Shown: one piece after another, positions 1-64,000 of the stretch | How the letters are laid out: every line of letters begins with the position of its first letter | How positions within the stretch are numbered: position 1 is the stretch's first letter | Source: a virus | DNA length: 64,000 bases | Direction: 5' to 3' (one strand) | IMG/VR virus record: IMGVR_UViG_3300042453_004886 | Coordinates: 96,001 to 160,000 of that record | Notes under the pieces: model-generated | The model's input: only the letters and a program-made list of their open reading frames with translations | Told to the model about the DNA's origin: nothing | Database searches by the model: none | Position numbers and translations under genes: made by a program

Positions 1-28
1 GGATCCAAAAGCGCCAGGTTCTACAGGT

Positions 29-3000
29 ATGCGTGGAGCGCTTACCGTGCAAGAATTTAGCGCGGCAGCTGTTGTGGCTGCAGGTATTGATTCTGCATAC
101 AGTCAGCTAAACTCTGAGGCAGCAAAACTTACTGGATCCTACAGCGAACATATTTTAGATAAAACTGTGTTTGCAAGAATGATAAAAAAATCTATGAAGG
201 AAGGCTTCAGAGAAACCTTTAAAAACTTTGAAGGTCTTCCCCTTGGCCAGTCTTCTCACGCAAGATCTTTCAAAAGACTTATCTTTGGCTTGACTGTTAG
301 AGAACTATCAAAAGGTACGAGCTTATCTGAGACCGAGAAAAAGGTTTTACTTGAGCAAGCAAGGCTGATGGGCCTTAACAAGACTGAGTCTGGTTTAGTT
401 TCAAGAATACTTAGAAAGGTAGCCGCGTTATTTGGGTTTAAAACACCGGATACTAAAGTTGCTTCTCTCTTGGATCTTTCTGATTACCCTGAAGTAGACC
501 CACACACTCTCGATAGAAGCTTTTACTTGGATGAATTTGATTACGATACAGATTTGATGGGTAATAAAATACAGCACAAAGCAAATGCTCCCAGCGAAGT
601 TATACGTGTACTCGAAAACGGAACCCGAGTAGAAAAATCAAAATTAAGGTTCACCGTACTTGCTCAGAGTCTAAGTCACGAAGCTCCTGCAAACATCTTT
701 ATAACAGAAGGTTTTAACGAGCTTTACGCGTTTAACTACGATTCAACTGCAGAAACTCTCTACGGTTTTCTAAACGCCGCTAAACCAGATGCTCTACCAC
801 AGCGTCAGCAGAACATGTTGGGTTCTGACACTGGTTTACTTACAGTTACGGGTAGTGCGGCAGAATATATTAAAAAAGTAAAACTAAAAATAAAAGGACC
901 TGAAAAGGACTCAGCAGGAAACGTTTTAGAATCTCGTGCAAGGTTTGGAAACAGATTTAACATCCTACTTATGAATGGTATGGGTGAATCTACCTTCATG
1001 AACTCAAAAGTCATGAATGGTGCCTATGTTACCCGAGAAATCAAAAAAACAAAAAGTTACTTTACAGGTAGCGTAGGTGGTTCGATTACAAATGATGAAA
1101 TATCATTTATTGACCAAAGACTGAAACGGGACAAAGAAGGTAACTGGACTTTATACGATCCAAAAAGTAAAAAATACGAAAGAGTATCCCAAGAGGATGG
1201 AAAACCACTTCTTACAATAGATATAGATCAAAGAAACATAAAGCTTTTGGAATTCTTTAACTCCGAGGGGGTTAAAACCGATTCCACAATGCCAAACCCT
1301 ATCTATGACATGTCCGGGCACAAACTGGAAATCATGGACATACAGACCAGTATGGGTGCCAGTGGAAAGCTCGAAATAGAGTTCAACTACAGGGTTCTTT
1401 CACCTGCAGGCGGATCTATGAGAATCTTGTCCAGCGGTCTAAAAATGGTCACTGTAGGTGTAAAGGGTGGCTTTTTTGATGTCATTGCAGGCGGAATAAA
1501 CAAATCTATTGAGTCTTTAAAATCCGAGGACTTGACCTATAGAACAAAAGAAGGCGGATCCTTAAGTCTTGGTACCTACGGAGAATTCTATCAAGACGTG
1601 TTTACCATGTGGGGTAAAAAAATAGATCCCTCGATGTCTGAAAAACAAAAAGAATCCATGACAGGTGAAATGATTCACTTGATGGTAGGTGAATCTATTG
1701 TAAAAACAGGCGTTGTATTCCTGCAGACAGCTGCAATTCGTTTAGAAGAAAAAAGATTTTACAGCAGGGTTGTTGACATATTTAGTGATGACGCAAAGTT
1801 TGATGTATTTAAAAGAATGCTTGAAAGCTTTGAAAAACAGTCTGAATCAGCAAAAAAAGGTACCGGTATTAATAGGACTATCTTAAAAGGTATCAATCAT
1901 CTTTTAGGAGGCTCTGGCTTAGACGAGGTAAAACTTACCGAAGAGCTTAAACAAAAAAATAGAAAAAATCTACTTAAGTCAATCAGATCAATAAGAAATA
2001 AACTACTTAGAGGTGACGATTTCGGTACCGTACTCAGTAGCATATCGGACAAGCACGCCCTGACAGCGGCAGCAGCCCTGCACGTCATGCAATCCATGCT
2101 GGCTGGCGTAAAAGCAGATAGCTTCATGGAAGAGACGTCCAGGCGTCTTTCTGGTGCGGCTATCACACCGATGAACGAACCTCAATTTGACTTTAGCACG
2201 CCGGTTCCCTTGGTGCTTGACGACGCTTTCTCAGTAAAAGCTTTTCCAATGTCTAACCGCATGAGCGCTCTTATGCCAGGAAACCAAGCTGGTAGCCATA
2301 CTCAAACTGTTCTTGGAGCTCTGTCTAGAAACCTGGGAGTCGAAAAACGAGATAGACAGCTGTCAGAACTTTTTTCGCTGGCTTACTTGGGAGGAAGTGC
2401 AACTCAGATTGCTCAAAGAGCACTCGGTAAAAAATCAAAGGTATCCATCAAAGATCTTAGTTCATTCCATCAAGATTACATGCCAAGTCTTCTTATTGGT
2501 GGTGTCAACTTTGAACCACTTGCTTATGCATTTGCAGGCATGTCCAGAGAACACGAAGCTGCGTTTGGAACTATAACAGATTCAGTAAGAAGGCTTACAT
2601 ATGAAGATCTAAGTCCAGAAGAAATAAAAATAGAAGAAGCTAAGGCTATAGAAGCAGTAAAAAGTTTAGGTACACCAGGTACAAGAATTGCTCAAAACTT
2701 TTCTTCTGGTGTGCAGTCTGCAAGATCAGACATGAAGATATTTGAGCTCATGAAAAAATACAAGGTAGGCTCACCTAGAATGAGAATACCTGTTTTTGAG
2801 TTTACTGCTGTAGGTAGCGGCAGAAACAGATTCAGTGCTTCAAACCTTGTGGCCTATGAAGAGGTCTCGTTGCTCTCTGCTGAAACGTTGACGGAACTTC
2901 AGGGTGTGTTTAGCGACTTTTCCTCCGAAATATTTGACTTGCACGTAGAAGCAATGCGAGGGCTGCACAAAGTAAGAGCTCTCAGGCTTCAAATGGCTGC

Positions 3001-6000
3001 TACAGGAGGTTTGGTTACAAAAGAAACCAGAGACCAGTACTTGGGATACTTGGACAAGATAAGAAGGCTTCAAAGCGAAATAGAAAACCTTGCTGCAACA
3101 GATGTTCAAAAATCCGGAGCAAACATTATTGGAGGCTTTGCTGTAATTGCTAACTTTATACCTGGCTTTCACAACATGAAGCTAGGTGAAGATCAAAACA
3201 TAAGGACTTTTGAAACTTCAATCATAGTTGGTGACGAAGTCATGATGAGAGTCATGAACAAAGCAGAAAAAGCTATGAAAGCAGCAGACTCTCTTGTAGA
3301 TAGAAAAGAGTTCAAAGAAAAGCTATCAAAAAAAGCGCAGAAAGCTATGGATAACCATCTTAAAAAAGTAACAAAAGCTGCAGATGTAAAGTTTGAAGCT
3401 GCCTTGCTTGAAAGCACGGATGACGCAAAAGGATACACTTCTAAAAAATCAGGTGTAGGTAAGATCCTTGAAGGATTTACCAATCTTGGTGCTGACTACT
3501 ACAAAAAAATGAGTACTATTTCGTCAACTTCCACATTCTTGAATAGTTTAATAAACATAAGTGAAGCATTTGAAACTATTTACGGAGTTCAGATATCTGG
3601 AAAAACTAATATTGATGACGTTGTAAAAACTTTTACAAGATCAGACGATACTAGTTATTTCCGTACACAGGGCTCTCAAGATTTTTCACAAAACATTCAA
3701 CAGCTAAAAGCTTTAAAGCACGCTCAATCTGTACTTGGAACAGGGACAAGTACATACCTAGACAGTGAGCTACAAGTTCACAAAGAAAACATTCTAAAAG
3801 GTGTAGCTAATACAATCAAAGCACTCCAAAACGAAAAGAAATACGGTCAAGAAGTAGCTACACTAGCAAAATCATTTGAAGCTCTAAGAAAAGACCTTTT
3901 CTGGGTTAATCGAGTAAAAGAACTTAAAAAGATTGGCGAGGGCGGAGAGTTTGAAAGCGTTCAGGAAGCAAGAGATATTATCTTTAATAAGTTATCAAAA
4001 GTAACCGATTTTATAAGATACTTTGAAGATACCCCAAGACTAGGACTGGACAGAGATATAATTCTTCAAAGATTAAGGAAAGACAGAGATAAACTATTAA
4101 AAGAAAAATCAATCGTTGACACAATTATTAAAAAAGAACAAAGAATTATAGACAACGAAGATAAAGTAAAAAATATAATACGTTCCATACAAAAAAAGAG
4201 TCAAGGATCTACTCTTGGTGAAGTTTTAAGTGAAAGAACAAAAGTTACAGAAGAAAACGGAGAAAAAAAGAAGTCTGTATCAACAGAAGTTATTGGATCC
4301 TTTGGTCAAGCAAACGTTGACTTGTTACGGGTACAACTAAGCATATTTGAAAACAAAGCCAGAATGGCCGGGCTGTCTAAGGGTGTAGCAGACGTTCTTC
4401 ACGACACAATAAGAATGAAGAAGTTTGAAATTGCACTCTACGAAAATAGATTAAACCCTGCTGACTTAAGAAAAGGTATAGATACTTTAAAAAATCTAAT
4501 TAACTCAACAAATAATATGAGCGATAAAAAGTATTACGGAAAAATGCTTGATGTTGCTCAGTACAGGTTAGAAGTATCTACAGGCACTAAACGTAGTAAA
4601 AACAACCTTATAAAGAGAAGCGCAGAAGACGTATCTCATGCTCTCTATGCAGCCGGATTTAGCGTTCTTCAAGCTGTGGAAGATGAGTCTTCTCAAAACT
4701 CATTTGGCAGTGAAGACGAAACTGTAAAATATGTAAGAAAAGTTCAAAACCTTCTTGGTGTTTCTAATGTAAAAAATGCACTTCAACTAAGAAGTTACTT
4801 AAGAGGCATAGGGCTAGAATCTGCTTACAGCAGAGCGGGTGCTCCACTTGGATCTGAAGGTGGTGTCAAGTCTGCTCCTATATTCTCAATAAGAGAAGGA
4901 AATAGAATATTCAGACAGCTTGGTACAAGTTTTGAACTTGATGAAAAAGCCAATAGACGTTCTATATTCTTACACATGAGCGGAATGGCTCTTAATCTGG
5001 GTGACTTTGACGGTGACGTTGCAATTCTCACAACTATTGAAAGATACACATTCCTTGAACACTTAAAGCACAAACTCGGTGGAGAAGATAACCTTATTGA
5101 CGTAGAAAGATCTGCAAAAGAACTCATCAAGCAGCTTGAGCAAGCGGGTGCAGATAAAGGCACCATAGATGAATATAGGCTTCTTATAAGCAAACAACGA
5201 GATCCACTTACTAATAACTTGCTAAACCTGAAAGAAGAATATTTAAATCTAAAAACTTCTGTTACGGACTCAGCAAGAAGACTTGTAAGCACTCACATTG
5301 CCGAATACTGGGGTCTTGGAGAGAATGGTCTTTCAAAGCTTGCAGCAAACTATTATGGTAACGCTTACACGGATCCTGATGCTGACAAAGAACTTCTTGA
5401 ACAAAGACTTGCTGTCAAGCTCAATAAGTTCTCGAGTGATATGTACAGCAGCCTTCGCGAAAAAGCATCCAAACTCATAGATAAAAAGATAGCTCAATCA
5501 GACAATTTTGATAAGACTGCAAAAGCTTATGAAGCTCTTCAAGATAACGAAGAATACAGAAAGCATGTAAGAGAGTGGGTTAATAAAGATTCAGGAGCTC
5601 TTGTTGAAGAAAGTTTGGGTGATTTAAAAAACATTTTCAGCACAATAGCCGGTGTTGAGATGTCAGCAGATGAGATTTTAAGATTTGGTATCAAGACTGC
5701 TTTTGCATCTACAAAACTGATTGGTAACTTCTCTAATTTGCAAAATACCCAGCACGCACTATCCACCATGAGCAAGTTTGCAAGTCAAAAATTTTACACT
5801 GACGTTATAAACACATATGCAAATGTAAGTGGTGGGGACATCAGAGCAGTTGCTCCAGAAATTGAGTCCCACTACCAGCAGCTTCAAAAAGAAAAGCAAG
5901 AAACGTTAAATATTATTGTTAGCAGTAATCAGGGTTTCATGCAAAGACTGCAGCAGGCAACTCGTGATGCAATCAAGCCAAAAACTTCAGGTGCTACAAG

Positions 6001-7759
6001 CGAATCCAATAAAGGTGTCCTGCAAGAGCTTTATGAAGATAGCGTACTCATTCGAGCTATTGATGCTTCTGTAGCTCTTGTAACGGGTAAATCTTTATTT
6101 GGAAATTCTGTTAACTACAGTTTTAACAGCGCAAACGAACAAAAAATTCTTCGTAGCCTGAATGTTAACGAACTTATCAAGATTGAAACTACACCAGATG
6201 GTTCAACTCGAGCAACCTTAAAAACCGACTACGATTCAAGCTTAAAGTTTATTGTAGACGAATTGCTTGATCCTCTCGTGCGTGCTTCCAAAGACGAGCA
6301 CAGAGCAAGGGCTCTTTTACAAGAACGCTGGAAAGGAAAAGAACTAGACGCAGCTCAAAAAGACGCTTTGACCAACATAGATATCCAAGCAGAAACTCAA
6401 GCACTCATGTATGGAAAACTTCTTATAAACCAGTTCCAAGACATCAAGAGAATTTTGAAATACAGAAAAGCAGCTGAGTCCGCCGGGGAGGACGGATTTG
6501 AAAGAGCTCGATTCGGATTATCCAGACAGCTTAAACTTGTGTTCTTGCAAGAACACATGCGAGGTGGTCGCCTCAATACACCAGAAGCATTCCAGCGCGT
6601 TGTAGGAGACGTTTATCAAGATTACGCAAAAGCTGAGATGCTTGATTCTCTTGAATCCGATGCAAGAGCACTCGACCCCACAGGAAGGCTTTACGACAGC
6701 TTGCTTCCGGCTTTCAGTAAATATGCTCAGGGTGAAAATGAACTTGAAATTTATAAAGCCCTCGTTCGTAAAAACCCGGAACAATACACGGCTCTAGGAA
6801 ATATTCACATGGCGCTGGTAGAAGCCGCCACTGGTCAGAATCCTTTGGAAACCGTACAGCAAGTCATGCAGCTCAGAGAAGAAAAAGTAAAAGAAGTTTA
6901 TGCTGGACAAATCGAGAAAAAGATAGAAGCAGTCGGTAAAGCTAAAACGGTTGTATCGATGGCTATAGGAGGTTTCCTTGTAATGGGCGGTTTGGCCGCA
7001 ACAGAAGCTCACGCCGCAACAACTGATAAAGATAAAGAATCACCCTTCAGGGATAAAAAAGATTCTCTTACAAAAGTTATTACTGAAACCATCTTTAACT
7101 GGGAACCCCATTTAACCGCTGCTTCTATATACTCCCAGCAAGGGTTTGATACCAATTCTAAACTTGTTGCAATCGCTGGCTTAACCGCAACCATGGCTGC
7201 AGCTCATGTAGCAACTGGTTTTTCTGAAAGACTCGTCAAGAAAGCAGGATTCAGATCTGCAGACGGAATGACCTTTAATAAAAACTTGGAACACGCGGGC
7301 GGTTTGCTTGGAGTAGTTTCTGCTGTATTTGCAGGAAGTGCTATTTCAGGAATTCAAGAAGAATTCATGAAGCGCGAAATGAGAACCCCTGTCAGCAATC
7401 TTGCTACTCAAATAACTGAAGAACTTGCTACCCGAGACGCAATTATCATGGCTTCTTCTGAAGATATTACTGATCTAACAGACCAAGAAGATGCAGTAGT
7501 TGAACTAGCTTACGATGAAAATGGAGATGCTATTCCTGTTCCAGAAGGACTTACTAGAGATGAGGCGCTTAACATGAGTGACGAAAATCACTCAAGCGTT
7601 CCTATGATGCTTACAGAGCGCGACAACATGGGTATTCCAGAAGTCTACAAGAATCCCGTGCTTGATGAAAATGGAAAAGTTACACGTCCTTCAAGAACAC
7701 CGCAAGAAAACTACAAAGATGCCCTTAGAGAGCACAGAATTAGAACTGGTGGTTTGTAG
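29..7759 (+). CDS. Giant virion-associated protein with two-barrel RNA-polymerase-like catalytic domain (putative virion RNAP / ejection protein); probably extends 5' of the window
   Basis: RSIFLHMSGMALNLGDFDGDVAIL (DFDGD at nt 5003-5017) aligns with beta-prime [24 protein letters not shown]. An upstream SRAGAP resembles NRAP, and GLKMVTVGVKGG resembles the beta K..KG motif. Three hydrophobic segments lie near the C-terminus. The frame is open from nt 2, so the start may lie outside the window. Confidence 0.65.
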   Translation: MRGALTVQEFSAAAVVAAGIDSAYSQLNSEAAKLTGSYSEHILDKTVFARMIKKSMKEGFRETFKNFEGLPLGQSSHARSFKRLIFGLTVRELSKGTSLSETEKKVLLEQARLMGLNKTESGLVSRILRKVAALFGFKTPDTKVASLLDLSDYPEVDPHTLDRSFYLDEFDYDTDLMGNKIQHKANAPSEVIRVLENGTRVEKSKLRFTVLAQSLSHEAPANIFITEGFNELYAFNYDSTAETLYGFLNAAKPDALPQRQQNMLGSDTGLLTVTGSAAEYIKKVKLKIKGPEKDSAGNVLESRARFGNRFNILLMNGMGESTFMNSKVMNGAYVTREIKKTKSYFTGSVGGSITNDEISFIDQRLKRDKEGNWTLYDPKSKKYERVSQEDGKPLLTIDIDQRNIKLLEFFNSEGVKTDSTMPNPIYDMSGHKLEIMDIQTSMGASGKLEIEFNYRVLSPAGGSMRILSSGLKMVTVGVKGGFFDVIAGGINKSIESLKSEDLTYRTKEGGSLSLGTYGEFYQDVFTMWGKKIDPSMSEKQKESMTGEMIHLMVGESIVKTGVVFLQTAAIRLEEKRFYSRVVDIFSDDAKFDVFKRMLESFEKQSESAKKGTGINRTILKGINHLLGGSGLDEVKLTEELKQKNRKNLLKSIRSIRNKLLRGDDFGTVLSSISDKHALTAAAALHVMQSMLAGVKADSFMEETSRRLSGAAITPMNEPQFDFSTPVPLVLDDAFSVKAFPMSNRMSALMPGNQAGSHTQTVLGALSRNLGVEKRDRQLSELFSLAYLGGSATQIAQRALGKKSKVSIKDLSSFHQDYMPSLLIGGVNFEPLAYAFAGMSREHEAAFGTITDSVRRLTYEDLSPEEIKIEEAKAIEAVKSLGTPGTRIAQNFSSGVQSARSDMKIFELMKKYKVGSPRMRIPVFEFTAVGSGRNRFSASNLVAYEEVSLLSAETLTELQGVFSDFSSEIFDLHVEAMRGLHKVRALRLQMAATGGLVTKETRDQYLGYLDKIRRLQSEIENLAATDVQKSGANIIGGFAVIANFIPGFHNMKLGEDQNIRTFETSIIVGDEVMMRVMNKAEKAMKAADSLVDRKEFKEKLSKKAQKAMDNHLKKVTKAADVKFEAALLESTDDAKGYTSKKSGVGKILEGFTNLGADYYKKMSTISSTSTFLNSLINISEAFETIYGVQISGKTNIDDVVKTFTRSDDTSYFRTQGSQDFSQNIQQLKALKHAQSVLGTGTSTYLDSELQVHKENILKGVANTIKALQNEKKYGQEVATLAKSFEALRKDLFWVNRVKELKKIGEGGEFESVQEARDIIFNKLSKVTDFIRYFEDTPRLGLDRDIILQRLRKDRDKLLKEKSIVDTIIKKEQRIIDNEDKVKNIIRSIQKKSQGSTLGEVLSERTKVTEENGEKKKSVSTEVIGSFGQANVDLLRVQLSIFENKARMAGLSKGVADVLHDTIRMKKFEIALYENRLNPADLRKGIDTLKNLINSTNNMSDKKYYGKMLDVAQYRLEVSTGTKRSKNNLIKRSAEDVSHALYAAGFSVLQAVEDESSQNSFGSEDETVKYVRKVQNLLGVSNVKNALQLRSYLRGIGLESAYSRAGAPLGSEGGVKSAPIFSIREGNRIFRQLGTSFELDEKANRRSIFLHMSGMALNLGDFDGDVAILTTIERYTFLEHLKHKLGGEDNLIDVERSAKELIKQLEQAGADKGTIDEYRLLISKQRDPLTNNLLNLKEEYLNLKTSVTDSARRLVSTHIAEYWGLGENGLSKLAANYYGNAYTDPDADKELLEQRLAVKLNKFSSDMYSSLREKASKLIDKKIAQSDNFDKTAKAYEALQDNEEYRKHVREWVNKDSGALVEESLGDLKNIFSTIAGVEMSADEILRFGIKTAFASTKLIGNFSNLQNTQHALSTMSKFASQKFYTDVINTYANVSGGDIRAVAPEIESHYQQLQKEKQETLNIIVSSNQGFMQRLQQATRDAIKPKTSGATSESNKGVLQELYEDSVLIRAIDASVALVTGKSLFGNSVNYSFNSANEQKILRSLNVNELIKIETTPDGSTRATLKTDYDSSLKFIVDELLDPLVRASKDEHRARALLQERWKGKELDAAQKDALTNIDIQAETQALMYGKLLINQFQDIKRILKYRKAAESAGEDGFERARFGLSRQLKLVFLQEHMRGGRLNTPEAFQRVVGDVYQDYAKAEMLDSLESDARALDPTGRLYDSLLPAFSKYAQGENELEIYKALVRKNPEQYTALGNIHMALVEAATGQNPLETVQQVMQLREEKVKEVYAGQIEKKIEAVGKAKTVVSMAIGGFLVMGGLAATEAHAATTDKDKESPFRDKKDSLTKVITETIFNWEPHLTAASIYSQQGFDTNSKLVAIAGLTATMAAAHVATGFSERLVKKAGFRSADGMTFNKNLEHAGGLLGVVSAVFAGSAISGIQEEFMKREMRTPVSNLATQITEELATRDAIIMASSEDITDLTDQEDAVVELAYDENGDAIPVPEGLTRDEALNMSDENHSSVPMMLTERDNMGIPEVYKNPVLDENGKVTRPSRTPQENYKDALREHRIRTGGL

Positions 7760-7760
7760 T

Positions 7761-8045
7761 TTAAGTAAAAAGCAAGAATGCGATAGCTTCCTGCATCTCT
7801 CTGAGGAAAACTTTGTCTTGATCGGTAAGCTCTGATTTCTTCAACCGTTTTAAACGCTCTAGAAGGTGCCTTGGAGTACCCTTGTATACCGAAACCATAC
7901 GCTCAACTGTATCTCCGATTTTACGGCCTTCCAGGACGGAATAATCGCGAATTGCCTCTGCGAACGATGCTGCAATGCTTGCATTGAACTGAACTTTGTC
8001 TTTTGGACCTTTTGCGTACTTACTTCTGTTATTTTCTGAGCTCAT
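7761..8045 (-). CDS. Ribbon-helix-helix (CopG/Arc-like) DNA-binding protein
   Basis: KVQFNASI strand pattern followed by two helices (FAEAIRDYSVLEGRKIGDTVERMV); 94 aa; convergent with the giant ORF. Confidence 0.55.
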   Translation of the reverse strand: MSSENNRSKYAKGPKDKVQFNASIAASFAEAIRDYSVLEGRKIGDTVERMVSVYKGTPRHLLERLKRLKKSELTDQDKVFLREMQEAIAFLLFT

Positions 8046-8411
8046 GACGTCATCTTGCCCCCAAATTTATTTTGAACCCTGGTTTTTATATACTGCCCTT
8101 AAATATTCTAGGATATTCTAGATATTCTTGTCTATAAAATTTATTGAAATAAAATCTAGATTTTCTGTATGCTGAAAATTTTTTAGCTATAAATTTCAGA
8201 TTACTTTATTTGAAAAATTCATTAGAAAACTTGCGGGATATCAATATAGGAAAATCTATATTCTAAACAGCGAAAGTAGAGCTGGATGGATGGGGTTCTA
8301 TATGGTCCCCCGGACACCCCCCTACACCCTACAAGGGTTTAGGGTATCGGTGTTCGTTCTGGACCATAGAGCCACACCTGTGCGTGTGGCCATGCTGCAT
8401 AGGAGGAAACC

Positions 8412-8915
8412 ATGCAGTTCAAGAAGAGCAAGCCCGTCAAGGGCAAGAAGCCCGTCGTCGCCGTGCCCGCCGCCAAGCCCCGCAAGGGGCTTCTGGCCCG
8501 GGTCGCGGAGGCCCTTGGCTTCGGCGCTCAGGCCCCGGTCCGCGACAGCGAGCTGGCCCAGTCCAGAATCTCCCGGGTTCTCCTCGACAACGCCCTCCGG
8601 GGCGAGCGCGAGTTCTCCACGGAGCTGATCAATCGGAGTCGCAAGACTCTGGAAGATCAGATCCGGGCGGTCCGGGCGGCGGGGGACTTCCGGGCCCCCA
8701 AGGCCGAGGCCCAGAACGTCGCTCCCGCTCCCGTCGTCGCCGCCGCTCCTGTCGCCGCCCGGATCTGGGGTGTTTTCAACACCCTTGACCGGGCCCGGCT
8801 GCGGGCGTGGTCCAAAGCTTGGGTCCAGGCCCAGGCCGAGGCCCAGGCCCAGGCCCAGGCCCAGCCCGTCGCCACCCGGGCGCGGGATTCCCGGGGGCGG
8901 TTCGTGAAGGCGTAA
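8412..8915 (+). CDS. Ala-rich basic early protein, paralog A (C-terminal RDxRGRF motif)
   Basis: AGGAGG Shine-Dalgarno; Lys-rich N-terminus; ends RARDSRGRFVKA; highly similar to 9143-9640. Confidence 0.8.
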   Translation: MQFKKSKPVKGKKPVVAVPAAKPRKGLLARVAEALGFGAQAPVRDSELAQSRISRVLLDNALRGEREFSTELINRSRKTLEDQIRAVRAAGDFRAPKAEAQNVAPAPVVAAAPVAARIWGVFNTLDRARLRAWSKAWVQAQAEAQAQAQAQPVATRARDSRGRFVKA

Positions 8916-9015
8916 GCCTCACGACCGGCCCAAACTCCCCATGGGCCTTGGTAACCCATGGGGACGCGACAGGTTTAGTAGTCTCATCCTATTAGAAAAA
9001 CTACTTTTCTTTTTC

Positions 9016-9072
9016 CTTTTCAGAGGGGGTCAGCTTTGCTGACCCCCTTTAAAAAGAGCGACTGGTGCGTAC
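9016..9072 (+). promoter_or_regulatory. Hairpin-repeat element copy 1 (putative phage RNAP promoter)
   Basis: AGGGGGTCAGC-TTT-GCTGACCCCCT hairpin + TTAAAAAGAGCGACTGGTGCGTAC, then an ACCCTTTT box; upstream of 9143. Confidence 0.7.
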
Positions 9073-9142
9073 TTAACGTAATAGTCAAACCCTTTTACAG
9101 AGCCACACCTGTGCGTGTGGCCACACTGCAGAGGAGAAAACC

Positions 9143-9640
9143 ATGCAGAAAAAGAAGAAGACCGTCGTCGTCGCTGTGCCCGTCGCCCCCGCCGCCGAGC
9201 CCCGCAAGGGGCTGTTCGCCCGGGTCCTCGAGGCCCTCGGTTTCCGCTCGGCGCCGCTCGTGCGCGACAGCGAGCTCGACCAGCCCAGGCTGTGCCGGAT
9301 GCTCCTTGACAACGCCCTCCGGGGCGAGCGGATGGTGTCGGAGGAGATGCTCAACCGGGGTCGTAAGACCCTGGAGCAGCAGATCCAGGCGGTCAGGGCG
9401 GCTGGGGACTTCCGGGCCCCCGTCGCCACGCCCGTCGCCGTCGCTCCCGTCGCCGTCGCTCCCGCCGCCGCTCCCGCCCGGGTCTGGGGTGTCTTGAACA
9501 CCCTGGATAAGGCACGGCTTCGGGCCTGGTCCCGGGCTTGGTCCGAGGCCCAGGCCGAGGCCCAGCCCGTGGCCGAGCCCGTGGCCGAGCCCGTCGCCAC
9601 CCGGGCCCGGGATGCCCGGGGCCGGTTCGTGAAGGCGTAA
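9143..9640 (+). CDS. Ala-rich basic early protein, paralog B
   Basis: GAGGAG SD; ends RARDARGRFVKA; tandem duplicate of 8412-8915, with shared leader and trailer. Confidence 0.8.
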   Translation: MQKKKKTVVVAVPVAPAAEPRKGLFARVLEALGFRSAPLVRDSELDQPRLCRMLLDNALRGERMVSEEMLNRGRKTLEQQIQAVRAAGDFRAPVATPVAVAPVAVAPAAAPARVWGVLNTLDKARLRAWSRAWSEAQAEAQPVAEPVAEPVATRARDARGRFVKA

Positions 9641-9740
9641 GCCTCACGACCGGCAACAGATCCCCATGGGCCTTGGTAACCCATGGGGACGCGTAGAGGT
9701 TTAGTAGTCTCATCCTATTAGAAAAACTACTTTTCTTTTC

Positions 9741-9797
9741 CTTTTTAGAGGGGGTCAGCTTTGCTGACCCCCTTTAAAAAGAGCGACTGGTGCTTAC
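9741..9797 (+). promoter_or_regulatory. Hairpin-repeat element copy 2
   Basis: Same hairpin as copy 1 + TTTAAAAAGAGCGACTGGTGCTTAC. Confidence 0.7.
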
Positions 9798-9855
9798 TGG
9801 AAGTAACAGTCTAACCCTTTTGCGGCCATTTTAATCACGAAAGGAGGTGATAAGT

Positions 9856-10011
9856 ATGCGGATGAGCATGGAAGAGAAGTACGTTCGTAGGCGCCAGAAC
9901 CTGGCGCTGTTCGTTCTTCTCGTCCTGTTCCTCGTCGCTGGCGCGATGGAGAACCCCATGGATCGGTTTTCCTTGGGGTCCTCCACGCCCAGCAGCGTGG
10001 AGCAGGACTAA
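9856..10011 (+). CDS. 51-aa small membrane protein (not in ORF track)
   Basis: AAGGAGGTGA SD; MRMSMEEKYVRRRQNLALFVLLVLFLVAGAMENP..., with one hydrophobic helix. Confidence 0.65.
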   Translation: MRMSMEEKYVRRRQNLALFVLLVLFLVAGAMENPMDRFSLGSSTPSSVEQD

Positions 10012-10020
10012 TTGACTTCC

Positions 10021-10052
10021 TACTCGGCGCTAGCGCCGCAATGCGCTGAGTA
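10021..10052 (+). repeat. Branched hairpin element copy A
   Basis: TACTCGGCGCTAGCGCCGCAATGCGCTGAGTA; near-identical at 12820-12851 and 17333-17364. Confidence 0.8.
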
Positions 10053-10056
10053 GGCT

Positions 10057-10117
10057 CTTTTTGAGAGGGTAGTAGCTTCGGCTGCTGCCCTCTTTAAAAA
10101 GAGGGATCGGTGCTTAC
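10057..10117 (+). promoter_or_regulatory. Hairpin-repeat element copy 3
   Basis: GAGAGGGTAGTAGC-TTCG-GCTGCTGCCCTCT + TTAAAAAGAGGGATCGGTGCTTAC. Confidence 0.7.
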
Positions 10118-10215
10118 CCCTTTCTAAGGTCTTACCAGGCCTTGCTGTCGCACATTCGTCAGAAATCCCTTTCCCCCCTTTCAGGGGGGATTTTGCCATG
10201 AAAGGAGAAACTACC

Positions 10216-11649
10216 ATGGCAAGCTCAATTCGCGACGCGTTCCTCCCCCTCATTCCGGAGCTGAAGCTCCGGCAGGAGGCGCGGAGGGAAGCCCTCCGCG
10301 CGGACCGCCGGCAGGCCCGGGCAGAGGCCCGAGAGGCCGGCAAGGCCAAGGAGGCGCTCCGGGCGGCTAAGCGGTCCGAGCGCCGCGCCGCCCGCCAGGT
10401 GGCCGCCCATGAGCGCCGCGAGGCCCTCAAGGCGGCCTTTGCAAAGGCCGCCGAGGGCCGCCCCAAGTGGGTCCAGGTCGCCTCCCGGGTGCTACTCATT
10501 CACCCGGACGAGGTCGCTAGACGGCCTCGAAAGGCCGTCCTGGGAGCGCTTCCCACCTGGGCGCTCGTGGACCTGTACTGCCCAGACCCCTTCTGGGAAG
10601 GGGTTATCTGGGAAAACCTCTTCCACGAGGGGGAGGAGCTTATTTCCCGAGAGTTCCTGGAGAAGATCCTCCGGGGCACTTCTTGGAAAAAGCTCCAAGA
10701 GGCTTTTTCCAGATGGTGCCAGCTCGAAAACAGGCCCCCGGAGTGGGAGCCCTACGCGGCGTGGAAGTTCTTTATCTCCGGTGTTTACACGGGGGGCAAG
10801 AAGTTCTTCCCGCTAGCGGGAAGGGTCAGCCACATCCAGGGCATCCTGGAGCACGGCCCAGCGCCGGAAACCCTGTCGGAGGAGGACCTGGATGCCTACG
10901 TCCGGCATCCTGGGGAGTTCAGGCTGAGTGAGCTCCTGGAGAGCGCCGAGGATCGGAAGAACCTCGCGGTTCTCCAAGAGTACCTGGAGCGCCAGCGGGA
11001 GACGTATCTCCCGGAGGAGTTCCGGGAGATCACTGCCAATCAGATCCTCAGCAGGTGGAAGACGCACAAAGACGTGCGCTTCCGCCTGGAAGGGCAGGAG
11101 TGGAGCTCTCCCGACGGGAAGATGGCGGCCCGGTTCTTGCCCAGGACCGACATCAGGGGGCTGCTGGCCGGTGACATCACCGACTGCTGCCAGCACCCTA
11201 TCGGGGCAGGGTCCGAGGCTGCCTGGGACGCGGTCAGGCAGCCCAGCACGGGCAACCTGGCCTTCTTCCGGAAGGGCCGGATTGTGGCATTTACCTGGGT
11301 GTGGGAAGCCCAGGACGGGAGCATGGTGCTTGACTCGATCGAGTACCTGAGCTCCCGCTACATGCCAGAGGTGGCTCAGGCACTTGCTGCTTTTGCAAAG
11401 CAGCTGAGGTGTGAAGGAGTCTCCACCTTTTGGGTTGGGGGCTACTCTGAAGCAGAGCTGGCCTCCCAAGTCCGGGTCCTGGCGGGATTGCTAGGCAGTC
11501 CTCGGTGGGTAAAGGCTTCCCAAGAGGGGGCCTCCCTGAATGGGGAAACTCTCCAGGGCCCCAACCTGGTCCCTTCCGGGGAATTGCCAAAGCCCGTCTT
11601 TTGGATGGGCTACTCGGACCTGCACTACAACATAGTCAGGTTCGATTGA
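10216..11649 (+). CDS. PcfJ-like domain protein (GNAT-like fold)
   Basis: C-terminal GDITDCCQHPIG...AFTWVW...MVLDSIE pattern resembles phage PcfJ-like proteins. The N-terminus is an Ala/Arg/Glu coiled region. Start chosen at the ATG after the AAGGAG SD (ORF track start 10198). Confidence 0.5.
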   Translation: MASSIRDAFLPLIPELKLRQEARREALRADRRQARAEAREAGKAKEALRAAKRSERRAARQVAAHERREALKAAFAKAAEGRPKWVQVASRVLLIHPDEVARRPRKAVLGALPTWALVDLYCPDPFWEGVIWENLFHEGEELISREFLEKILRGTSWKKLQEAFSRWCQLENRPPEWEPYAAWKFFISGVYTGGKKFFPLAGRVSHIQGILEHGPAPETLSEEDLDAYVRHPGEFRLSELLESAEDRKNLAVLQEYLERQRETYLPEEFREITANQILSRWKTHKDVRFRLEGQEWSSPDGKMAARFLPRTDIRGLLAGDITDCCQHPIGAGSEAAWDAVRQPSTGNLAFFRKGRIVAFTWVWEAQDGSMVLDSIEYLSSRYMPEVAQALAAFAKQLRCEGVSTFWVGGYSEAELASQVRVLAGLLGSPRWVKASQEGASLNGETLQGPNLVPSGELPKPVFWMGYSDLHYNIVRFD

Positions 11650-11692
11650 TGGGCTGGAGTTTGGTAGTACCTCCATCAATAAAAACTACCAC

Positions 11693-11758
11693 CTTTTTTA
11701 GAGGGGCACACAGCTTAGGCTGTGTTGCCCCTCTTTAAAAAGAGGAACTGGTGCGTAC
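11693..11758 (+). promoter_or_regulatory. Hairpin-repeat element copy 4
   Basis: AGAGGGGCACACAGC-TTAG-GCTGTGTTGCCCCTCT + TTAAAAAGAGGAACTGGTGCGTAC. Confidence 0.7.
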
Positions 11759-11801
11759 TGGACGTATTGGTTTACCCCTTAGCTCTTGAAAGGAGCTAAA
11801 G

Positions 11802-12227
11802 GTGATCACCGTTTGCAACAAGGAAAACTACCTTATTATTGAGGACGAGGTGCTCGACCTCGTCCGAGGCCAGTACCCCGCAGGAGGGCTGGCCCAAGTC
11901 GTCGGTGCGGAGAGCTCGCACCGGGTCGTCACTCTCCGGGACTGCGGAGACCTAGTGGGCATTTGCCTGCTTGACGTCGAGGAGGCCACGGTCGACGACC
12001 TCGTCGTCAAACCCAGGTACAGAAAGTACCTGGGCGAGATGCTCGCCTCGGTCCGAGAGATCGCCGGAGAAGGGGCTTGGACGGCGTACTGCCGGGCTAA
12101 GACGTCTGCTGTCACCGTTCGGGCTATGGCCCGCAGGGGGCAGCTGAGGCTTCTCCATCTCGGAGAGCCGGAGTACGACGACTACTTTGCCGAAGAGATG
12201 GTGGAGGTAGAGTTTCAGCTACTCTAG
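11802..12227 (+). CDS. GNAT-fold acetyltransferase-like protein
   Basis: LVGICLLDVEEATVDDLVVKPRYRKY resembles GNAT motif A; AAGGAG SD, GTG start. Confidence 0.45.
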   Translation: MITVCNKENYLIIEDEVLDLVRGQYPAGGLAQVVGAESSHRVVTLRDCGDLVGICLLDVEEATVDDLVVKPRYRKYLGEMLASVREIAGEGAWTAYCRAKTSAVTVRAMARRGQLRLLHLGEPEYDDYFAEEMVEVEFQLL

Positions 12228-12254
12228 CCTCCTTCCTGAGTGACTTCCTGAAAC

Positions 12255-12320
12255 CTTTTTTAGAGGGGCACACGGCTTAGGCTGTGTTGCCCCTCTTTAA
12301 AAAGAGGGAATGGTGCGTGC
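12255..12320 (+). promoter_or_regulatory. Hairpin-repeat element copy 5
   Basis: Hairpin as in copy 4 + TTAAAAAGAGGGAATGGTGCGTGC. Confidence 0.7.
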
Positions 12321-12364
12321 ATTGGGCAGCACTTAACCCCCTTTCATGTTCAGGAAGGATCCAC

Positions 12365-12550
12365 ATGAACATGAATGCCACCCGGAGCGATGTGTTCCGG
12401 GCTGTCGTGCAGGAGAACAAAATCCTGCGCGAGCGTCTTGAGGAATGTCAGAGGTTGATCAATCTCTTTTCGGACCTCGAGACGCGCCTTGCTGAAGAAA
12501 GGGCAAGGCAAATTGAGTTTGAACGGGAGCTCTTCTGGAGCTGCCGTTAA
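12365..12550 (+). CDS. Small coiled-coil hypothetical protein
   Basis: GGAAGG SD before ATG 12365, in frame with ORF 12284-12550. Confidence 0.6.
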   Translation: MNMNATRSDVFRAVVQENKILRERLEECQRLINLFSDLETRLAEERARQIEFERELFWSCR

Positions 12551-12557
12551 AACTCAC

Positions 12558-12612
12558 CTTTTTGAGAGGGGGCAGGGATGCCCCCTCTTTAAAAAGAGGG
12601 ACCGGTGCGTAC
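12558..12612 (+). promoter_or_regulatory. Hairpin-repeat element copy 6
   Basis: GAGGGGGCA-GGGA-TGCCCCCTC + TTTAAAAAGAGGGACCGGTGCGTAC. Confidence 0.7.
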
Positions 12613-12672
12613 TGGATGCATTGGTTTACCCCTTTGTTACGCGGCCATCTCTAAAAGAAAGGAGGTGATTAC

Positions 12673-12801
12673 ATGATGGAGTCGGATTTCCTCCGGGCCG
12701 AAGCGGCCCTCGAGGAGGCGATCCTCCGGGCTGAAGAAGCTGCCGAAACGGCGGCAGCCCGGGAGGAGTGGGCCGCTGCTTTCGCGGCGGTCTGGGGTTA
12801 G
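12673..12801 (+). CDS. 42-aa acidic helical peptide, copy 1 (not in ORF track)
   Basis: AAGGAGGTGA SD; MMESDFLRAEAALEEAILRAEEAAETAAAREEWAAAFAAVWG; paralog at 17191. Confidence 0.75.
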   Translation: MMESDFLRAEAALEEAILRAEEAAETAAAREEWAAAFAAVWG

Positions 12802-12819
12802 TTTTTTCGTTTCTTTTCC

Positions 12820-12851
12820 TACTCGGCGCTAGCGCCGCAATGCGATGAGTA
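12820..12851 (+). repeat. Branched hairpin element copy B
   Basis: TACTCGGCGCTAGCGCCGCAATGCGATGAGTA. Confidence 0.8.
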
Positions 12852-12855
12852 GGCT

Positions 12856-12916
12856 CTTTTTGAGAGGGTAGTAGCTTTAGCTGCTGCCCTCTTTAAAAAG
12901 AGGGACCGGTGCGTAC
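12856..12916 (+). promoter_or_regulatory. Hairpin-repeat element copy 7
   Basis: Same type as copy 3 + GAGGGACCGGTGCGTAC. Confidence 0.7.
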
Positions 12917-13011
12917 TAGCACTAAAGGTTTCCTCCCAGAAACAAAGGAAGATGAGCTCACTCGGTGAGATCTTCCTTGCTGTCAGAGACAGCAATGTTG
13001 CGTACATAAAA

Positions 13012-13053
13012 GCGGGGTCTAACCCCTCTTTAAAAAGAGGAATTGGTGCGTAC
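13012..13053 (+). promoter_or_regulatory. Hairpin-repeat element copy 8 (short hairpin)
   Basis: GGGG-TCTAA-CCCCTCTTTAAAAAGAGGAATTGGTGCGTAC, directly upstream of RNAP-like gene 1. Confidence 0.65.
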
Positions 13054-13171
13054 ACGCATTAAATGTCTTCCTTTTTTCCCCGGATTTTTTATCGCGTAAT
13101 CCGGTGATCGCCATATACTTGGCGCCCTTTGCTCGGGGAGAGAGCGTTTTCAGCGCATGAGGAGGAAACCA

Positions 13172-16100
13172 ATGCGTATGAACAAATTGGTGAATCAAAA
13201 GCACCAAGCGCTGGCGAAGCTGGCGGTGGAGAGATTCAAGAAAGCACAGGAAGCTCCTGAGGAGAAACCTGAGCCGACTATGGATCTCATCGCTCGGGCG
13301 AACGAGAAGGCTGTTGAATACAGCCGGCTTCGTAAGCTTGCCCTTGAAGTTCTCTCTCATGAGAGCTCTGAAGAGGGCTGTGTCGAATTCGGGATCAAAC
13401 CTGAAGACGACATGGGCGTAATTCGCCGCAAAGTGGTGAACCGTTTCAAAGCGGGTAACCACTCGGTGGTCCGGGGCGAGCTCAAGACGCTGTTCCCTCG
13501 TCACGAGGAGGACATCTACGAGCCCGCCGAGGTCACCAAGCAGGATGTTGCCGACATGGCACTCCTGTTCGGCGCGGAGTGGCCCACCGACGAAGCCTTC
13601 GGCTTGTTCGGTGTTACCTTTGACTGGGACAATGCCGGAAGGCTTGTTGTCAACGGTAAGAAGGCTCTGAGGAACGTCATCGCCGTTTTCGGTGGTGGTA
13701 TGCCTCACGAGCTCTTTCAATATCAGACTGCAGCTCTGGTATTGTTGGCCGCCCAAGGTGCTGCAGCCCAGGAGCGTGAGAGGTTTGCATCAAACGCAAG
13801 CCCTTACCAGGTCCAGAAAGCGCTGACGAAAGCCTTCCAGAAGGTGATCAACAGCGGGCCTGTGAACAAGGGTAGCGAACAACCGGCCTACGGGTTTGTT
13901 GATGCAACCTGTGCGCTCCGACTCAAGGAGATCGTTCGACCGATCGAAGTCCTGCTGGTAGAAGATAGCATCGTCTACCTGGAGCAGATTGATCCCATTC
14001 TTGGCAACAAGATGGTGAAAGAACTGCACCCGGACTACGGTGTGGATATCGAATCGGGTAACTACCGGCCTGCCGGTAAGATGCTCGACGAGAACCACAT
14101 CGCGGTAAGGTCGAGCGATGGGGCCAAAAGTGCCAAGCGCACCCGTATGGCCTCAGGTGAGCAACAGGAACCGGTGAATCCTGTGCTCTCTCGTGTTTCC
14201 TACAGAGGAACTCGAGCAACCGGCTCCCTGATCACCGCGTTCCTTGCGCCGTGTGCAGACCCGTTCTTGGCGGGTGGTCCTGGCGGTAGCCTTGATTTGT
14301 CGGGTGAAACCGGCGTCAAGACCAGCTACTGGGACGACGCGCTGCACAGCGGCACGAGCTTCGATATCCGTTCCGCCGAGGATAGAGAAGCCTTCCTGAA
14401 CACCCTCCCCAGCGATGGGGATGTTCTCGGCGAGACCCTTAGCGTGTTTGGCGCCCCACCTGTCAAGGTGCCTTCAGACGCTAGGGGCGTGGTCACTAAG
14501 GTGACCGCGGCCCCCGATGGAGCCTACCGCAATATGCGGTGGCAGGTGCATAGTCGTTTCAAGGAAACTTCTGTGTTCACCAAGCTCCGCGGATCAATCA
14601 AGACGATGGTCTCTGCAGGCCTAGTTGCGAAGATCCGACTCGGGGAAGGGTCCATCACCCACTTCGACATCCGCAATAGCGGACTTGCCCTGTCGGGGTG
14701 GGAAGGAGAGGATTTGTTCCTCTCAGGAGACGCATTCAAGGGAACCGGGAAAGGCAACAGCCAATTCCGGGTGGAAGTCGCCGTTGAAACGATATGGCAT
14801 TTCCTTCCTTTGGAAGCGGACAGTCTCCTATCCTCTCTGCTCCCGGAGGCGCTCTACAAGGGCGGAATCGTGGAGTATGACGAGGCGTTCGATCTCGACG
14901 GGGCTTACGAGCCTCTGATGAGGGAATTCGAGCGTCGTTTTGCCAAAGTCGCTGACCTTGGTAAGACAGTCGAACTGCCTGAAGTCTGGGACAAGTGGTT
15001 GCTTGAGCATGCCACGAAGGTCGGGCTGAAGGTGGAAGACCTCGTCTGGAGCCCCTTCCAAAAGGAGGGAGTCACTGGCAAGCAGGTGGCTTTCAACATT
15101 GGTAAGGGTATCACGGGGCTCCCAGAGTACCGCGTATTTGTACTTTACGACGATGGCTGCAAGGCTGTTGTGAGGACCACGACTGCGTTTAAAACCGCGA
15201 TGTTGGTCCGTGTAGAGTACGGAAGCGTCAGGAAGGCAGCCAGCAAGGCCCAACTTATGCTCGAAGTCGCTTACGGCGCTAAGGCAATGGGTCTTGACGA
15301 GCTCGCTGAGTTCCTCGAGTACGAGGGGCGTTCCAAAGCGCGTGCGGTGCTCAAGCTCATCCGTTCGGTTGGTCCCAAGGCAGCAATTGCTGAGGGAAGT
15401 CGAGTAATCGATGCCGCCGAAGCAACGGATGAGGACCTGCTTGAGATCGAAACCCTGCTCGAGAGTGATCTCGAAGCATGGCCGGAAGATCTTGTTATCG
15501 AATGCAAGTTCGAGGACAAGAACGGAAAGCTGTGGAGAGTTGTCTTGGCTCACCACTTGGTTTCGGTCATCTCAAAGGAGAACCCCCAGAGAAAGGCAAT
15601 CTCTGGCATTCTCGATGCGATCCTTAACAAAGATCGTACAAGGTTCGAGAATAACATCCGGGTCCTTGAAGGTGGGCTGTCTAACATGGTTTCTTTGGCC
15701 AATAAGAAACTGTGGAAGAAGGTTCACGCAGGTCCAAATGCTGCACACGGTAAGCGGGTCATCGTACTCGCCTCTCACGTGGGCTGCCATGAGGAACTGC
15801 TCGTCAATCCGTTCGGCAAAAATGCTAGACATCTAGCCAAGCAGAACGGTTGCGAGATCAAGGAACTGGATGGGCGGTGGGTAGTCGTCCAGCGAGCTCC
15901 ACAAAGCCTGCCGATTTTGCTGAGAATCGTGTTAACCACGGCTATCGGTAAGAACGTGTTCGGCATGACGGACCTTGCTGCCTCGATCGACAACGGCGAT
16001 CACGATGGAGACACTATCCTCGTGACGGTCATCCCTGACCAAATCGCCGAAGTGACCCTGCAGAAGTACAACGCTCGCAGAAAGTCGCTGTCGATTCACG

Positions 16101-16975
16101 AGGGTACGCACAAGGCGGATCCGTATCACTGGATCGAGCAAAACACGTTTGTGGATGGAAAACACAACGTCTGGGCTCGTCCTTCCGTGGTTACGGTTGA
16201 AAACTTGCGCAAGTACGACGAGGCGGGCATCCGGGCATATACACTTGAAATGCCTTCGGATGCCAACAGGGCACACCTCGCCCTTGCCATCGCTTCGATG
16301 CAGCTTCCCACAGGCTGGGGGGAGTTCAGCATCGAGGAGGCCAACGGCCTGATGTTCAGCGTCTACGAGCCGGAGCTTGGTGGTTTTAACCCCAAGTTCG
16401 CTGCTGCTCATGCCGCAATTGCCAATCTTGGCAATGAACGTCTCAAGGAGTTCCTCCAAGCTACGGATAAGCTCGACCTTCGGGAAGACTTCGCCAAGGC
16501 TTGGCTTCGGTCCGCAGATGCCAAAAGCTGGTGTCAGAAGACCGTGAGTTACGCAAAGTTTAACAGCAATGGAAAGCTTTCCGTATGGAACCTCACCCAG
16601 GCCACGGTCCCTCAGGAGCAGAGGCTCGCAGCCGTACCCAGGTTAGTTGCTTTTGCAATGAAACTCCTGTCAGTTGGGAACGTCAACAACCAGTTGATGC
16701 TCAATCTGGACAAGGTCGTTGTCGAGAGCATGGTCAAGGAGACCAAGGGCGAAAACCGGCGTTACTACCCGGTTCTAGTCAAGGGTAAGCCAGAAGTGGT
16801 CGAGCTGAAAAGCGTGATCAAGAAACTGGCAGCAAAGGGAGTCCCGGGCGCTCAGCGCTTGGAGATCTGGATGGACCACATCCTCCCTGAGTTCTCCAAG
16901 TACCACCCCAAGGAGTACCATGCCGCAATGGCCTTCAACGGGGACTACGATTGTTCCGATTCGGAGGAAGAATAG
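13172..16975 (+). CDS. Single-chain two-barrel RNA-polymerase-like protein, paralog 1
   Basis: VVVQRAP...[14 protein letters not shown] (nt 15998-16012) matches beta-prime NRAP...[29 protein letters not shown] resembles [28 protein letters not shown] supplies a DPBB-B-type lysine pair. GAGGAGG SD before ATG 13172. Confidence 0.72.
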   Translation: [1267 protein letters not shown]

Positions 16976-17070
16976 CAAACTGATCGGGAACTTGGCGGCT
17001 TTGTCTTAAGAACGCACAGAAAGTGCAAAAGCAAAGCTGCTAAGTTACCTGATCAAGACAACTAAATAAC

Positions 17071-17132
17071 CTTTTTAACAGAGGGGGCTGGTTCATTCCA
17101 GTACCCCTCTTTAAAAAGAGGGACCGGTGCGT
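17071..17132 (+). promoter_or_regulatory. Hairpin-repeat element copy 9
   Basis: GAGGGG(G)CTGG-TTCATT-CCAG(TA)CCCCTC + TTTAAAAAGAGGGACCGGTGCGT. Confidence 0.7.
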
Positions 17133-17190
17133 CGGTGCGTCCAAGGTGCAACCCTTTTGCGGCCACTTAATCACGAAAGGAGGTGATTAC

Positions 17191-17310
17191 ATGATGGAAG
17201 ACTTCCTCGCGGAGGCCATCCTCCGGGCTGAAGAAGCTGCCGAAACGGCAGCAGCCCGGGAGGAGTGGGCAGCTGCTTTTGAAGCCCTGGACCAGTGGGT
17301 CTGGGGCTAG
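17191..17310 (+). CDS. 39-aa acidic helical peptide, copy 2 (not in ORF track)
   Basis: AAGGAGGTGA SD; MMEDFLAEAILRAEEAAETAAAREEWAAAFEALDQWVWG. Confidence 0.75.
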   Translation: MMEDFLAEAILRAEEAAETAAAREEWAAAFEALDQWVWG

Positions 17311-17332
17311 TTTCTTGTTTGTTTTCCTTTCC

Positions 17333-17364
17333 TGCTCGGCGCTAGCGCCGCAATGCGTTGAGTA
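17333..17364 (+). repeat. Branched hairpin element copy C
   Basis: TGCTCGGCGCTAGCGCCGCAATGCGTTGAGTA. Confidence 0.8.
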
Positions 17365-17368
17365 GGCT

Positions 17369-17427
17369 CTTTTTGAGAGGGTAGTAGCTTCGGCTGCTGC
17401 CCTCTTTAAAAAGAGGGACCGGTGCGT
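17369..17427 (+). promoter_or_regulatory. Hairpin-repeat element copy 10
   Basis: Same type as copies 3 and 7, directly upstream of RNAP-like gene 2. Confidence 0.7.
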
Positions 17428-17548
17428 CGGTGCGTCCAAGGTGCAACCCTTTTTGCAGGTTTTTCTCGTGGAACCTGATGATCGCCATACAGCTGGCGCC
17501 TTTTGGTCGGGGAGTGACCGCATGCTAGTCGAAAGAAAAGGTAGGACT

Positions 17549-20500
17549 ATGATGTCCGAATACCTGAAGCTTCGCGAATCGGTAGCAAGTGCTCTGTTGG
17601 GTGACACCAACGAGCACGGGCTGCCGCCCGTCGAGGCCGGCTTCGAAGCCTTCAGCAGACAAACTGCTAAGGCGCTGAAATCCTTGGGAATGGCATTCCA
17701 GGGTGCAACCCTTGTGGAAGAAGAGTTTAACAGACTCTTCGGAAACTTGGGCGATCACGGGTGGGAGCTCACCCCCGTGGACCAGATGGACCTTGTTGTC
17801 CTCTCGGTTATGCTGGGAGCGCAATTCCAGGGATGGGAGACAATTTCCTTTGATAAGGAGATTCTCTCGTTCGATCAGGCTGGCAACCTGGTCGTCGGTG
17901 GCCGCAAGGCTATCGGCCCCGTGCTGCTCGTGCAGAGCGTCAGGGATCTTGGGAATCCCGTCGTCGTAAATACGGCGGTGCTTTCCAAGTACCAGGCCGC
18001 GGCCTACGTCATGCTTCTCGGAGCACGTCGTGGCCTGAGTTCCGCCTTGAAGGCGTGCGACCGGTTCCTCATCGATCCCGAACAGGGGTTCATCGATGCG
18101 GATCGGAAAAGACTCCTTGACGGGAGTCTCCGCGTCGTCGAGGTAGAGCTCCTTGGCAATCTGCTGGAGCCCGTCGAAAAGACCGACCGTCTGCTCGTGA
18201 ACTCGGTGGTTCGGGAACTGCTTCCCAACTACCGCGTTCGCGCCTCAAAGGACAGCTACGCCCCATTCGGAAAGCTGGCCCCGGTACCTGGTTTCCTCGA
18301 CGTTCCAACCGTCGACGAGGCCAAAGGCGTGAAGCGGGCGGATGCCGCAGATGTCACTCAGTGCAGACCGGTTAACCCCGAGCTCTGCGCTCTGTCGTAT
18401 CAAGGCACGCGGGGCACAGGCGTTCTCTTGGACGTCTTGCTCGCCCCGTGCGGTCTCGCGACACTCACCGGGTTCGGAGACGGAACCGCTGCAGTGCTCT
18501 CCCGAGAATTCGGGGACAAGGCAGCCTTCCATGATCCGTTCGTGGTGAGGGCCACCAGTTTCGCGGTCAAGAGCCAGGAGGACTGCGAAAAGTTCATGGC
18601 GACTATTCCCAAGGTAGGGGAAGAACTCGTCGGCAGCAAGTTGAGCGTGCACGGTGCGCCAACGAAACTGTTGCCCCTTGGCAAGAAGCTCGTCACCGGG
18701 GTCTCCCAAGCCACGGAAGACCCCACGTATGGCAACATACGCTGGGAAGTGAGGGGCGAGGCAATCGACCGTAGCGGAGATGGTAAGCTCCGCGGGCTTC
18801 TCAAAGCCATGACGGTGTTCCCAGCCGTCAAGATCCACCACGGGCATGGCTTCCCGTGGAAGGAACTTACCAGGAACGAACTCGTCATCGCCCTTCCGGG
18901 CAATGTTAGGACGAAGTTTGACCTCCTAGCCGGGATGGCGTGCTGGAAAGGCAGCGGAAAAGGCTCGGGTAAAAACCGGGTCGAGACCGCCGTCCAGACC
19001 TTCAAGCGGCACCTTACCCATGATGAGTTCGAAACTCACATGGGGGAGGTACTCCCCGCTGAGGGCTTCGACGCCGATGGCACCCCACGCTACGACGAGA
19101 CCGTAGACGTGGGTGGAGGATACTCACAGCTGGTCCAGTCTTTCGAGGAGCACTATGCTGTTCCTCTTAGGATTGGCCGTCTCATCGCCAAGGACCTGTG
19201 GTCCAGGCTTCTGGATGCTTACCTCAGACAACTGGGTAAGCGGAAAGCAGACCTGGAGTGGGAGCCCACCCCGATTGGTGGCCAGGCAGCCAGCTTGGAA
19301 ATCATGAAGGGAATCACGGGCAAACCGGAGGTGCTTACGTTCGTCGTCCTTGACGATGGGCGGACAGCGCTTGTGCAGCAGACAACTGCATTCACCACAG
19401 CCATGGTGCTGAAGGTGGAGCACACGTCTGTTGCCCGGAGCGTGTCGATCGCGCACATGATGCTGGACGCTGCCATAGCGTTCAAGGCACTTGGGCACGA
19501 GAAGACCGCTCGTTACCTTGAAGAACAGTCCAGGACCCCTGCAAAGGGTGTCGAGCGGCTGTTTGACTTGGTAAACGGGCACATCCCGGTCAGCCACAGG
19601 ACCGTCGGTCTCCACCCCGGCAAAAGCCGGCTGCTCCCCGAGGGAACCGCCATGCTCAAGGCCATTATCGAGAGCGATCTCGAGACCTGGCCTGCTGATC
19701 TCTGCCTCAGTGCAGGGCTCAACGAGCAGGAGTTCTGCGTCGACAGGACCGTTCTGGCAACCATGCACGCGGAATCGCCGCAGCGGGGTGCCGTGAAGGG
19801 GCTGATCGAAGCAGCTCTTGGCGGGGATCTCACCCGGTTCCAGAACAATTTCCGGACGCTTCGCGCCGCTTTGCACAAGATGCTCAGCGCCGCGAACAAG
19901 GGTTTCTTCAAGAAGCTCATGTCTGGACCGCGAGGCTCCCATGCCAAGCGTGTCCCGATCACCTCGTCCGGTGCTGCTCATGATGAACTTCAGATCCACC
20001 CAAAAGGGCAGGTCTGGAGGAATTTGGAAACCATCTTGGGAGAGAAGATGGTGGACGGGCAGTATGTCCTGCTTCTCCGGGCGCCGATGAAGACCCCGAG
20101 CTTGCTCAGGGTCAAGTCGTCGTTCTCCGTAGGGGTGAACAAGTTCGCCGTCTCCGAGAAAACCGCGTCGTCGTCACGAGGTGATTTCGATGGAGAAGGC
20201 GTCGTAGTCGTCCCGCTGTCCCAAGAGGCCGTCGAGGAGCTTCTGAGCGCTAACTACAGCGCTTGGGAGCTCAGCTTGAAAGCTCACTCGATCAAGACGG
20301 GAGGCGAATTCCACTGGGAAGACGCCAACCTGCTGATCGATGGAAAGCACAACGTTTGGGGTAAAGCCAAGCGTGTGTCGATCCAGAGCTCGATCGCGCT
20401 CGATGAGGGAACCATCCGGGCCTACCGCATGGAAATGCCCGGCGACGCCAACAAGGCCACCATGGCCCTCATGTTGGCTGCAATGGGCAAGTACCAGCTG

Positions 20501-21127
20501 AACAACGTCCTTGGGCTTCTCTTCGAAGTCTGGGAGGCGGAGCTTGGCGGGTACGATCCGAAGTTTGCTGATGCCCACAAGGCAATGCAGATCGAGGATC
20601 CCATCGAGCGCGAGGAGGAGTTCCTCAAGGCATGCGCCAAATTGAACTTCACGGAGGAGTTCGGGCGTGCTTGGCTTTCCATCTCCGCGGCGAAAACCTC
20701 AACGATGAAAGCCCTTCAGAAAGGCTATCTCATTGGGGAGCACATGACGTTCCGGCACGTCATCAGCCAGAGCACTCCTGCCGACGAACGATCGATGTCC
20801 GCATGGATGGCGATCGCGTTCGCGATGAAGCTGCTTTCGAGCGGTGAAATCAACAACGAACTCATGCTCAACCTCGATATTGCCCGAGTTGAGAATTGGG
20901 TGGTTGTCGGTAAGGACCGGAAAGGCAAAGACATCCAGCGCCCCACCGGAGAAAGCTACGACCTTGCACAAGGTATCAGCTTCCTCTGGAAGCAGGGGCA
21001 CCCTGCGGCTACTCGGCTGCAGCACTGGATGATGGCGGTTCTTCCGAGGCTGCGCGAGTTGAGCAAGGAGAAATCCTACAGGGCTTTCAGCCCGGACATG
21101 CTCAACAGCTCATCTGAGGAAGACTAG
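17549..21127 (+). CDS. Single-chain two-barrel RNA-polymerase-like protein, paralog 2 (DFDGE variant)
   Basis: YVLLLRAP...SSRGDFDGEGVVVVP (nt 20183-20197); GKLRGLLK; colinear similarity to 13172-16975 along its length. Start chosen at the ATG after AAAGGTAGG (ORF track start 17441). Confidence 0.7.
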   Translation: MMSEYLKLRESVASALLGDTNEHGLPPVEAGFEAFSRQTAKALKSLGMAFQGATLVEEEFNRLFGNLGDHGWELTPVDQMDLVVLSVMLGAQFQGWETISFDKEILSFDQAGNLVVGGRKAIGPVLLVQSVRDLGNPVVVNTAVLSKYQAAAYVMLLGARRGLSSALKACDRFLIDPEQGFIDADRKRLLDGSLRVVEVELLGNLLEPVEKTDRLLVNSVVRELLPNYRVRASKDSYAPFGKLAPVPGFLDVPTVDEAKGVKRADAADVTQCRPVNPELCALSYQGTRGTGVLLDVLLAPCGLATLTGFGDGTAAVLSREFGDKAAFHDPFVVRATSFAVKSQEDCEKFMATIPKVGEELVGSKLSVHGAPTKLLPLGKKLVTGVSQATEDPTYGNIRWEVRGEAIDRSGDGKLRGLLKAMTVFPAVKIHHGHGFPWKELTRNELVIALPGNVRTKFDLLAGMACWKGSGKGSGKNRVETAVQTFKRHLTHDEFETHMGEVLPAEGFDADGTPRYDETVDVGGGYSQLVQSFEEHYAVPLRIGRLIAKDLWSRLLDAYLRQLGKRKADLEWEPTPIGGQAASLEIMKGITGKPEVLTFVVLDDGRTALVQQTTAFTTAMVLKVEHTSVARSVSIAHMMLDAAIAFKALGHEKTARYLEEQSRTPAKGVERLFDLVNGHIPVSHRTVGLHPGKSRLLPEGTAMLKAIIESDLETWPADLCLSAGLNEQEFCVDRTVLATMHAESPQRGAVKGLIEAALGGDLTRFQNNFRTLRAALHKMLSAANKGFFKKLMSGPRGSHAKRVPITSSGAAHDELQIHPKGQVWRNLETILGEKMVDGQYVLLLRAPMKTPSLLRVKSSFSVGVNKFAVSEKTASSSRGDFDGEGVVVVPLSQEAVEELLSANYSAWELSLKAHSIKTGGEFHWEDANLLIDGKHNVWGKAKRVSIQSSIALDEGTIRAYRMEMPGDANKATMALMLAAMGKYQLNNVLGLLFEVWEAELGGYDPKFADAHKAMQIEDPIEREEEFLKACAKLNFTEEFGRAWLSISAAKTSTMKALQKGYLIGEHMTFRHVISQSTPADERSMSAWMAIAFAMKLLSSGEINNELMLNLDIARVENWVVVGKDRKGKDIQRPTGESYDLAQGISFLWKQGHPAATRLQHWMMAVLPRLRELSKEKSYRAFSPDMLNSSSEED

Positions 21128-21217
21128 CTGTGTCACAAATAAACTCGAGCTATCCCACGAACGCACACGAAGTGCAAGGGATGCTCGAGTTTTGCTGTGA
21201 TTCGATCAACTAAATAA

Positions 21218-21281
21218 CTTTTTAACAGGGGGGCTTGGTTCATTCCAATGCCCCTCTTTAAAAAGGGTAACTGGTGCGTAC
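21218..21281 (+). promoter_or_regulatory. Hairpin-repeat element copy 11
   Basis: Hairpin like copy 9 + TTTAAAAAGGGTAACTGGTGCGTAC, then an ACCCCT box. Confidence 0.65.
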
Positions 21282-21484
21282 AAAAACTCACAATCTACCC
21301 CTGAGGCGGCGTCCCTATGAACAACGTGCTCTATGAGCACGGATTTGGTTTGGCTGGGGCCTTCGGCCCCAGGCAAACCGTTCGGACACGCCTGCGGCGT
21401 GGGGGATCACGCCTGCGGCGTGAGGGACTGCGTCCCTAGGACTATCCAGGCCTTGCGGCCTGGATAAGTTGGGGCGAGGTAAGT

Positions 21485-21554
21485 CGTGCTCAAACCGGAG
21501 GGGAGGGCTGGCGCCCTCCCCTCCGGTTTGGCACAGCGGCGCTTCGCGCCGCGG
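21485..21554. repeat. Long GC stem-loop repeat, copy 1
   Basis: GTGCTCAAACCGGAGGGGAGGGC-TG-GCGCCCTCCCCTCCGGTTTGGCAC + GCGGCGC-TTC-GCGCCGC; repeated at 22182. Confidence 0.8.
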
Positions 21555-21636
21555 TCTCCGTTGTTGGGGTTTGTGGGTTTCAGTGGGGTTAATTGACGGG
21601 GAATACCCCCAGTCACACTCAACGCAAGGAGGAACC

Positions 21637-22107
21637 ATGCGACACTTGATCGATCCCACTAGTCTCCGGGAAGTCACCAGCTCGGCCGGCAACACGGCCC
21701 TGCTGGGGAAGTTGATCACGGGCGAGGACTTCGCTATCCAGTCGAGTCAGAAGTTCGATGGCGCAGCTCAGATCCACGAGCTGCACACCCGGCTGACGGA
21801 GAGCGGGAACCCTGTCTGGCTCTGGGGACTTGCCCCCTCGGAGCGGACCGGCAGGCTGGAGTGCTGGGTCAACCGGGCCCTGCTGCTCGGATCTCTGTCG
21901 GACGAGCAGACTCTCCGGAAGCTCCAAGCGGTCTACCCGCAGGCGAGCTTCTTCTCCGGATGGGGCATCGAGTCCGAGGAGGACGCGCTGACGCGCCTCC
22001 TCCTCGGAGCTCAGGCTACCCAGGCTCCCGCTCCCCAGGCCGCTGCTCCCGTCACAAAGGCCCGCCGCAAGGCTGAGGCCAAGGCCGCGGAGGAGCTGCC
22101 CTTCTAG
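21637..22107 (+). CDS. Hypothetical protein with SSB-like acidic C-tail (EELPF)
   Basis: AAGGAGG SD; Ala/Pro linker then EELPF. Confidence 0.6.
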   Translation: MRHLIDPTSLREVTSSAGNTALLGKLITGEDFAIQSSQKFDGAAQIHELHTRLTESGNPVWLWGLAPSERTGRLECWVNRALLLGSLSDEQTLRKLQAVYPQASFFSGWGIESEEDALTRLLLGAQATQAPAPQAAAPVTKARRKAEAKAAEELPF

Positions 22108-22181
22108 CGAAGGGCAGCTCGGGGACCCCAGAACGCTTCGCGTTCTGGGGTCCCAACCCCAGCGGTTCACTTTGTCTGTTT

Positions 22182-22251
22182 CGTGCTCAAGTCGGAGGGG
22201 AGGGCTGGCGCCCTCCCCTCCGACTTGGCACAGCGGCGCTTCGCGCCGCGG
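22182..22251. repeat. Long GC stem-loop repeat, copy 2
   Basis: Same as 21485 copy, with compensatory changes (AAACCGG/CCGGTTT to AAGTCGG/CCGACTT). Confidence 0.8.
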
Positions 22252-22778
22252 CTTCCACGGCGTCAATTCCCCTCTCCCGGGGAATTGGTGGAGGGGTAGC
22301 TTCGCTACCCCCGCCTGGCGGCGGCCAAGCGTGGGCTTGGGTCGGTTCAGTCCGGCCTTCCCGCGTCTCGGCTGCCACTGAAGCCGGACGCCCCGGCCCG
22401 GCCCCCCTTCGGGGGGCCGGGCCGGGGGCGTTTTGTTGCGTACACTATACAAGGGTGTGCAACAAAGCGGAAAATTTGAGGGGAAAGACCTCTGGTAACA
22501 CTCACGTCACGAAAGCCAACACCATGGCAAGACGTAAGTTACCATTTGGCAACCCCTCAAACCACCTCTACCGGGTGGGGACATCCGGTAGAAACCCGTG
22601 AAAACGGGAGTTGTCCGTACCAGACAAGTTCTTGCAGGAGCTTGTCTGGGTAGCGGGTGTGGCTGCAACCACACACGGTACTACGGACCTTTGAAGCCGA
22701 GGCTCTGAGACTGATCAGCTCAGGGCCTTGGGCTTCATTGCTTTACACAAAATCAATTTTACACATAAGGAGAAACCT

Positions 22779-23105
22779 GTGTTCATTAACCTCACGCCTC
22801 ACACCATCACGGTGCTTGACCAGGACTCCGTCCTGGTCAAGGCGATCCCGCCCTCCGGGGCGGTGGCTCGCCTGGAGAAGCGGGACGGGGATGCCATCCT
22901 CGTGGATGGGATCCCCGTCAAACGTCCCCATTTCGGGGAGGTCATGAACCTCCCCGAGCCCCAGGATGGGATCTTTTTCATTGTGTCCGCCATGGTGCGG
23001 ACCAGTCCGGGGCTGCTCTCCCGAGGAGACTTGGTCTCCCCTGCGGACTTCGTCCGGGACAGCCAGGGAAACATTGTTGGCTGTCGGGCGTTCGACGCCA
23101 ACTAG
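22779..23105 (+). CDS. Conserved viral hypothetical protein (NLTPH family)
   Basis: FINLTPHTI...LPEPQDGIFFIVS...GDLVSP...RD..G.IVGC pattern recognised from many phage proteins; AAGGAG SD before GTG. Confidence 0.6.
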   Translation: MFINLTPHTITVLDQDSVLVKAIPPSGAVARLEKRDGDAILVDGIPVKRPHFGEVMNLPEPQDGIFFIVSAMVRTSPGLLSRGDLVSPADFVRDSQGNIVGCRAFDAN

Positions 23106-23159
23106 GTCAGTAAGTCAGGGCCGGGCTATAAGCCCGGCCCTCGCTCGAGAGGAGAACCC

Positions 23160-23294
23160 ATGAAAGAAGAAGAATACGCGGCCCTCCGGGACGCGGAGTT
23201 CATCTGCGCCTCGTGTGGAACAAACCACACGGGGCGTGGGGGCTTGCTCATGAAAGACGGTTGGGGGTGTGAGGACCCCTACTGTCAGTACTGA
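23160..23294 (+). CDS. 44-aa Cys-rich (Zn-ribbon-like) peptide (not in ORF track)
   Basis: GAGGAG SD; MKEEEYAALRDAEFICASCGT...GCEDPYCQY. Confidence 0.55.
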   Translation: MKEEEYAALRDAEFICASCGTNHTGRGGLLMKDGWGCEDPYCQY

Positions 23295-23575
23295 GCGAAC
23301 CAGGGCCGGGCTATAAGCCCGGCCCTCGCAACACTGCACGTGCTCGAACGGACCTTCGGTGCGTACATAACGTAGCGATCGCCACCAGCGGAGCTATATT
23401 GCGTACACCAGCTAAAGGTGTCCCTAGGACTAACCGGAGCAACGTGCAAAAAAATTGATGGGGGTAACCCCACCAAGGCCTGATTTCGCAAGAAATTAGG
23501 TGGGAACTGTCTTGGGGCTTTTCCCTCTGACATTCCCAAATGTCGTAGCCGATTCTATTCGTAAAGGAGGCCAGC

Positions 23576-24031
23576 ATGCTGGTCAAGATCCACGCTAACA
23601 TCCGAGTTTACGTCCCGGGGGAAAACGAGCTGACCATCAACGGTCAGGTCAAGAAGCCGTTTCTGGGGCTCCGGGGCCCTGGTGACATCAACGTCACGAT
23701 CTACGGCGGTACCGCCGGGGTCGAGGGTCTCGAGAAGCTCGTGAAAGAGCTGAAGAGCCACGCGCCGAAGACCGGGTACGGTTACGTGCAGGTCACGGGA
23801 GTGCGCAGGTCGGACTCGGGATTCATCGGTTTTGCGGGTGACGTCACCTGCACCGGGAGTCCTACCAACAAGATGCTGGAGTGGGCGGAAGGCCTCGATC
23901 TCGTTGCCCTGCAGAGGGACGTCGAGGAAGAGCTGAACGGGCGTTCTTCCCGTGCTCGCACCTGGGCACAGAAGAACACCAACGCCCAGCCCCGGAAGGA
24001 CGATGACAACGGAACGGCAATGCCCTTCTAG
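23576..24031 (+). CDS. Putative ssDNA-binding protein (beta-rich, C-tail DDDNGTAMPF)
   Basis: AAGGAGG SD; alternating beta-strand pattern; acidic tail ending MPF, like SSB-Ct. Confidence 0.5.
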   Translation: MLVKIHANIRVYVPGENELTINGQVKKPFLGLRGPGDINVTIYGGTAGVEGLEKLVKELKSHAPKTGYGYVQVTGVRRSDSGFIGFAGDVTCTGSPTNKMLEWAEGLDLVALQRDVEEELNGRSSRARTWAQKNTNAQPRKDDDNGTAMPF

Positions 24032-24089
24032 TCATCGTTAAATTTCAGGGGAGGACTTCGTCCTCCCCTGAAACCCCCCGGAGGTCACC

Positions 24090-24515
24090 TTGGATTTTCC
24101 CGTCTACGAGTTGGACGTTAGCCGTCCAAAATACAGAAGACGAAAGAAAACCTTAAAAAGTGTCCTCACCGCTCTGGTTGGAATATCCGTGATGTACGCC
24201 ATGGCAAGATATTTGCCTGGCGCACGTTACGGATGGGTCGAGGCGGATTACCACCAGTTCCAGGGAAACTACATGGGAACCATGTTCAAAGGAAACCGGG
24301 AATACGTGGTGATCTACAAGAACTCGGAAGTTCGCTCGTTTGAAATCAACCCAGGCATCAGCCTGAGCTTACCTCATCTGGGAGCAATGGTTGAAGTTCA
24401 CTATAACAACGAGCAATTTCCGAAAATCATGCAGGGAAGAGACCTGAAGGCAATTCATATTCCGGACCCTGCACCGGAAAACGAAGGATTGCCTACGCGT
24501 TACGGCGTATTCTAG
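24090..24515 (+). CDS. Hypothetical single-pass membrane protein
   Basis: Basic stretch followed by hydrophobic VLTALVGISVMYAM; GGAGG SD. Confidence 0.6.
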   Translation: MDFPVYELDVSRPKYRRRKKTLKSVLTALVGISVMYAMARYLPGARYGWVEADYHQFQGNYMGTMFKGNREYVVIYKNSEVRSFEINPGISLSLPHLGAMVEVHYNNEQFPKIMQGRDLKAIHIPDPAPENEGLPTRYGVF

Positions 24516-24524
24516 GAGGTTCAG

Positions 24525-25769
24525 GTGCCGATAGATATCATACCGGCACTTGGAGCCGGATCTCTTCTGGGAATGCTTGCGCTTTTCCCGGGGTTTCACT
24601 TTGCCATGGTCCTGCTTGTTGCGGGACCATGGATCCTCAACCACTTCACGCTAGCCAGTGGAATTTTGTGCATGGCAAGCGCGGTATGCGTGAGTAAATG
24701 CATGCATACCTTGGCGGTGGTGTATCACCCGGTATCGGGTAACAACATCGCCTCGGCAGATCCTGCTCAGCGCTTGGCTGCAGCGGGACAAGGCCGTTAT
24801 GCCACAGCGCTCATGGGAGACGCTGTCTGGGGCTCTGCCACAACCTTGGCGATTTTGCTAGGGGCTGTGGTGCTGTTCCAGACCTGGCTCCAGACAGACC
24901 TGATCAAGCAGGCGATCAAGCTAATTTCCAGCTTGAGCGGATTGGCAATCTTGGTCTGGATAATAGCTCTATTAGCCAGCTCCAAGAATCTGCTGGCAAC
25001 GATTTTCGTGTTCGGGAGTAGTGCAGCCCTGGGCGTCATTGCCCTGATGCACCCCGCAGTAGAGGGATCTACTCACACGATGACTCCGTTGCTGACAGGA
25101 ATGTTCGCGTTTCCAGTTCTTCTGAACACTCTCTTCGAGAAGCACTCCTCGTACCAGAGGATCGAAGTAGAGAAGCAAGACGAACTGGAGACAGATCCAG
25201 GCTTGAAACTCATCGGATTTATCACGGGTATTCTATCCGTGGGACTTCCGGGTTTGGGAACCTCAAGCTTGGTGTCCGTAAGTCAAGGCCTGACAGAATC
25301 AGATGCAGAATATCTCACCATGGCTTCCTTTGCGGAAACTACAGGTGAAATGATGGCGCTGATTCTGGGCATCCTGAGCATTGCCTCCCGTAGCTCAGAT
25401 GCAGCAATTATTCAGCAGGCCTTGCTGAAGCATACGGGAGAGTTCGCCATTCACCCGACTTTCATGTACCTGCTGCTGGGAACGATGCTCGTGTCCTGCT
25501 GGGTGGGTCTGAAACTGGTTAACGTGGTGAGCTTTCCGTACAGAGTCATGCTTAACCTCATCCCGGTGAAGCTTCAGGCTCTGATTGTGGCTTCGGCCAT
25601 GATCGGGCTGGTGTGGCATCACACGTCGATGTGGGGCATGGGGATCGTCTTGGCAGGCACCCTGATTCACCTCGGAGCTAAACAGCTCTATGTGTCGAAT
25701 CAAGTCCTGTTTGCCTGCATGGTGATCCCGATGCTGATGAACATGGCTCAATTCAACCCGTTCCGGTAA
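24525..25769 (+). CDS. Polytopic membrane protein, TctA (tripartite tricarboxylate transporter permease)-like
   Basis: About 10 hydrophobic segments; LFPGFHF and GLPGLG resemble the repeated PG-motifs of TctA-family permeases. Confidence 0.5.
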   Translation: MPIDIIPALGAGSLLGMLALFPGFHFAMVLLVAGPWILNHFTLASGILCMASAVCVSKCMHTLAVVYHPVSGNNIASADPAQRLAAAGQGRYATALMGDAVWGSATTLAILLGAVVLFQTWLQTDLIKQAIKLISSLSGLAILVWIIALLASSKNLLATIFVFGSSAALGVIALMHPAVEGSTHTMTPLLTGMFAFPVLLNTLFEKHSSYQRIEVEKQDELETDPGLKLIGFITGILSVGLPGLGTSSLVSVSQGLTESDAEYLTMASFAETTGEMMALILGILSIASRSSDAAIIQQALLKHTGEFAIHPTFMYLLLGTMLVSCWVGLKLVNVVSFPYRVMLNLIPVKLQALIVASAMIGLVWHHTSMWGMGIVLAGTLIHLGAKQLYVSNQVLFACMVIPMLMNMAQFNPFR

Positions 25770-25771
25770 AT

Positions 25772-26218
25772 TTGAGGGAAAGAGCGCATGACGTTCTTCT
25801 ATGCGAGGCGGTTATTGACTGGTCAGACCAGCAAGACACCCCACCCGACATAGGAGAGATAAGCGTGTCGACGCACTCTGACCTTCAATTCCCCAACTTC
25901 TCGAAGCTCTTAGTGGAAGCAATCGACCGCCTGAAGAAAGAAGGAGCGACTCCGCTTTCCACAATGGAGCAAGTTGTTGTGGGATTCATCACAGCAGAGG
26001 AAGACAAAGATACCAGCATCGGTGAGCGAATCGTATACGAGCTTGATTTTCTCAAGCTGCCCAAGTGGGTTGCGCTCATCACCTGGTTATCCCCGTTCGG
26101 AATCTGTTCTCATCATCCCCGAATGATTCTCCGCATAGCAAACTACCTGCTCGGTTATACCCGAAGCGAGGAAGAGCACAAGTTGCCCCGGCTCATGCGG
26201 AAAGAGTTCGGAATATAA
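25772..26218 (+). CDS. Hypothetical protein
   Basis: ORF abuts the previous gene; start uncertain. Confidence 0.5.
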   Translation: MRERAHDVLLCEAVIDWSDQQDTPPDIGEISVSTHSDLQFPNFSKLLVEAIDRLKKEGATPLSTMEQVVVGFITAEEDKDTSIGERIVYELDFLKLPKWVALITWLSPFGICSHHPRMILRIANYLLGYTRSEEEHKLPRLMRKEFGI

Positions 26219-26313
26219 CTGAATATCCCCTGGCTCCTTTGAATTAAAGGAGTCGGGGGACTTCCCCTGATCATACCCAATACCTTCCCAATACCTTTAG
26301 GAGATTAAGACCC

Positions 26314-26736
26314 ATGCGCTATACTGCTCGAATTGCCAAAGTGTCGGACTTCCCCAACACGAATTCGTTGAGCGTGATTGCCGTTCTGAAGACAGAGAAC
26401 GGACAGCTCATCGAGGACGTCTGGGTGAGCTTCTATCTCCCGTACAGCCTCGACATCTCCAACGATGTCCGGTCCCGTGTCTGCACGGAGATCGGATTCG
26501 AAGCCCAGGGTTACTCCTCTCAGCCCATCCCGGGACGTGAAGGGAACCCCACCAAGGGTCTGCAGCCGCTCCACGCCTTGGTTGGCCTGGACCGTAAAAG
26601 CATCGTCAGCATGCTCTCCCGTGAGGTTCGCCGCGGCACGGTCGTCAAGGATAAGGCCTTGGCGAGCCGCAACAAGAACCTCGTGTCGCGTGCTGCTGAA
26701 TGGCTGCAGTCGGCTGTGAAGCAGGCTGCCGAGTAA
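26314..26736 (+). CDS. Hypothetical protein
   Basis: AGGAG SD; GC3-rich codons. Confidence 0.65.
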   Translation: MRYTARIAKVSDFPNTNSLSVIAVLKTENGQLIEDVWVSFYLPYSLDISNDVRSRVCTEIGFEAQGYSSQPIPGREGNPTKGLQPLHALVGLDRKSIVSMLSREVRRGTVVKDKALASRNKNLVSRAAEWLQSAVKQAAE

Positions 26737-26793
26737 CCTAGTAAAACCCAGGGGAGGGCTTCGGCTCTCCCCAAACCTACCTAAGGAGAAACC

Positions 26794-26988
26794 ATGGGCA
26801 AGATCAATTTCCTGATCGTCAGCTGCACGCTGACGCTCATCATCAACTTCGTCAACATCCTCGCGATCACGCGGGGAGAATACGAATATGGCATTGGAAG
26901 CTGGGTTGGACTTTGCATGTCCACCATGGCCATCTGGATGGCCGGGACCTGCATCTACCAGTACAACAAAATCAAACAATCTCTGTAA
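26794..26988 (+). CDS. Small two-helix membrane protein
   Basis: AAGGAG SD; two hydrophobic segments. Confidence 0.6.
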   Translation: MGKINFLIVSCTLTLIINFVNILAITRGEYEYGIGSWVGLCMSTMAIWMAGTCIYQYNKIKQSL

Positions 26989-27014
26989 GAACAATCTCTG
27001 TAAGGAGGAAACCC

Positions 27015-27365
27015 ATGGGAACCAATGATTTGCTCCGTTCCTACATGAACGAGCAAGAAACTTACAACGCCAACCGGAAGACCCACATGCAGGTGATCGT
27101 CCAGCACCTGCGTGACAACAAAGTCCCTGAGTACAGCAGAGAGTCCTTCAAAGTGGCCCCCTGGTTCACCGGGTGGGTCTACTTCCTGAGCGAAGAGGGA
27201 GCCGTCACGGCATCCCTTTTCGAGAACGCAGAAGAAGTCCACTGGGGCAGCCTTACCACGGGAGAATGGTGCAACCGCATCGTTCTCGTCGAGGGACAGC
27301 TCTACACCTTTGGACAGTGGAGCAACCCGATGGGGCTCCCTGACGCCTTTGTCTGGAACGGATAA
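27015..27365 (+). CDS. Hypothetical protein
   Basis: AAGGAGG SD before ATG 27015. Confidence 0.65.
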   Translation: MGTNDLLRSYMNEQETYNANRKTHMQVIVQHLRDNKVPEYSRESFKVAPWFTGWVYFLSEEGAVTASLFENAEEVHWGSLTTGEWCNRIVLVEGQLYTFGQWSNPMGLPDAFVWNG

Positions 27366-27535
27366 GGTTTTCCCGAGGAGAGGTAGCCTCCTCGGGTTTA
27401 CGTGCCCCCTGAGCCTTGCAGGGCTCAGAATTGGGGAAGAGACGGGTGCAGTTGCAGCTGCACCCGACGCCACGGGCTGTTGCAGGGGGTAGGCGAAAGC
27501 CTACCCCCGCATCAGTTATCCCTTAAAGGAGACTT

Positions 27536-27757
27536 ATGAGACTCAGCGTGAACGCCCTGGAAGCTGTATGGTTCCGTTCGAACTTGCTCAAGAGCAAGAT
27601 CGATCGGCTGTACAAAACGACAGCGGACTACCCGGAGCTGGACGGATTGGTTGCGGATCTCCAGGACATGGTCCGTCGCCTGGAAATCGATACCTACACC
27701 CTCTGGCGGAACGAAGCCGCAGAGGAAGAAGAAAAGACTGGAGTGCTCAAACCATGA
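27536..27757 (+). CDS. Small helical hypothetical protein
   Basis: AAGGAG SD. Confidence 0.6.
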   Translation: MRLSVNALEAVWFRSNLLKSKIDRLYKTTADYPELDGLVADLQDMVRRLEIDTYTLWRNEAAEEEEKTGVLKP

Positions 27758-27969
27758 GTCACGAAGAAACTATGAAGGTTGCGTCCTCCCTGAGGCTGTT
27801 GACACAGCTGATCAACGAGCTGCAGGAAACTGCAGCTCAAATCCCTGATGGAAAGCTGTCCCGAGAAATCCGGGGCAGCCGTGAATTGGCGAGAGATATC
27901 CGGGGCATGCTCGGAACTCTCCGCAGAACCCCTGAAACGAGTGTCATACGCTCGATTCAGAAACTATAG
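27754..27969 (+). CDS. Small helical hypothetical protein
   Basis: ATGA overlap with the previous stop codon. Confidence 0.55.
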   Translation: MSHEETMKVASSLRLLTQLINELQETAAQIPDGKLSREIRGSRELARDIRGMLGTLRRTPETSVIRSIQKL

Positions 27970-27980
27970 AGGAGGAACCC

Positions 27981-28277
27981 ATGGAAGTCTACAAATTTCT
28001 GGAAGCAATCAAGAAAATCCAGAATGTCGAGTTCTTCCCAAAGCCCAATGGATACCAGTGGGTGGTCGGGGAGGAGCTTTCGGTGATCAGCACCGAAGGA
28101 TCTTACGGAGGACGAGAAGGCCTGCTCGAGATGACGATCTTGTCGGATTGGAGTTTCGAGCCAGCAGGCTTTCTGACGGCTGAAGAGGCAATGGAAGGCG
28201 TTTACGCTTTCCTGGATGGCAAGAACTGGAAGGCGGAGATCTTCCGGTTCCGGGACGCCAAACAAAAGCAAAGCTAA
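27981..28277 (+). CDS. Hypothetical protein
   Basis: GAGGAGG SD; SVISTEGSYGG..GLLEM motif seen in phage proteins. Confidence 0.65.
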   Translation: MEVYKFLEAIKKIQNVEFFPKPNGYQWVVGEELSVISTEGSYGGREGLLEMTILSDWSFEPAGFLTAEEAMEGVYAFLDGKNWKAEIFRFRDAKQKQS

Positions 28278-28281
28278 CACA

Positions 28282-28304
28282 GGGGCCAGGCTTAGCCTGG
28301 CCCC
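28282..28304 (+). terminator. Hairpin ending the GC-rich region
   Basis: GGGGCCAGGC-TTA-GCCTGGCCCC followed shortly by a T-run. Confidence 0.5.
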
Positions 28305-28350
28305 CGAACTTTTCCAGTCTACCTGGCTATCTTTACTTTAAATCTTGCTT

Positions 28351-28670
28351 TTTCAGTATCTCCACCCCGCAAGGGTCTAACCCACACTTCAGTATCTCCA
28401 CTAAATAAAGGTTTACCCCATTTTCAGTATCTACACTAAATAAAGGTTTACTACACTACAGATAGTGTATCAAATTCTGGTATCTCCACTAAATAAAGGT
28501 ATTCCCCACACTAGGGCTAGTGTTATTTTTTAAGACAGGGCTTTAAAATCTGGTATCTCCACTAGATAAAGGTTTACTACACTAGCGCTAGTGGTGTTAT
28601 ATTTTTAAAACACTACACTAGATCTAGTGTATTAAAATTCTGGTATCTCCACTAAATATGGGTCTACCCC
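28351..28670. repeat. Iteron-like direct repeats (6 copies) interleaved with inverted repeats
   Basis: GTATCT(C/A)CACTA(A/G)ATA(A/T)(A/G)GG core at 28392, 28427, 28480, 28553, 28643, and a degenerate copy at 28356. Confidence 0.8.
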
Positions 28671-28834
28671 CTCGAAAAGAATTAAAGAGGGTAGAGTATG
28701 AATAAGTTATCAAAGTAACCAAGTAACTACCAAGATAGCAGGGATAGAGGAACCGAAGGTGGGGTAGATGACCCCAGAGTTGCTTTAAAGGGGTCTATAA
28801 GGCGCTAGAAGGCGCGTTGGCTACTTCACGATAG

Positions 28835-29167
28835 TTGACACCTGAGGTTATAATAAAAAAGCTTATAGCCTCTCGGCATCAGATATATCAAACAGGATGG
28901 AGAATAAATATGCTCGGAATGACTTTTCCTAACCTTGAATCTTACGAAATTGCAAAAGAATTAGCTGAAGAACTCGGTATTCAATATAAGATCAAGATCG
29001 GCCCATCAGACGAATCGCTGGAAGGTCTGAGGTTGGTCAGCTTTCACGGACTCCCCGATCGACTGATCATGATGTCCGATCTATTTGCTATTAGACTCAT
29101 GATGGCTCAAAAAGAAAGAGCTCAGCACATCCGAGATCTCAAAAAGATGTGGAGCATGACCACATGA
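28835..29167 (+). CDS. Hypothetical protein
   Basis: ORF of 110 aa; start uncertain. Confidence 0.45.
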   Translation: MTPEVIIKKLIASRHQIYQTGWRINMLGMTFPNLESYEIAKELAEELGIQYKIKIGPSDESLEGLRLVSFHGLPDRLIMMSDLFAIRLMMAQKERAQHIRDLKKMWSMTT

Positions 29168-29766
29168 AAGATTTCGGCGTCATACAAAAACTGAAAGACC
29201 ACATCCTTACAGATGTTCCTAACTTTAAATCCTGGGAGTGGGGCTTAGACAGCAAAGGAAACACCTGCGCCTGTTGTGGAAGATACACCAATTACAGAGC
29301 ATCTATAGAATATTCGATTAAATTAAATATTCCTATATGTGACAATTACTATTGCCTTGCTTTTAGCCCTGAACTATTTGATTTCTACCTGAGCAAATTC
29401 AAGGCTACCATGACTAGAAAAGAAAATTATAAAATTTATTCATTAATTTCAAAAAACCTATTGACAAACGAAATTGGGTTATTTGATAATAAAAATGTTG
29501 TTCCGGTTAAACTAAAAGAATTGAAAGGTTCCGAGGTTTATCCTGCAGCAAGAAAAATATTTAAAAAATATTCTTCGAGGGCTATTTACATTTTCGATGG
29601 TTCTGCGTTAATATCAAAATATCGAGAGTGTAGTTCTTGCAAAAGACAAGTTAAAACACAAAATCTCACGCTCTTTTCCGCAGCTTCGCCAGTTCAAGTA
29701 ATGAGATCAGACCACTATTTCTGCAAACAAACCCTCGAATGTAATTTTTGTTCCTCCCTGCTTTAA
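29149..29766 (+). CDS. Cys-rich Zn-binding protein, family 1
   Basis: CxxC pairs; C-terminal block shared with 32967-33494 and 35186-35803. Confidence 0.65.
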   Translation: MEHDHMKDFGVIQKLKDHILTDVPNFKSWEWGLDSKGNTCACCGRYTNYRASIEYSIKLNIPICDNYYCLAFSPELFDFYLSKFKATMTRKENYKIYSLISKNLLTNEIGLFDNKNVVPVKLKELKGSEVYPAARKIFKKYSSRAIYIFDGSALISKYRECSSCKRQVKTQNLTLFSAASPVQVMRSDHYFCKQTLECNFCSSLL

Positions 29767-29876
29767 CCTCAACCCTATTCACACGATGCTCCCGCGCACG
29801 TGAATAGGGTTGAATGCTATTCATACCAAGTTCCATTGCAGACATCTGCAATTCCACAATCTCTCTTCCAAATAAG

Positions 29877-29971
29877 TTATACACAAGTTATCCACATATT
29901 CATTACCAAAATTAAGCCACCTAGATAAATCAGGGGGTACACTAGATCTAGTGTACCCCCACTTTTCCACA
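29877..29971 (+). promoter_or_regulatory. Three DnaA-box matches around a 28-bp palindrome
   Basis: TTATACACA (29877), TTATCCACA (29888) and TTTTCCACA (29963) fit TT(A/T)TNCACA; palindrome GGGGGTACACTAGATCTAGTGTACCCCC at 29933-29960. Confidence 0.55.
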
Positions 29972-30546
29972 AACCCGATTTTCAGCCACAGTTTTACAGG
30001 CTCCCGCCAAAAGTTCCTGCAAGTTACGTTCCCCGAAGTTCATTCCCAAGCTCCAAAGCTAAAACTCTCTACAATCGTCTCTAAGGCCCCTTAAATCTTT
30101 AAAACGTAAGAAGAGTGCTGCCCCCACTCTTTCTCGTCTTCTAGAAGCTCTGAGACACGTTTAAAGCAACGCTGTTCCTCACCGCTACCCCCACCCTTCT
30201 CTGCGAATCCATCTCCGAGCCCTGAGCCGGGGCTAGCAGGTCTCGAAATATCGCCTCCAAATCGGGGGCGGGGGGACTATAGGGGGGTATTATCTCTGCT
30301 ATATATTATATATTATATATTATTATTTATTATTATATTATATTATTAAAGTATTTCAAAGAGTATTTCTAGAATACTTTTAAGTATTCTCTGATAAGTT
30401 ACTCCTAAATAACCCCTGATGGGGTCATTTAGTCGTAACTTAGTTACCAAACATACGTTAGTATGTTTAGGACTATTTAATTCCTAGAAATACTCTTATA
30501 TTACTATTATTATATTATTTATTATTATAGTATGTAATTAATACTA

Positions 30547-30610
30547 CACCCTATATAGTATCAAATCAAAATACTCTTAAGAGTATTTTGATTTGATACT
30601 ATATAGGGTG
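30547..30610. repeat. Perfect 64-bp palindrome
   Basis: CACCCTATATAGTATCAAATCAAAATACTCTT|AAGAGTATTTTGATTTGATACTATATAGGGTG, checked base by base. Confidence 0.95.
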
Positions 30611-30869
30611 GTTCAACTTAAGATATAGAGCCGTCCTTTAACATATCACTATTACTTTAAATACATAACTAGTTATATATAATATATAGTATGTACGCGC
30701 ATGCACACGCGTAGGAAAACCCAGAGGGAGTGGTACCCCTTCGTACCACTCCCTCTGGAGTTAAATCTTCAACTTCTCCCCGCTAAGAAGGCCGTCCTTA
30801 CTTCCACTCATTTCGGGGCTCAATTTCCACCCTACTCTTGCCTAAAATGCTTGTCAACTCTTTCTCCCC

Positions 30870-31163
30870 TTGGGTATAAAAACAGGGAAGCGGGCGGCTC
30901 CCGACTGCCTGCCCGCTTCCCCTCCGTCGAAGACAACCTACAAGAGCTACAAACCCGCACCAGGTGAACTCGAGGTCGTCTCCGAGACTTTTCCCAATTA
31001 TATTTCCCCAGATCCGAAAGGTCAACAAATTTTTATGGTTACCCAAGAAGAATGGCTTACTGAGCTCTCCAACATCAATTCCATTTTGCATCTCATCCAC
31101 AATTCAGAAGTGCTTGAGATTGCCCAAAATTATATCCACTACATCCAGGGTAAAATTTGCTAG
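30870..31163 (+). CDS. Hypothetical protein
   Basis: ORF only; start uncertain. Confidence 0.35.
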   Translation: MGIKTGKRAAPDCLPASPPSKTTYKSYKPAPGELEVVSETFPNYISPDPKGQQIFMVTQEEWLTELSNINSILHLIHNSEVLEIAQNYIHYIQGKIC

Positions 31164-31204
31164 GGTACACTACATCTAGTGTACCCCTCCTCAGGAGACC
31201 CGCC

Positions 31205-31489
31205 ATGTCCAGCAAGCAAAAATACAATATCGGCAACTTCCTCTCCGGTAAAAAACTATTCCTTGACGACAAATTCCTCGAGTACAAAAACATTTATGGC
31301 GGTAACTTCCGCATTCCCACCCGTGACATCCAAAGTGTGGTGGTATCACCACATAGCATTGGTTACGGCAAGGTCAAACTCCTCGGTAAAGGCACAGAGC
31401 TTGCCTATCTTGTCCTGCCCCTTCCTTGGGCGCACAGCACCCAGGACTGGCTCATGAGCAATCTATTTTCCGAGCTCAGGCACGGATAA
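31205..31489 (+). CDS. Small beta-rich protein (bacterial PH-domain-like)
   Basis: AGGAG SD; LFLDDKFLEY...RIP..DIQSVVV pattern. Confidence 0.5.
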   Translation: MSSKQKYNIGNFLSGKKLFLDDKFLEYKNIYGGNFRIPTRDIQSVVVSPHSIGYGKVKLLGKGTELAYLVLPLPWAHSTQDWLMSNLFSELRHG

Positions 31490-31560
31490 AAATTGAAGGG
31501 AAATAATAAACCCTACACTACTGCTAGTGTAGGGTTTAAAAATTACGGAGACACGCTGTA

Positions 31561-32148
31561 ATGTACATATACTTTAATAAGTATTACATAGCTTTACTCA
31601 TAAGTTTATTTGTATCTGGGTGTCTTGTTAAACCAAAAATAGATCCTGAAAACGGATTTGATATTTTTGGTATTTTTAATCCGAGTAGTCTTGAAGAAAA
31701 AATATTTAAAATATACGCTTATGATGCTAGTCTTACTAAACCAAAAGTTTTACTAAACGGTATTTTATCTTCACCCTCTATAAAAGTAATTGATAAAGAA
31801 ATAACATTTGAAAATGTATTAAAGCCAACAGATATAGTAAAATGCGTCTGGAGTGTAAAAATAACTAACCAACCTGAAGAAACTGGACTTTGGAGCAATC
31901 TCTCAAACTTTAAAAATACAACAAAAACCATTTTTTGGACAAAAGAACTAAATTTAATAGAATCAACTAAATCTGAACCAATTCAACTTTATACGCCATC
32001 CCCTACTCCTTCAGTTAAACCTGTTTATGTAGATACAAGCACTGGAACTGCTTATGTTCAATCTGAATCTAGTAAAGTGTACGTTCACGGTTACTATAGA
32101 AAAGATGGAACATACGTTAGACCACACACTCGCAAAAGAACAAAATAA
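31561..32148 (+). CDS. Lipoprotein with C-terminal GYxRKDGTYVxPHxR motif
   Basis: Lipobox-like FVSGC; C-terminal VYVHGYYRKDGTYVRPHTR. Confidence 0.6.
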   Translation: MYIYFNKYYIALLISLFVSGCLVKPKIDPENGFDIFGIFNPSSLEEKIFKIYAYDASLTKPKVLLNGILSSPSIKVIDKEITFENVLKPTDIVKCVWSVKITNQPEETGLWSNLSNFKNTTKTIFWTKELNLIESTKSEPIQLYTPSPTPSVKPVYVDTSTGTAYVQSESSKVYVHGYYRKDGTYVRPHTRKRTK

Positions 32149-32233
32149 CTACACTACTGCTAGTGCATGTTGACAAAGTCGTTTTACAGGCTACTCTTGA
32201 AAGTAATACAATCTTTCAGGAGTAGCCCCAACC

Positions 32234-32812
32234 ATGAAAAAATCTGGACTGTTCTACTTCTCCATGATTAATGGCTACGACAATATTCAATCTGCTGAAT
32301 CAAACTTCCTGATCAAGAGACAAAAAGTACCTGACTTCTTTAACCAGCTCATCGAATTCCTACACGAAAGAATAGGCTTCGATAGATCCAAAATGGATCA
32401 GTTCAAGCAGTTCAAAGAAAAAGGTGTCAACCTAAATCTAGTCAATCAAATAGGCACCATGTTTGGTGTAAACTTCTACGAAAAACACGAAGATATCGTT
32501 TACTTCTACACCACAGATGTTGAGCATTCCTTCTACAAATCCACGCCCGTTTATTACAAAGACTTCTTCCTGAAAACAGTTGAAAAGTATGCAGAACCGG
32601 GCAGTCAAGTGATCTTGCTTCCGGAATCTCTTAACTTCATGCAAACGATAAAACTCACGCTCAACGACAAAAATCAGTTCACTTACGAGCTCAATCTTCC
32701 GATTTGCTACAACATCGAAGAAGTCGTGAACTTACTTAAAGAGAAATACCCAAGCACCGCCACGCTTGATACAATCATCAAAGGCGAAGCCTTCAAAAAA
32801 TCCCTGCAATAA
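32234..32812 (+). CDS. Hypothetical protein, family 2
   Basis: C-terminus EEVVNLLKEKYPSTATLDTII resembles 34554-35051 and 35814-36311. Confidence 0.65.
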   Translation: MKKSGLFYFSMINGYDNIQSAESNFLIKRQKVPDFFNQLIEFLHERIGFDRSKMDQFKQFKEKGVNLNLVNQIGTMFGVNFYEKHEDIVYFYTTDVEHSFYKSTPVYYKDFFLKTVEKYAEPGSQVILLPESLNFMQTIKLTLNDKNQFTYELNLPICYNIEEVVNLLKEKYPSTATLDTIIKGEAFKKSLQ

Positions 32813-32857
32813 ATTCTTTCAAGCGCCCGTAGCTCAGTCGGTAGAGCATTCGCATAA

Positions 32858-32928
32858 GCCCCGTTGTCATATTGGTTGTGGAGCAGACTTTTAATCTGTG
32901 GAAACAGGTTCGATTCCTGTACGGGGCA
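32858..32928 (+). tRNA. trnK: tRNA-Lys(UUU), weak D-arm
   Basis: Acceptor GCCCCGT/ACGGGGC; anticodon arm CAGA-CTTTTAA-TCTG; T-arm ACAGG-TTCGATT-CCTGT. Confidence 0.75.
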
Positions 32929-32966
32929 CTACTTTCTCAATTTTATACCGCCTATTTGGAGCCTCT

Positions 32967-33494
32967 ATGAAAAAAATTGAAGAGTTGATTTCAAGCCTTA
33001 TAGATATACTTCCTCATAACTCAACTGTAATTTACACACCTGCAATTGATCCATGTATTTTTCACAATCACCAACAAAAACAACATAATAACTATAAAAT
33101 CGATATCAGCTACTTTAATAGCAATTGGTCCTGTATTGTTTGCGAGTGTATGCACCGAGACACTGCATTCAATATAGCTTTCTCTCCAATAGAAACGTTT
33201 ACTAACTATATAAGTCATATCTATATCTCAAATAGACAGCTACCTGCTCCTAACAAAGATATTAATCCTAACTTTTTTAAGAAGTTTCCTGTGACAAGAC
33301 GCTCCAGAAAAAACTATCTCATCGATGGTGCTGAGCTAATTAACGATCAGGTTACATGCGCTCTGTGCAGCTCAAGAATAAATCGAAACGAGTCAAACTA
33401 CATTATTTCTTGCTCCCCTAAAAAAGCAAAAAGACAGCGTTATAGCATATGCAAAAACACCACACAGTGTGATTTTGTATGTGCGCTTACATAG
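32967..33494 (+). CDS. Cys-rich Zn-binding protein, family 1
   Basis: VTCALC...YSICK...CDF block; GGAG SD before ATG 32967. Confidence 0.6.
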   Translation: MKKIEELISSLIDILPHNSTVIYTPAIDPCIFHNHQQKQHNNYKIDISYFNSNWSCIVCECMHRDTAFNIAFSPIETFTNYISHIYISNRQLPAPNKDINPNFFKKFPVTRRSRKNYLIDGAELINDQVTCALCSSRINRNESNYIISCSPKKAKRQRYSICKNTTQCDFVCALT

Positions 33495-33505
33495 GAGTTA
33501 TTAGA

Positions 33506-33967
33506 ATGAGCATCAGTGTTGAAATTCCCACCCTTCTGGTTGAAGCAGTCAATCCTATACTGGATCTCATGCCAGCTTCTCTGAAAGTTGTCACCAACTT
33601 TGCAGGAGCTCCCCCGTCGTTTCATGCAGAGTTCTTTTGCAGTGAAACGGGATTTGCAAGCACTGCAAACAGCTCCCGCGTTACGTTGGATGTATCCGTA
33701 GCAGTCAGAGGCCACGACCTGATGTACAATGTGCATGCTGTAGACGGCTCTGAGCGGCTCTCTGTGATCTTTTACGAAGCAGAAAAGCTGCCCCTGACCA
33801 CGCTCAACCTGGGTGAAGAATCCGACCCCCGTCGAGTAAAAGCAATTGCAAAGTTCTTTGAGGCGTTTATCCAATCGTTTTCAAAGTCGCTTTACATCAA
33901 TCAAAAAGAACACGAGCACGTCACCAATTTCCTCAACAACATCAACACGGAGACTGCACATGCCTAG
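33506..33967 (+). CDS. Hypothetical protein
   Basis: AGGAG SD. Confidence 0.6.
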   Translation: MSISVEIPTLLVEAVNPILDLMPASLKVVTNFAGAPPSFHAEFFCSETGFASTANSSRVTLDVSVAVRGHDLMYNVHAVDGSERLSVIFYEAEKLPLTTLNLGEESDPRRVKAIAKFFEAFIQSFSKSLYINQKEHEHVTNFLNNINTETAHA

Positions 33968-34091
33968 CCCTACACTGCTCCTGCCCACCAAGAACGGTAA
34001 GCTCATCACGCTTGCCGAGTTCAATCGCAATCAAGAACAGCCCCGCAGTTTCTGGAGTAAATTGAAGGAGTTTATAAGGGGGTACGTGTGA
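33960..34091 (+). CDS. Small hypothetical protein
   Basis: GGAG SD; overlaps both neighbours as coupled genes. Confidence 0.45.
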   Translation: MPSPTLLLPTKNGKLITLAEFNRNQEQPRSFWSKLKEFIRGYV

Positions 34092-34576
34092 TTGAGATAA
34101 TCTCTATTCACCCAGAAACTGCAAAAGCTATCAGTGCTTTTGAACGGTATACGGATAAAATAGAAGCTACCAAAATCATAAGCACCATCTACTGGAATGC
34201 TATTCTGACCCCACCCGATATCGGGTGGGGTTCCCAGTCTTACATGGAGCCACTCAAAGAAGTTAGCGCTGGTGTGTTCGTATCAAAGGTTGGCAACTCG
34301 ATAGACATTGAATTGACTCTTCCTGGTATCGACATCCACACCTCTACAGATGCCTCCAAGTTTGAGGTCAAGCTTGACTACGAGTACTGCTGGGGAGACC
34401 CTGCTTGGGTAGCTAAAAACCAATCAAGGGTTTTGTTTGCAGCTCGATTCTGGTTTGATGCAGTCATTCATCAAATCTGGGGGTTGTTTCATGTTCCTGA
34501 CGAAATTGCTCATGAACTTGCTTTGATGTTTAACCAAGACTTGGAGAAGATACATGATTTCCAAGGAAAACTTTAA
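34088..34576 (+). CDS. Hypothetical protein
   Basis: GTGA overlap with the previous stop codon. Confidence 0.6.
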   Translation: MIEIISIHPETAKAISAFERYTDKIEATKIISTIYWNAILTPPDIGWGSQSYMEPLKEVSAGVFVSKVGNSIDIELTLPGIDIHTSTDASKFEVKLDYEYCWGDPAWVAKNQSRVLFAARFWFDAVIHQIWGLFHVPDEIAHELALMFNQDLEKIHDFQGKL

Positions 34577-35051
34577 GTACCACTACATAGAGTATTTAAA
34601 ATCTGGTGACCTTTTTATTCCAGAGATCGATATCTTCATCAGAGAAATTTATTCTAGTAAAGTAATAAATCCTGATAACTATAGCTACGATGAACTTGAT
34701 AGTGTTTTGGATATTCTCCACAACATAAACGTTGACGGCTTTATAGATAAAAAGTCATCTTCCGTATTTCTGGAAACCAAAGATAGTATTAACTACAACG
34801 ACATCTTGGAGCTAATGGAAATCATTTCAAGATGCTGCACACCTGGTAGTACTCTTTTGTTCTTTGAAAGTATTTACTCGGAAGGATACTTCCGCTGTAG
34901 GATGACAGGCCCCGGAGCTTGGTATTTTGAGCCAAACGTCGACGCGTTTAACGACTTTGAGATGGCTATGCAGCTTATGAAAACCTACGGCGAGAACATG
35001 ACTTTGAGAGAAGTTATCAAAGCTTACAACCTTAAAAGAGCCTTGGTGTAA
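34554..35051 (+). CDS. Hypothetical protein, family 2
   Basis: C-terminus MKTYGENMTLREVIKAYNLKRAL. Confidence 0.6.
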   Translation: MISKENFKYHYIEYLKSGDLFIPEIDIFIREIYSSKVINPDNYSYDELDSVLDILHNINVDGFIDKKSSSVFLETKDSINYNDILELMEIISRCCTPGSTLLFFESIYSEGYFRCRMTGPGAWYFEPNVDAFNDFEMAMQLMKTYGENMTLREVIKAYNLKRALV

Positions 35052-35057
35052 AAACCA

Positions 35058-35089
35058 CAACACCCCTGGTAGAAATACCAGGGGTGTTG
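35058..35089 (+). terminator. Stem-loop after family-2 gene
   Basis: CAACACCCCTGGTA-GAAA-TACCAGGGGTGTTG. Confidence 0.5.
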
Positions 35090-35185
35090 CAGGTGACGTT
35101 GGACTCTTCGTTTTGTTTTGTATGACTGCCCAGAACCTCTGGACACTCTCAATCTACCTCTTTCAGAAGACGGAGTCAACCCCCT

Positions 35186-35803
35186 TTGTTTGAAAATCTT
35201 GATAAGCTACCACAGTTCCAGATTGGAGACCCCGTGGAAATAGAAGTTGACTTCTCAGAGTTCCCAGAAGAATACATTCAATTTGTTCGGGATCTTGTTC
35301 CGAATGACAATCTACTCAGAATCACTAAGATCGCCTCTGTGAGGTATGCAAACCACTTCAAGACCAGTCACGAAAGCAACTTCATAGCCTGGTACGAATC
35401 TCCCTTTTTCAATTCAGGTTCATACAGAGTTGGAATTTCTGGAAACATTGAAAAAGATTCAGAAATTTACAAGTCTTACATGAATGACAATTACTACTTA
35501 AAATACTTAATCAGTTTCATGTGCCAGGATGCAGAAACCTTGAAGCTCACAAAAATTCCTAAAGAAAACACCATTCTCAAATCTTTGGTTCGTGACATCA
35601 AAAAAAGATATCCTTCTAGAAAAGTTTGCATGGTGGATCCTAAGAACCTTATACTCGGAAAAGTGCATTGTGCAACTTGTAATTCTCCTGTAAAAAATCA
35701 TGACACAAACATGATTTGTGCAGCTACCTCCAAGAACAAGTTTAATTATTGGTACATTTGCAAAGACTTTAAGTCTTGCGAGTTTAAATCTGCACTTCTT
35801 TAG
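35186..35803 (+). CDS. Cys-rich Zn-binding protein, family 1
   Basis: VHCATC...WYICK...CEFKSALL block. Confidence 0.6.
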   Translation: MFENLDKLPQFQIGDPVEIEVDFSEFPEEYIQFVRDLVPNDNLLRITKIASVRYANHFKTSHESNFIAWYESPFFNSGSYRVGISGNIEKDSEIYKSYMNDNYYLKYLISFMCQDAETLKLTKIPKENTILKSLVRDIKKRYPSRKVCMVDPKNLILGKVHCATCNSPVKNHDTNMICAATSKNKFNYWYICKDFKSCEFKSALL

Positions 35804-35813
35804 GAGTTAAATT

Positions 35814-36311
35814 ATGAATGTAAGCATAGCTTCCTATATAAAAGAAAAACCGTACTTTATCCACAAAGATCATTTCCAAAGTCTAATCAATGATCTTTTA
35901 AGAGATATTGTAGATCTTGATGACGAAGTTCTAAGTAAGTATTCAGAGATTCAAAAACTTAATTACATTCTTTTCGAGATAAACTGGAAATGTAAGTTTG
36001 ACCCTGACTCAGGCCACATGACAGATTTAGATTTTTCTCCTGAAGAATACAACTGGTACAATAGCAAAATGCTCAACACATTTTTCAATTGTATAGCTCC
36101 GTATGTGAATGAAAACTGTTACATGATTGTTGAGTATGAAGAAGAGCTTGACGATAAAGTTATTTTTAGAAATAACAAATTTTATACTTACGAGCAGCAA
36201 GTGTTCTACCATCCAGAAGAAATCGTAGATGCTCTCATCAAGAAATATGGTGAAAGTTTTACTCTTGCTCAGATCATGGAAGCAATGAAACTCAAAGAAG
36301 CGATAGGGTAA
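35814..36311 (+). CDS. Hypothetical protein, family 2
   Basis: AGGAG SD; IKKYGESFTLAQIMEAMKLKEAI. Confidence 0.65.
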   Translation: MNVSIASYIKEKPYFIHKDHFQSLINDLLRDIVDLDDEVLSKYSEIQKLNYILFEINWKCKFDPDSGHMTDLDFSPEEYNWYNSKMLNTFFNCIAPYVNENCYMIVEYEEELDDKVIFRNNKFYTYEQQVFYHPEEIVDALIKKYGESFTLAQIMEAMKLKEAIG

Positions 36312-36315
36312 TCAA

Positions 36316-36825
36316 ATGCACAAAGTTTTTACAGCCATTGCGGCATCTCTTATGTTTCAAGGAGCAGCCTTTGCCGGGTCTATTGATGATCTGGATAACA
36401 AGTACGGCTTTCAAAGTTACAAGTTCGGCACAGCGCCGTCTAAGCACCTTCTGAGCAAAACCACAGAGCAGCTCCACGAACCCGGCGTAGACTGCTTCAT
36501 CTTGCACAACGTGCATGTGGCAGGAGTACCTCTAAAAGTCACGTTGTTCTATTACAAGAACAAGCTCATCATCGTTAACTTGGATACCGATAAAGATGCC
36601 AACGAGACTGTTCTACGCGTGTTCAGGCAAGCTTACGGAGAGCCCAGCTCCTCAGACGATCTCAATCACAACTACTCTTGGCTAGGCAACAGGGTTGCCT
36701 TGATCTATAAGTTCAACATCTTCAATAAAGAAACCCATATTACAATGGGTGAAATAAGTCTTGTAAGAGAAAAGTCAGCAGACGACGAGGTTGAACTTGA
36801 GAAGTCCTCAAAGGAAGATCTCTAA
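36316..36825 (+). CDS. Exported hypothetical protein
   Basis: Signal peptide ending AAFA-G. Confidence 0.6.
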   Translation: MHKVFTAIAASLMFQGAAFAGSIDDLDNKYGFQSYKFGTAPSKHLLSKTTEQLHEPGVDCFILHNVHVAGVPLKVTLFYYKNKLIIVNLDTDKDANETVLRVFRQAYGEPSSSDDLNHNYSWLGNRVALIYKFNIFNKETHITMGEISLVREKSADDEVELEKSSKEDL

Positions 36826-36967
36826 TAAAAACCAACTACCCCTTGAGACCTAGGTCTCAAGGGGTAGTCAGTAGCCTGACGTATCCTATAATGTTGTTTT
36901 TTATGCAGAACCTCTCTGCACGTCCTCAATGTAGCAAGTTGCCCCTCATGATGTCAAGGAGATTTGT

Positions 36968-37201
36968 ATGATTTCCAGTCAAACTTTGAATCACATCCAA
37001 AACCACATCTTGATTCTTGAGGAGCTTGGTATGCAAAACCTGACTCTTGAAGAAGCTCACAGGTTTGTTCCAGAAGAAGATAGAGTATTCCATCAGTTGC
37101 TTGTAGAATTGTTGGGAAAAGATACTCAGCTAAAAAGCGTAGTTTTTAAAGTTCAGCAAATCAACTACATTGTTGAAACAACTGCAGAGCTGTACAGCTA
37201 A
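36968..37201 (+). CDS. Hypothetical protein
   Basis: AAGGAG SD. Confidence 0.55.
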   Translation: MISSQTLNHIQNHILILEELGMQNLTLEEAHRFVPEEDRVFHQLLVELLGKDTQLKSVVFKVQQINYIVETTAELYS

Positions 37202-37237
37202 GTTTACTAAGTCTAAAAACTAATATAAAATAAACCC

Positions 37238-37495
37238 ATGCATGAATACCTTGAGTACGAATTCATATTGAAGTGCTTTGATTCAAAGTTTGAAAAGATT
37301 GAAAAGTTTTATGCATGGTACTTGTCAAGATTAGACTACGAGACAGACAAGCAAGATCTGATTAACTTTTACCTCAAGCACTTCCAAAAAAACCCAGAAA
37401 AAGCAGAGCAAATCTTTGAGTGCATGCGTAGTTCTTATGAAATCTTTAAATTCAAGAATGCAATCTTAAACGACATCAGTCTTGACAACGATTAG
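37238..37495 (+). CDS. Hypothetical protein
   Basis: ORF of 85 aa. Confidence 0.5.
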   Translation: MHEYLEYEFILKCFDSKFEKIEKFYAWYLSRLDYETDKQDLINFYLKHFQKNPEKAEQIFECMRSSYEIFKFKNAILNDISLDND

Positions 37496-37522
37496 CTAAA
37501 TAGCCAGAATTAGTTAAGTTAT

Positions 37523-37606
37523 TGGCAAGTACCCGAGTGGTAGCAGGGGGCGGACTGTTAATCCGTTTGCGAAAGCACGTCGTCGGTTCGAATCCGACCT
37601 TGCCAG
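37523..37606 (+). tRNA. trnN: tRNA-Asn(GUU) with long variable arm
   Basis: TGGCAAG/CTTGCCA acceptor with G73; CGGA-CTGTTAA-TCCG; extra arm TGC-GAAA-GCA; GTCGG-TTCGAAT-CCGAC. Confidence 0.85.
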
Positions 37607-37781
37607 CTTTAATCCCACAAATACAAATCAACAGCTCTTTGGGTAGTTTCAAGGTCCTGCCCAAAGATGCGGAAGGACTAGGCGAAAGCTGAATGGCTAC
37701 CCGCATGGATTCTGCAGGCGCAGAGGTATAAAAATGTAGCCAGACTGGAAGGAGCAGTCCTTCCAGTCGTCCAGCAAACTT

Positions 37782-38018
37782 TTGGAGGGATGCATGGAAA
37801 ATAAAACCTGGATTAACTATGACCCGCTTCGAAATGAATGGATTGACTCAGACGGAGTTGGTCACTACGATACCAGCAACAAGTTTACCGAGCACGGGTG
37901 CAACGGAGCTTGTACGCAAGAAGACTTCCCAGGGCGTAACAAGACACGTCAAGAGGCTATTCTGAAAGCCAAAAGCTTGGGTTTTACAAGGGGCACAAAT
38001 GAATATCTACGATTTTGA
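37782..38018 (+). CDS. Hypothetical protein
   Basis: GGAGG SD before ATG 37794. Confidence 0.5.
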   Translation: MEGCMENKTWINYDPLRNEWIDSDGVGHYDTSNKFTEHGCNGACTQEDFPGRNKTRQEAILKAKSLGFTRGTNEYLRF

Positions 38019-38126
38019 TAACTTGGAACAAATAGATTTTTACTACGATAAAACCAGAGACAATCATTTGACAGGTGACTGCACAGCGTCTAACTGCTTT
38101 TGGTGCAAGATTGAGAACACTAAAGA

Positions 38127-38318
38127 ATGACTATGCCAAAGATCTACAACTTTCTCGAAGACCTTATAGCGTCCTATGAAAGCTATGGTGAGGAGTACCC
38201 CTTTACCAATATCTGGTTTGAAGCTTTGGAAGTAGCTAGAAAACATGAGTACGTATCCGGACAGGTAAAAGAAGATCTCAAAGCCTTTCTGGAAGAGTAC
38301 AGAACTCTTAAAAAATAA
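38127..38318 (+). CDS. Hypothetical protein
   Basis: ORF of 63 aa. Confidence 0.45.
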   Translation: MTMPKIYNFLEDLIASYESYGEEYPFTNIWFEALEVARKHEYVSGQVKEDLKAFLEEYRTLKK

Positions 38319-38371
38319 GAGCATTTAAAATCTTGCACGGTAGAGTAGTAAGTGCTATCGTTCAAGAACTT

Positions 38372-38675
38372 GGAGGTATAGCTCAACGGTCAGAGCAGTG
38401 GACTCATCAATTGGTGCGCTATCAGGGAAACTTGATAGAGGAACAGGGTGAATTCAGGGGAACCTAAAGCGCAAGCAACGGCAATCCTGAGCCAAGCTTT
38501 CGGTACACCGAAAGAAGGTGCAACGACTAGTGGGTTTGAGTAAAGTCTCAAGTAATACCACCTCGAGCGCCCTGCACCCTAACGTAAAGTCGAGGGTGAA
38601 GAGATAGTCTAGCCCACAAGGAAACTTGTGATACGGCGAATCCATTGGTTTAGGGTTCGAATCCCTATGCCTCCA
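38372..38675 (+). tRNA. tRNA with CAU anticodon (Ile2 or Met), split by a group I intron
   Basis: Exon 1 38372-38407 (GGAGGTA...GTGGACTCAT) and exon 2 38639-38675 (AATCCAT...GGTTCGAATCC...TGCCTCCA) join into a canonical cloverleaf. Confidence 0.85.
38408..38638 (+). ncRNA. Group I self-splicing intron (231 nt, IC3-like) after the CAU anticodon
   Basis: P1 CAUC/GGUG with U.G at the splice site; P AATTCAGGGGAAC, Q AATCCTGAGC, R GCAACGACTAG, S AAGAGATAGTCT; terminal G. Confidence 0.88.
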
Positions 38676-38681
38676 CTTTCC

Positions 38682-38756
38682 GCCCTAGTAATGGCCACGC
38701 CTTCTAAGCGATAGGTGCATAGTTGGATAACGTAGGTTCGAGTCCTACCTGGGGCA
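38682..38756 (+). tRNA. tRNA-Arg(UCU)-like RNA with collapsed D-arm and extended variable region
   Basis: GCCCTAG/CTGGGGC acceptor; CGC-CTTCTAA-GCG; intact T-arm GTAGG-TTCGAGT-CCTAC; only about 10 nt in the D region. Confidence 0.5.
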
Positions 38757-38874
38757 CTTGTGTTATAATAAAAAAGATAAAACCCGCCAAGGCTATGCTC
38801 GAAAGAGTATCCTCAAACCGGCGGGTTACTTTTTATTTTGGGCCTGTTTCGTGTAAAATTGAAGGAGGTGTACC

Positions 38875-39099
38875 ATGAACTTTTATATTGACGAAGAAGA
38901 GGAATATATGGCAGATGCTAAATGCTGCTGTAGCGGTGGAGTTCTCCAGTTTCTAGTACCGGGCGATGGCCCTGGAGGGCTAGAGTACCACTGGGAATAC
39001 TGCGATTGCCCTGAAGGTAAAGCTGCTGCTCTAAGCGAGCTCAGAGCCCGTATTGAAACCAAAGACGAACAAGACTATAATTCTGACTTCCCATTCTAA
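38875..39099 (+). CDS. Small Cys-containing hypothetical protein
   Basis: AAGGAGGTG SD; CCC..YCDC; ends DFPF. Confidence 0.6.
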   Translation: MNFYIDEEEEYMADAKCCCSGGVLQFLVPGDGPGGLEYHWEYCDCPEGKAAALSELRARIETKDEQDYNSDFPF

Positions 39100-39171
39100 G
39101 CACTCGTAAGTTGTAGCTCCCTCTCTCACCCCGGACTTCTACAATATTGATTTTGAATTTTAGGAGTTAAC

Positions 39172-39414
39172 ATGCAACATCTTTCTGACATTCTTCATCC
39201 AAATGCTTTGATTCTCCATGTTGACGACAACTACCTCATTACCTGGAATCGTTCTGCTACAGTCAATGTCTGGTCTTTCAATCCTAAAAACTGGATCTGG
39301 ACCAACATCGACGCCTTCAGCGTAGAGCCTGAAGATGAAGAAGCAGCACGACGCAATGCTTTTCTTTGGATTGAAAAAACTACAGGATTTGTAGTTCCTC
39401 TTGGATTAGGCTAG
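39172..39414 (+). CDS. Hypothetical protein
   Basis: AGGAG SD. Confidence 0.6.
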   Translation: MQHLSDILHPNALILHVDDNYLITWNRSATVNVWSFNPKNWIWTNIDAFSVEPEDEEAARRNAFLWIEKTTGFVVPLGLG

Positions 39415-39486
39415 ACATTCTACACCAACTACACTAGTGTAGTTGGTGTATTCCGCCCTCATGGTGAAATGGCAAAGGCTTACTAG

Positions 39487-39954
39487 ATGGAAGATAACGT
39501 AAAAGTTTACGGTCCTTACACTAGAAGTGACGGCAGACAGCATGTTATCTTAGTGTCTGGTAGCCTTCGCCGAACCGTTTCCTACCCAAAATACCTAATG
39601 GAAAAACATTTAGGTAGGGAGCTAGACCCAAATTTAGAGACAATTGATCACATTGACAGAGATTTTACTAACAACTCTTTAGAAAATTTAAGAGTTATAC
39701 CCAGGTCTAAACATTCATGTGAAGACCAGAAAAGAGTAAAACTTCTAACAGGAAACTGTTTAATGTGCAGTAAAGTAGTAGAAAACATTAAACCGTCTAA
39801 AGCTAGAAGAGACAAAAAAGCAGGAAAAGCTGGACCATTTTGTTCAAAACAATGCATAGGTAAATACGGATCATATCTTCAAAATAAGAAAGTTGAAAAA
39901 TTTAATAATGACTTAGACACAACGTCAGAGTATTTTTATTTAGACAAAATTTGA
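39487..39954 (+). CDS. Free-standing HNH homing endonuclease
   Basis: TIDHIDRDFTNNSLENL..IPRSKHS HNH motif; C-terminal CxxC...FCSKQC Zn finger. Confidence 0.85.
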   Translation: MEDNVKVYGPYTRSDGRQHVILVSGSLRRTVSYPKYLMEKHLGRELDPNLETIDHIDRDFTNNSLENLRVIPRSKHSCEDQKRVKLLTGNCLMCSKVVENIKPSKARRDKKAGKAGPFCSKQCIGKYGSYLQNKKVEKFNNDLDTTSEYFYLDKI

Positions 39955-39959
39955 TTTTA

Positions 39960-40243
39960 GCCCTCATGGTGAAATGGCAGACACTAGCGACTTTTAAATG
40001 AGCACTTATACAGAAATGTATATTTGAATGAACTCAAATTCGGTGAAAGCTTAACTGCCAACGCCGAGCCAAGCTGGATTTATCCAGAAGGTGTAGAGGC
40101 CAGACGGGTTCCATCTGACTGGAGTTTAACTCTAAAAGATGAAGGCATGGTCCAGACCACAAACGTTTTTACGGTAGCGAAAGCTATAGTGGTAAGAAAA
40201 TCGCTTGCTTTTTAGCGTCCCGGTTCGAATCCGGGTGGGGGCA
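39960..40243 (+). tRNA. trnL: tRNA-Leu(UAA) split by a group I intron
   Basis: Exon 1 39960-39993 and exon 2 40197-40243 give AGCGA-CT^TAA-AA-TCGCT (split after U34), a variable arm and a T-arm. Confidence 0.88.
39994..40196 (+). ncRNA. Group I self-splicing intron (203 nt) in the U^AA position
   Basis: P1 CUU/GAG; P AAATTCGGTGAAAGC, Q AACGCCGAGCC, R GTGTAGAGGCCAGAC, S AAGGCATGGTCC; terminal G. Confidence 0.85.
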
Positions 40244-40247
40244 CTGT

Positions 40248-40336
40248 GGAAGCGTGATGTACGGTGCATCGGACGTCTTATAAGCGTCAGCGCCCCAGAT
40301 AAGGGCCGTGACTGGGTTCAACTCCCAGCGCTTCCA
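40248..40336 (+). tRNA. trnI: tRNA-Ile(UAU) with long variable arm
   Basis: GGAAGCG/CGCTTCC; GACGT-CTTATAA-GCGTC; extra arm GCCC-CAGATAA-GGGC; CTGGG-TTCAACT-CCCAG. Confidence 0.75.
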
Positions 40337-40351
40337 CCTCTTTGAGGTTTT

Positions 40352-40540
40352 ATGAAAATCATTATCGACAAAGAATTACTAAGCTATACAGGGGATCCAA
40401 GATACGAAATCCTGATTAAAAATGACGAAGTCCTTGTATACGACTTGGCTTACAGCGATAATTCAGATAAATTTATAGTACACAGGCTGTACTTAGGCGG
40501 CAATGAATGCGACAGCAAAGATGGATCCTATCCGGCCTGA
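40352..40540 (+). CDS. Hypothetical protein
   Basis: GAGG SD. Confidence 0.5.
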   Translation: MKIIIDKELLSYTGDPRYEILIKNDEVLVYDLAYSDNSDKFIVHRLYLGGNECDSKDGSYPA

Positions 40541-40941
40541 AAAGAGCTTTTGTCTCTCAACATCCGCATTACAAGATGTCAGCAATTATTACCAAGGGCG
40601 GGAGGGTTATCTCTATTGGGTTTAACCGAGCGCCTTCTGGTTATTTAAAATCAAAACTATTTTGTGATTTTCATGGTGTTCACGCTGAAGTGGATGCCAT
40701 ATTAAACTGCTCAGATAAAGAAGATCTCAAGGGTGCAGAGATGTACGTGGTGGGTAGAAGACCTCGTACGGGTGCTTTGATTCTCAGCAGACCTTGTGAA
40801 CTTTGTCAGAAATACGTAGAGAATTTTGGACTAAAAGCTATTTACTACCATGACTCCGATGGCAAAATAAAAGACCTCTACTCAAACGATGAAAACATAA
40901 CGCATATTTGCAAAAGTCATTTAGATAAAAAATCCAGCTAA
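40507..40941 (+). CDS. Zinc-dependent cytidine/dCMP deaminase family protein
   Basis: HAE...PCELC deaminase motif; SIGFN. Confidence 0.8.
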   Translation: MRQQRWILSGLKRAFVSQHPHYKMSAIITKGGRVISIGFNRAPSGYLKSKLFCDFHGVHAEVDAILNCSDKEDLKGAEMYVVGRRPRTGALILSRPCELCQKYVENFGLKAIYYHDSDGKIKDLYSNDENITHICKSHLDKKSS

Positions 40942-40969
40942 GTTTTACTTTTAAAGTTAGGGGTACAGG

Positions 40970-41353
40970 ATGACTGCTCGAAAACAAGGGATCAGTCAGA
41001 TTGAGATTGAGTCTCTTCGGTCTCGATTTGAGGAGGTATACTATTACCTCAGGCAGCGAACAATTGATGTCTTCAAAGCAAACAACGCGCTTATAGAGGC
41101 TGAAAAAGCCTTGGAAGAAGCTACTGATGCCATTCTGGTAAAGTACGCAGACGACCCCAAAGCACTTGGCTCAAGCGAGGTATACCGAAAAGCCAAGATT
41201 GCTGAAATGACGGTCAATGAAAGAGAAGAAGCAAGACAAGCTGAACGAGCTGTCCAGCTAGCCAAACACAATGTAGAAATTGCCCGCCTCGACGTTGAGG
41301 CAGCAAGAGCCAATCTTCGCTGCGTAGAAGCTATTATTTCACTCAACACATAG
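40970..41353 (+). CDS. Coiled-coil hypothetical protein
   Basis: Heptad-rich, Ala/Glu-rich. Confidence 0.6.
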   Translation: MTARKQGISQIEIESLRSRFEEVYYYLRQRTIDVFKANNALIEAEKALEEATDAILVKYADDPKALGSSEVYRKAKIAEMTVNEREEARQAERAVQLAKHNVEIARLDVEAARANLRCVEAIISLNT

Positions 41354-41364
41354 GGAGAACTAAA

Positions 41365-41562
41365 ATGACCCAAGCAACTCTTGTAAATACTGCTGTATGC
41401 GGAGAATGCGAAGCCAAAATTGAGCACAGCGTGTGCTTCAACAAGGCTGGTTATTACATCGGTACTTTTTGTGATTGCGGGCCTTACTCCCAGTACTCTG
41501 GTTATTACAAAGACTACGATTCAGCTTTGTTTGCCCTTGTAACGAAAAACTATAAAGCATGA
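41365..41562 (+). CDS. Small Cys-rich protein
   Basis: CGEC...CDCGPYS; GGAG SD. Confidence 0.6.
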   Translation: MTQATLVNTAVCGECEAKIEHSVCFNKAGYYIGTFCDCGPYSQYSGYYKDYDSALFALVTKNYKA

Positions 41563-41756
41563 ATGGTGATGCTGCAGAAGCTTATTATCTTCTTGCTGTT
41601 TGGGCTGTTAATCCAAATAAGCCAATTCTTACTCTGACTGAAGAAGATACTGAAAACATGAAAGCACTTCTTAAAGACTACAAAGAGTGCAAGAAAAAAC
41701 TGAAAGAGATACAAAATCTTTTGCTTCAAGATAGTTTTAAAAAAGCACTCATTTGA
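41559..41756 (+). CDS. Hypothetical protein
   Basis: ATGA overlap. Confidence 0.5.
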   Translation: MNGDAAEAYYLLAVWAVNPNKPILTLTEEDTENMKALLKDYKECKKKLKEIQNLLLQDSFKKALI

Positions 41757-41847
41757 CCAAGGCCATTTCTAATTAGATTAGATACTGAACTGTCCAATAT
41801 TATTGGACAGTTCAGTATTCGTTACTTAAAAACATGGAGTCATACTA

Positions 41848-42051
41848 ATGGAAAACCAAGCTTACAAATGGCTGAACGCGTGGGTTGAGAGCGGATCTGA
41901 TTGGGACGACGGCTCTGACGCCGGGATTTGGGATCTTTACCGAAGCAGTTTTTGTTCAGACTCTGTTGACTACGTCGGTTTTAGAAAAGACATAAAACAG
42001 CTTTTGGACGACGCTGAAGCAGGCCGCAAGCTAAGGGAGGAACAGGGATGA
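41848..42051 (+). CDS. NQAYKWL-family small protein, copy 1
   Basis: Paralogous to 42767, 42993 and 43193. Confidence 0.7.
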   Translation: MENQAYKWLNAWVESGSDWDDGSDAGIWDLYRSSFCSDSVDYVGFRKDIKQLLDDAEAGRKLREEQG

Positions 42052-42251
42052 CCAGGCAGGAATCTGCGCAGCAGGAAATCTGGGAGCTGATCGAGGACAT
42101 CATCTCCGACTGGGCAGCCCGGGACCGGCAGGTAGGCGCTTACATTAGCAAGACTCTGATGACAAAGCTTGAGCGGCTCCTGGACGAGGCGAGCGACTGG
42201 ACTGATGGGGGCATGAGCATTGTTGAGGTGAGTAGTGAAAAAGGTGCATGA
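42048..42251 (+). CDS. Hypothetical protein (GC-rich codons)
   Basis: GGAGG SD; ATGA overlap. Confidence 0.55.
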   Translation: MTRQESAQQEIWELIEDIISDWAARDRQVGAYISKTLMTKLERLLDEASDWTDGGMSIVEVSSEKGA

Positions 42252-42410
42252 AATAAACACCGCAAAAGGAATTACCTACTGTGGTCTTAAAATAACAGAA
42301 AAAGTAACTGTTGCAAGCAGTGACGAGGAATGGATAAAAGCAGAAGACGAGGATCAGTGTTGTAAAAAATGCGAATTGCTCACTGAGCCGAGTTACAGGG
42401 AATAATAGCA

Positions 42411-42620
42411 ATGAGATACACTGTTTGCTACGGAATAACTGGATCTGGATCAGTTGAAATAGAAGCAAACTCACCTAAAGAAGCCATTAGTAAAGCTATG
42501 AGAAGCGCTGGACCTTCTTTATGTCACGAGTGCAGTCGTGAAATTTCCGATCCTGAGATTGATCCAGATAACATTTCTGTATTTGACGAAACAGGTGAGC
42601 AAATATACGTCGATGACTGA
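42411..42620 (+). CDS. Hypothetical protein
   Basis: SVEIEANSPKEA pattern; CHEC. Confidence 0.55.
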   Translation: MRYTVCYGITGSGSVEIEANSPKEAISKAMRSAGPSLCHECSREISDPEIDPDNISVFDETGEQIYVDD

Positions 42621-42766
42621 AAAAGTCTGTGCAACCTGTATGTATGGTGACGGCGTGATATGGCAAGGAATGAGCCGGTACGCTTATGCTTGCTATTTAG
42701 AGCCACGAATTCCGTTTTCAGAAAATAAAAAGCCTACTCATACTTGTGAAAAATGGGAGAAAAATC

Positions 42767-43000
42767 GTGAATAACCAAGCTTACAATTGGCTTATGGATT
42801 GGGTAGACGAAGACTGCGGATATTTTCTTGCGGACCATTATGCAGGCGTAGTGTATCTTGGTTTAGCGACAGACTCTTTGAAGTCAGAAGACTACACCAA
42901 ATTTAGAAAGTCCATGTGTCAACTTCTTGAAGATGCTGCTCACGGTCGCCGTGAAAGAGAGAAAATGTGGCGCGACCTTGGGGAGAGTAACAATGAATAA
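42767..43000 (+). CDS. NQAYKWL-family small protein, copy 2
   Basis: GTG start; NNQAYNWLMDW. Confidence 0.7.
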   Translation: MNNQAYNWLMDWVDEDCGYFLADHYAGVVYLGLATDSLKSEDYTKFRKSMCQLLEDAAHGRREREKMWRDLGESNNE

Positions 43001-43196
43001 CCAAGCTTACAAGTGGCTGAACGAATGGGTCGAAAGCGGCGGCGGCTGGGCCCTCGACTCGAACGCCGGGGTCTGGAGCCTCTACCTGAACGCCGCGCGC
43101 TCGTACTCCATCGGCTGCGTCGGGTTCCGCGACGACATGCGCCAGTTGCTGGCGGACGCCGAGGCCGGGCGGAAGCTGAGGGAAAGTCAATTATGA
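42993..43196 (+). CDS. NQAYKWL-family small protein, copy 3
   Basis: MNNQAYKWLNEW; GC-rich codons. Confidence 0.7.
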   Translation: MNNQAYKWLNEWVESGGGWALDSNAGVWSLYLNAARSYSIGCVGFRDDMRQLLADAEAGRKLRESQL

Positions 43197-43384
43197 ATAA
43201 CCAAGCTTACAAGTGGCTTCAAGAGTGGCTAGACTACGGAGGATTCTGGGATAACGACACGTTTGGTGGTGCATGGGATTTGAGTTTGTACGGCTGGAAA
43301 GCAGATACATACGACATCCTTACCTTCCGTGAAGACATGGAAAAGCTACTAGATATAGTCAAAAAAGGAATAGAAACTCATTAA
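43193..43384 (+). CDS. NQAYKWL-family small protein, copy 4
   Basis: MNNQAYKWLQEW. Confidence 0.7.
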   Translation: MNNQAYKWLQEWLDYGGFWDNDTFGGAWDLSLYGWKADTYDILTFREDMEKLLDIVKKGIETH

Positions 43385-43399
43385 TAAAAGAGGTCTGCA

Positions 43400-43687
43400 A
43401 TGGAAAACTTTCTTGAATCTTTGAAATACATGGCTGAACACGGTGGACGTTGGTTTGGCTACAAGGAAGACAACAAGGAATGGGAGCTTGCTCTAGAAAA
43501 CGATAACCTTCATCACTTCATGGGATTTACTCAGTCCGATGTTAAAGAGTTTCTTGAACATTACAAATCCACGATAACAAACCAAAAGTTATCATGCAAA
43601 GAAAACGATATTGTATCCTTCTTTGGGACTTGGCCTGGCAATGAAACAGACGAAGAGCTTCTTAAAATGCTCAAAGATCTTGATTAA
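43400..43687 (+). CDS. Hypothetical protein
   Basis: GAGG SD. Confidence 0.55.
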   Translation: MENFLESLKYMAEHGGRWFGYKEDNKEWELALENDNLHHFMGFTQSDVKEFLEHYKSTITNQKLSCKENDIVSFFGTWPGNETDEELLKMLKDLD

Positions 43688-43756
43688 TATTAGTTTTAGT
43701 TCTTAGTTGCCACTTTAGCTTTTTACTGGAATAGAATATTCCCTTTTGGAGACTTT

Positions 43757-44665
43757 ATGTCAAGTTATACCGAATTTGTAAAACTTAAAAAGTCTCTTGC
43801 TTCAGTAAAAGAAAGAAAAACCTGCATTGTAAGAGAAAATGGCAGATCATCTGATTTTGTAGCTCCGAGCTTGGCAACAGGCTGTGGCCTGAGCTGCTCG
43901 TATTGCTTTGTCGCTCGTCATAGAACTTTTTCTAACCCCATTGAAAGGTACACCAACCTTGATGATATTTGGAAATCTGTTTACGTTCATTGGCTCAAAC
44001 TGCCACCAAAAACCCCTAACCAATGCGATCCTGTTTATTGGACTTATGACATAGGCGAATCTACAGATTGCCTGCTTCCAGCAAACCTTGAAGCAACCAA
44101 CTGGATGATTCAAAAGTACATTCACAGCAGCAAAGCCAAGCCTACCTTTGCCACCAAGATAGGCACTCACAAAGGCCTCCAGGAGGTCCTGCAAGGCCGA
44201 GCCAGAATCCGACTATCTCTGATGCCTCAAGTCCTTTCAGACACGCTAGAGCCCGGTACAAGCAGGATTACGCAGCGTATCAAAGCCATCAACGAGCTCG
44301 TTGAAAAAGGTTACGAAGTCCATGTCAACTTCAGTCCCGTAGTCGTGGTTGAAGGCGTCGAGAAACATTACATCGAATTGTTTCAAGAACTTGACGCAAC
44401 CCTTAATTCTGTGGCAAAGTCTCAAATCAAGTGCGAAGTGATCTTCCTGACCCATCACAAGGAGTTACACGAAAAGAACTTGCGCTGGGCGCCTGAAGCA
44501 GAACAGCTTCTATGGCGGCCCAAGCTTCAGGAAATCAAAACATCCCACAGAGGCGATACCCAAGTTCTTCGTTACGAGCACAGACTTAAAAGTAAATTTG
44601 TGCTATGGTTCAAAAACTTAATTCAAAGACATTTACCATACTGTGAAATACGGTACATTTTTTAG
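43757..44665 (+). CDS. Spore-photoproduct-lyase-family radical SAM protein
   Basis: GCGLSCSYCF (CxxxCxxC); YDIGESTD; FATK; RIRLSLMPQ...LEPGTS; GYEVHVNFSPV. Confidence 0.8.
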   Translation: MSSYTEFVKLKKSLASVKERKTCIVRENGRSSDFVAPSLATGCGLSCSYCFVARHRTFSNPIERYTNLDDIWKSVYVHWLKLPPKTPNQCDPVYWTYDIGESTDCLLPANLEATNWMIQKYIHSSKAKPTFATKIGTHKGLQEVLQGRARIRLSLMPQVLSDTLEPGTSRITQRIKAINELVEKGYEVHVNFSPVVVVEGVEKHYIELFQELDATLNSVAKSQIKCEVIFLTHHKELHEKNLRWAPEAEQLLWRPKLQEIKTSHRGDTQVLRYEHRLKSKFVLWFKNLIQRHLPYCEIRYIF

Positions 44666-44674
44666 GAGTTTTAT

Positions 44675-44911
44675 ATGTCCCAGACTATCAGCACGGATCG
44701 CATCAAGTCTGAATTGAACCAAGCTCACAGCTCGCTTACCGAAGAAGTTAATAAGATTGTTTCTTACACGGATAAGCTCATCGAGCTTAACCTCAACACC
44801 AAGGCTCATGGTATTATTGCAAGGATCGAAACTGTAGCTCAAATGCTTGCAGGTATTCGGCAGGATATCCAGGAAATGAAGATTTCTTATTCGGAGATAC
44901 TGGGTAAATAA
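44675..44911 (+). CDS. Helical hypothetical protein
   Basis: AGGAG SD. Confidence 0.55.
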   Translation: MSQTISTDRIKSELNQAHSSLTEEVNKIVSYTDKLIELNLNTKAHGIIARIETVAQMLAGIRQDIQEMKISYSEILGK

Positions 44912-44912
44912 T

Positions 44913-45230
44913 ATGGGTAAAAAGGTGAAAGACGTTATTTCTCAAGGCAGGAATTTTAACTTTCTTGATACCTTCACAAAGAAAGATAAAATCAAGGCCA
45001 TCATCAAACAAAACGAGTGGCTGATGATGGAAAATAAATATCTTCAAGAGCGTATAGAAACCTACGATGACAGGTTTATCAGCATGTTTTCTCAGCTTGC
45101 TGATCTGAAGCATCAAGTTGAAAATCTTGAAGAGCAAAACAGGTATTTAAGAAATTCTCTTGAAGAAGCAAATAGCTTGAATAAAAAGCTAGAGCGTACA
45201 AGAGTCCGAAACATTTTCATGGTAGATTAG
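44913..45230 (+). CDS. Coiled-coil hypothetical protein
   Basis: Heptad repeats. Confidence 0.55.
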   Translation: MGKKVKDVISQGRNFNFLDTFTKKDKIKAIIKQNEWLMMENKYLQERIETYDDRFISMFSQLADLKHQVENLEEQNRYLRNSLEEANSLNKKLERTRVRNIFMVD

Positions 45231-45400
45231 GTCGAGTCGGGTCAAAGACGACCCGACTCTTTTTCCAGGAAACAACGAAGATTCCTGATCTAAAATATTA
45301 TTTATTTTGGAGGAATCTTGTTTAGATTTTTGTTTTCATCTAACTTTGAAAAAATCACTTTATTCTTGAGTTTTAAAGACTTCTACTATTAGGAGCTGTC

Positions 45401-46213
45401 ATGGAAATTAAATGCTTGGACCACGGGTACGTGAGGGTTGTAGACCTCATGGGAGATGACCTGTCCCCGCTTGAAGCGGCACGTATGAGCACAGGAAATG
45501 AAACCGGTGCAGACCCCGCCAAAGACGACGGGTTACGTGACTATCTCTGGCGTCACAAGCACGCTACTCCCTTTGAAATGAACGCGCTGCAACTGGAAGT
45601 CCAGTGCCCCATCTTTGTTGCAAGGGAATGGATGAGGCACCGAGTTCCATTCAGCTACAACGAGTATTCACAACGTTATTCCGAAGCTCTGGACCTTTAC
45701 TACGTCCCGACAACGGATCGAGTTCAAAACGGCGCTCAGTCAAACATCAACAAGCAAAGTTCTGATGGACTTATTCCTAAGGAGACTTCAGAACGAATTA
45801 CGAATCACATGCAAGATGAGCACATTGCTCAACGAGAAATGTATGAATCTTATTTAGATTATGGCCTGTCTCGTGAACTGGCAAGATTAAATATCCCAGT
45901 CAGCAACTATACCAAGTTCAGAGTGCAGGCCAATCTCAGGGGCTGGTTGCAGTTTGTTGACCTTCGTATTCGTCCAAACGCTCAGCACGAAATTCGTGTA
46001 TACGCAGAAGCCATTGCAGACATCATCAAGCATTTTTATCCAAAGACATATGAAGTGTTTGAAGAGTACACCCTGCTTGGCGCATCGTTTGGACACTCAG
46101 AGATGAATATCATCAGAGATATCATGTCAGAGCTAGAGCTAGATAAACCCAGAATTGTAGAAAAACTGGGCAAGTCAAAAGCCAGGGAGTTCTTTACCAA
46201 GCTCGGTATTTAG
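45401..46213 (+). CDS. thyX: Flavin-dependent thymidylate synthase
   Basis: HATPFE; PIFVAREWMRHR..SYNEYSQRY; ELARLNIP; NLRGWLQFVDLR...AQHEIR. Confidence 0.95.
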   Translation: MEIKCLDHGYVRVVDLMGDDLSPLEAARMSTGNETGADPAKDDGLRDYLWRHKHATPFEMNALQLEVQCPIFVAREWMRHRVPFSYNEYSQRYSEALDLYYVPTTDRVQNGAQSNINKQSSDGLIPKETSERITNHMQDEHIAQREMYESYLDYGLSRELARLNIPVSNYTKFRVQANLRGWLQFVDLRIRPNAQHEIRVYAEAIADIIKHFYPKTYEVFEEYTLLGASFGHSEMNIIRDIMSELELDKPRIVEKLGKSKAREFFTKLGI

Positions 46214-46222
46214 GAGGACTTC

Positions 46223-46477
46223 ATGTCCACGGAAGATATTCAAAAACAGTTTAAAGAAGCTGTGGTGACCAAGCAAAAGTTCAAAGTACAAATCAATGCA
46301 GCTGCTTACGCGTATACATACGTAGAAGTAGAAGCTGAGAACGAGCTAGATGCTCTACAGATCGGTTACGACCTCTTGACCGATCCAGCTATAGCTCAAA
46401 ACTTGGCCAAGGGTGAATGGAACTACATCTTGGATGACTGCTCACCTTTTGAGGTAGACGAAGCTTTTCAAATTTAG
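46223..46477 (+). CDS. Hypothetical protein
   Basis: AGGAGG SD. Confidence 0.6.
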   Translation: MSTEDIQKQFKEAVVTKQKFKVQINAAAYAYTYVEVEAENELDALQIGYDLLTDPAIAQNLAKGEWNYILDDCSPFEVDEAFQI

Positions 46478-46541
46478 CTAGAACAAAGCTAGGTTTTGGT
46501 ATAAGATAGCTCCAGGTAGCAATATCTGGAGCTTACTTAAT

Positions 46542-46730
46542 ATGAGACTACTTAAATATGTTTATCAATACCTTTGTTTGAGTAAGGATTTTAAACCTTT
46601 ATTCAGTCAAGATCTTGATGTTGAAAACATGTCTCGATGGGTACTTCTTAGGCTTATAAAAGAGCTTGGATCTGAATCAACTTTAGAAGAAGCTCTTTAT
46701 CACGTAGCAGGTAAAACCAATGTACACTAA
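46542..46730 (+). CDS. Hypothetical protein
   Basis: ORF of 62 aa. Confidence 0.4.
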   Translation: MRLLKYVYQYLCLSKDFKPLFSQDLDVENMSRWVLLRLIKELGSESTLEEALYHVAGKTNVH

Positions 46731-47148
46731 TGATGATACTTCGATGCGTGGCCCCAGAATAAGCATTGATATAGAAGTAGAAAACCCAAACAAAGAACCT
46801 AAAAAGATTAACAAATTAAAGCTTCCTAAACCTACCCGTCCTGAAACTCCTGAAGAGCAGAAAAAAAGACTGCTACCAAAAAACTTTAATCAACCCGATC
46901 TTTCCCTTCCACCGGATCTGGTTTTTGTAGACGGGCATCTTGTAGATGATTATGTCGTGTTCTTGTTCGATCAGAGAATCCAGTTCACAGAAGATCTGGA
47001 ACCCAGTACCGTGGTTAGAATCAGATGGAACAAAGATAACTTCATCTACGATAAACGAATCATTCTTACAGAAAGAACTAGAATAGTTTACTGGGCAAAC
47101 CCTGCAGATAACAATATTGATACAGGTTTTAGTGATGGTTCTGATTAA
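46720..47148 (+). CDS. Hypothetical protein
   Basis: ORF of 142 aa. Confidence 0.55.
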   Translation: MYTNDDTSMRGPRISIDIEVENPNKEPKKINKLKLPKPTRPETPEEQKKRLLPKNFNQPDLSLPPDLVFVDGHLVDDYVVFLFDQRIQFTEDLEPSTVVRIRWNKDNFIYDKRIILTERTRIVYWANPADNNIDTGFSDGSD

Positions 47149-47222
47149 GTATTTAGTTATTCCTGCACTTGAGTGGGTGTCTGCTGAGCTAGCAGCGGTG
47201 AACAAGATTCTCAGGCGTATCA

Positions 47223-47453
47223 ATGCCAAAAAGAAAAATATCTAGAAAAAAAGCTTGGGAAGCCAAACTAAAAGAAGACCAAAGACGTATAAACTGCGGC
47301 AAGCGTTACGATGAAGAAACCATTCAGGAAGCTTGCCGCATGAAGCGAGAAGGCTTCACAACTCGAGATATCCAGGATCATTTCAATACAATGATTCAAA
47401 GAACAACCCTGATTCGCTGGTTCAAAGCAAACGGAATCTACGATGAGGAATAA
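47223..47453 (+). CDS. Small helix-turn-helix protein
   Basis: EACRMKREGFTTRDIQDHFNTMIQRTTLIRWFK. Confidence 0.55.
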   Translation: MPKRKISRKKAWEAKLKEDQRRINCGKRYDEETIQEACRMKREGFTTRDIQDHFNTMIQRTTLIRWFKANGIYDEE

Positions 47454-47531
47454 AAATGAATGAACAGCCTCATGTACAACCTTGGCAAGACGCTGGAGAT
47501 GTGTTAAACCAGGGTGGTACAGTTCATGTAA

Positions 47532-47765
47532 GTGAATCTACTAAATTCGAGCAATTTAAGGAGAGCGCTGATGCCAGACCCAAAAAAAGTCAGCCCAGAC
47601 GCCGCTCTTAAAGCTGCTCTAGATATCCTTAAAAGGAACGAATTTGACTACTCATCTGTGAATCCAAGACTTAGAGCACTTGCAGAAAACTACATCGCCG
47701 AAAGTCTTGGAGGACGACCTTTCAGAATCATAAAAGAGATAGACTTCAAAGAGGCGGTGCAATGA
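47532..47765 (+). CDS. Hypothetical protein
   Basis: AAGGAG SD before the internal ATG. Confidence 0.5.
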   Translation: MNLLNSSNLRRALMPDPKKVSPDAALKAALDILKRNEFDYSSVNPRLRALAENYIAESLGGRPFRIIKEIDFKEAVQ

Positions 47766-47989
47766 TGCTCTGGGTTCTTGTGAAACAAGATAACCGAATT
47801 GTCTACGACAAAATATTCAATAAAGGTGTACCTTTTGCAGATCTCTCTGTAACCTGTCAGAGAATGGTTGAGTATTCTATCGCAGAACAATTTGCTAAAG
47901 CTGAAAAACCTATAACCGTTCAAATTAACTTTATTCTCAATAACAAAATAGTTAATCAAAAAACTTTTGAAAACATTACATCTAGTTAA
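47762..47989 (+). CDS. Hypothetical protein
   Basis: ATGA overlap. Confidence 0.5.
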   Translation: MMLWVLVKQDNRIVYDKIFNKGVPFADLSVTCQRMVEYSIAEQFAKAEKPITVQINFILNNKIVNQKTFENITSS

Positions 47990-48006
47990 TTTTATTTGGA
48001 GTTTAC

Positions 48007-48516
48007 ATGAGCCTTGAACACGAATTTAAAAAGGCTGTTTCTGACCTGTACACTCATGTTTGTATTTCAGTGGATTCAGAAACAGGTGTAAATAGAAAAT
48101 CGCCCAATATTTGTATTATTCCGCTTACAAAAACTTTTATCAGTACCTTGGTAGAACACGTTAACATTGCAACCAAGCTCAAGGCTAATCTTAATAACTT
48201 TAAAGAAGCTGTATTCTATCTCAGCGAAGATGAAGAAATATCTTTTTATCAAATCTTGGAATCTGATGAACCTGCGCTTGAAGATGACTTGTATGAGCTC
48301 ATGTACGGTAGCAGCAGGGTCAGATTGACTGATAGCAAGCACAAGTACATCCAGACTTTTGAGTACCCTTTCAGAAGAAGCGTATGCTCGATACGTATCT
48401 TTGCAAACGCGCAAGGTGTATACTTTGATGGAGCAGACGAGGACTACGGAGACAAGTTCTCTTCAGACTTTATATCTCGACTTGAACTGCTAACTTGGTT
48501 ACAGGACGCTCTTTAA
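48007..48516 (+). CDS. Hypothetical protein
   Basis: GGAG SD. Confidence 0.6.
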   Translation: MSLEHEFKKAVSDLYTHVCISVDSETGVNRKSPNICIIPLTKTFISTLVEHVNIATKLKANLNNFKEAVFYLSEDEEISFYQILESDEPALEDDLYELMYGSSRVRLTDSKHKYIQTFEYPFRRSVCSIRIFANAQGVYFDGADEDYGDKFSSDFISRLELLTWLQDAL

Positions 48517-48529
48517 ACGAGGCATAGAC

Positions 48530-49195
48530 ATGGCTAAAGTGTGGACTACCGATGAAGAAATCTGGCTTGAGCTAAACTACAAACATCTAGAAACTGCGGA
48601 AGAAAGAGACAAATTCTGCAAGGACTTTGAAAAGAAGTTCAATGTAAAAAGAAGCTTCCACGCAATGAGATTGAAGGCTTGGAAAATGGGAGTCAAGTTC
48701 ACTGATGTGACAGGACTTCCAACTTTACCCGAAGTTGAAAGAACGCTTGGATTGCGTCCCAAAAGGCTTGCAAGGGTCATTCTAGCAAACCCTGACAAGT
48801 ACCCTTGTATTCGTCAAAGCAATCGAATTTTGGTCCCTGAAGAGACTTTCAAGCGATTGGAAGAAGACTACAGAGTTTTCAATCAAGAAGACCTGAAGCT
48901 GACCATGGATGTTGAGGAAGTAGCGGACAAGCTTTGCATATCTCGCAAGTCTGTCATGACGCTTAAAACTTATGGTGTCTTGAAATACATCAGACACGGT
49001 ATCAAATACAGATTCTACAAAGACAGCGTAGACAAAGCGCTTTATTTCAAAGACAACTCTGATCGGCACTGGATACACGAATTCGAGAAGTTTCACCAGC
49101 TTACGCCTACTTATTACAAGCATCTCGAAAAGACAAGAGAAAACATCAAAAAAAGGCGCCAAGAATCCAAAAAGTCAACTTTGGCTACAGCGTAA
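48530..49195 (+). CDS. DNA-binding protein with C-terminal excisionase/MerR-like HTH
   Basis: MDVEEVADKLCISRKSVMTLKTYGVLKYIRHGIKYRF. Confidence 0.6.
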   Translation: MAKVWTTDEEIWLELNYKHLETAEERDKFCKDFEKKFNVKRSFHAMRLKAWKMGVKFTDVTGLPTLPEVERTLGLRPKRLARVILANPDKYPCIRQSNRILVPEETFKRLEEDYRVFNQEDLKLTMDVEEVADKLCISRKSVMTLKTYGVLKYIRHGIKYRFYKDSVDKALYFKDNSDRHWIHEFEKFHQLTPTYYKHLEKTRENIKKRRQESKKSTLATA

Positions 49196-49304
49196 AATAA
49201 ATACCCCCGGGAAACTGGGGGTATATAATTTAAACCTAGATTTTTAAAATTAATGGTTTGAATAAAGTAAAATAATTTAGTAGCAATAAACGGAGGTAAC
49301 GAAA

Positions 49305-49760
49305 GTGATCGAACAGTGGTTACGTTCCGTAGTAAAAAATATAAAAAAGCCTGAACCTCCTAAAAAATCAAAATTTAAGTTACCTAACATGGTTTCAATT
49401 ACACCGTACTTCAGTACAAGTGTAGAGCATGACTACGTCGATGAGCACATCATTCCTGTCGATGAAAATGGAATGGAGTACACGGTTGTAGGTGTTCCAG
49501 GTATTGATAACTTTTCAAACTACTTGATTTATGATGAGTTTAGCTACCATAGCGGTAGGTATGCCATCGGATTTTGTATGGACTACTTTAAAGACAAGTA
49601 CAACGTCATTAATCCCGAGGCAGACGACGTTGTTTATGGAATTTTTCAAATTATACCTGGAGTCCAAGAACTTGACTTTTTTTACTACTACATAGAAAAT
49701 AACTTAGTAAGTCAAGAAATCTATCAAGCTTTCTTAAAAGCAGTTAAAAATAATGAGTAG
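49305..49760 (+). CDS. Hypothetical protein
   Basis: GGAGGT SD, GTG start. Confidence 0.55.
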   Translation: MIEQWLRSVVKNIKKPEPPKKSKFKLPNMVSITPYFSTSVEHDYVDEHIIPVDENGMEYTVVGVPGIDNFSNYLIYDEFSYHSGRYAIGFCMDYFKDKYNVINPEADDVVYGIFQIIPGVQELDFFYYYIENNLVSQEIYQAFLKAVKNNE

Positions 49761-49770
49761 GTTTTAAAAA

Positions 49771-50502
49771 ATGGCAACCAATAACATTATTTTTCTAGAG
49801 TTAGACGACACGTTTGACTTGTCACCCAACCTAGAAAACCTTGTAGCCGGTGAAACGCTAACTTACATTTCCGGAAGCGAAGAACTTTTAACTGTTTCAT
49901 CTGAAGGCGTTGCCACAGTGCAACCTGGAGCCCTTGAAGGCGACTTGATTCTCGTTGAAGTTCACAGCTCCGAGAACGGATACGTCACCACGTTTTTCTT
50001 TATTATCGGAGCACCCGACGGGGTCCCCGAAGTTGTAACAGCTGAGGGGATTACTATTAACGTCAAGCCAGACGTGATTGTCAGCGTGGTGAGAGCAGAT
50101 CCGGAAACTCGAGTACAAATTTTTGACCACGCAGACACTGTTGTTGCAGAAGAAAACGTAACTAGCTTTGGATTTGCCAGAATTGCGGTACCTAGACAAA
50201 GTGTCATTGCTCCTGGAACAAACGATAAAGGTATTGAACTCACCGTTGCGCGTGTCATTGAAAACAGCGCAGTGGGTACGCTGATTACTACTCAAAAAGC
50301 AAGTGTTGTTACCCCGTCAGCACCAACTACAACACTTAGTCAGCAAATCAAAAATGTTCTTTTGACTCCTGTAACTACTACAACAACTACAACTACAACT
50401 ACGACAACCACCACAACCACAACCACAACCACAACTACAAATCCAGGAACAAGTTTAGGTTACGGTGAAGGTCAGTACGGAGATGGTGGATACGGACAGT
50501 AG
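49771..50502 (+). CDS. Putative virion structural protein with poly-Thr tract
   Basis: Beta-rich; about 20 consecutive Thr; ends GYGEGQYGDGGYGQ. Confidence 0.6.
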   Translation: MATNNIIFLELDDTFDLSPNLENLVAGETLTYISGSEELLTVSSEGVATVQPGALEGDLILVEVHSSENGYVTTFFFIIGAPDGVPEVVTAEGITINVKPDVIVSVVRADPETRVQIFDHADTVVAEENVTSFGFARIAVPRQSVIAPGTNDKGIELTVARVIENSAVGTLITTQKASVVTPSAPTTTLSQQIKNVLLTPVTTTTTTTTTTTTTTTTTTTTTTNPGTSLGYGEGQYGDGGYGQ

Positions 50503-50546
50503 TGTAGTAGTATTAAAAAAGTACTACATCCAGGAGTTTATCCAAA

Positions 50547-52706
50547 ATGGCACAAACAGCTAATTTTCAATTAAGTAAGCCCAATCAAGGAGCGTCTGAT
50601 TGGCATATCGACTTAAATGAAAACTTTGATGTAATTGACTCTCAAATAAAAGTAGCTCAAACGCTTACCTCTTCCAAGATTAACTCTGCCCTTGGGTTTA
50701 CTCCGCTCAACCCCGCAAACAAAGGGGCTGCAGACGGCTACGCTTCACTAAATGCTGCTGGTAAAGTTCCTCTGACCCAGCTAGCTATCAACAGCAGCCT
50801 GATTACAAACGCTCTAGGATTTACACCGGAAAGCACAAGCAACAAAGGAGTTGCTGATGGATATGCTTCGTTGGACAGCAACGGCAAGGTGCCTTTATCT
50901 GAGCTAAATATCACCAGCGGAATCGTGACCACTGCTCTTGGCTACACTCCCGAAAATGTAGCCAACAAAGGTCAAGCCAACGGTTACGCTGAGCTAGATT
51001 CAAACGCCAAGATTCCTACAAGTCAGCTGAATATCACATCTTTACAGATCAACTCTGCTATTGGCTTCACACCTACAAACTCTACAACCAAAGGCGCAGC
51101 CGATGGGTATGCTTCCCTTGACGCAAATGGATTTATTCCTGATGAACAGCTTTCCATTACTTCAAGCCATGTAACCGATGCACTTGGATACACTCCTGAA
51201 GATAGTGACAACAAGGGAGCTCCAAGCGGTTACGCATCCCTGGATAGCAACGGACAAATTCCTGCGGAAGAGCTACCAGCAGTTGCTTTTAGCTCGCTCT
51301 CAGATATAGAGCTTTCTTCGCTTTCTTCAAATCAAATTCTTCAGTATGACGGTACAAATTGGGTCAACGCTGACCCAACTGGCTCAGGTGTCACTGTTCT
51401 TTCCGGTATGTCGGATGTACAGATTAGCTCGCCAACTTCAGGCCAAGTTCTTCAATACAACGGAACAGCTTGGGTTAATGCTGCAGCGCCTTCTTCAGCA
51501 GTGCCCGTGCCTGTTCGTCAAACCGTGCTGACAGGCTCTGTAGCCGCTGCAACGGGTGCCGCTAACTTCTTGAGTGCAGGATCCGGTTTAAGCGTAAATT
51601 TGGCTGCTACAGCAGTTCCTGTGAACATTGCGTTTGCTGACGGATTTGGATCTGGTGGGGCTGTAGACTACGTTGGCACCGTAAGCTCAGACGTAACTTC
51701 TGCGTTTAGCGCACTACCTGCAAGCTCAACTTCTTACCTTTACGTAGATAGAAATTCAAGCACTGGTGCTTTGACGTACGGCGCTGTAACAAGTGTTCCA
51801 GTTTACAGCAGCGTAGAGCCTCTAGTAGAAGTAACTTCAGGAACAGCAACTTCTAGTGTTACGGCAACTAGTGGAAACGAAGCATCCAAGCTTTTTGACA
51901 AAAATCCTGCTACTGGTTTTGTAGCAAGCGCATCTACAACAGGCATTATCACATTTGTACCTACTTCAGCATTTTGCTTGGTTCGGTACAGCCTGACAGC
52001 TTGGGATACCACCTCTCCTGGTAGAATGCCACGAGATTGGACCATTCAAGGTTCTAACGATGGTAATTCTTGGACAACAATTGATACCCGCTCAAGTCAA
52101 ACGGGTTGGGTTTCTGGCGAAACTCGGCGTTTTACTGTAAGCAATTCAACTAGCTATGCTCAGTACAGAATCAACGTGAGCGCCAATAACGGAACCAACT
52201 TCCTTGAGATCCGAGGTTTATCGCTTTGGGGTATCCCGGTTGCTAACCAGCACTGGTTCGATCTGAACGCTATGCAGATGAAGGTGTGGAACGGTTCAAG
52301 CTGGGAAACCAAACAAAGAGTATTTCTTGGTGAAGCCGTAACAGGTGCGTCTTCTGTGACGTCTGCAATTACCTACGCACTTCAGGGTAGATACGAATCT
52401 GAAGTGTTTGCAATAGCTAAAAATACAAGTTACACAAGATCTCATAACATTGGTACAGATCAGCTTGTTGCAAAAGGTTACTACAGGTACGATCAAAACT
52501 ATATTTGGTCTGATATAGCTACTTACAGGGGAAGCGCATTTTTTGGTGCAAGACTTTTTCCAGACAGGAACACAGTTAAAGTCGGTACTGCACCAGATTA
52601 CTTAGCTTACGGGGATGCAAGTATTGTTATCTTTGGAACAGAAAACTTCCCCGCAGGAAACTCTACTTCAGGTGAAGCAAAGTTAATTGTAAGGCGCAGC
52701 TGGTAA
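50547..52706 (+). CDS. Tail fibre / receptor-binding protein 1
   Basis: Five LGFTPxxxxNKGxAxGYASLDxxGK repeats; discoidin (F5/8C)-like domain (WTIQGSNDGNSWTTID..YRINVSAN). Confidence 0.8.
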   Translation: MAQTANFQLSKPNQGASDWHIDLNENFDVIDSQIKVAQTLTSSKINSALGFTPLNPANKGAADGYASLNAAGKVPLTQLAINSSLITNALGFTPESTSNKGVADGYASLDSNGKVPLSELNITSGIVTTALGYTPENVANKGQANGYAELDSNAKIPTSQLNITSLQINSAIGFTPTNSTTKGAADGYASLDANGFIPDEQLSITSSHVTDALGYTPEDSDNKGAPSGYASLDSNGQIPAEELPAVAFSSLSDIELSSLSSNQILQYDGTNWVNADPTGSGVTVLSGMSDVQISSPTSGQVLQYNGTAWVNAAAPSSAVPVPVRQTVLTGSVAAATGAANFLSAGSGLSVNLAATAVPVNIAFADGFGSGGAVDYVGTVSSDVTSAFSALPASSTSYLYVDRNSSTGALTYGAVTSVPVYSSVEPLVEVTSGTATSSVTATSGNEASKLFDKNPATGFVASASTTGIITFVPTSAFCLVRYSLTAWDTTSPGRMPRDWTIQGSNDGNSWTTIDTRSSQTGWVSGETRRFTVSNSTSYAQYRINVSANNGTNFLEIRGLSLWGIPVANQHWFDLNAMQMKVWNGSSWETKQRVFLGEAVTGASSVTSAITYALQGRYESEVFAIAKNTSYTRSHNIGTDQLVAKGYYRYDQNYIWSDIATYRGSAFFGARLFPDRNTVKVGTAPDYLAYGDASIVIFGTENFPAGNSTSGEAKLIVRRSW

Positions 52707-52722
52707 TAGGGGTAATTAAAAA

Positions 52723-55467
52723 ATGTCAGAAACAACAAACTTCAATCTGAGTAAACCAGCACAGGGTGCTCTTGATTGGGACACTGACCTTAACGCTAAC
52801 TTTGACATCATTGATTCTGAGATCAAAGAAGCTCAAACTCTAACCAGTAGCAAAATTACAACTGCTCTTGGTTTTACGCCTCAGAACGTGACTCAAAAAG
52901 GCGTAGCCGATGGCTACGCATCTCTGAATGCAACAGGTAAAGTTCCTCTTACTCAGATTGCTCTGAACAGCTCAGCAATCAACACCGCACTTGGTTTTAC
53001 TACACAAAACCCAGCGTCTAAAGATGCAGCTAACGGCTATGCAGGACTTGACGGAAACGGGAAGATTCTTTCCTCAAAGATTTCTTTAACATCAGGTACA
53101 ATCACCACTGCTTTGAACTTTACTCCAGAAAGTATGTCCAACAAAGGTCAAGCGGGTGGATATGCATCTCTTGATTCAAACGGTAAAGTACCTTCAAACC
53201 AAGTTGCCCTGACTGAACAACAAGTCTTGGACGCAGTAGGCTACACCCCAGAAAGCGTAGATAATAAAAATGCTGCCAACGGCTACCCCTCACTGGATAG
53301 CAACAGCAAAGTAGCGTCAAACCAGATTTCCCTGACAAGCTCCAAGATTACAACAGCACTCGGATTTACACCGGAAAACATCAACAACAAAGGTGCAAAC
53401 AGCGGGTATGCAAGTCTCGACGGGACAGGCAAGATTCCTCTGAGTCAGCATCCTTCTCTTTCTCTTAGCTCACTATCTGGCGTTAGCTTATCTTCACCGT
53501 CCTCAAATCAAATCCTTCAGTACAATGGAACAAACTGGGTTAACGCTTCAGTTTCTTCTGGAGTGACTTCTCTCGCGGCAATGGGAGATGTTCAGCTTGG
53601 TAGCTTATCAAACGGTGAAGTGCTTCAGTACAACGGTACAAAGTGGGTAGATGCAGCTCTTTCAGAGCGTTGCACAGTTCCTGTCAGACAGACTGTGCTT
53701 ACAGGGTCTGTAGCAGCTTCTACTGGTACAGCTAACTTCCTGAGTGCTGGAAATAAAACACCTACTCAATATATTGTTGAAGTCTACAACAACCTTGCAT
53801 CAGATGGAGCCACAATTACCGAGCTAAGGGCTTACAATCAAAACGACACAGAAATTACTTATACAGTTACAAGTAGTGATGCTTACGACAGCAAAAGAAA
53901 CGGTGTTCCAGAATACTGGAATCAATCTATATGGAGCAAATCTAATTTAAACGATAATGATATGACTTATACAAGCAACAGCACCGGAAGTCCAAGCTCG
54001 GCTCTATTTATATACAATCAAGGTTCTATAACGGCAAATACTGGTGGTTGGGCAAGATTTTTAATTACACTTTCATCGTCTAACTACGACACCATTACGT
54101 TTAAAATTTGGGCGGGTTCTTCTGAAAATAGAATCCCAGAAAAGATTACTATTTACGCAGTTACTGGAACCTACAGCCTTGCAACCCACGTTCAAACAAG
54201 AAGCGTAGTTGGATTGACTGAAGCAGGTAGTAGAACTTTAACACTTAGCAATACAACTGTAACTCAAACTTCCCATAGCTATACACCAAATCCTTCTGTT
54301 AATTTAGCTGCTTCTTCAACAAACGTGTCTGTTGCTTTTGCAAATGGTTTTGATGCTTACGGTGCGGTCGACTACGTAAGCGTAATTAATGCAGACGTTT
54401 CTCCTGCAGTTGCTGGTCTAAAAGGAGGACTTACAAATTACATTTATGTAGATAGAAACCCATCGACTGGAGCATTAACTTATGGATCTACTACCGTAAA
54501 ACCTATTTATGAGCAAATTGATCCTTCAGCCGGTACATATGGCTCTATCCAATATATGCTGCTTTCTAATATGACCGCAGATAATTTTCCATCTCCTTAC
54601 GTAGCTAGCTCAAGTAGCGTTTGGTCTTCTTCTTATGCAGCTTATAAAGCATTTGATGGAAACTTAGGTACTAACTTTGTGTTTGCAAGCGGACAAAAGA
54701 CTGGGTGGTTGAAAATTGATCTTGGTTCTGGAAATCAGTTTGTAGCAAAATCTTACGCCTACACGGGATCAAATACAGCTAGCAACAGTGGAAAAACATG
54801 GACTTTCCAAGCATCTAACGATGGAGACAACTGGACAACAATTGACACCAAAACAAATCAAAGCTGGACAAGCGGTGAAAGAAAATACATCACAGTTTCT
54901 AATTCGACTGCTTACAGATACTATCGTTTAGATATTACTGCTAACAATGGCGGCACTGAGTGTCAAGTTAACGAATTCCAGATTTATGGAATTCCAAATA
55001 ACCAGCACTGGTTTGACTTGAATACCATGACGATGAAAGTCTGGAACGGCACCAGCTGGGAAACTAAACAGAGAGTATTTATTGGAGAAGCAGACACCTC
55101 TGGAAACGTGACAACTTATGCACTTCAAGGTAAGTATGAGTCAGAGGTAATTAGCATAGCAGCTGCCTCAACCTATACAAGATCTCACAACATTGGAACA
55201 GAACTAGTCAGCACCGAAACCCTGATCAGGTATAATGCTAATTACAAGTGGACGGATGCTCAGATTCTCTATACAAGCCAATACTACGGGGTTAGAACAT
55301 TCCTAACTGACAGAAACAGAGTAAAGCTTGCAACGCCTTCCTCAAATATTTATTATGGCGGTGGAACAGTCAGCTCTTCTGAGTGGGGTTCTTGGTTAAC
55401 AGAGTCTTTCCCAGCTGGCTTACAGTCCACAGGACAAGCCAAAGTTCTTGTGAAGCGCAACTGGTAA
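52723..55467 (+). CDS. Tail fibre / receptor-binding protein 2
   Basis: Same N-terminal repeats, an extra inserted domain and a discoidin-like domain. Confidence 0.8.
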   Translation: MSETTNFNLSKPAQGALDWDTDLNANFDIIDSEIKEAQTLTSSKITTALGFTPQNVTQKGVADGYASLNATGKVPLTQIALNSSAINTALGFTTQNPASKDAANGYAGLDGNGKILSSKISLTSGTITTALNFTPESMSNKGQAGGYASLDSNGKVPSNQVALTEQQVLDAVGYTPESVDNKNAANGYPSLDSNSKVASNQISLTSSKITTALGFTPENINNKGANSGYASLDGTGKIPLSQHPSLSLSSLSGVSLSSPSSNQILQYNGTNWVNASVSSGVTSLAAMGDVQLGSLSNGEVLQYNGTKWVDAALSERCTVPVRQTVLTGSVAASTGTANFLSAGNKTPTQYIVEVYNNLASDGATITELRAYNQNDTEITYTVTSSDAYDSKRNGVPEYWNQSIWSKSNLNDNDMTYTSNSTGSPSSALFIYNQGSITANTGGWARFLITLSSSNYDTITFKIWAGSSENRIPEKITIYAVTGTYSLATHVQTRSVVGLTEAGSRTLTLSNTTVTQTSHSYTPNPSVNLAASSTNVSVAFANGFDAYGAVDYVSVINADVSPAVAGLKGGLTNYIYVDRNPSTGALTYGSTTVKPIYEQIDPSAGTYGSIQYMLLSNMTADNFPSPYVASSSSVWSSSYAAYKAFDGNLGTNFVFASGQKTGWLKIDLGSGNQFVAKSYAYTGSNTASNSGKTWTFQASNDGDNWTTIDTKTNQSWTSGERKYITVSNSTAYRYYRLDITANNGGTECQVNEFQIYGIPNNQHWFDLNTMTMKVWNGTSWETKQRVFIGEADTSGNVTTYALQGKYESEVISIAAASTYTRSHNIGTELVSTETLIRYNANYKWTDAQILYTSQYYGVRTFLTDRNRVKLATPSSNIYYGGGTVSSSEWGSWLTESFPAGLQSTGQAKVLVKRNW

Positions 55468-55480
55468 TTGGAGTAAATAA

Positions 55481-58192
55481 ATGTCAGACACAACTAACTT
55501 CAACCTGAGCAAGCCAGCAGAAGGTGCTTTAGACTGGGATGTTGATCTCAATAACAACTTTGACATTATTGATGAAGAAATAAAGAACGCTCAGACCCTG
55601 ACAAATGCCAAAATTACCACAGCGCTAGGTTTTACCCCCGAAGATTCCTCCAAGGGTGGTGTAGCGGACGGATTTGCAACTCTGAATGCTGCTGGCAAGG
55701 TTCCTGTTACTCAAATTGCTATCAATAGCGCAACTGTTACAGATGCTCTTGGGTATACTCCTGAAGACGCTGCAAACAAAGACGCAGCAGGTGGCTACTC
55801 AAGCCTTAATTCTTCGGGTAAAGTTCCTTCGGCAAATCTTGCTATTACCGACCAGATTATTGCAGAATCTTTAGGGTTTGTTCCAGAAAATCCTACAAAC
55901 AAAGGCGTTGGTCTAGAATCAAGCCAGACTCAAGCTGCTGTTCCTGAAATGACTTCAGCAACTTCTGGAGATATTACGATTTCGGGTTCTGGTTGGGTAA
56001 ACTCAGTTTGGGCAAGTGGCGGATCAGCTTATCCGTGGTCATTTTTTAACGCATCCGTAGGAAACCCGCATACCCCTGGTTCAGGCGGTGGAAGCGGTTC
56101 TTCTGCTTCTGTTACAGTAGACTTTGGATCTGGAAACTTAGAAAGAATTGTTAGTTACAGGGTTGGATTTAATAGCGTTTACTGTAGCTCAGCAAATATT
56201 TCAGGCTCTAACGATCAAAGTTCTTGGACTTTACTAAATAGTTCATCTGGTTCTTCCCCAACTACTATTAGCTTTATTAATTTAAATAGCTACCGTTACT
56301 ACAAAATTACTTTATATTCAGGTGGTTATAGTCCTCTACTTCCTGGAGATTTACAGCTTTACCGGCACGTAGACAGCGGTTATGTAAGTCTTGATGCAAA
56401 CGGTAAGGTAAGCAGCACTCAGATCTCTTTAAATAGCTCTCATATTTCTGATGCGCTTGGATTTGATTCTGAAAATGCAAACAACAGAGGCGCGGTAAAT
56501 GGCTACGCTTCTTTGGATAGCAATGGAAAGATTCCTACAGCTCAAATCAGTCTTTCTGAAAGTAATGTAACAAACGGACTGACTTTTATACCTCAGAATC
56601 CCAGTGCTAAAGACGCTGCAAACGGATACGTAGGGTTAGACGTAACCGGAAAAGTCTCTAGTTCCAAACTCGTATACAATTTCTCAAAGATCTCAAATCT
56701 TTCTATCTCAGCACCTTTGACTGGACAGACACTTCAGTATAACGGAACAAGTTGGGTAAACGGAGCAGTTCCTTCCGGCTCATCTACACTTGCTGGTGGC
56801 CTTTCAGACGTTTCAATTACTTCACCTTCAAGTGGACAAATTCTTAAGCACAACGGAACTGCTTTTACAAATCAAACCGGGGGCTCAAGCCGAGTTACAG
56901 TTCCAGTAAGACAGACGGTTCTTAGCGGAGCTACTGAACGTTATTCAGGTGTAGCTAACTTTTTAGCAGCCGGTTCAGGGCTAAACGTAAACCTTTCCGC
57001 AACTTCAGTTCCCGTAAACATTGCTTTTGCTGCCGGAACAGATTCATCCGGAGCTGTAGACTACATCGGAACAATTAGCTCTGACGTGACAAATGCATGG
57101 ACTTTGCCTTCAAGCTCAACGTCTTACCTGTACGTTGAAAGGAACTCCTCAACGGGAGCTTTAACATACGGATCTACAACTGTTCGGCCTCAGTACCAGC
57201 AGTGGTTATACCTTGGTCCAGACTTGACAACAGGCGGAACAGCAACAGCTAGCTCTACCTACAGTGGATCTTGGCCCGCATCCGCAGCTTTTAGTGACAA
57301 TGGATATGGTGGCAGCTCCGGTACATCTTGGTTAGCAACAGATGGCACAGGATCCGGTTGGCTTCAATATCAGTTTGCGTCAGCACAAACTATTATCAAC
57401 TACACAATTTATGCAGATTCTACTAGAACTGATAACGCCCCTAAAAACTGGACTTTTGAAGCTTCAACTACAGGAGCAGCCGGTAGCTGGGTTGTATTAG
57501 ACACCCAAACAAATCAAACCGACTGGGCTACAACAAACGGAAGAAGCTACACTTTTTCAAATAGCACAGCTTATACATACTACAGAATTAACATTAGTGC
57601 TGTAAATAACACTGTTGCTGGCGGAGCGCCAAGTAATCGCATGGGCATTGGTGAAATGGAGATGCGCGGTTTTGCTGCAAATGTCCAGCACTGGTTTGAT
57701 CTGAGCACCATGACCATGAAGCTCTGGAATGGGTCTTCTTGGGATACCAAACAGCGGGTGTTTGTCGGTGAAGCTGTAACAAATGCTTCAGCAGTCACTT
57801 CTGTTACTGCTTATGCACTAAAAGGTTACTTTGAATCGGAAGCTTTCCATGTAAGTAAAAATACGTCTGGATCAAGCGTTTATAATATTGCACACAACAT
57901 TGGGGTTGATCCCACTTTTTACTCAACCCTGCTTCGATACAACAGTGACTACAAGTGGACTGAAGTAACTCAATTCTCCGATGGGTCAGGATACGCTAAT
58001 CCAAGAAGTTTCTTAGATTACAAAACCATTAAAGTAGTGCCTCCATACCACTACATTTACATTGCTTCAACTCTTACCGGTGCCCAGTCTCGTCCAAACC
58101 TTGGAATTGATTCTTTCCCAAGCACAACAGATGCGGCTCCAACCTATCACACCGCAGGTGAATGCAAAGTTGTAGTCAGTAGAGGCTGGTAA
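55481..58192 (+). CDS. Tail fibre / receptor-binding protein 3
   Basis: Same repeats, with two discoidin-like insertions. Confidence 0.8.
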   Translation: MSDTTNFNLSKPAEGALDWDVDLNNNFDIIDEEIKNAQTLTNAKITTALGFTPEDSSKGGVADGFATLNAAGKVPVTQIAINSATVTDALGYTPEDAANKDAAGGYSSLNSSGKVPSANLAITDQIIAESLGFVPENPTNKGVGLESSQTQAAVPEMTSATSGDITISGSGWVNSVWASGGSAYPWSFFNASVGNPHTPGSGGGSGSSASVTVDFGSGNLERIVSYRVGFNSVYCSSANISGSNDQSSWTLLNSSSGSSPTTISFINLNSYRYYKITLYSGGYSPLLPGDLQLYRHVDSGYVSLDANGKVSSTQISLNSSHISDALGFDSENANNRGAVNGYASLDSNGKIPTAQISLSESNVTNGLTFIPQNPSAKDAANGYVGLDVTGKVSSSKLVYNFSKISNLSISAPLTGQTLQYNGTSWVNGAVPSGSSTLAGGLSDVSITSPSSGQILKHNGTAFTNQTGGSSRVTVPVRQTVLSGATERYSGVANFLAAGSGLNVNLSATSVPVNIAFAAGTDSSGAVDYIGTISSDVTNAWTLPSSSTSYLYVERNSSTGALTYGSTTVRPQYQQWLYLGPDLTTGGTATASSTYSGSWPASAAFSDNGYGGSSGTSWLATDGTGSGWLQYQFASAQTIINYTIYADSTRTDNAPKNWTFEASTTGAAGSWVVLDTQTNQTDWATTNGRSYTFSNSTAYTYYRINISAVNNTVAGGAPSNRMGIGEMEMRGFAANVQHWFDLSTMTMKLWNGSSWDTKQRVFVGEAVTNASAVTSVTAYALKGYFESEAFHVSKNTSGSSVYNIAHNIGVDPTFYSTLLRYNSDYKWTEVTQFSDGSGYANPRSFLDYKTIKVVPPYHYIYIASTLTGAQSRPNLGIDSFPSTTDAAPTYHTAGECKVVVSRGW

Positions 58193-58206
58193 CTTAAAAA
58201 GCTTAC

Positions 58207-58240
58207 AGCAGCGCTGCCGAATCGGCAGCGCTGCTTTTGC
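58207..58240 (+). terminator. Intrinsic terminator
   Basis: GCAGCGCTGCCGA-A-TCGGCAGCGCTGC followed by TTTT. Confidence 0.65.
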
Positions 58241-58319
58241 ATGCTTAATTAGTTGATTTTATTCCTAGATAGGTATAAGATAAGACCACTTGCCTGTATT
58301 TTACAAAGTAGGTGACTAG

Positions 58320-59144
58320 ATGGATATCGACCTATCTCCTCCTGAAGGTGTTCGCTCTGCTTTAAGGCGTGGCCTTGAACTTCATGAAGAAGGTCACAGC
58401 GGTGACGGGCTTCAGTCAGAAACAGTGGCTTGGGCAAGAAAAATGGCCAGCGGAACTGCTGCTTCTGTTGATAAAATCAAGAAGATGAATGCTTGGCATG
58501 CAAGACATGCCGTTGACAAAAAGCCGGGCTGGGAAAGTCCACCTACTCCAGGCTACGTGGCTTTTTTGCTTTGGGGTGGTGCCGCAGGCCGATCCTGGGC
58601 AAAGTCTAAAGTCGAAGAGATTGAGCGTAAAGAAAAGCTTTCGAGTAACTATATGCCACTGAGTTATTTTGGTGACGTAGATGTAGATTCAGTTGAGGGT
58701 CAAATTGATATCCTGAATCGTCTACACGCAGATGAGATTCGTGCAGCCATGCAGTATGCCAACCATGAAGTAGCTTTCAAAGGACCTAATTGCCTCTCTG
58801 TTCAAGCCATGTTTGCTGAGCATTACGAAGAAGAGTTGAAGCACGCTGAAAAGCTCAGAAAGCTCATTGACTGGCTTGGCGGTAACATTGAGAACGGCCT
58901 TGAGATGATGGCTACAATCGGTCCTGGAGCCCCTAGAGGGCTTGGTGATGTGCTTGTATCGAACAACAACACCACCATGCTTCAACAAGACCTTGTAGGC
59001 GAGCAGGGAGCAATTGAAGCTTACACAGAAGCTATCAGCATTTTCCAGAATCGAAACTACATGGTGGCGCTCACGCTTACAGAAATTCTAAGAGATGAGT
59101 GGGAACACCAGCGAGAGCTCCGAGATCTTCTAAACATCAACTAA
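58320..59144 (+). CDS. Phage head-associated domain fused to a ferritin/bacterioferritin-like domain
   Basis: N-terminus PPEGVRSALRRGL...AWHARH...AFLLWGG.AG.SWA; C-terminus E.RAAMQY...EEELKHAE...E..AI.AY...DE..H ferroxidase pattern. Confidence 0.7.
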   Translation: MDIDLSPPEGVRSALRRGLELHEEGHSGDGLQSETVAWARKMASGTAASVDKIKKMNAWHARHAVDKKPGWESPPTPGYVAFLLWGGAAGRSWAKSKVEEIERKEKLSSNYMPLSYFGDVDVDSVEGQIDILNRLHADEIRAAMQYANHEVAFKGPNCLSVQAMFAEHYEEELKHAEKLRKLIDWLGGNIENGLEMMATIGPGAPRGLGDVLVSNNNTTMLQQDLVGEQGAIEAYTEAISIFQNRNYMVALTLTEILRDEWEHQRELRDLLNIN

Positions 59145-59614
59145 TGCTTAGTTGTAAAAACTGCTTCAACCTGATGGATAGAAGTTCGTGCTTTAACTGC
59201 TATCCTCTATCTAGAAAAACTAATTTTTGCATCATGATGTCAGATGACAGCAAAAATTTAATTAACCTAGCTTTCAGCAGTGATTTATTTTATATCATTG
59301 ACAACATAGCGGAGTATCAAAAAAACAGTAAACTAATATGGAAAGTATTAGGTTACATACTGGAAGTTCCCGAGCATCTTACTTTTGATGATATAAAGCA
59401 CAGGATAAAAATTGACCCTGTAGTAAAAAACTTATTTGCAAACAAGGAAAGACAAAAACCTTACTATATTAACTGGAAGTCACCCGGTTATTTTTTACAG
59501 AATCCTGCTTTGATAGAATTTTCTTTTGAGTTACACGAAAGTCCTGAGCTTAAAAATTTACTGGATAAAGCTAAATTGATATCAAAATTCCAGTCTTCGT
59601 TGAGTCCGAGGTGA
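59144..59614 (+). CDS. Hypothetical protein
   Basis: TAATG coupling; N-terminal CxxC...CxxC. Confidence 0.5.
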   Translation: MLSCKNCFNLMDRSSCFNCYPLSRKTNFCIMMSDDSKNLINLAFSSDLFYIIDNIAEYQKNSKLIWKVLGYILEVPEHLTFDDIKHRIKIDPVVKNLFANKERQKPYYINWKSPGYFLQNPALIEFSFELHESPELKNLLDKAKLISKFQSSLSPR

Positions 59615-59617
59615 ACC

Positions 59618-60247
59618 GTGGCAAAATACAGAATATGTATCAGTTCAGGGTGCCCAAGAAACCTCAGGCCTTACAACACGGCTATCACCAAGACTTATCA
59701 GTATTGTCCTTTTTGTCAGTCAACCAATGTTCACATTTATCATAAACCGATTCCTGACTACACGGTCTACACCGATGGCTCGTGTCTGAACAACGTAACA
59801 GGTGGTGCAGGTGGCTGGGCAGCTGTTATCATCAAGGGGTTTGAGTACGACAAGCCTCTGGAAATTGATGAGGAAAGGCTGATCAAGGTTGTTCAAGGTG
59901 GAGCTGACTTTACTACAAACAACCGTATGGAAATTCAGGGAATATTAGAAGTTCTTGAAAAAGAATTTCCTGAATACTCCAAGATTGAATTTGTTTCAGA
60001 TAGTCAGTACACCATCAATGGCTTCAGCACCTGGATTCATAGTTGGAATGAAAAGCAGTGGTCCAGACCCGACGGTAAAGAAGTAAAAAATCAGGACATG
60101 TGGAAAAAGGCTTTTGAGTTGATTAAAAATCACAAACATGATACCTATTTCAGATGGGTCAAGGGGCACTCAAATAATCCTTACAATTGTTTAGCTGACC
60201 GTATTGCGGGTCAAACTGCAAAAACGTTTTTGAAAGAAAAGGCCTAA
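59618..60247 (+). CDS. rnhA: Ribonuclease HI with N-terminal Zn-finger
   Basis: YTDGSC; TNNRMEI; SDSQY; VKNQDMW; WVKGHS..PYN..AD. Confidence 0.92.
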   Translation: MAKYRICISSGCPRNLRPYNTAITKTYQYCPFCQSTNVHIYHKPIPDYTVYTDGSCLNNVTGGAGGWAAVIIKGFEYDKPLEIDEERLIKVVQGGADFTTNNRMEIQGILEVLEKEFPEYSKIEFVSDSQYTINGFSTWIHSWNEKQWSRPDGKEVKNQDMWKKAFELIKNHKHDTYFRWVKGHSNNPYNCLADRIAGQTAKTFLKEKA

Positions 60248-60248
60248 C

Positions 60249-60458
60249 ATGGAATCTTTTATTATTCCTCTTATCCAAATGTTTGTAGCAATGCTTGTGT
60301 TTGGACTTTCTATTTTTCTTTATAATAGCTTTGGCATGATTGGGTTTTTTGCAGCAGTATTTGCTTATTACGTTGCAACAAATCTTGAATTTGAAACATC
60401 CTACGAGGAAGATCTTGATTTAAATCAAGCCCTTTCTCAGTCTTTCAAGGAAGAATAA
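60249..60458 (+). CDS. Small membrane protein
   Basis: Two hydrophobic segments. Confidence 0.55.
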   Translation: MESFIIPLIQMFVAMLVFGLSIFLYNSFGMIGFFAAVFAYYVATNLEFETSYEEDLDLNQALSQSFKEE

Positions 60459-60651
60459 TTAAATAGGGGCGGCCCAATTGCCGCCCCTCTGCAATCCTTG
60501 GTAATCTCTTTCAGTGGGCCAGTGCGCACTGTCGTCCACCAAGAGCACCAAGTTGGTTCCAAGATAGCAAGAAACGAGTTCAAGCGTCAACAGGTTACTT
60601 TGTTTCGTTTGTCTAATATAATTGTGAATTAAGAACTAGAGGAGAACACAC

Positions 60652-61128
60652 ATGGCAGACGTATTTCAAGGCCCTTACGCGCACGCAGAGAATGCGCCGA
60701 TGTTTGTTCAAAAGTGCATCTGTCCCCTGTCTTGTCCGGAACACCCAGACGTTCCTTTGATTGATCCCGCTGAAGAATTGGCAAGGCAAGTAAATCAAAG
60801 TACAGAGCTTATTTCAAGCTACGTTACACCGCCTTCTATCATTCCCGTAGTCATCGAGAATGCAAAACAAATTCTTGAAGACAATCAAATTTCTATTCAA
60901 GAAATGGGCGAGTCAATCGCTGTAAGAACTGCAACGGGTTTGATTACTTTCTCCTACGAAGTTGCAAATGCGCTTTGTCAAGAAATTCTTTCATCTCGTA
61001 AAAGAATTGAATTGACACTTCCAGAAACTTTAGATACAACTATACAAACACTCAAACAAAGAGCTGGTCACGACATGGAACCGCTGATTGATATGATCGA
61101 AAAGCTTTTAAAGAACAAAAATGGTTAG
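60652..61128 (+). CDS. Hypothetical protein
   Basis: GAGGAG SD. Confidence 0.6.
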   Translation: MADVFQGPYAHAENAPMFVQKCICPLSCPEHPDVPLIDPAEELARQVNQSTELISSYVTPPSIIPVVIENAKQILEDNQISIQEMGESIAVRTATGLITFSYEVANALCQEILSSRKRIELTLPETLDTTIQTLKQRAGHDMEPLIDMIEKLLKNKNG

Positions 61129-62587
61129 GTATATAAGTGTTATTACTGACTATGAGTACTTGCTATGGCAGCAAGAACTACAGGTATTTAATTTCAAACT
61201 GCTCGAGATCTTAGATCAACTGACCGTTGTTGTTCTCAGAGATTCTGGAGTTCCACTCAGCGAGCACGCTAAGAAGCTTGCCGATCTGGTCGACGTTCAC
61301 TATTTCGTGAATGATCAGCCAGATCGTTCTTATATTCCCAGTAACAAACCTTGGGGATTGATGAAGCTTCTTGAAAAGCATCCCGAGTATGGCGAAGAAG
61401 TTTTCCTGCTTGACTCAGATGTCATTTTTAAAGAACGCCTGAATTTTAACAACATCAACCGTAGAAAAAACGACAAGACTTGGTATGTGTCCAACTGCGT
61501 AGGTTACCTTGGATACAGCTACTTGGTTGATCAGCTTGGAGAAGAGCTGGTCGATCAAATGGCTCAAGTTGTAGGACTAACTGGAGAGCGCCTGAAGAAA
61601 GAGCAACTAAACTCAGGCGGTGCTCAGTATTACATGAAAAACGTGACTGCTGACTTCTGTAAGCAAGTTGCTCTGGATTCAATCAATATTTATAACTGGT
61701 CTATTCAACACAAGAAACCCGACGGGTCTTACAAGATTCAAGTCTGGACCGCGGAGATGTGGTCATGGCTCTGGAATGCTTTTAAAGTTGCTGACGTTAA
61801 AGTTAGTTACGAAATGCGATTCTCTTGGGCACCTCACGACATAGAAGAGTGGTACTCGTGCAAGATGCTACACCTTGCAGGTGTTGTCGGAGAAGAGAAA
61901 AACAATTTCTACAAGGGAAAATACGCAAACAAAGCGCCTTGGGAAGTTGAAACTAACTTTCATCATGTAGATCGATCCAAGTGCTGGGGTCCCTATGTAG
62001 AGCTCATAGAAGCCTACAAAAGCCTTCCTACAAAGCGAGGAGTTGTCTGCTACCTTGACGATACGCCAGAGGCCGTAGAAAGCGCTACAAGGCTGTTTGA
62101 GAGCATCCTAAACTCTGGGCATCAGGATACAGACCTGATCCTGTTTGGCTCAATAAAAACTCTTTCAAATATGAGTAACCATCCAAGGTTAGCTAAGATT
62201 GTTACAAACCCAGAACCAGGGTCTGAAGTAGCACCCGAACTGAACTCATACGCATGCTTTAAAAACGACCACGGTGTTTTGTACAAATACAGCCACCTTT
62301 TAAAAACAAATGTGTCTACTGTAATCAAACAAAACTGGAAGGATTTCCTACCAGATAGGCTTGTAACTGGTCCAAAATCGTTTCCAGATTACACTTTTTA
62401 CGGACCTACATCTCAAGTTCTAGAAGTATGCCAAGCAGGTCTGAGGCACGCAAAAAGAGTTTTACACGACATGGAACACCGCGCTCCTTTTTATTCAGTT
62501 TATACAGAAATAGTAAATAGAATTCACTGGTTTGAAGAACGGTTAGAGGAAAAAGATTTACCTTGGGCTACTGCTAATCTTGTATAA
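61121..62587 (+). CDS. GT-A glycosyltransferase-like protein (two domains)
   Basis: NKPWGL, LLDSDVIF (DxD), GGAQYY, WTAEMWSWLW resemble Hyp/Ser O-glycosyltransferase families. Confidence 0.6.
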   Translation: MVRYISVITDYEYLLWQQELQVFNFKLLEILDQLTVVVLRDSGVPLSEHAKKLADLVDVHYFVNDQPDRSYIPSNKPWGLMKLLEKHPEYGEEVFLLDSDVIFKERLNFNNINRRKNDKTWYVSNCVGYLGYSYLVDQLGEELVDQMAQVVGLTGERLKKEQLNSGGAQYYMKNVTADFCKQVALDSINIYNWSIQHKKPDGSYKIQVWTAEMWSWLWNAFKVADVKVSYEMRFSWAPHDIEEWYSCKMLHLAGVVGEEKNNFYKGKYANKAPWEVETNFHHVDRSKCWGPYVELIEAYKSLPTKRGVVCYLDDTPEAVESATRLFESILNSGHQDTDLILFGSIKTLSNMSNHPRLAKIVTNPEPGSEVAPELNSYACFKNDHGVLYKYSHLLKTNVSTVIKQNWKDFLPDRLVTGPKSFPDYTFYGPTSQVLEVCQAGLRHAKRVLHDMEHRAPFYSVYTEIVNRIHWFEERLEEKDLPWATANLV

Positions 62588-62643
62588 TTCAGTTCATCAT
62601 GGTATTGTCTATAATTATATACGTATACCTTAGAGGATAAACC

Positions 62644-63759
62644 ATGGCTTACAAATTTACGTTTGCTGATGGCAGCTCAACAGTAAATTTAGTACCTGAA
62701 ACAGCTACAAAAGCTATCTGGTACTTAAAAGAAGCTCTTAAATCAGCTGGCTGGGTTGTCAAACATACGTTTAAAGCAGCAAGCCAAACCTTGGAGTCTC
62801 CCGACTCAACTGGAACAACTTCTGATATTTCTCCAGATTCAGATGGCTTAGCATCAAATGGCTCTTGGTTTGTCATTCAGCAACCTTCAGCTAATGCAGA
62901 CTCAAGCCCTGTTCAAGCACCTTTTGGCGGAACCAGACAGTATATATTTGTTCGAGGAAATGACGATAAGCAATGGTATATTGGCTACAGTTACACAGGT
63001 ACATTTGGAAACGCAACTGTAACTGATATTGCTTATGCTCCGGATGAAAAACCAGTAATCGGTTCTGTTCCCTTTGTATCAAGAAATACGTCAAATCATG
63101 AAATTTCTGGAATAACATTTACTTACAACATGTTTCCAGATGTAGTAAGCACGGGTGGATCCGTTCTTCAGTTAGGTGTTTCGGATAAAGCTCCGTTTAC
63201 TTTTTACTTTGTAAACTACATTAGTGGAACAAATCAAAACGCTGACACTGGCGCAACTACAGGTTTCATGACGGAAGCAATGGCTCCGGGTACGTTTACT
63301 TTTGATTCAGACAATCCGTATAACCCGGCGTTTACGGACATTGATCCAATTGTTCACTATATTCACCCTTACATTGGCTATTACTCCTATTACGGAATGG
63401 TTCAGCCAACTGCTGCTTTTTCAGTAGGAATGCTTTCTCAGAGTGCTACAAATGGAAAAATGTGGTTTAAACCTACTTCAGGAAACGCTCAGTGGGGTAA
63501 TGTATCAGCTGGCTTAACGTCATTTACTTCCGGAAGTGTTCCAAACGGTATGGGGAACGACCACATAACAAATAAAGTTATTCTTGTTCCAATACAGTGG
63601 GGATCAGGCTCACTTGGTTTGAGAGGGATTGGTTCAACATTTAGGTGGCCTTCCAGTAATCTTTTACACGGTCAGCTTGTTTCTGGGGCTACTGATAAAG
63701 TTTGCTTTGATGATCTTGTATTTCCTTGGCCAAGTGATGAAATCATTCCTTTCAGGTAA
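62644..63759 (+). CDS. Putative virion structural protein
   Basis: GAGGA SD; Gly/Ser/Thr-rich beta protein; L..AGW motif typical of tail-associated proteins. Confidence 0.55.
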   Translation: MAYKFTFADGSSTVNLVPETATKAIWYLKEALKSAGWVVKHTFKAASQTLESPDSTGTTSDISPDSDGLASNGSWFVIQQPSANADSSPVQAPFGGTRQYIFVRGNDDKQWYIGYSYTGTFGNATVTDIAYAPDEKPVIGSVPFVSRNTSNHEISGITFTYNMFPDVVSTGGSVLQLGVSDKAPFTFYFVNYISGTNQNADTGATTGFMTEAMAPGTFTFDSDNPYNPAFTDIDPIVHYIHPYIGYYSYYGMVQPTAAFSVGMLSQSATNGKMWFKPTSGNAQWGNVSAGLTSFTSGSVPNGMGNDHITNKVILVPIQWGSGSLGLRGIGSTFRWPSSNLLHGQLVSGATDKVCFDDLVFPWPSDEIIPFR

Positions 63760-63764
63760 TTTAA

Positions 63765-64000
63765 ATGGATGTTTTGGAAAGCTTTGAGTGGTCAACCTAT
63801 AGCTTTGAATCTGGCTTAAACATATTTTTAGCTGTAGAAGTAAACTACACCTTAGAGCCTTTTAAAATAAAAAGTTACTACAACTTATCAAACTACACTT
63901 TAGAAACTTCTAACATTAAAGTTTACTCAAGTGACTATCCCACCTCCGCAGTGGCTTTTAGAGAAATTACGCTTACTCCCCCAACTACAACTACAACTAC
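63765..64000 (+). CDS. Partial ORF with poly-Thr tract, truncated by the window end
   Basis: MDVLESFEW...TLTPPTTTTT; open to the end of the window. Confidence 0.55.
   Translation, partial: MDVLESFEWSTYSFESGLNIFLAVEVNYTLEPFKIKSYYNLSNYTLETSNIKVYSSDYPTSAVAFREITLTPPTTTTT

Follow-up and report, generated by a model that had tools for sequence, protein, structure and literature searches.

The window analysed here is a stretch of 64,000 nucleotides (positions 96,001 to 160,000 of the virus record IMGVR_UViG_3300042453_004886) from a phage genome of 194,626 bp with approximately 40% GC. It contains a GC-rich island of co-directional genes, which include those of two large polymerases.

8290..28300, + strand: GC-rich island, 55-61% GC (58%), GC3 up to 0.9, about 24 co-directional genes
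13172..16975, + strand: RNAP-A, 1267 aa, predicted single-chain two-barrel RNA polymerase with the metal motif GDHDGD
17522..21127, + strand: RNAP-B, about 1201 aa, start uncertain, frame open from 17441

RNAP-B is a paralog of RNAP-A (33% identical) in which DFDGE replaces DHDGD. The AF2 model of RNAP-A (pLDDT 88) gave 128 Foldseek matches at E <= 0.001, and among the top matches listed all were RNAP large subunits. In the fold comparison (VIA), the Z scores were 13.2 for QDE-1, 9.9 for P74 gp62 and 9.2 for P23-45 gp96. Judged from this model, RNAP-A is a single-chain two-barrel RNAP with a fold closest to those of QDE-1 and P23-45 gp64/gp96. The likeness lies only in the fold, given that hhalign returned a probability of 0.2% for RNAP-A/B versus P23-45 gp64, which amounts to no relation. 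A PDB profile search with the RNAP gave no match, and no usable match to Pfam or PHROGs was obtained for the neighbouring regulator or for 18 proteins of the island. An RNase III gene is absent from the phage, and the search for a tyrosine recombinase (PF00589) gave no match in the genome while the controls matched. Just left of the island there is a sigma70-like promoter with operator-like repeats, conserved in the window and in the related phage L015; the only sigma70-like matches of the scan fall in this AT-rich spacer.

Within the first 13 kb of the island, each gene from the second to about the eleventh is preceded by an intergenic element of about 95 bases, in which two RNA-type hairpins, H3 and H4, surround an invariant core of about 30 bases. 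An earlier note had listed eleven copies, all intergenic, on the + strand and outside the AT-rich region, and this is borne out by a 15-mer count and by a covariance model in a genome-wide scan. The 15-mer CCYCTTTAAAAAGRG has 11 matches, all on the + strand (9044, 9769, 10089, 11730, 12292, 12584, 12888, 13025, 17106, 17401 and 21253), versus 0.33 in shuffled sequence, and no further copy occurs in the whole 194,626-bp genome. The covariance model built from the copies returned the same 11 sites at E <= 4e-11 and no other below E 0.05, the minus-strand matches being palindrome echoes. All copies are therefore inside the 58%-GC island and none elsewhere in the genome, of which the element also holds the most repeated non-coding 11-mer. 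The copies and their variants are the following.

9014..9100, + strand: copy 1, between g1 (8412-8915) and g2 (9143-9640); stem type a; T-rich run, H3, A-run at 9048, box at 9064-9072, H4, AACCC
9739..9825, + strand: copy 2, between g2 and the 51-aa g3; stem type a; box GGTGCTTAC, compensated by an A in the H4 3' arm
10019-10053: hairpin H2, upstream of copy 3
10054..10145, + strand: copy 3, preceding g4 (10216-11649); stem type b with two conserved T.G wobbles; H4 poor
11692..11786, + strand: copy 4, preceding g5 (11802-12227); stem type c; H3 at 11691-11745, box at 11750-11758
11746-11772: H4 of copy 4, 11 bp with five G.U pairs; TACCCC at 11773
12254..12348, + strand: copy 5, preceding g6; stem type c with A-T changed to G.T; box end GTGC; H4 shorter and in another register
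12557..12640, + strand: copy 6, preceding g7 (12673-12801), the gene of a 42-aa acidic peptide; stem type d; H4 of 11-12 bp
12853..12944, + strand: copy 7; stem type b; followed by a hairpin and TGTTGCGTAC box (12978-13005), then by copy 8
13001..13079, + strand: copy 8, the last signal upstream of RNAP-A; no T-run or long 5' arm, a 5-bp mini-hairpin; full CCCCTCTTTAAAAAGAGG and box kept
17070..17162, + strand: copy 9, downstream of RNAP-A and upstream of g9, the gene of a 39-aa acidic peptide; stem type f, with partial duplication of the box
17366..17457, + strand: copy 10, preceding RNAP-B; stem type b
21217..21309, + strand: copy 11, after RNAP-B; stem type f with a compensatory C-G to T-A change; A-run end GGG
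22391..22470, + strand: modular variant, a 17-bp GC hairpin and TTTT, then a TGTTGCGTAC box; no A-run; the box forms an 8-bp H4-like hairpin (pairing read from the letters)
23357..23406, + strand: two boxes without H3, CGGTGCGTAC at 23357 and TTGCGTAC at 23399, upstream of g16 (23576-24031)

The 11 copies group into about six stem types, and some are 95-97% identical over 100 nt, including copies of stem type b that stand between unrelated genes. For this reason the 11 copies are not independent samples, and their high identity reflects concerted evolution and not eleven independent constraints. A Shine-Dalgarno had been placed downstream of every copy, which holds except for the copy at 12888, where the next feature is another element. 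A degenerate copy had also been proposed at 8315-8355, and it was not detected by the covariance model; it resembles the copy at 9044 in a loose box-like CGGTGTTCGTTC and the 5' leader of a paralogous gene, and in nothing else. No sigma70-like -35/-10 pair (16-18 nt apart) was found at any of the 11 elements, in agreement with the lack of such boxes described before. The first island gene, in the window as in L015, has neither H3 nor A-run upstream. Comparison of the element with the Rfam covariance models gave best E values of 0.08-0.7, far below the gathering scores, and a literature search for the motif returned only unrelated primers. A general phage promoter was considered and rejected, the box and the GGTYTAMCCC word being unused outside the island.

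H3 runs in the order T-run, AGAGGG collar, covarying top, CCCTCT collar and then TTTAAAAAGAG. Its stems are of 16-26 bp, and its loops, of 3-6 nt, differ between stem types and are unconserved. Folding energies of the hairpins are -26 to -35 kcal/mol (z of -4.4 to -8.1 versus dinucleotide shuffles). When pairs are anchored on the A-run, Watson-Crick pairs of 3-5 different types occur at positions -6 to -13, and A-T is exchanged with G-C in the collar, so the stem sequence indeed varies while the pairing is kept. This covariation comes from the A-run-anchored pair table; RNAalifold on a MAFFT alignment misaligned the variable stems and showed none. An arm-swap test was uninformative because many stem tops have a CAGC...GCTG core by descent. 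A T-run followed by a stem-loop had been ascribed to every copy, and this is correct except for the copy at 13025, which has neither the T-run nor the long 5' arm.

The strand on which H3 pairs best is informative as to its nature. Of 18 copies, 16 have a more stable H3 on the + strand. Over all 18, G.U pairs on the + strand number 35 and A.C mismatches 1; on the template strand there are 15 A.C mismatches, and up to 13 kcal/mol of stability is lost. The second hairpin behaves alike, with a summed H4 stability of -171 kcal/mol on the + strand versus -85 on the other. The presence of G.U pairs on the sense strand where the template strand has A.C mismatches argues that both hairpins act as RNA, and not as an N4-type template-strand DNA hairpin.

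H4 abuts H3 within 0-3 nt, and its 5' arm is the GGTGCGTAC box. The box and the spacer of about 15 nt reported behind it are in fact the two arms of H4, which ends just before the ACCC box, and this explains the fixed 15-nt spacing. The (A/T)ACCC itself, described as present in most copies, is found at this fixed distance in 8 of 11, while the box sequence is as reported in most copies and has other ends in three (GTGC once, GTCG twice). In register, 74.5% of the H4 cells are paired, versus 30-45% with the partners slid, and three pairs change on both sides, among them the G/T polymorphisms of the box. The H4 covariation is not significant versus shuffles (70 of 500), and about 5 of 21 copies have a weak H4 or none. 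Past the stem, a U3-6 run follows at 5-6 nt, or directly if the A-run pairs with CC(U)CUUUU. In that second pairing the A-run would meet the U-run after ACCC, and A-tract, H4 and CC(U)CUUUU would form a second, canonical-looking terminator, so that the cassette could be a promoterless tandem terminator. Given that the GGTGCGTAC box lies inside an RNA hairpin, it must be transcribed, which argues against a start near ACCC, as had been expected, with the box serving purely as an upstream DNA element.

Pairing does not account for all of the conservation. The invariant block consists of the H3 3' arm, the A-run and the H4 5' arm; nearly all invariant columns of the alignment fall in the H3 3' arm, the A-run and the box, and the partner arms are freer. 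The spacing from TTTAAAAAGAGN over 4 nt to G[G/T]TGC is identical in every copy, and in most of 21 copies the A-run is followed by two purines. The core survives without the long 5' arm in the copy at 13025 and in the related phages at L021:4464-4560, L022 and L027:120-160; at 13025 and L027:120-160 the core and box stand with just a 4-5-bp mini-hairpin. The invariance of the core and its survival without the long 5' arm point to a sequence-specific role beyond pairing.

The same element is found in four other uncultured phage lineages (L015, L020, L021 and L027), of which the island polymerases are 25-50% identical. All relatives were found through the protein cluster and profile route only: a related-locus search with RNAP-A and the giant-protein tail found none, and megablast and tblastn against GenBank phages gave no relatives. 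Two element patterns run against viral, metagenome and genome contig collections returned chance matches only (single copies, hairpinless, on AT-rich contigs); apart from these the element is absent from two public collections of metagenomes and genomes. An exact look-up of the 94-aa regulator, directed toward the left flank of L022, gave only the same phage. L022 is a cassette-free relative, 98% identical in its backbone and 27% in its polymerase, that keeps the core without the long 5' arm; in L022 and L026 the boxA-like octamer is kept and the GGTGCGTAC box is absent. Between L015 and L016, the cassette content diverges exactly after the box. That CTCTTTAAAAAG is near-invariant across polymerases of about 25% identity could instead reflect a conserved host factor.

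These features are tentatively read, at somewhat less than an even chance, as a terminator-promoter punctuation cassette, each copy closing one message and opening the next within a self-contained polymerase island, by analogy with the pre-early cassettes of P23-45. H3, with its U-run/A-run base, collar and covarying top, would close and protect the message of the upstream gene in the manner of a terminator. The invariant stretch of about 30 nt at the H3/H4 junction (CCCTCTTT-AAAAAGAG, 4 nt, G[G/T]TGC[G/T]TAC) would be a double-stranded DNA recognition site, from which a two-barrel RNAP of the phage would start the next message; the giant virion enzyme or RNAP-A/B could be the reader. The start would most probably lie at the purines just after the A-run, and H4, of 10-12 bp, with the GGTGCGTAC box as its 5' arm and ending just before (A/U)ACCC(C)UUU, would form the stem-loop at the 5' end of the new transcript. 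In this way every early gene would be transcribed as a short unit of its own. A first island gene without a cassette and hairpinless boxes that follow ordinary hairpins fit separable 'end' and 'start' modules. Termination at H3, the promoter activity of the core, the polymerase that reads it and the position of the start are what we infer from this arrangement. A terminator or processing role of the hairpins makes up at least half of the story, and the promoter function of the cassette is its more conjectural part. The promoter class proposed in the earlier note thus survives as a polymerase-specific transcription signal, which is still the best reading, and not as the N4-like hairpin promoter kind, given the sense-strand bias and the long stems. 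It is also possible, if rather doubtful, that one word of about 30 nt serves both as an RNA signal and as the DNA promoter of a QDE-1-like single-chain two-barrel RNAP. In the RNA its left half would be the 3' arm of the hairpin closing the upstream message, and its right half the 5' arm of the one that caps the following message.

The comparison with P23-45 is the closest available. In that phage 14 virion-RNAP promoters were mapped, together with 7 termination sites that have a conserved 26-nt motif (PMC10770324). Its pre-early genes, including that of the non-virion RNAP, are separated by 60-77-nt spacers that carry a conserved hairpin with a T-run and a conserved promoter motif. As in the island, a conserved hairpin and a conserved motif stand in each spacer, between short co-directional early genes that include a two-barrel RNAP gene. 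P23-45 carries two distinct RNAPs, a giant two-barrel enzyme in the virion and a single-chain non-virion one, the gene of the latter ending the early run. Several P23-45 hairpins also have an AGAGGG...CCCTCT collar followed by T's, which is a lead and not a test. The differences are also clear: the P23-45 promoter motif TTATTCCTTT has no sequence similarity to the element; its hairpin is followed by T5-6, whereas here TT(T) and then A5 come after H3 and the T-run comes before; and P23-45 has neither a second hairpin like H4, built on the box, nor a GC-rich island in an AT-rich genome. The function of the P23-45 spacers was mapped, while the cassette described here is known from its sequence alone.

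An explanation without any internal promoter is the main rival, though unlikely on balance. The conserved sigma70-like promoter on the left means that the whole island could be one host-made transcript, and the operator-like repeats beside it in both the window and L015, together with the absence of a cassette before the first island gene, agree with this. Along such a transcript the H3-H4 pair would be a processing or stability site, cut at or near its junction by a nuclease of the phage or by RNase III or RNase E of the host so that each mRNA end has a protective hairpin, or else a tandem attenuator grading expression along the island. The early region of T7 offers a parallel for processing, with long hairpins at RNase III sites in every early-operon spacer and mRNAs that carry protective terminal stem-loops. 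The element likewise has a conserved long hairpin per spacer; the T7 sites contain an internal loop, lack a neighbouring invariant box of a single sequence, and are cleaved out of a polycistron made by host RNAP. Both hairpins of the element are sense-strand structures, they abut within 0-3 nt, H3 with its 18-26 bp is long enough for RNase III, and the box is itself transcribed within a hairpin. With regard to attenuation, the element shares with intrinsic terminators GC-rich sense-strand hairpins just past stop codons, and the succession of A-tract, H4 and CC(U)CUUUU looks like that of a canonical terminator. H3 differs in running reversed, with the U-run before, the A-run after and only U2-3 directly behind. 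An intrinsic terminator would have at least 4-5 U within about 8 nt directly behind its stem; H3 has U2-3 and then A5 there, no U-tract, and was not called in a terminator scan. An upstream hairpin with a T-run was rejected as a canonical terminator, being present in only about half of the copies. Against an RNA-only function, a pure RNA helix would not usually have a contiguous invariant core of 30 nt opposite arms that vary more freely, and the core is kept in several copies that have no long hairpin. Moreover, with eleven terminators in series the distal polymerase genes would be starved of transcription if nothing overrode them, and the phage encodes no RNase III, though the host enzyme could act. 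Finally, P23-45, the closest studied system, has a mapped promoter in each such spacer (PMC10770324).

A structured DNA promoter in the manner of N4, in which H3, helped by its A/T-rich base within GC-rich DNA, would be extruded as a cruciform under supercoiling and recognised together with the box by a phage polymerase, is improbable. N4 shows that the principle exists; its hairpin, on the template strand, has a stem of 5-7 bp and, centred at about -11, a conserved purine-rich loop of 3 nt (PMC4496689). Its early promoters are likewise inverted repeats upstream of early genes in a phage with its own polymerase, and tolerate variable stem positions while pairing is kept; the island adds a long, near-perfect inverted repeat with an A/T base in a 58% GC context, and a rigid spacing from hairpin to box. 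Nonetheless, N4 reads a template-strand hairpin with a T7-like enzyme, whereas here the better hairpin is on the non-template strand and the island polymerases are two-barrel. The stems of 16-26 bp and the unconserved loops also depart from the short stems and conserved loops of N4, and the copy at 13025 and L027:120-160 keep core and box with a mini-hairpin only.

Processive antitermination of the nut/rrn or put kind, with CUCUUUAA and the hairpins loading host Nus factors or acting directly on the polymerase for read-through, is very unlikely. The abutting stem-loop pair recalls the put RNA of HK022, which consists of two abutting stem-loops. The boxA-like RNA CUCUUUAA is present in all copies and matches 8 of 9 boxA bases; as an octamer it is the most widely conserved part, kept even where the GGTGCGTAC box is absent (L022, L026). 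The rrn boxA reads UGCUCUUUA, in the order boxB hairpin, boxA, boxC (PMC2724277). As a criterion, boxA is taken as a single-stranded (U/C)GCUCUUUA near the 5' end of an operon transcript. NusB/NusE bind single-stranded boxA, whereas most copies have the octamer base-paired in H3, and an operon has one or two such sites and not, as here, one in every spacer. The boxA match was moreover noticed after the fact, and the consensus may not be that of the host. Least probable of all is a translation- or recombination-linked element, either AGAGG with a GTG/TTG mini-ORF loading ribosomes or attC-like gene-cassette sites: the SD-like AGAGG does lie 5 nt before a GTG/TTG inside the box that opens ORFs of 3-25 codons (copies translated by eye), but the peptides are unconserved, with differences on first and second codon positions, and the SD sites of the real genes are much stronger, while the difference in cassette content between L015 and L016 exactly after the box and the near-identity of type b copies between unrelated genes stand against a genome with no tyrosine recombinase and hairpins at which no attC-type R'/R'' complementary cores were seen.

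Single-chain two-barrel RNAPs (YonO, P23-45 gp64/gp96, crAss gp66 and the relatives of QDE-1) are a recently recognised branch of the cellular type of polymerase. To our knowledge, little has been published on how these enzymes find their start sites and stop. The candidate signal in the island is dense and sharply defined, its evolution can be followed, and both cognate enzymes are encoded alongside; natural variants are on hand in copies that lack the 5' arm or the box, or in which changes of the box are compensated. How two-barrel RNAPs recognise promoters and terminators is thus open to in vitro test without culture of the phage. If the RNA-only explanation proved right, the island would be a clean case of hairpin 'punctuation' in a phage early operon. 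If the word of about 30 nt does serve as both RNA and DNA signal, this would be, as far as found, the first defined promoter-and-terminator grammar for the clade of QDE-1-like polymerases, conserved across lineages with polymerases of about 25% identity and part of a portable, GC-rich, self-transcribing polymerase module.

The element described in the earlier note as eleven intergenic copies on the + strand could be recovered by independent means. Its 15-mer core occurs 11 times against 0.33 expected, always on the + strand and between genes and nowhere else in the genome, and when the whole genome was scanned with a covariance model trained on 15 copies, these 11 places were the only matches (E 3e-26 to 4e-11). 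None of the non-coding 11-mers of the genome is as repeated as those of the element, and no similar RNA family was found in Rfam. The list of places therefore stands. The uniform full anatomy attributed to the copies does not, given that the eighth (13025) is truncated at its 5' side, and the supposed degenerate copy at 8315-8355 is merely a homologous gene leader.

The window spans bases 96,001-160,000 of a 194,626-bp record from an uncultured phage. The copies lie in a sharply bounded, GC-rich island (window 8290-28300, 20 kb), with 55-61% GC against about 40% for the genome and a GC3 of 0.66-0.90. About 24 genes, all co-directional on the + strand, with strong Shine-Dalgarno sites and a GC3 as high as 0.9, fill the island, and Pfam and PHROGs gave no match for any of the 18 island proteins compared with them. 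The left junction recurs in the independent assembly of a related phage (L015), so the island is not a chimera. The features of the island and its edges are as follows.

7761-8045, minus strand: divergent 94-aa gene
8046-8290: AT-rich spacer between this gene and the island, conserved with L015:1118-1310
8412-8915 and 9143-9640, + strand: first two island genes, paralogs 65% identical
9856-10011, + strand: small gene (51 aa), its leader common with the two acidic peptide genes
12673-12801, + strand: short acidic peptide gene (42 aa) preceding the first polymerase gene
13090-13150: 5' leader of the first polymerase gene
13172-16975, + strand: first polymerase gene (RNAP-A)
17191-17310, + strand: short acidic peptide gene (39 aa) preceding the second polymerase gene
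17455-17520: 5' leader of the second polymerase gene
about 17522-21127, + strand: second polymerase gene (RNAP-B)
28352-28671: AT-rich, non-coding repeat array directly right of the island

The spacer holds two operator-like ATATTCTAG repeats that overlap a sigma70-like site (TTGTCT, 16 nt, TAAAAT), with TGGATGGNTGNGGTTCTATATG and ACCCCCCTNCACCCT beyond it at the island edge; it is probably a regulated entry promoter of the island. The 3' UTRs and cassettes of the first two genes are 92% identical across 170 nt, which, together with the paralogy of the genes, points to a tandem segmental duplication. The acidic peptide genes have AILRAEEAAETAAAREEWAAAF in common, and L015 carries an unrelated 52-aa gene at the same place. 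The leader common to both polymerase genes, GATCGCCATA..TGGCGCC..TCGGGGAG, lies outside the cassette and may be an autoregulatory RNA structure. On the right, a 33-nt TTCAGTATCTCCACTAAATAAAGGTTTACCCCA-like unit forms six direct repeats, the later ones followed by CACTAGNNCTAGTG palindromes; this array occurs once in the genome, is partly conserved in the related contig L022, and could represent origin iterons or a binding array. The island has kept a composition distinct from that of the backbone, despite the divergence of the relatives' polymerases to 45% identity; it might be maintained by selection for duplex stability, by GC-biased gene conversion or by repeated import.

Within each complete copy, a single long hairpin (H3) takes in T-run, variable stem and A-run. 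The two runs, as U and A, pair at its base, above which come a conserved AGAGGG/CCCTCT collar and a variable top; it comprises 16-26 pairs at -26 to -35 kcal/mol (z -4.4 to -8.1). When the 18 available copies are anchored on the A-run, positions -6 to -13 show 3-5 different Watson-Crick pair types, in agreement with the proposal that the stem varies while its pairing is kept, and the collar shows an A-T/G-C exchange. This covariation is genuine, though many stem tops are of common ancestry.

A second hairpin (H4), absent from the earlier account, is formed by a 5' arm in which the 4-nt spacer is joined to the GGTGCGTAC box, a 5-nt loop, and a 3' arm of the semi-conserved bases before ACCC. Eight copies have it with 10-12 bp; in about five it is shorter or shifted in register, and about five have a poor one. 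In-register pairing amounts to 74.5% of cells, versus 30-45% with the partners slid, and both-sided changes occur at three pairs, including both polymorphic box positions (GCGT/GCTT, GGTG/GTTG); this covariation is not better than that of column shuffles, 70 of 500 of which reach the observed number of both-sided-change cells. The distance from the box, counted as a 10-mer, to (A/T)ACCC is fixed at 13-14 nt, and H4 explains why it is constant. In the global fold H3 and H4 abut within 0-3 nt and are followed by single-stranded (A/U)ACCC(C)UUU. The GGTTTACCCC word of the repeat array also forms the end of H4 in two cassettes.

The strand on which the hairpins act was assessed from transitions in the stems: where one strand then carries G.T, its complement carries A.C. 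H3 contains 35 G.U pairs and one A.C mismatch on the + strand versus 13 and 15 on the minus strand, and in 16 of 18 copies it folds more stably on the + strand, the difference reaching 13 kcal/mol; the summed energy of H4 is -171 kcal/mol on the + strand versus -85 on the other. Selection thus acts on the sense-strand form of both hairpins, as RNA or, less likely, as non-template single-stranded DNA.

Nearly all invariant alignment columns fall in one contiguous block (3' collar of H3, A-run, spacer and box), and the arms that pair with it are variable. The block is kept without the long 5' arm in copy 13025 and in the related contigs L021 (4464-4560), L022 and L027 (120-160). Because a pure helix would not be conserved so one-sidedly, the block is taken to be read sequence-specifically.

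We infer, robustly, that the element marks where one RNA, closing with a 3' hairpin, gives way to the next, which has a hairpin at its 5' end. Transcription would terminate at H3, and H4 would open the next RNA, with the start just after the A-run, where two purines follow in most copies, rather than near ACCC, because the box sits inside the RNA hairpin. Termination followed by re-initiation, with the cassette acting as a promoter, is tentatively favoured because the core is invariant and DNA-like, because H3 is absent before the first island gene, because modular variants exist (an ordinary terminator and then the box at 22391-22470; solitary boxes at 23357 and 23399), because polymerase genes behind up to ten strong hairpins need expression, and because the architecture of Thermus phage P23-45 is a close precedent. 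There, the 60-77-nt spacers of the pre-early genes, as read here, contain a conserved hairpin with a T-run and then a conserved motif before each gene; the mapped start and stop sites are those of P23-45 (PMC10770324). Several of its pre-early terminator hairpins (L019:1291-8104, minus strand) have the AGAGGG...CCCTCT collar and then T's, as in the elements here, which could be coincidence or a termination signal common to this virion-polymerase group.

The main rival, which is somewhat less likely, dispenses with a promoter and regards the cassette as a processing, stability or attenuation site within one long transcript. It draws on the conserved sigma70-like promoter and operator-like repeats directly left of the island, and on the A-run, which can pair with the U-run after ACCC so that A-tract, H4 and U-tract make a canonical terminator. 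The other readings are minor. An extruded DNA hairpin would recall the N4 promoter, a short hairpin with a conserved loop used by a T7-like enzyme (PMC4496689), but that hairpin is read on the template strand, and the sense-strand selection of both hairpins here is the main argument against it. An antitermination RNA, boxA-like or put-like, is suggested by CUCUUUAA, which has 8 of 9 bases of rrn boxA (PMC2724277) but is mostly base-paired. A mini-ORF could start inside the box, at a GTG (TTG in relatives) that SD-like AGAGG precedes by 5 nt (e.g., window 11738-11790); at the cassettes examined these ORFs have 3-25 codons, with an MRT start in most, but the peptides are not conserved. An attC-like gene-cassette site sits poorly with a phage genome in which a search found no integrase.

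The two polymerase genes encode paralogs that are 33% identical and carry a DxDG(D/E) motif, and a profile search provided 17 sequences for their alignment. A confident AlphaFold model (pLDDT 88, pTM 0.86), covering the C-terminal 968 residues of RNAP-A, gave 128 Foldseek matches in the PDB at E <= 0.001, those listed all being RNA polymerase large subunits, and a second, independent aligner retrieved QDE-1 (Z 13.2 over 448 residues) as well as RDR2, P74 gp62, P23-45 gp96 and crAss gp66. From the model and both sets of matches, the island enzymes are predicted to be single-chain two-barrel RNA polymerases. The family is rare: of 1.84 billion representatives, 42 matched its profile at E <= 0.001.

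Contigs of five other lineages were readable. L015, L016, L009 and L021 form one lineage with polymerases 45-49% identical and the same synteny: tail of the giant gene, small divergent gene, AT-rich spacer with conserved ATATTCTAG repeats, island. Its first island gene is a polymerase without a preceding cassette, and between its later genes lie cassettes that carry new stem tops and GTTGCGTAC. Two cassettes with GGTGCGTAT are present in L020, and three with G[G/T]TGCTTAC in L027, a contig with a polymerase only about 25% identical. L022 and L026 retain a GC hairpin followed by CTCTTTAAAAAG as sole remnant; L026 adds a different 7-bp hairpin immediately behind it and has TACCC 26 nt downstream of its A-run. 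Two units can thus be told apart: the GC hairpin with CTCTTTAAAAAG, which is the oldest and most general, and the box with H4, which is an added module. Compared with window 13172-29268, L022:1-12186 has 98% DNA identity directly to the right of the island and 84% across the final island genes, and its one polymerase, in a tight operon without cassettes, is only 27% identical; judged from this contrast, the island is hypervariable and swappable as a module at its polymerase end. Over 100 nt, cassettes with stem type b share 95-97% of their bases, even though the genes beside them are unrelated or only 33% identical, and the divergence between L015 and L016 begins exactly behind the box; the cassettes thus undergo concerted evolution and mark recombination joints.

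As to which enzyme reads the cassette, P23-45 as the analogue suggests a virion enzyme, and the co-occurrence of the cassette with one polymerase clade, together with its absence from the backbone-identical L022, points to RNAP-A and RNAP-B. The regulatory cassette described here is real, lineage-specific and sharply defined; its hairpins act as RNA, and a promoter role for it is plausible. Phage-polymerase-specific transcription punctuation is a known kind of signal, and the element represents it in a new form.

Follow-up and report, generated by a model that had tools for sequence, protein, structure and literature searches.

To our knowledge, annotation overlooks most phage micro-proteins shorter than 50 residues, yet some of these act as potent switches of viral or host machinery. 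In the class I region of phage T7, small early genes (0.4, 0.5, 0.6 and 1.1) are interspersed with the RNA polymerase (RNAP) gene, with hairpin (RNase III) sites between them. A different group of proteins, the acidic DNA mimics (Ocr, ArdA, phi29 p56 and Ugi), are folded or dimeric and array their carboxylates like a phosphate backbone. For Thermus phage P23-45, one study describes a virion RNAP, gp96, that uses a dedicated motif to transcribe the pre-early genes, including that of the non-virion two-barrel RNAP gp64, and a conserved 26-nt motif at the pre-early terminators (PMC10770324); a term search of that study did not return a peptide partner for gp64. Small RNAP-binding proteins of phages include T7 Gp2, P23-45 gp39 (PMC3351154) and TraR-like proteins (PMC9239242, PMC11323111).

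We analyzed a 64,000-nt stretch of DNA (the window) from a rare freshwater phage with a genome of 194,626 bp (194.6 kb). In its high-GC early island, two genes for small acidic peptides, pepA and pepB, precede two genes for large polymerase-like paralogues, and an earlier note on this DNA had proposed that the peptides are dedicated RNAP cofactors or inhibitors, or DNA mimics. We found that the acidic peptide genes belong to a three-copy small-gene module, one copy of which precedes an unrelated, non-polymerase gene.

The locus resembles the T7 region in that ORFs of about 40–60 codons neighbor the phage polymerase gene within the DNA that is expressed first, and conserved stem-loops bound each cistron; the small T7 products are host-takeover proteins or have no assigned function. 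The two regions are unrelated in sequence, however; here, the repeats resemble promoters and possess a conserved single-stranded tail, the peptide gene exists as two homogenized copies with an extreme Shine–Dalgarno (SD) sequence, and the polymerase-like genes are not T7-type. As in P23-45, a giant virion protein with polymerase motifs is encoded beside an early block that specifies further polymerase-like proteins, and early units have a conserved motif at their starts and a conserved element at their ends. Unlike in P23-45, there are two paralogues rather than one, and neither has detectable homology to PDB chains, whether by sequence or by a three-sequence profile. The known RNAP-binding proteins are likewise small, early and sometimes acidic, and dock on the polymerase surface, but they are larger folded domains (about 60–140 aa) that target the host enzyme, and pepA and pepB have no sequence or profile match to Gp2, gp39 or TraR-like proteins. 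With the DNA mimics, the peptides share a strong negative charge; they differ in being predicted as one Ala-rich, 40-residue helix, without homology or evidence of oligomerization.

A small-gene module recurs three times in the early island

A repeat element, composed of the core CTTTAAAAAG and a GGTGC tail, occurs 11 times between 9.0 and 21.3 kb, always on the plus strand, compared to 0.1 copies expected by chance. The modules and large genes described below lie on this strand. The earlier claim that each peptide ORF has its own promoter copy was borne out, with elements 5′ of pepA (at 12584, within 12565..12611) and of pepB (at 17106, within 17073..17133), where the promoter role is putative. 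Further copies are located 5′ of the large genes, at 12888 and 13025 for paralogue 1 and at 17401 for paralogue 2.

Both the 42-aa pepA ORF (12673..12801) and the 39-aa pepB ORF (17191..17310) are found where they had been reported, and the two surrounding cassettes, A and B, have the same order: repeat element, leader, ORF, hairpin with U-run, repeat element and large gene. The recurrence of the cassette is as previously described, except that the hairpin is not branched; it has one 12-bp stem and a 12-nt loop, and it abuts the hairpin of the next element. The 3′ part of the module occupies 12818..12913 in cassette A (hairpin 12818-12853, U-run 12854-12861, then the element) and 17331..17426 in cassette B (hairpin 17331-17366, U-run and element). 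Large paralogue 1 (13172..16975, 1267 aa from the ATG at its first position) and large paralogue 2 (17549..21127, 1192 aa) follow.

The third copy, in cassette C, begins with an element at 9749..9796 (1 of the 11 copies) and contains pepC (9856..10011), a 51-aa ORF supported by its codon score, whose product has the orderly layout of a membrane protein: a basic N-terminus followed by a single hydrophobic span and then a polar tail. Its 3′ part (10019..10114), recognized by identity and fold, comprises the 12-bp hairpin, the U-run and an element with a 'TAGTAGC' inner hairpin. Conservation across the module is a mosaic. The 96-nt 3′ part (hairpin and element) is 95–96% identical in all pairs, the SD sequences are 100% identical, the leaders are 67–76% identical, and the ORF of copy C is unrelated to the other two. 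A membrane peptide of 51 aa thus fills the same slot, as the earlier note had stated; the 477-aa gene that follows it (10216..11649), however, cannot be called PcfJ-like on family evidence, as it had no match in Pfam (including the PcfJ model) or PHROGs even at E ≤ 10. The three modules directly precede the three largest genes of the island. They amount to an expression slot for small early proteins that can be reused and recombines, in a lineage of phages that has almost no relatives.

A hairpin, a U-run and a further copy of the element come after each peptide ORF, which therefore looks like a separate transcription unit. We rejected a leader-peptide or attenuator arrangement: a full element lies between the hairpin and the large gene, the spacing is variable, and there are no runs of regulatory codons. 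Across the cassettes, the distance from stop codon to hairpin is 7, 16 and 20 nt, which indicates that there is no fixed attenuator geometry. The cassette RNAs matched no Rfam family at the gathering threshold (best scores 20–30 bits versus thresholds of 44–79). Scanning IMG/VR for the pattern of the repeat element yielded no match, and the two matches in JGI metagenomes were judged to be chance since they are inside unrelated coding DNA and lack the hairpin.

Extended Shine–Dalgarno sequences precede the three small ORFs

The 10-mer AAGGAGGTGA occurs three times in the whole 194,626-bp genome, in each case 6–8 nt 5′ of a small ORF (51, 42 and 39 aa). Complementarity to the 3′ tail of 16S rRNA extends over 13–14 nt for the small ORFs (pepC, 13 nt, 9839..9851; pepA, 12657..12669, 14 nt when one base upstream is included; pepB, 17175..17187), compared to 5–8 nt for the other island genes. 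The earlier note had called these SD sequences the strongest in the window, and they are stronger than that claim implied, the 10-mer being confined to the three small ORFs genome-wide. They also far exceed the SD sequences of the large genes, a disparity that does not suggest a 1:1 stoichiometry between peptide and large protein. The extreme SD sequence together with the hairpin module may serve as a natural high-expression cassette.

pepA and pepB have the properties of coding genes

The in-frame codon-usage scores of the small ORFs are 0.62, 0.58 and 0.44 (the last for pepC), compared to 0.37 ± 0.16 for real island genes, while their five other frames each score at most 0.1 (at most 0.09 for pepC). 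The core shared by pepA and pepB, described earlier as near-identical, spans 23 codons with four nucleotide differences, and all four are synonymous third-position changes, one of which also keeps an RNA pair. Over the whole ORFs, there are six synonymous and four non-synonymous codon differences, the latter at the edges of indels; with two copies in one genome, such a selection test draws on few substitutions. The two indels (21 and 12 nt) are both in frame, equivalent to 7 and 4 residues, and are located near the two ends. Conservation is 94% in the ORF core and 67% in the leader immediately upstream. The SD sequences, the codon usage, the restriction of core changes to synonymous ones and the in-frame indels together indicate that pepA and pepB are very probably real, translated paralogous genes. 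As a case for micro-protein genes built on nucleotides alone, the combination of a unique full-length SD sequence, synonymous-only change and in-frame indels is unusually clean.

If the ORFs were instead chance open frames in duplicated regulatory DNA, and were untranslated, several observations would have a ready explanation. In the GC-rich island, 27% of the ATGs that are out of frame begin an open stretch of at least 39 codons, the non-coding flanks are conserved as much as the ORFs, and the peptide has no homologue among 1.84 billion representatives (HMMER) or 5.8 billion clusters (profile search), both of which returned pepB itself alone. But the probability that all three ATGs open at least 39 codons by chance is about 0.02, and chance frames would not be expected to have the unique 13–14-nt SD at ideal spacing in all three cassettes, gene-like codon usage in the proposed frame only, in-frame indels with synonymous changes, or a core so much better conserved than the leader. 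We therefore consider this explanation very unlikely. Other ORFs in the cassettes (48, 78 and 147 aa on the minus strand; 36 aa on the plus strand) were rejected, as they score weakly for codon usage (no higher than 0.20, the remainder about zero or negative) and cross repeat elements.

A second alternative is that the module acts in cis, through the transcription or translation of a short structured leader unit that would serve as an insulator, prime the following element for hairpin extrusion or shield the RNA, with the peptide incidental. The exchange of ORF content (acidic helix or membrane peptide) between flanks that are 95–100% conserved agrees with such a role, as do the position of all three units directly before the three largest genes and the 10- to 11-bp hairpins, different in pepA and pepB, at the same place in their 3′ ends. 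The ORF RNAs are also strongly folded, with z-scores of −3.2 and −4.5 for pepA and pepB and about −9 for pepC. However, control windows in the big island genes have a mean of −2.2 (sd 1.2), so that the values of the acidic ORFs fall in the tail of ordinary island coding windows; we rejected an exceptional RNA structure in these two ORFs, and their structure is no argument against coding. RNA structure does not predict synonymous-only core changes with a 3-nt periodicity, and the good codon usage of all three ORFs, the layout of the pepC product and the variable stop-to-hairpin distance also count against a cis mechanism, which is distinctly improbable.

Both genes had been called unannotated. 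They do fall below the cutoff of the ORF track, but publicly available gene predictions for a second contig of this phage include both products, of 42 and 39 aa. The peptides are acidic as claimed, with net charges of −7 for the Ala/Glu-rich pepA product and −8 for that of pepB. AlphaFold2 (AF2) predicts one continuous helix over residues 2–41 (pLDDT 93.9), and the whole-helix hydrophobic moment is not above that of shuffled sequences. The peptide had no usable match in the ESM Atlas and nothing significant in Pfam or PHROGs, and tblastn against the whole phage genome returned the two known copies only.

Relationship between the peptides and the large paralogues

The large proteins had been described as RNAP-like, a label that rests on motifs and weak leads. 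A DxDGD-type metal-binding loop, as in a beta′-like barrel, is present as DHDGD in paralogue 1 and as DADGD in the Logan relative, while paralogue 2 has DFDGE, in which the third carboxylate is changed. Neither paralogue has a match in Pfam or PHROGs, and hhalign found none between them and the window's giant virion protein. The best Atlas feature matches were to LEF-9 (0.87) and to an Rpb1_2-bearing cluster (0.84), under the 0.9 level used for leads, and an AF2 model of paralogue 2 from a three-sequence alignment had a mean pLDDT of 37, too low for a fold search. Relatives of the large genes were absent from IMG/VR (protein and alignment searches), GTDB genomes and INPHARED (tblastn), a megablast of the region returned nothing, and IMG/VR, GTDB genomes, INPHARED and JGI metagenomes yielded no genome in which to compare the pairing of peptide with polymerase. 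The sole relative is encoded on a 4,333-bp contig (L001) that includes just 27 nt upstream of its gene.

The two large proteins are 33% identical. At identical residues, the same codon is used in 78% of cases between pepA and pepB and in 39% between the large paralogues (Fisher P = 8e-5), which indicates that the peptide genes diverged much later than the polymerase-like paralogues. Taken with the divergence of the large proteins, this higher codon sharing points to gene conversion or recent copying of the peptide genes.

These measurements bear on whether the peptides have a dedicated role at the two polymerase-like proteins, as accessory subunits, gates or inhibitors; the acidic helix might, for example, sit within a nucleic-acid channel, like sigma region 1.1 or a DNA mimic. 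The acidic copies precede exactly the two paralogues, which may be no accident. A charge of −7 or −8 along a single long predicted helix would suit such a role, the concentration of differences at both ends (indels of 7 and 4 residues) could tune specificity, and the relative's large protein has a strongly basic, Ala-rich N-terminal extension that could, as a lead only, pair with an acidic helix. Against this, one copy of the module encodes an unrelated membrane peptide before a non-polymerase gene, the two acidic peptides have stayed nearly the same while the large proteins proposed as their partners have diverged, the peptide genes are much the younger, and they are laid out as separate units with far stronger SD sequences. 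Nor is the likeness of the peptide to the relative's N-terminus significant (BLASTP E = 1.4); together with low-complexity, Ala-rich matches on both strands, this led us to reject the Rosetta-stone idea that the peptide corresponds to that extension. The unrelated peptide in the same module, the partner divergence with younger codons and the separate-unit layout weigh against a dedicated partnership, which we regard as unlikely. Since the module also precedes an unrelated gene, its position does not establish a specific polymerase role, and the proposal of a dedicated RNAP cofactor, inhibitor or DNA mimic, drawn from adjacency and charge, is not supported. One shared peptide acting on both polymerases would nevertheless be compatible with these results.

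A bolder version is that two diverged single-chain two-barrel polymerases, a pair without precedent, share the acidic helix as a small subunit or gate, which would dock through its aromatic ends while its carboxylates fill the basic nucleic-acid channel; a copy before each gene, homogenized by gene conversion, would ensure that peptide and enzyme appear together. We consider it unlikely. Should the peptide bind the polymerase-like proteins, no small partner of a single-chain two-barrel phage RNAP is known to us that would precede it.

Proposed working of the module

The best overall explanation, to which we assign a probability of about 0.58, is that pepA and pepB are real, translated paralogues, each in one of the three module copies, and supply a peptide that acts in trans on one common target. 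An early polymerase would start at the upstream element, and the short transcript would capture ribosomes with top priority to produce the peptide. At the hairpin and U-run, transcription would largely stop, and the large gene would then be transcribed from its own element. pepA and pepB would stay alike through gene conversion or recent copying from module to module, in effect giving a double dose of one protein. This peptide would act through hydrophobic or aromatic anchors at both ends of its acidic helix, and either the phage polymerases or a host protein could be its common target; in the latter case, it would be a novel peptide for the takeover of a host of cyanobacterial type. According to this mechanism, the slot before the polymerase-like genes would reflect the tendency of the module to lie ahead of the three largest genes of the island, rather than a demonstrated partnership.

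The two acidic cassettes are not exact copies of each other. Cassette A has an extra unit of ~137 nt (12916..13050), absent from cassette B, in which about 100 nt form stem-loops and contain no credible ORF; a truncated third copy of the repeat element follows.

Two acidic ORFs are probably translated

The earlier note had placed two short ORFs before the polymerase-like genes; with small corrections this observation is confirmed, and both are present: pepA at 12673–12801 (42 aa) and pepB at 17191–17310 (39 aa). We put the probability that they are translated at about four in five, and they are very probably genes. The strong SD claimed for them holds up: the small ORFs have 13–14 nt of contiguous complementarity to the conserved 3′ tail of the 16S rRNA, compared to 5–8 nt for other genes of the surrounding island. 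Genome-wide there are exactly three copies of the 10-mer AAGGAGGTGA, one each 6–8 nt upstream of pepA, pepB and a third small ORF, pepC (9856–10011, 51 aa). According to a codon-usage log-odds score trained on the large island genes, the in-frame scores are 0.62, 0.58 and 0.44 per codon for pepA, pepB and pepC, respectively (true-gene windows: 0.37 ± 0.16), and the other five frames never exceed 0.1. Three arbitrary ATGs of the island would each open at least 39 codons with a joint probability of ~0.02.

Within a 23-codon core, pepA and pepB differ at four nucleotides, all third-position and synonymous; beyond it are two further synonymous differences and four non-synonymous ones, the latter at the edges of indels of 21 and 12 nt. 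The core is 94% identical, compared to 67% for the leader directly upstream. A public gene call on another contig of this phage (34 kb) also lists both products. Counting against coding, the acidic ORFs have RNA folding z-scores of −3.2 and −4.5. Control windows of 130 nt within the large island genes have a mean of −2.2 (s.d. 1.2, minimum −4.65), and thus strong folding is a property of the island, not peculiar to pepA and pepB. Such a mean is unusually structured for coding DNA; extreme values occur at pepC (−9.2) and at a 61-aa coiled-coil-like ORF (12365–12550; −7.5).

The two products share an identical 23-residue core and are set apart by two indels, one of 7 residues towards the N-terminus and one of 4 residues towards the C-terminus. 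Their net charges are −7 and −8, and 31–36% of their residues are alanine. From a two-sequence alignment, AlphaFold2 predicts a single unbroken helix over residues 2–41 (mean pLDDT 93.9). Bulky hydrophobic and aromatic residues are grouped at both ends of an Ala/Glu-rich middle, and the whole-helix hydrophobic moment shows no excess over shuffles. We see in pepA and pepB a new micro-protein family without homologues, carried in an unusual repeated expression module.

The small ORFs occupy a mosaic module

As had been claimed, each peptide ORF has its own copy of a repeat element upstream. Downstream of the pepA and pepB stop codons, a U-rich spacer is followed by a 12-bp hairpin (12-nt loop), an immediate U-run and a further copy of the element; in the predicted fold, the long hairpin of this copy stacks on the 12-bp hairpin. 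The hairpin after the ORF had been described as branched; minimum-energy folding gives an unbranched stem. The last codons of pepA (12770–12793) and pepB (17283–17308) also fold into 10–11-bp hairpins of differing sequence, the 5′ arm in pepB coming from the 12-nt insertion. Because a U-rich tract follows each of them, a first terminator overlapping the stop codon is possible. Cassette A, the pepA module, carries ~137 additional nt, in which there are stem-loops and a truncated third copy of the element but no credible ORF. Between its second and third element copies, 12916–13012 (~100 nt) adopts a three-stem fold (z = −3.1), likewise contains no credible ORF, and could represent a small RNA or the leftover of another module.

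A third cassette, C (9749–10114), has the same leader, SD and 3′ part as cassettes A and B. Its ORF, pepC, is unrelated to the other two and encodes a peptide with one hydrophobic span between a basic N-terminus and a polar tail. The membrane peptide reported in this slot does precede the 477-aa gene, while the name ‘PcfJ-like’ for that gene is unsupported, as it has no Pfam match. Computed pairwise and segment by segment, identities are 100% for the SD, 95–96% for the 96-nt hairpin and element in all three pairs, 67–76% for the leader (B nearest to C) and 61–79% for the first element; the ORFs of A and B are 77% identical overall, and either compared to pepC is at ~51%, which is what unrelated sequences give. 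The cassettes are therefore a mosaic. The hairpin sequence has only three copies genome-wide, each after a small ORF, and the three modules sit before the three largest genes of the island.

All cassettes and large genes lie on the + strand of a ~20-kb island (8.3–28 kb) with 55–61% G+C, compared to ~40% across most of the window (bases 96,001–160,000 of the 194,626-bp record) and genome. The repeat element has 11 copies, every one on the + strand within 9.0–21.3 kb, where 0.1 are expected by chance. The island (8300–28000) contains all 11 elements and every ORFan early-type gene. Tandem paralogous genes at 8412–8915 and 9143–9640 (167 and 165 aa) have Pro/Ala-rich repeats and a common leader hairpin; no repeat element precedes the first, which instead follows an AT-rich region (8060–8290) with sigma-70-like hexamers.

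The large genes are older than the peptide genes and have one relative

The large genes after cassettes A and B (paralogue 1, 13172–16975; paralogue 2, 17549–21127) encode proteins only 33% identical. At identical residues, pepA and pepB use the same codon in 78% of cases, compared to 39% for the large paralogues (Fisher P = 8 × 10−5). Therefore pepA, pepB and their 3′ modules have a much more recent common ancestor than the genes downstream, which indicates gene conversion between repeats or recent copying.

Outside this phage, the large proteins have a single homologue, P0004 (1,382 aa), which is encoded on a 4,333-bp Logan contig (L001, from SRR24310136) and is 45% identical to paralogue 1; the other collections searched returned nothing. 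Ahead of its large gene the contig has just 27 nt. Downstream of the stop codon (L001:4195–4333) are the same repeat element and tail, then a relative of the cassette leaders, an ordinary SD and an ORF whose first four codons end the contig. The element is thus conserved across ~45–47% protein divergence. Residues 1–80 of P0004 (L001:28–270) form a strongly basic, Ala-rich extension (~+10 net by hand count), absent from both paralogues.

Judged by sequence, the ‘RNAP-like’ label is plausible. Paralogue 1 contains DHDGD and P0004 contains DADGD, whereas paralogue 2 has DFDGE, and hence catalysis may be altered in one of the two paralogues. A conserved Gly/Lys-rich motif lies ~400 residues upstream. 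Atlas feature matches to LEF-9 (0.87) and to a cluster with Rpb1 domain 2 (0.84) are weak leads. Sequence and profile searches of Pfam, PHROGs and the PDB returned no match to the large proteins, nor did hhalign against the window's giant virion protein.

Position and possible role of the peptides

The pairing of the peptides with polymerase-like genes is real in position, but position is no evidence of partnership, because the slot is generic, the peptides do not co-diverge with the large proteins, a hairpin, U-run and fresh element lie between each peptide ORF and its large gene, and the peptide ORFs have by far the stronger ribosome-binding sites. The results lend no support to the proposal of a dedicated RNAP cofactor or inhibitor, or of a DNA mimic, but do not refute it either; some of them speak against the ‘dedicated’ role. 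The most economical reading is an early micro-protein that, at doubled dose from pepA and pepB, would act in trans on a single target. Docking on host or viral machinery is a well-known mode of action of small early phage proteins (PMC11323111, PMC3351154, PMC9239242). The nearest layout we found described is that of P23-45, whose virion polymerase is reported to read pre-early units that have conserved motifs at their starts and ends and include a second polymerase gene; a term search of that account gave no mention of a cofactor (PMC10770324).

Upstream of the two large genes, the leaders (13090–13171 and 17464–17548) share a segment conserved at 71% identity, which includes a small hairpin around the 10-mer GATCGCCATA; the only two occurrences of this 10-mer in the genome are in these leaders.

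Follow-up and report, generated by a model that had tools for sequence, protein, structure and literature searches.

Two paralogous genes in a tailed-phage genome encode predicted single-chain two-barrel RNA polymerases and are accompanied by a repeated hairpin element

Two adjacent genes, ORF-A and ORF-B, carried by the 195-kb (194.6-kb) genome of a real tailed phage encode paralogous predicted two-barrel, single-chain polymerases, which probably act as non-virion DNA-dependent RNA polymerases (RNAPs) in a duplicated version of the cascade known from phage P23-45. The window, the whole stretch of DNA that was analysed, comprises 64,000 nucleotides (positions 96,001 to 160,000 of IMG/VR record IMGVR_UViG_3300042453_004886). 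Both genes lie within a high-GC block and are preceded by copies of a hairpin-plus-motif element (table 1).

The two proteins are colinear end to end, with 414 identities in 1249 positions (33%, 562 bits; BLASTP), and their initial annotation as colinear paralogs is borne out over the full length. ORF-A has alternative starts at 13157 and 13172. The second is preferred because it has an AGGAGG Shine–Dalgarno sequence and matches the 1267-aa form found in the database. The open frame of ORF-B spans 17441–21127; translation probably begins with the ATG at 17549, since the duplicated 5′ leader extends to 17520. A small peptide gene upstream of ORF-A has a paralog in front of ORF-B; the duplication took in peptide, leader and RNAP gene as one unit. 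Tandem RNAP gene pairs are also present in two other phages.

Table 1. Features of the window (coordinates count from its first nucleotide; residue numbers are those of the protein named).
Feature	Position	Strand	Description
3′ 2585 codons of 3297-aa ORF	1..7759	+	Genome 93866–103759; PLDc_2 (Pfam) near N-terminus
High-GC block with both RNAP genes	8290..28300		55–61% GC versus approximately 40% elsewhere
Bipartite element region, all 11 copies	9016..21281	+	GC-rich hairpin (upper stem variable) followed by conserved CCCTCTTTAAAAAGAGGGACYGGTGCGTAC
Element motif starts	9048, 9773, 10093, 11734, 12296, 12588, 12892, 13029, 17110, 17405, 21257	+	
42-aa acidic peptide ORF	12673..12801	+	Strong Shine–Dalgarno sequence; between two elements upstream of ORF-A
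Element copy nearest upstream of ORF-A	13008..13053	+	
ORF-A	13172..16975	+	1267 aa; single-chain two-barrel RNAP-like protein, canonical metal triad
ORF-A K471-L-R473-G-S-I-K477	14582..14602	+	Basic pair of β-like barrel
ORF-A E682	15215..15217	+	'VE' after long strand; invariant (23/23); candidate fourth carboxylate
ORF-A K861-R862 in HGKRV	15752..15757	+	Family-invariant K; resembles Rpb1/β′ switch 2 GKRV
ORF-A R908-A-P910	15893..15901	+	R-x-P of β′-like barrel, invariant (23/23)
ORF-A D943-H-D945-G-D947	15998..16012	+	Metal-binding DxDGD
39-aa paralog of 42-aa peptide	17191..17310	+	Upstream of ORF-B
Element copy nearest upstream of ORF-B	17374..17430	+	
ORF-B	17549..21127	+	1192 aa; ORF-A paralog (33% identity), Glu as third metal carboxylate
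ORF-B KLRGLLK	18785..18805	+	Basic pair
ORF-B R-A-P	20078..20086	+	R-x-P motif
ORF-B D-F-D-G-E	20183..20197	+	GAT TTC GAT GGA GAA; Glu (GAA 20195–20197) for third Asp

An exhaustive HMM search recovered approximately 25 metagenomic relatives of the pair. The family was previously unnamed and is missed by every curated library searched: hmmscan of both ORFs against Pfam, PHROGs, NCBIfam and PADLOC gave no match. Neither RNA_pol_Rpb1_2 (PF00623) nor RNA_pol_Rpb2_6 (PF00562) matched anywhere in the whole phage genome, even at E ≤ 10, and no match to LEF-9 (PF05094) was obtained there at E ≤ 10 in a search run without a positive control. Matches for ORF-A in the ESM Atlas to LEF-9 (0.87) and Rpb1_2 (0.84) serve as leads only. 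Comparison of ORF-A with PDB sequences returned noise, and the family profile gave sub-threshold β′ matches at the GDxDGD loop (E 0.07–0.4). A word-indexed homolog search yielded nothing beyond the query or the two relatives nearest to it; neither GenBank phages and plasmids, searched by tblastn, nor pattern scans of IMG/VR gave a match. A motif scan of JGI metagenomes yielded four chance matches and no relatives. The distant relatives P0015–P0028 have no RNAP Pfam domain and no GenBank phage match.

The predicted fold provides the principal evidence for the assignment. With the metagenomic relatives in the alignment, the AlphaFold2 model of the ORF-A core reached pLDDT 89.2 and pTM 0.86; a model from a two-sequence alignment (pLDDT 31) was discarded. 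Foldseek returned 264 PDB matches at E ≤ 1e-3, and among the matches listed the top ranks were all RNAP β/Rpb2 and β′ chains. Chains of multisubunit RNAPs each cover one half of the model. β chains align to the N-terminal half (model 1–560; Foldseek E 2e-7, VIA-align Z 8.3–9.2) and β′ chains to the C-terminal half (410–786; VIA-align), and isolated double-psi β-barrel (DPBB) domains match residues 532–645 with Z 11–12. Alignments over the whole model were obtained with four proteins only, all by VIA-align, a search independent of Foldseek: QDE-1, which ranked first (Z 13.5 over 356 residues, up to 13.7), RDR2 (Z 12.8), P74-26 gp62 (Z 10.3) and P23-45 gp96 (Z 10.2). The initial annotation had proposed single-chain two-barrel RNAP paralogs and structure prediction as the check; the ORF-A model and its matches support the proposal. 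Both barrels are predicted to reside in one ORF-A polypeptide, as in the single-chain clade of QDE-1, YonO and the phage and plasmid RNAPs, and in overall similarity the model is nearer to QDE-1-type enzymes than to β plus β′.

Conservation within the family marks the same sites. R908, P910, D943, D945 and G946 are invariant over 23 sequences, and conservation reaches 90% or more at K471, R473, K477 and D947. The residues that had been picked from the two ORFs alone (K..K, R.P and D.DGD) coincide with these family-invariant positions. The motifs quoted at that stage recur in both proteins, as KLRGSIK and KLRGLLK, RFENNIR and RFQNNFR, HGKRV and HAKRV, and RAP, followed by DGKHNVW, IRAY..EMP.DAN and ELGG..PKFA. 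RF.NN.R is kept in the closest clade only, not family-wide. The quoted DxDG is literally true of both copies; ORF-A reads DHDGD, but ORF-B has DFDGE and lacks the full DxDGD. The β-like barrel with K-x-R-x3-K and the β′-like barrel with R-x-P and DxDGD would form one active site at their interface. Eight universal residues of two-barrel RNAPs have been named (PMC2919709), seven of which have counterparts in the family. Approximately 45 residues before R-x-P lies an [AG]-K-R-[VTM] motif, with K861 invariant, that resembles G-K332-R-V of Rpb1; this basic motif of switch 2 has been linked to DNA-dependent two-barrel enzymes (PMC2919709). The basic residues in K471-x-R473-x3-K477 may be the equivalents of K979 and K987 in Rpb2 and of R738 and K743 in QDE-1, and R908 and P910 correspond to R446 and P448 of Rpb1. 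The eighth universal residue is a carboxylate of the β-like barrel, which in Rpb2 (D837) and QDE-1 (D709) comes before the basic pair. The 23-sequence alignment contains no conserved acid upstream of that pair; the only invariant acid, E682, follows K477 by 205 residues.

The genomic setting suggests when and how these genes might be expressed. Directly upstream of the high-GC early-gene block lies the gene for the 3297-aa protein. This protein contains SRAGAP..LGDFDGD at residues approximately 2321–2386 and, by this short motif, is a candidate virion RNAP. It has no match in the PDB, PHROGs, GenBank phages or the Atlas, and besides PLDc_2 its comparison with the family gave only a 24-column alignment at GDFDGD. 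Synteny with a relative of 62% GC extends over both borders of the block. L018, a 16.5-kb contig from another sample, has the same gene order on both sides of both borders: it shares the C-terminus of the giant protein, a small reverse ORF, an RNAP, genes homologous to the 414-aa and 148-aa ones here, and a gene on the right of the block. Almost every gene in the left half of the block, including both RNAP genes, has the bipartite element upstream. No copy was found elsewhere in the 194.6-kb genome, and exact k-mer counts for the upstream regions of every gene outside the block revealed no second promoter motif. In three contigs that come from two other samples, the element is also kept and again adjoins homologous genes. 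Evidence for the hairpin comes from single-sequence folds, which range from −23 to −31 kcal/mol with one weaker at −10.6, and not from RNAalifold, which over 16 copies recovers a conserved stem base only, as alignment fails in the variable upper stems.

Its own polymerase pair and a high-GC early block with hairpin elements suggest that the phage runs much of its transcription itself. By analogy with P23-45, a giant polymerase delivered by injection, or otherwise the host enzyme, would transcribe the block from the hairpin-plus-motif elements. ORF-A and ORF-B would then be made and, as polymerases acting on a DNA template, would transcribe the later genes of the phage, each probably using its own promoter set. 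A somewhat unlikely but credible alternative is that ORF-A and ORF-B, rather than the giant protein, recognize the element, and that the block is a self-amplifying transcription module, once initial host or read-through transcription has set it going. All copies of the element lie in the block where the pair is encoded. In L011, L012 and L017 the element accompanies clade-I homologs; L018, which has a clade-II enzyme only despite carrying the homolog of the giant protein's C-terminus, lacks it. The composition of the block is foreign to the giant gene, so that a co-travelling cognate pair of enzyme and promoter is plausible, and sigma-70-like sites occur in the AT-rich gap at 8105–8173. Such a module, however, faces a start-up problem, as the element precedes the genes of the very polymerases that would read it; moreover, the motif-rich pre-early region of P23-45 is read by the virion enzyme, and the evidence from L018 is that of one short contig.

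The metal triad of ORF-B raises a separate question within the proposed cascade. Among 12 full-length family members, ORF-B is the only one with a D-D-E triad. It is also the longest branch of its clade (1.27 versus 0.79) and is off-consensus at five otherwise near-invariant columns, compared with two in ORF-A. ORF-B might accordingly be catalytically impaired and serve as a non-catalytic partner of ORF-A, in a heterodimer or as a specificity or processivity subunit. This is considered rather unlikely: the protein is otherwise intact (K-R-K, the GKRV-like AKRV, R-A-P and two Asp), a Glu can still bind metal, both copies keep DxDGD in the two other paired phages, and the P23-45 RNAPs are monomers (PMC10770324).

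It is very unlikely that the two proteins are not transcriptases at all but primases or RNA-templated RNA polymerases in the manner of QDE-1. The top structural matches, QDE-1 and RDR2, do copy RNA too. Against this, the assayed phage members of the clade (YonO, P23-45 gp64 and gp96, and crAss gp66) are DNA-dependent transcriptases, the switch-2-like GKRV is invariant in the family, and the genes lie inside an early block with promoter-like elements. A reading of the block as an unrelated mobile element or a product of chimeric assembly, with the pair standing outside the phage programme, would fit the sharp GC step from 40% to 55–61% at both borders but is most improbable, given the gene order shared with a contig from another sample across both borders, the record of ORF-A on two contigs, and a search at the block that found neither flanking direct repeats nor an integrase.

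Non-virion transcriptases of this type may also exist in cultured phages. The family is homologous across both barrels to gp064 of Microcystis phage Ma-LMM01 and ORF65 of Microcystis phage MaMV-DC (Fukuivirus). In hhalign the family profile matched these proteins with 98.8% probability (E 1.1e-16, 547 columns), with KLRG, E, R.P, GDxDGD and LGGY aligned, and they are the best BFVD structural match to the ORF-A model (E 2.5e-18, TM 0.54/0.51, 780 columns). Pairwise BLAST of ORF-B against MaMV-DC ORF65 was not significant. The Microcystis phage protein differs in being annotated as a hypothetical protein of 1677 aa encoded in single copy, with approximately 17% identity over aligned columns. In Ma-LMM01, gp064 adjoins the experimentally defined early cluster gp054–gp063, with a tandem-repeat array between them. 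The Ma-LMM01 transcriptome study assumed that host sigma-70 drives all gene classes (PMC5780444). The link to gp064 provides a cultured, bloom-relevant system in which the dependence of all phage transcription on host sigma-70 becomes directly testable.

A bolder extension of the preferred cascade is speculative, and we regard it as doubtful. Transcription would depend wholly on single-chain two-barrel enzymes and be largely independent of host RNAP. A giant PLD–RNAP fusion would read the hairpins, while ORF-A and ORF-B would divide middle and late genes between them or form a heterodimer with ORF-B as the regulatory subunit. The Microcystis phages might possibly share this arrangement, and the β-like barrel, with its basic pair before the acid, may be rearranged relative to all described two-barrel polymerases.

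Single-chain two-barrel RNAPs are minimal relatives of cellular RNA polymerase. To our knowledge only a handful have been characterized, namely YonO, QDE-1, crAss gp66, and gp64 and gp96 of P23-45. ORF-A and ORF-B represent a further such family, about twice the size of gp64 and repeatedly paired. As a conserved candidate promoter and terminator element accompanies the enzymes, joint tests of protein and DNA signal become feasible. ORF-B, a natural D-D-E variant, offers a means of probing how much deviation the metal triad tolerates, and small sigma-independent polymerases with a known promoter could be useful in practice for in vitro transcription.

Coliphage N4 offers a parallel in regulatory logic. 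It transcribes its genome in three stages, with a virion RNAP acting on hairpin-form early promoters and RNAP II encoded by two adjacent early genes. The N4 enzymes are T7-like right-hand polymerases, and the two RNAP II genes encode the parts of one split enzyme. Staging, hairpins and adjacent genes are resemblances to the phage described here, whereas the fold is unrelated and the two RNAP II genes do not encode full-length paralogs. In crAss-like phage phi14:2, gp66 (PDB 6VR4) is a giant single-chain two-barrel RNAP that is packaged in the virion and transcribes early genes. It is a model for the 3297-aa neighbour rather than for ORF-A and ORF-B, which are not giant and bear no sign of packaging; 6VR4 is absent among the structural matches listed for ORF-A. 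YonO of the Bacillus prophage SPbeta (approx. 100 kDa) is a single-chain two-barrel DNA-dependent phage RNAP that works without a sigma factor; it falls in the same clade, that of the phage, plasmid and RNAi enzymes (PMC5467207, PMC2919709). No YonO profile or structure turned up in any of the searches, and neither Pfam nor PHROGs flagged a YonO family for ORF-A or ORF-B.

QDE-1 of Neurospora and plant RDR2 are the best matches among solved structures (Z 13.0–13.7 over 291–372 residues and Z 9.7–12.8 over approximately 356, respectively). They share with ORF-A a single chain, both barrels, DxDGD, R.P and the basic pair. They differ in being eukaryotic RNAi enzymes that use RNA or single-stranded DNA templates, at 9–15% identity; QDE-1 is reported to have both DNA- and RNA-dependent activity (PMC9508822). 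Another close system is that of Thermus phage P23-45, in which the virion RNAP gp96 is fused to the tape measure protein and gp64 is the non-virion RNAP (PMC10770324; PDB 8h2n/8h2m); PDB 8f5m is P74-26 gp62, a gp64 homolog. The P23-45 virion RNAP transcribes pre-early genes, including that of the non-virion RNAP, each with its own motif (PMC10770324). Both phages encode a giant virion protein or candidate with DFDGD together with a single-chain two-barrel RNAP gene. In P23-45, too, this gene lies inside a set of small early genes, each with a conserved motif, and conserved terminators are present. Both enzymes of the P23-45 system, gp64 through its homolog P74-26 gp62, match the whole of the ORF-A model (Z 10.2–10.3), with no sequence homology detectable between a 12-sequence family profile and gp64 (hhalign probability 0.2%). 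The differences lie in scale and elaboration: 616 aa for gp64 versus 1192–1267 aa, one non-virion RNAP versus two, an AT-rich box versus a long hairpin with a 25-nt box, and a giant protein that, unlike its P23-45 counterpart, has a PLD domain.

ORF-A and ORF-B represent a new protein family, one that is invisible to curated libraries and belongs to a known kind of enzyme. The two proteins are 33% identical and colinear from end to end, bearing out their initial annotation as a tandem pair of colinear paralogues, and the sequence motifs quoted there are all found in the two ORFs. Neither protein has a match in Pfam, PHROGs, NCBIfam, PADLOC or the PDB sequences. The Pfam models Rpb1_2, Rpb2_6 and LEF-9 match nothing across the entire phage genome, and no relative of the pair was found in GenBank phages, plasmids, IMG/VR or JGI metagenomes. 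An exhaustive HMM search with an A/B profile against 1.84 billion representatives yielded 26 proteins, 12 of them full-length family members. About a dozen further proteins of 500–2100 aa are more distant and have mainly the catalytic region in common. Relatives come from samples SRR24310136, SRR27426505, SRR18609915 and GCA_041447075.1.

The core of ORF-A (residues 325–1110) was modelled with AlphaFold2 from an alignment of 23 sequences (pLDDT 89.2, pTM 0.86), used in place of a two-sequence alignment whose model was unusable (pLDDT 31). Foldseek returned 264 PDB matches at E ≤ 1e-3; among the matches listed, the top ranks are all second-largest and largest subunits of RNA polymerase (RNAP). 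The best match in a search independent of Foldseek is QDE-1 (Z 13.5, rmsd 4.4 over 356 residues), which spans model residues 5–786. Alignments with P74-26 gp62, P23-45 gp96 and RDR2 likewise cover the whole core. Since beta' chains align to model residues 410–786, beta chains to 1–560, and isolated DPBB domains to 532–645, the location of the metal triad, the model is predicted to contain a DPBB pair.

Eight residues are common to all two-barrel polymerases (PMC2919709), and the family alignment appears to account for seven of them. R908, P910, D943, D945, G946 and E682 (ORF-A numbering) are invariant in the 23 aligned sequences; for K471, R473, K477 and D947 conservation is 90% or higher. The eighth is the carboxylate of the beta barrel. 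A candidate for it is the sole invariant acid, E682, which stands in a VE[SY] context recalling NFEDS, approximately 205 residues after the basic pair. In Rpb2, beta and QDE-1 the acid precedes the basic pair, whereas in ORF-A it follows, and the beta-like barrel could be rearranged. Among the other motifs, RF.NN.R is specific to one clade and [AG]-K-R-V is family-wide. The DxDG initially noted is present in both proteins, but the metal motif around it differs: DHDGD in ORF-A, DFDGE in ORF-B. ORF-B alone among the 12 full-length members lacks the third Asp. Fold and catalytic residues support the original reading of single-chain two-barrel RNAPs, and both proteins probably function as polymerases.

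A link to cultured phages comes from predicted viral structures. The best match of the ORF-A model is an uncharacterized protein of the Microcystis phage MaMV-DC (E 2.5e-18, TM 0.54, 780 columns). This protein is most likely ORF65 (1677 aa), as nothing else of comparable size turns up in the examined part of the MaMV-DC record and the length of the fragment agrees. Profile alignment of the family with ORF65 by hhalign (98.8% probability, E 1.1e-16, 547 columns) matches up KLRG, the invariant Glu, R.P, GDxDGD and LGGY. ORF65 is conserved across nine records, which represent seven genomes of Fukuivirus-type Microcystis phages, and its annotation is always 'hypothetical protein'. In Ma-LMM01 the profile-level homologue is gp064 (L023, AB231700 43811–48832). 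Immediately downstream of gp064, beyond a 42-bp tandem-repeat array (6.7 copies), comes the early cluster gp054–gp063, which was defined by experiment. This array occupies the same relative place as the 33-nt array that marks the right-hand end of the block described below. Transcriptome analysis of Ma-LMM01 detected no motif specific to the phage, and its authors concluded that host sigma-70 serves all gene classes (PMC5780444). In the literature the phage is treated as wholly dependent on host RNAP.

The window covers bases 96001–160000 of an IMG/VR virus record (194,626 bp, rated 100% complete by CheckV). The record is that of a tailed phage, with genes for tail and tail-fibre proteins, a helicase, thymidylate synthase and ribonucleotide reductase, and three giant ORFs of 2667–3297 aa. 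Its genome is approximately 40% GC with a single exception, an early-gene block of 55–61% GC that contains both ORF-A and ORF-B. Relatives' contigs are 56–62% GC, and one of these, L018, is 58–65% GC along its whole length. Gene order in L018 is the same as here: the C-terminus of the giant, the small reverse ORF, an RNAP, homologues of the 414-aa and 148-aa block genes, and a gene right of the block. This synteny crosses both block borders and makes an assembly chimera very unlikely; the shared order therefore places the block at what appears to be its ancestral position. Our guess is that the GC jump reflects a module replaced from, or exchanged with, a high-GC relative. The 33-nt array may be either an origin or a set of promoters, and the nearby palindromes look like operator sites.

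Features of the window and its surroundings (window coordinates unless marked genome)
Feature	Position	Remarks
Giant ORF, 3297 aa	1–7759 (genome 93866–103759)	Pfam PLDc_2 at residues 216–329; SRAGAP..LGDFDGD near residue 2380
94-aa ORF, minus strand	7761–8045	Kept in L018 at 50% identity
AT-rich gap	8050–8290	Left block border; sigma-70-like sites, repeated ATTCTAG words
High-GC block	8290–28300	
Tandem duplication, ~725 bp	8368–9821	First genes of the block
Paralogues of ~165 aa encoded by the duplication	8412–8915, 9143–9640	65% identical, 70% GC; no family match
Acidic peptide ORFs	12673–12801, 17191–17310	Ala/Glu-rich, near-identical; strong SD site each; one before each RNAP gene
ORF-A	13172–16975	AGGAGG site at start; agrees with 1267-aa database form
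ORF-A basic pair, residues 471–477	14582–14602	
ORF-A E682	15215–15217	
ORF-B	from 17549	ATG, most likely start, given that the duplicated leader extends to 17520
ORF-B GAA codon	20195–20197	Glu of DFDGE
Coding strand ambiguous	21.3–22.5 kb	
Direct repeat	21484–22256	697-nt spacing, 92% over 76 nt; contains perfect 18-bp hairpin
Tandem array	28352–28672	Right block border; 5–6 copies of ~33-nt unit, core GTATCTCCACTAAATAAAGG; nowhere else in genome
Five palindromes	28452–31531	TACACTAG-NN-CTAGTGTA, some with 1–2 changes; intergenic, just right of block
tRNA-Lys	32858	Ordinary length
tRNA-Asn	37523–37607	85 nt, unusually long
tRNA-Ile(TAT)	40248–40338	91 nt, unusually long

Nearly every gene in the left half of the block, both RNAP genes included, is preceded by a bipartite element. 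A GC-rich hairpin with a fixed stem base and variable upper stem is followed by CCCTCTTTAAAAAGAGGGACYGGTGCGTAC. Eleven copies lie on the plus strand between 9016 and 21281 and none elsewhere in the genome (chance expectation 0.02). Most of the hairpins have folding energies of -23 to -31 kcal/mol, with one at -10.6 (z -2.8 to -6.7). The same element occurs beside homologous genes in three relatives' contigs (L011, L012 and L017), and an alignment of 16 copies has 19 invariant columns. L018 lacks the element. No second conserved motif was found elsewhere in the phage genome. Copies also precede the two paralogous acidic peptide ORFs (39–42 aa), which were duplicated jointly with the RNAP genes. 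The peptides have no homologue in the relatives' contigs by tblastn.

Gene pairs recur within the family. Its tree splits into two clades with good support; clade I contains ORF-A as well as ORF-B, the latter on the longer branch. In L011 and L012, which overlap end to end, the clade I protein P0005 (44% identical to ORF-A) is encoded two small ORFs upstream of the clade II protein P0008. In an NCBI contig the genes for P0006 and P0007, the latter with a 311-aa piece in addition, lie approximately 2.5 kb apart. Both copies retain DxDGD in these other two pairs. Pairs have thus arisen, or come together, on more than one occasion, which points to a functional requirement for two enzymes.

The giant ORF next to the block encodes a candidate virion RNAP. 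Searches for support of its polymerase identity beyond the SRAGAP..LGDFDGD motif found none. The PLD-domain giant of Ma-LMM01 gives a weak BFVD match to the ORF-A model (E 5e-3, probability 0.21). The model for such a system is phage P23-45 (PMC10770324). (i) A virion RNAP fused to the tape measure reads a conserved motif before the pre-early genes. (ii) One of these genes encodes the non-virion RNAP gp64. (iii) gp64 then reads a second motif. A similar cascade is proposed here, in which ORF-A and ORF-B would be two non-virion enzymes. The element may be read by the giant protein; this would follow the example of P23-45 and is favoured by the start-up problem, in that the element lies before the polymerase genes themselves. 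Reading by ORF-A and ORF-B themselves is favoured by co-occurrence of the element with clade I genes and by the foreign composition of the block. P23-45 is the closest described system, with one non-virion RNAP there and two proposed here; the duplicated arrangement is not described for P23-45, YonO or crAss-like phages.
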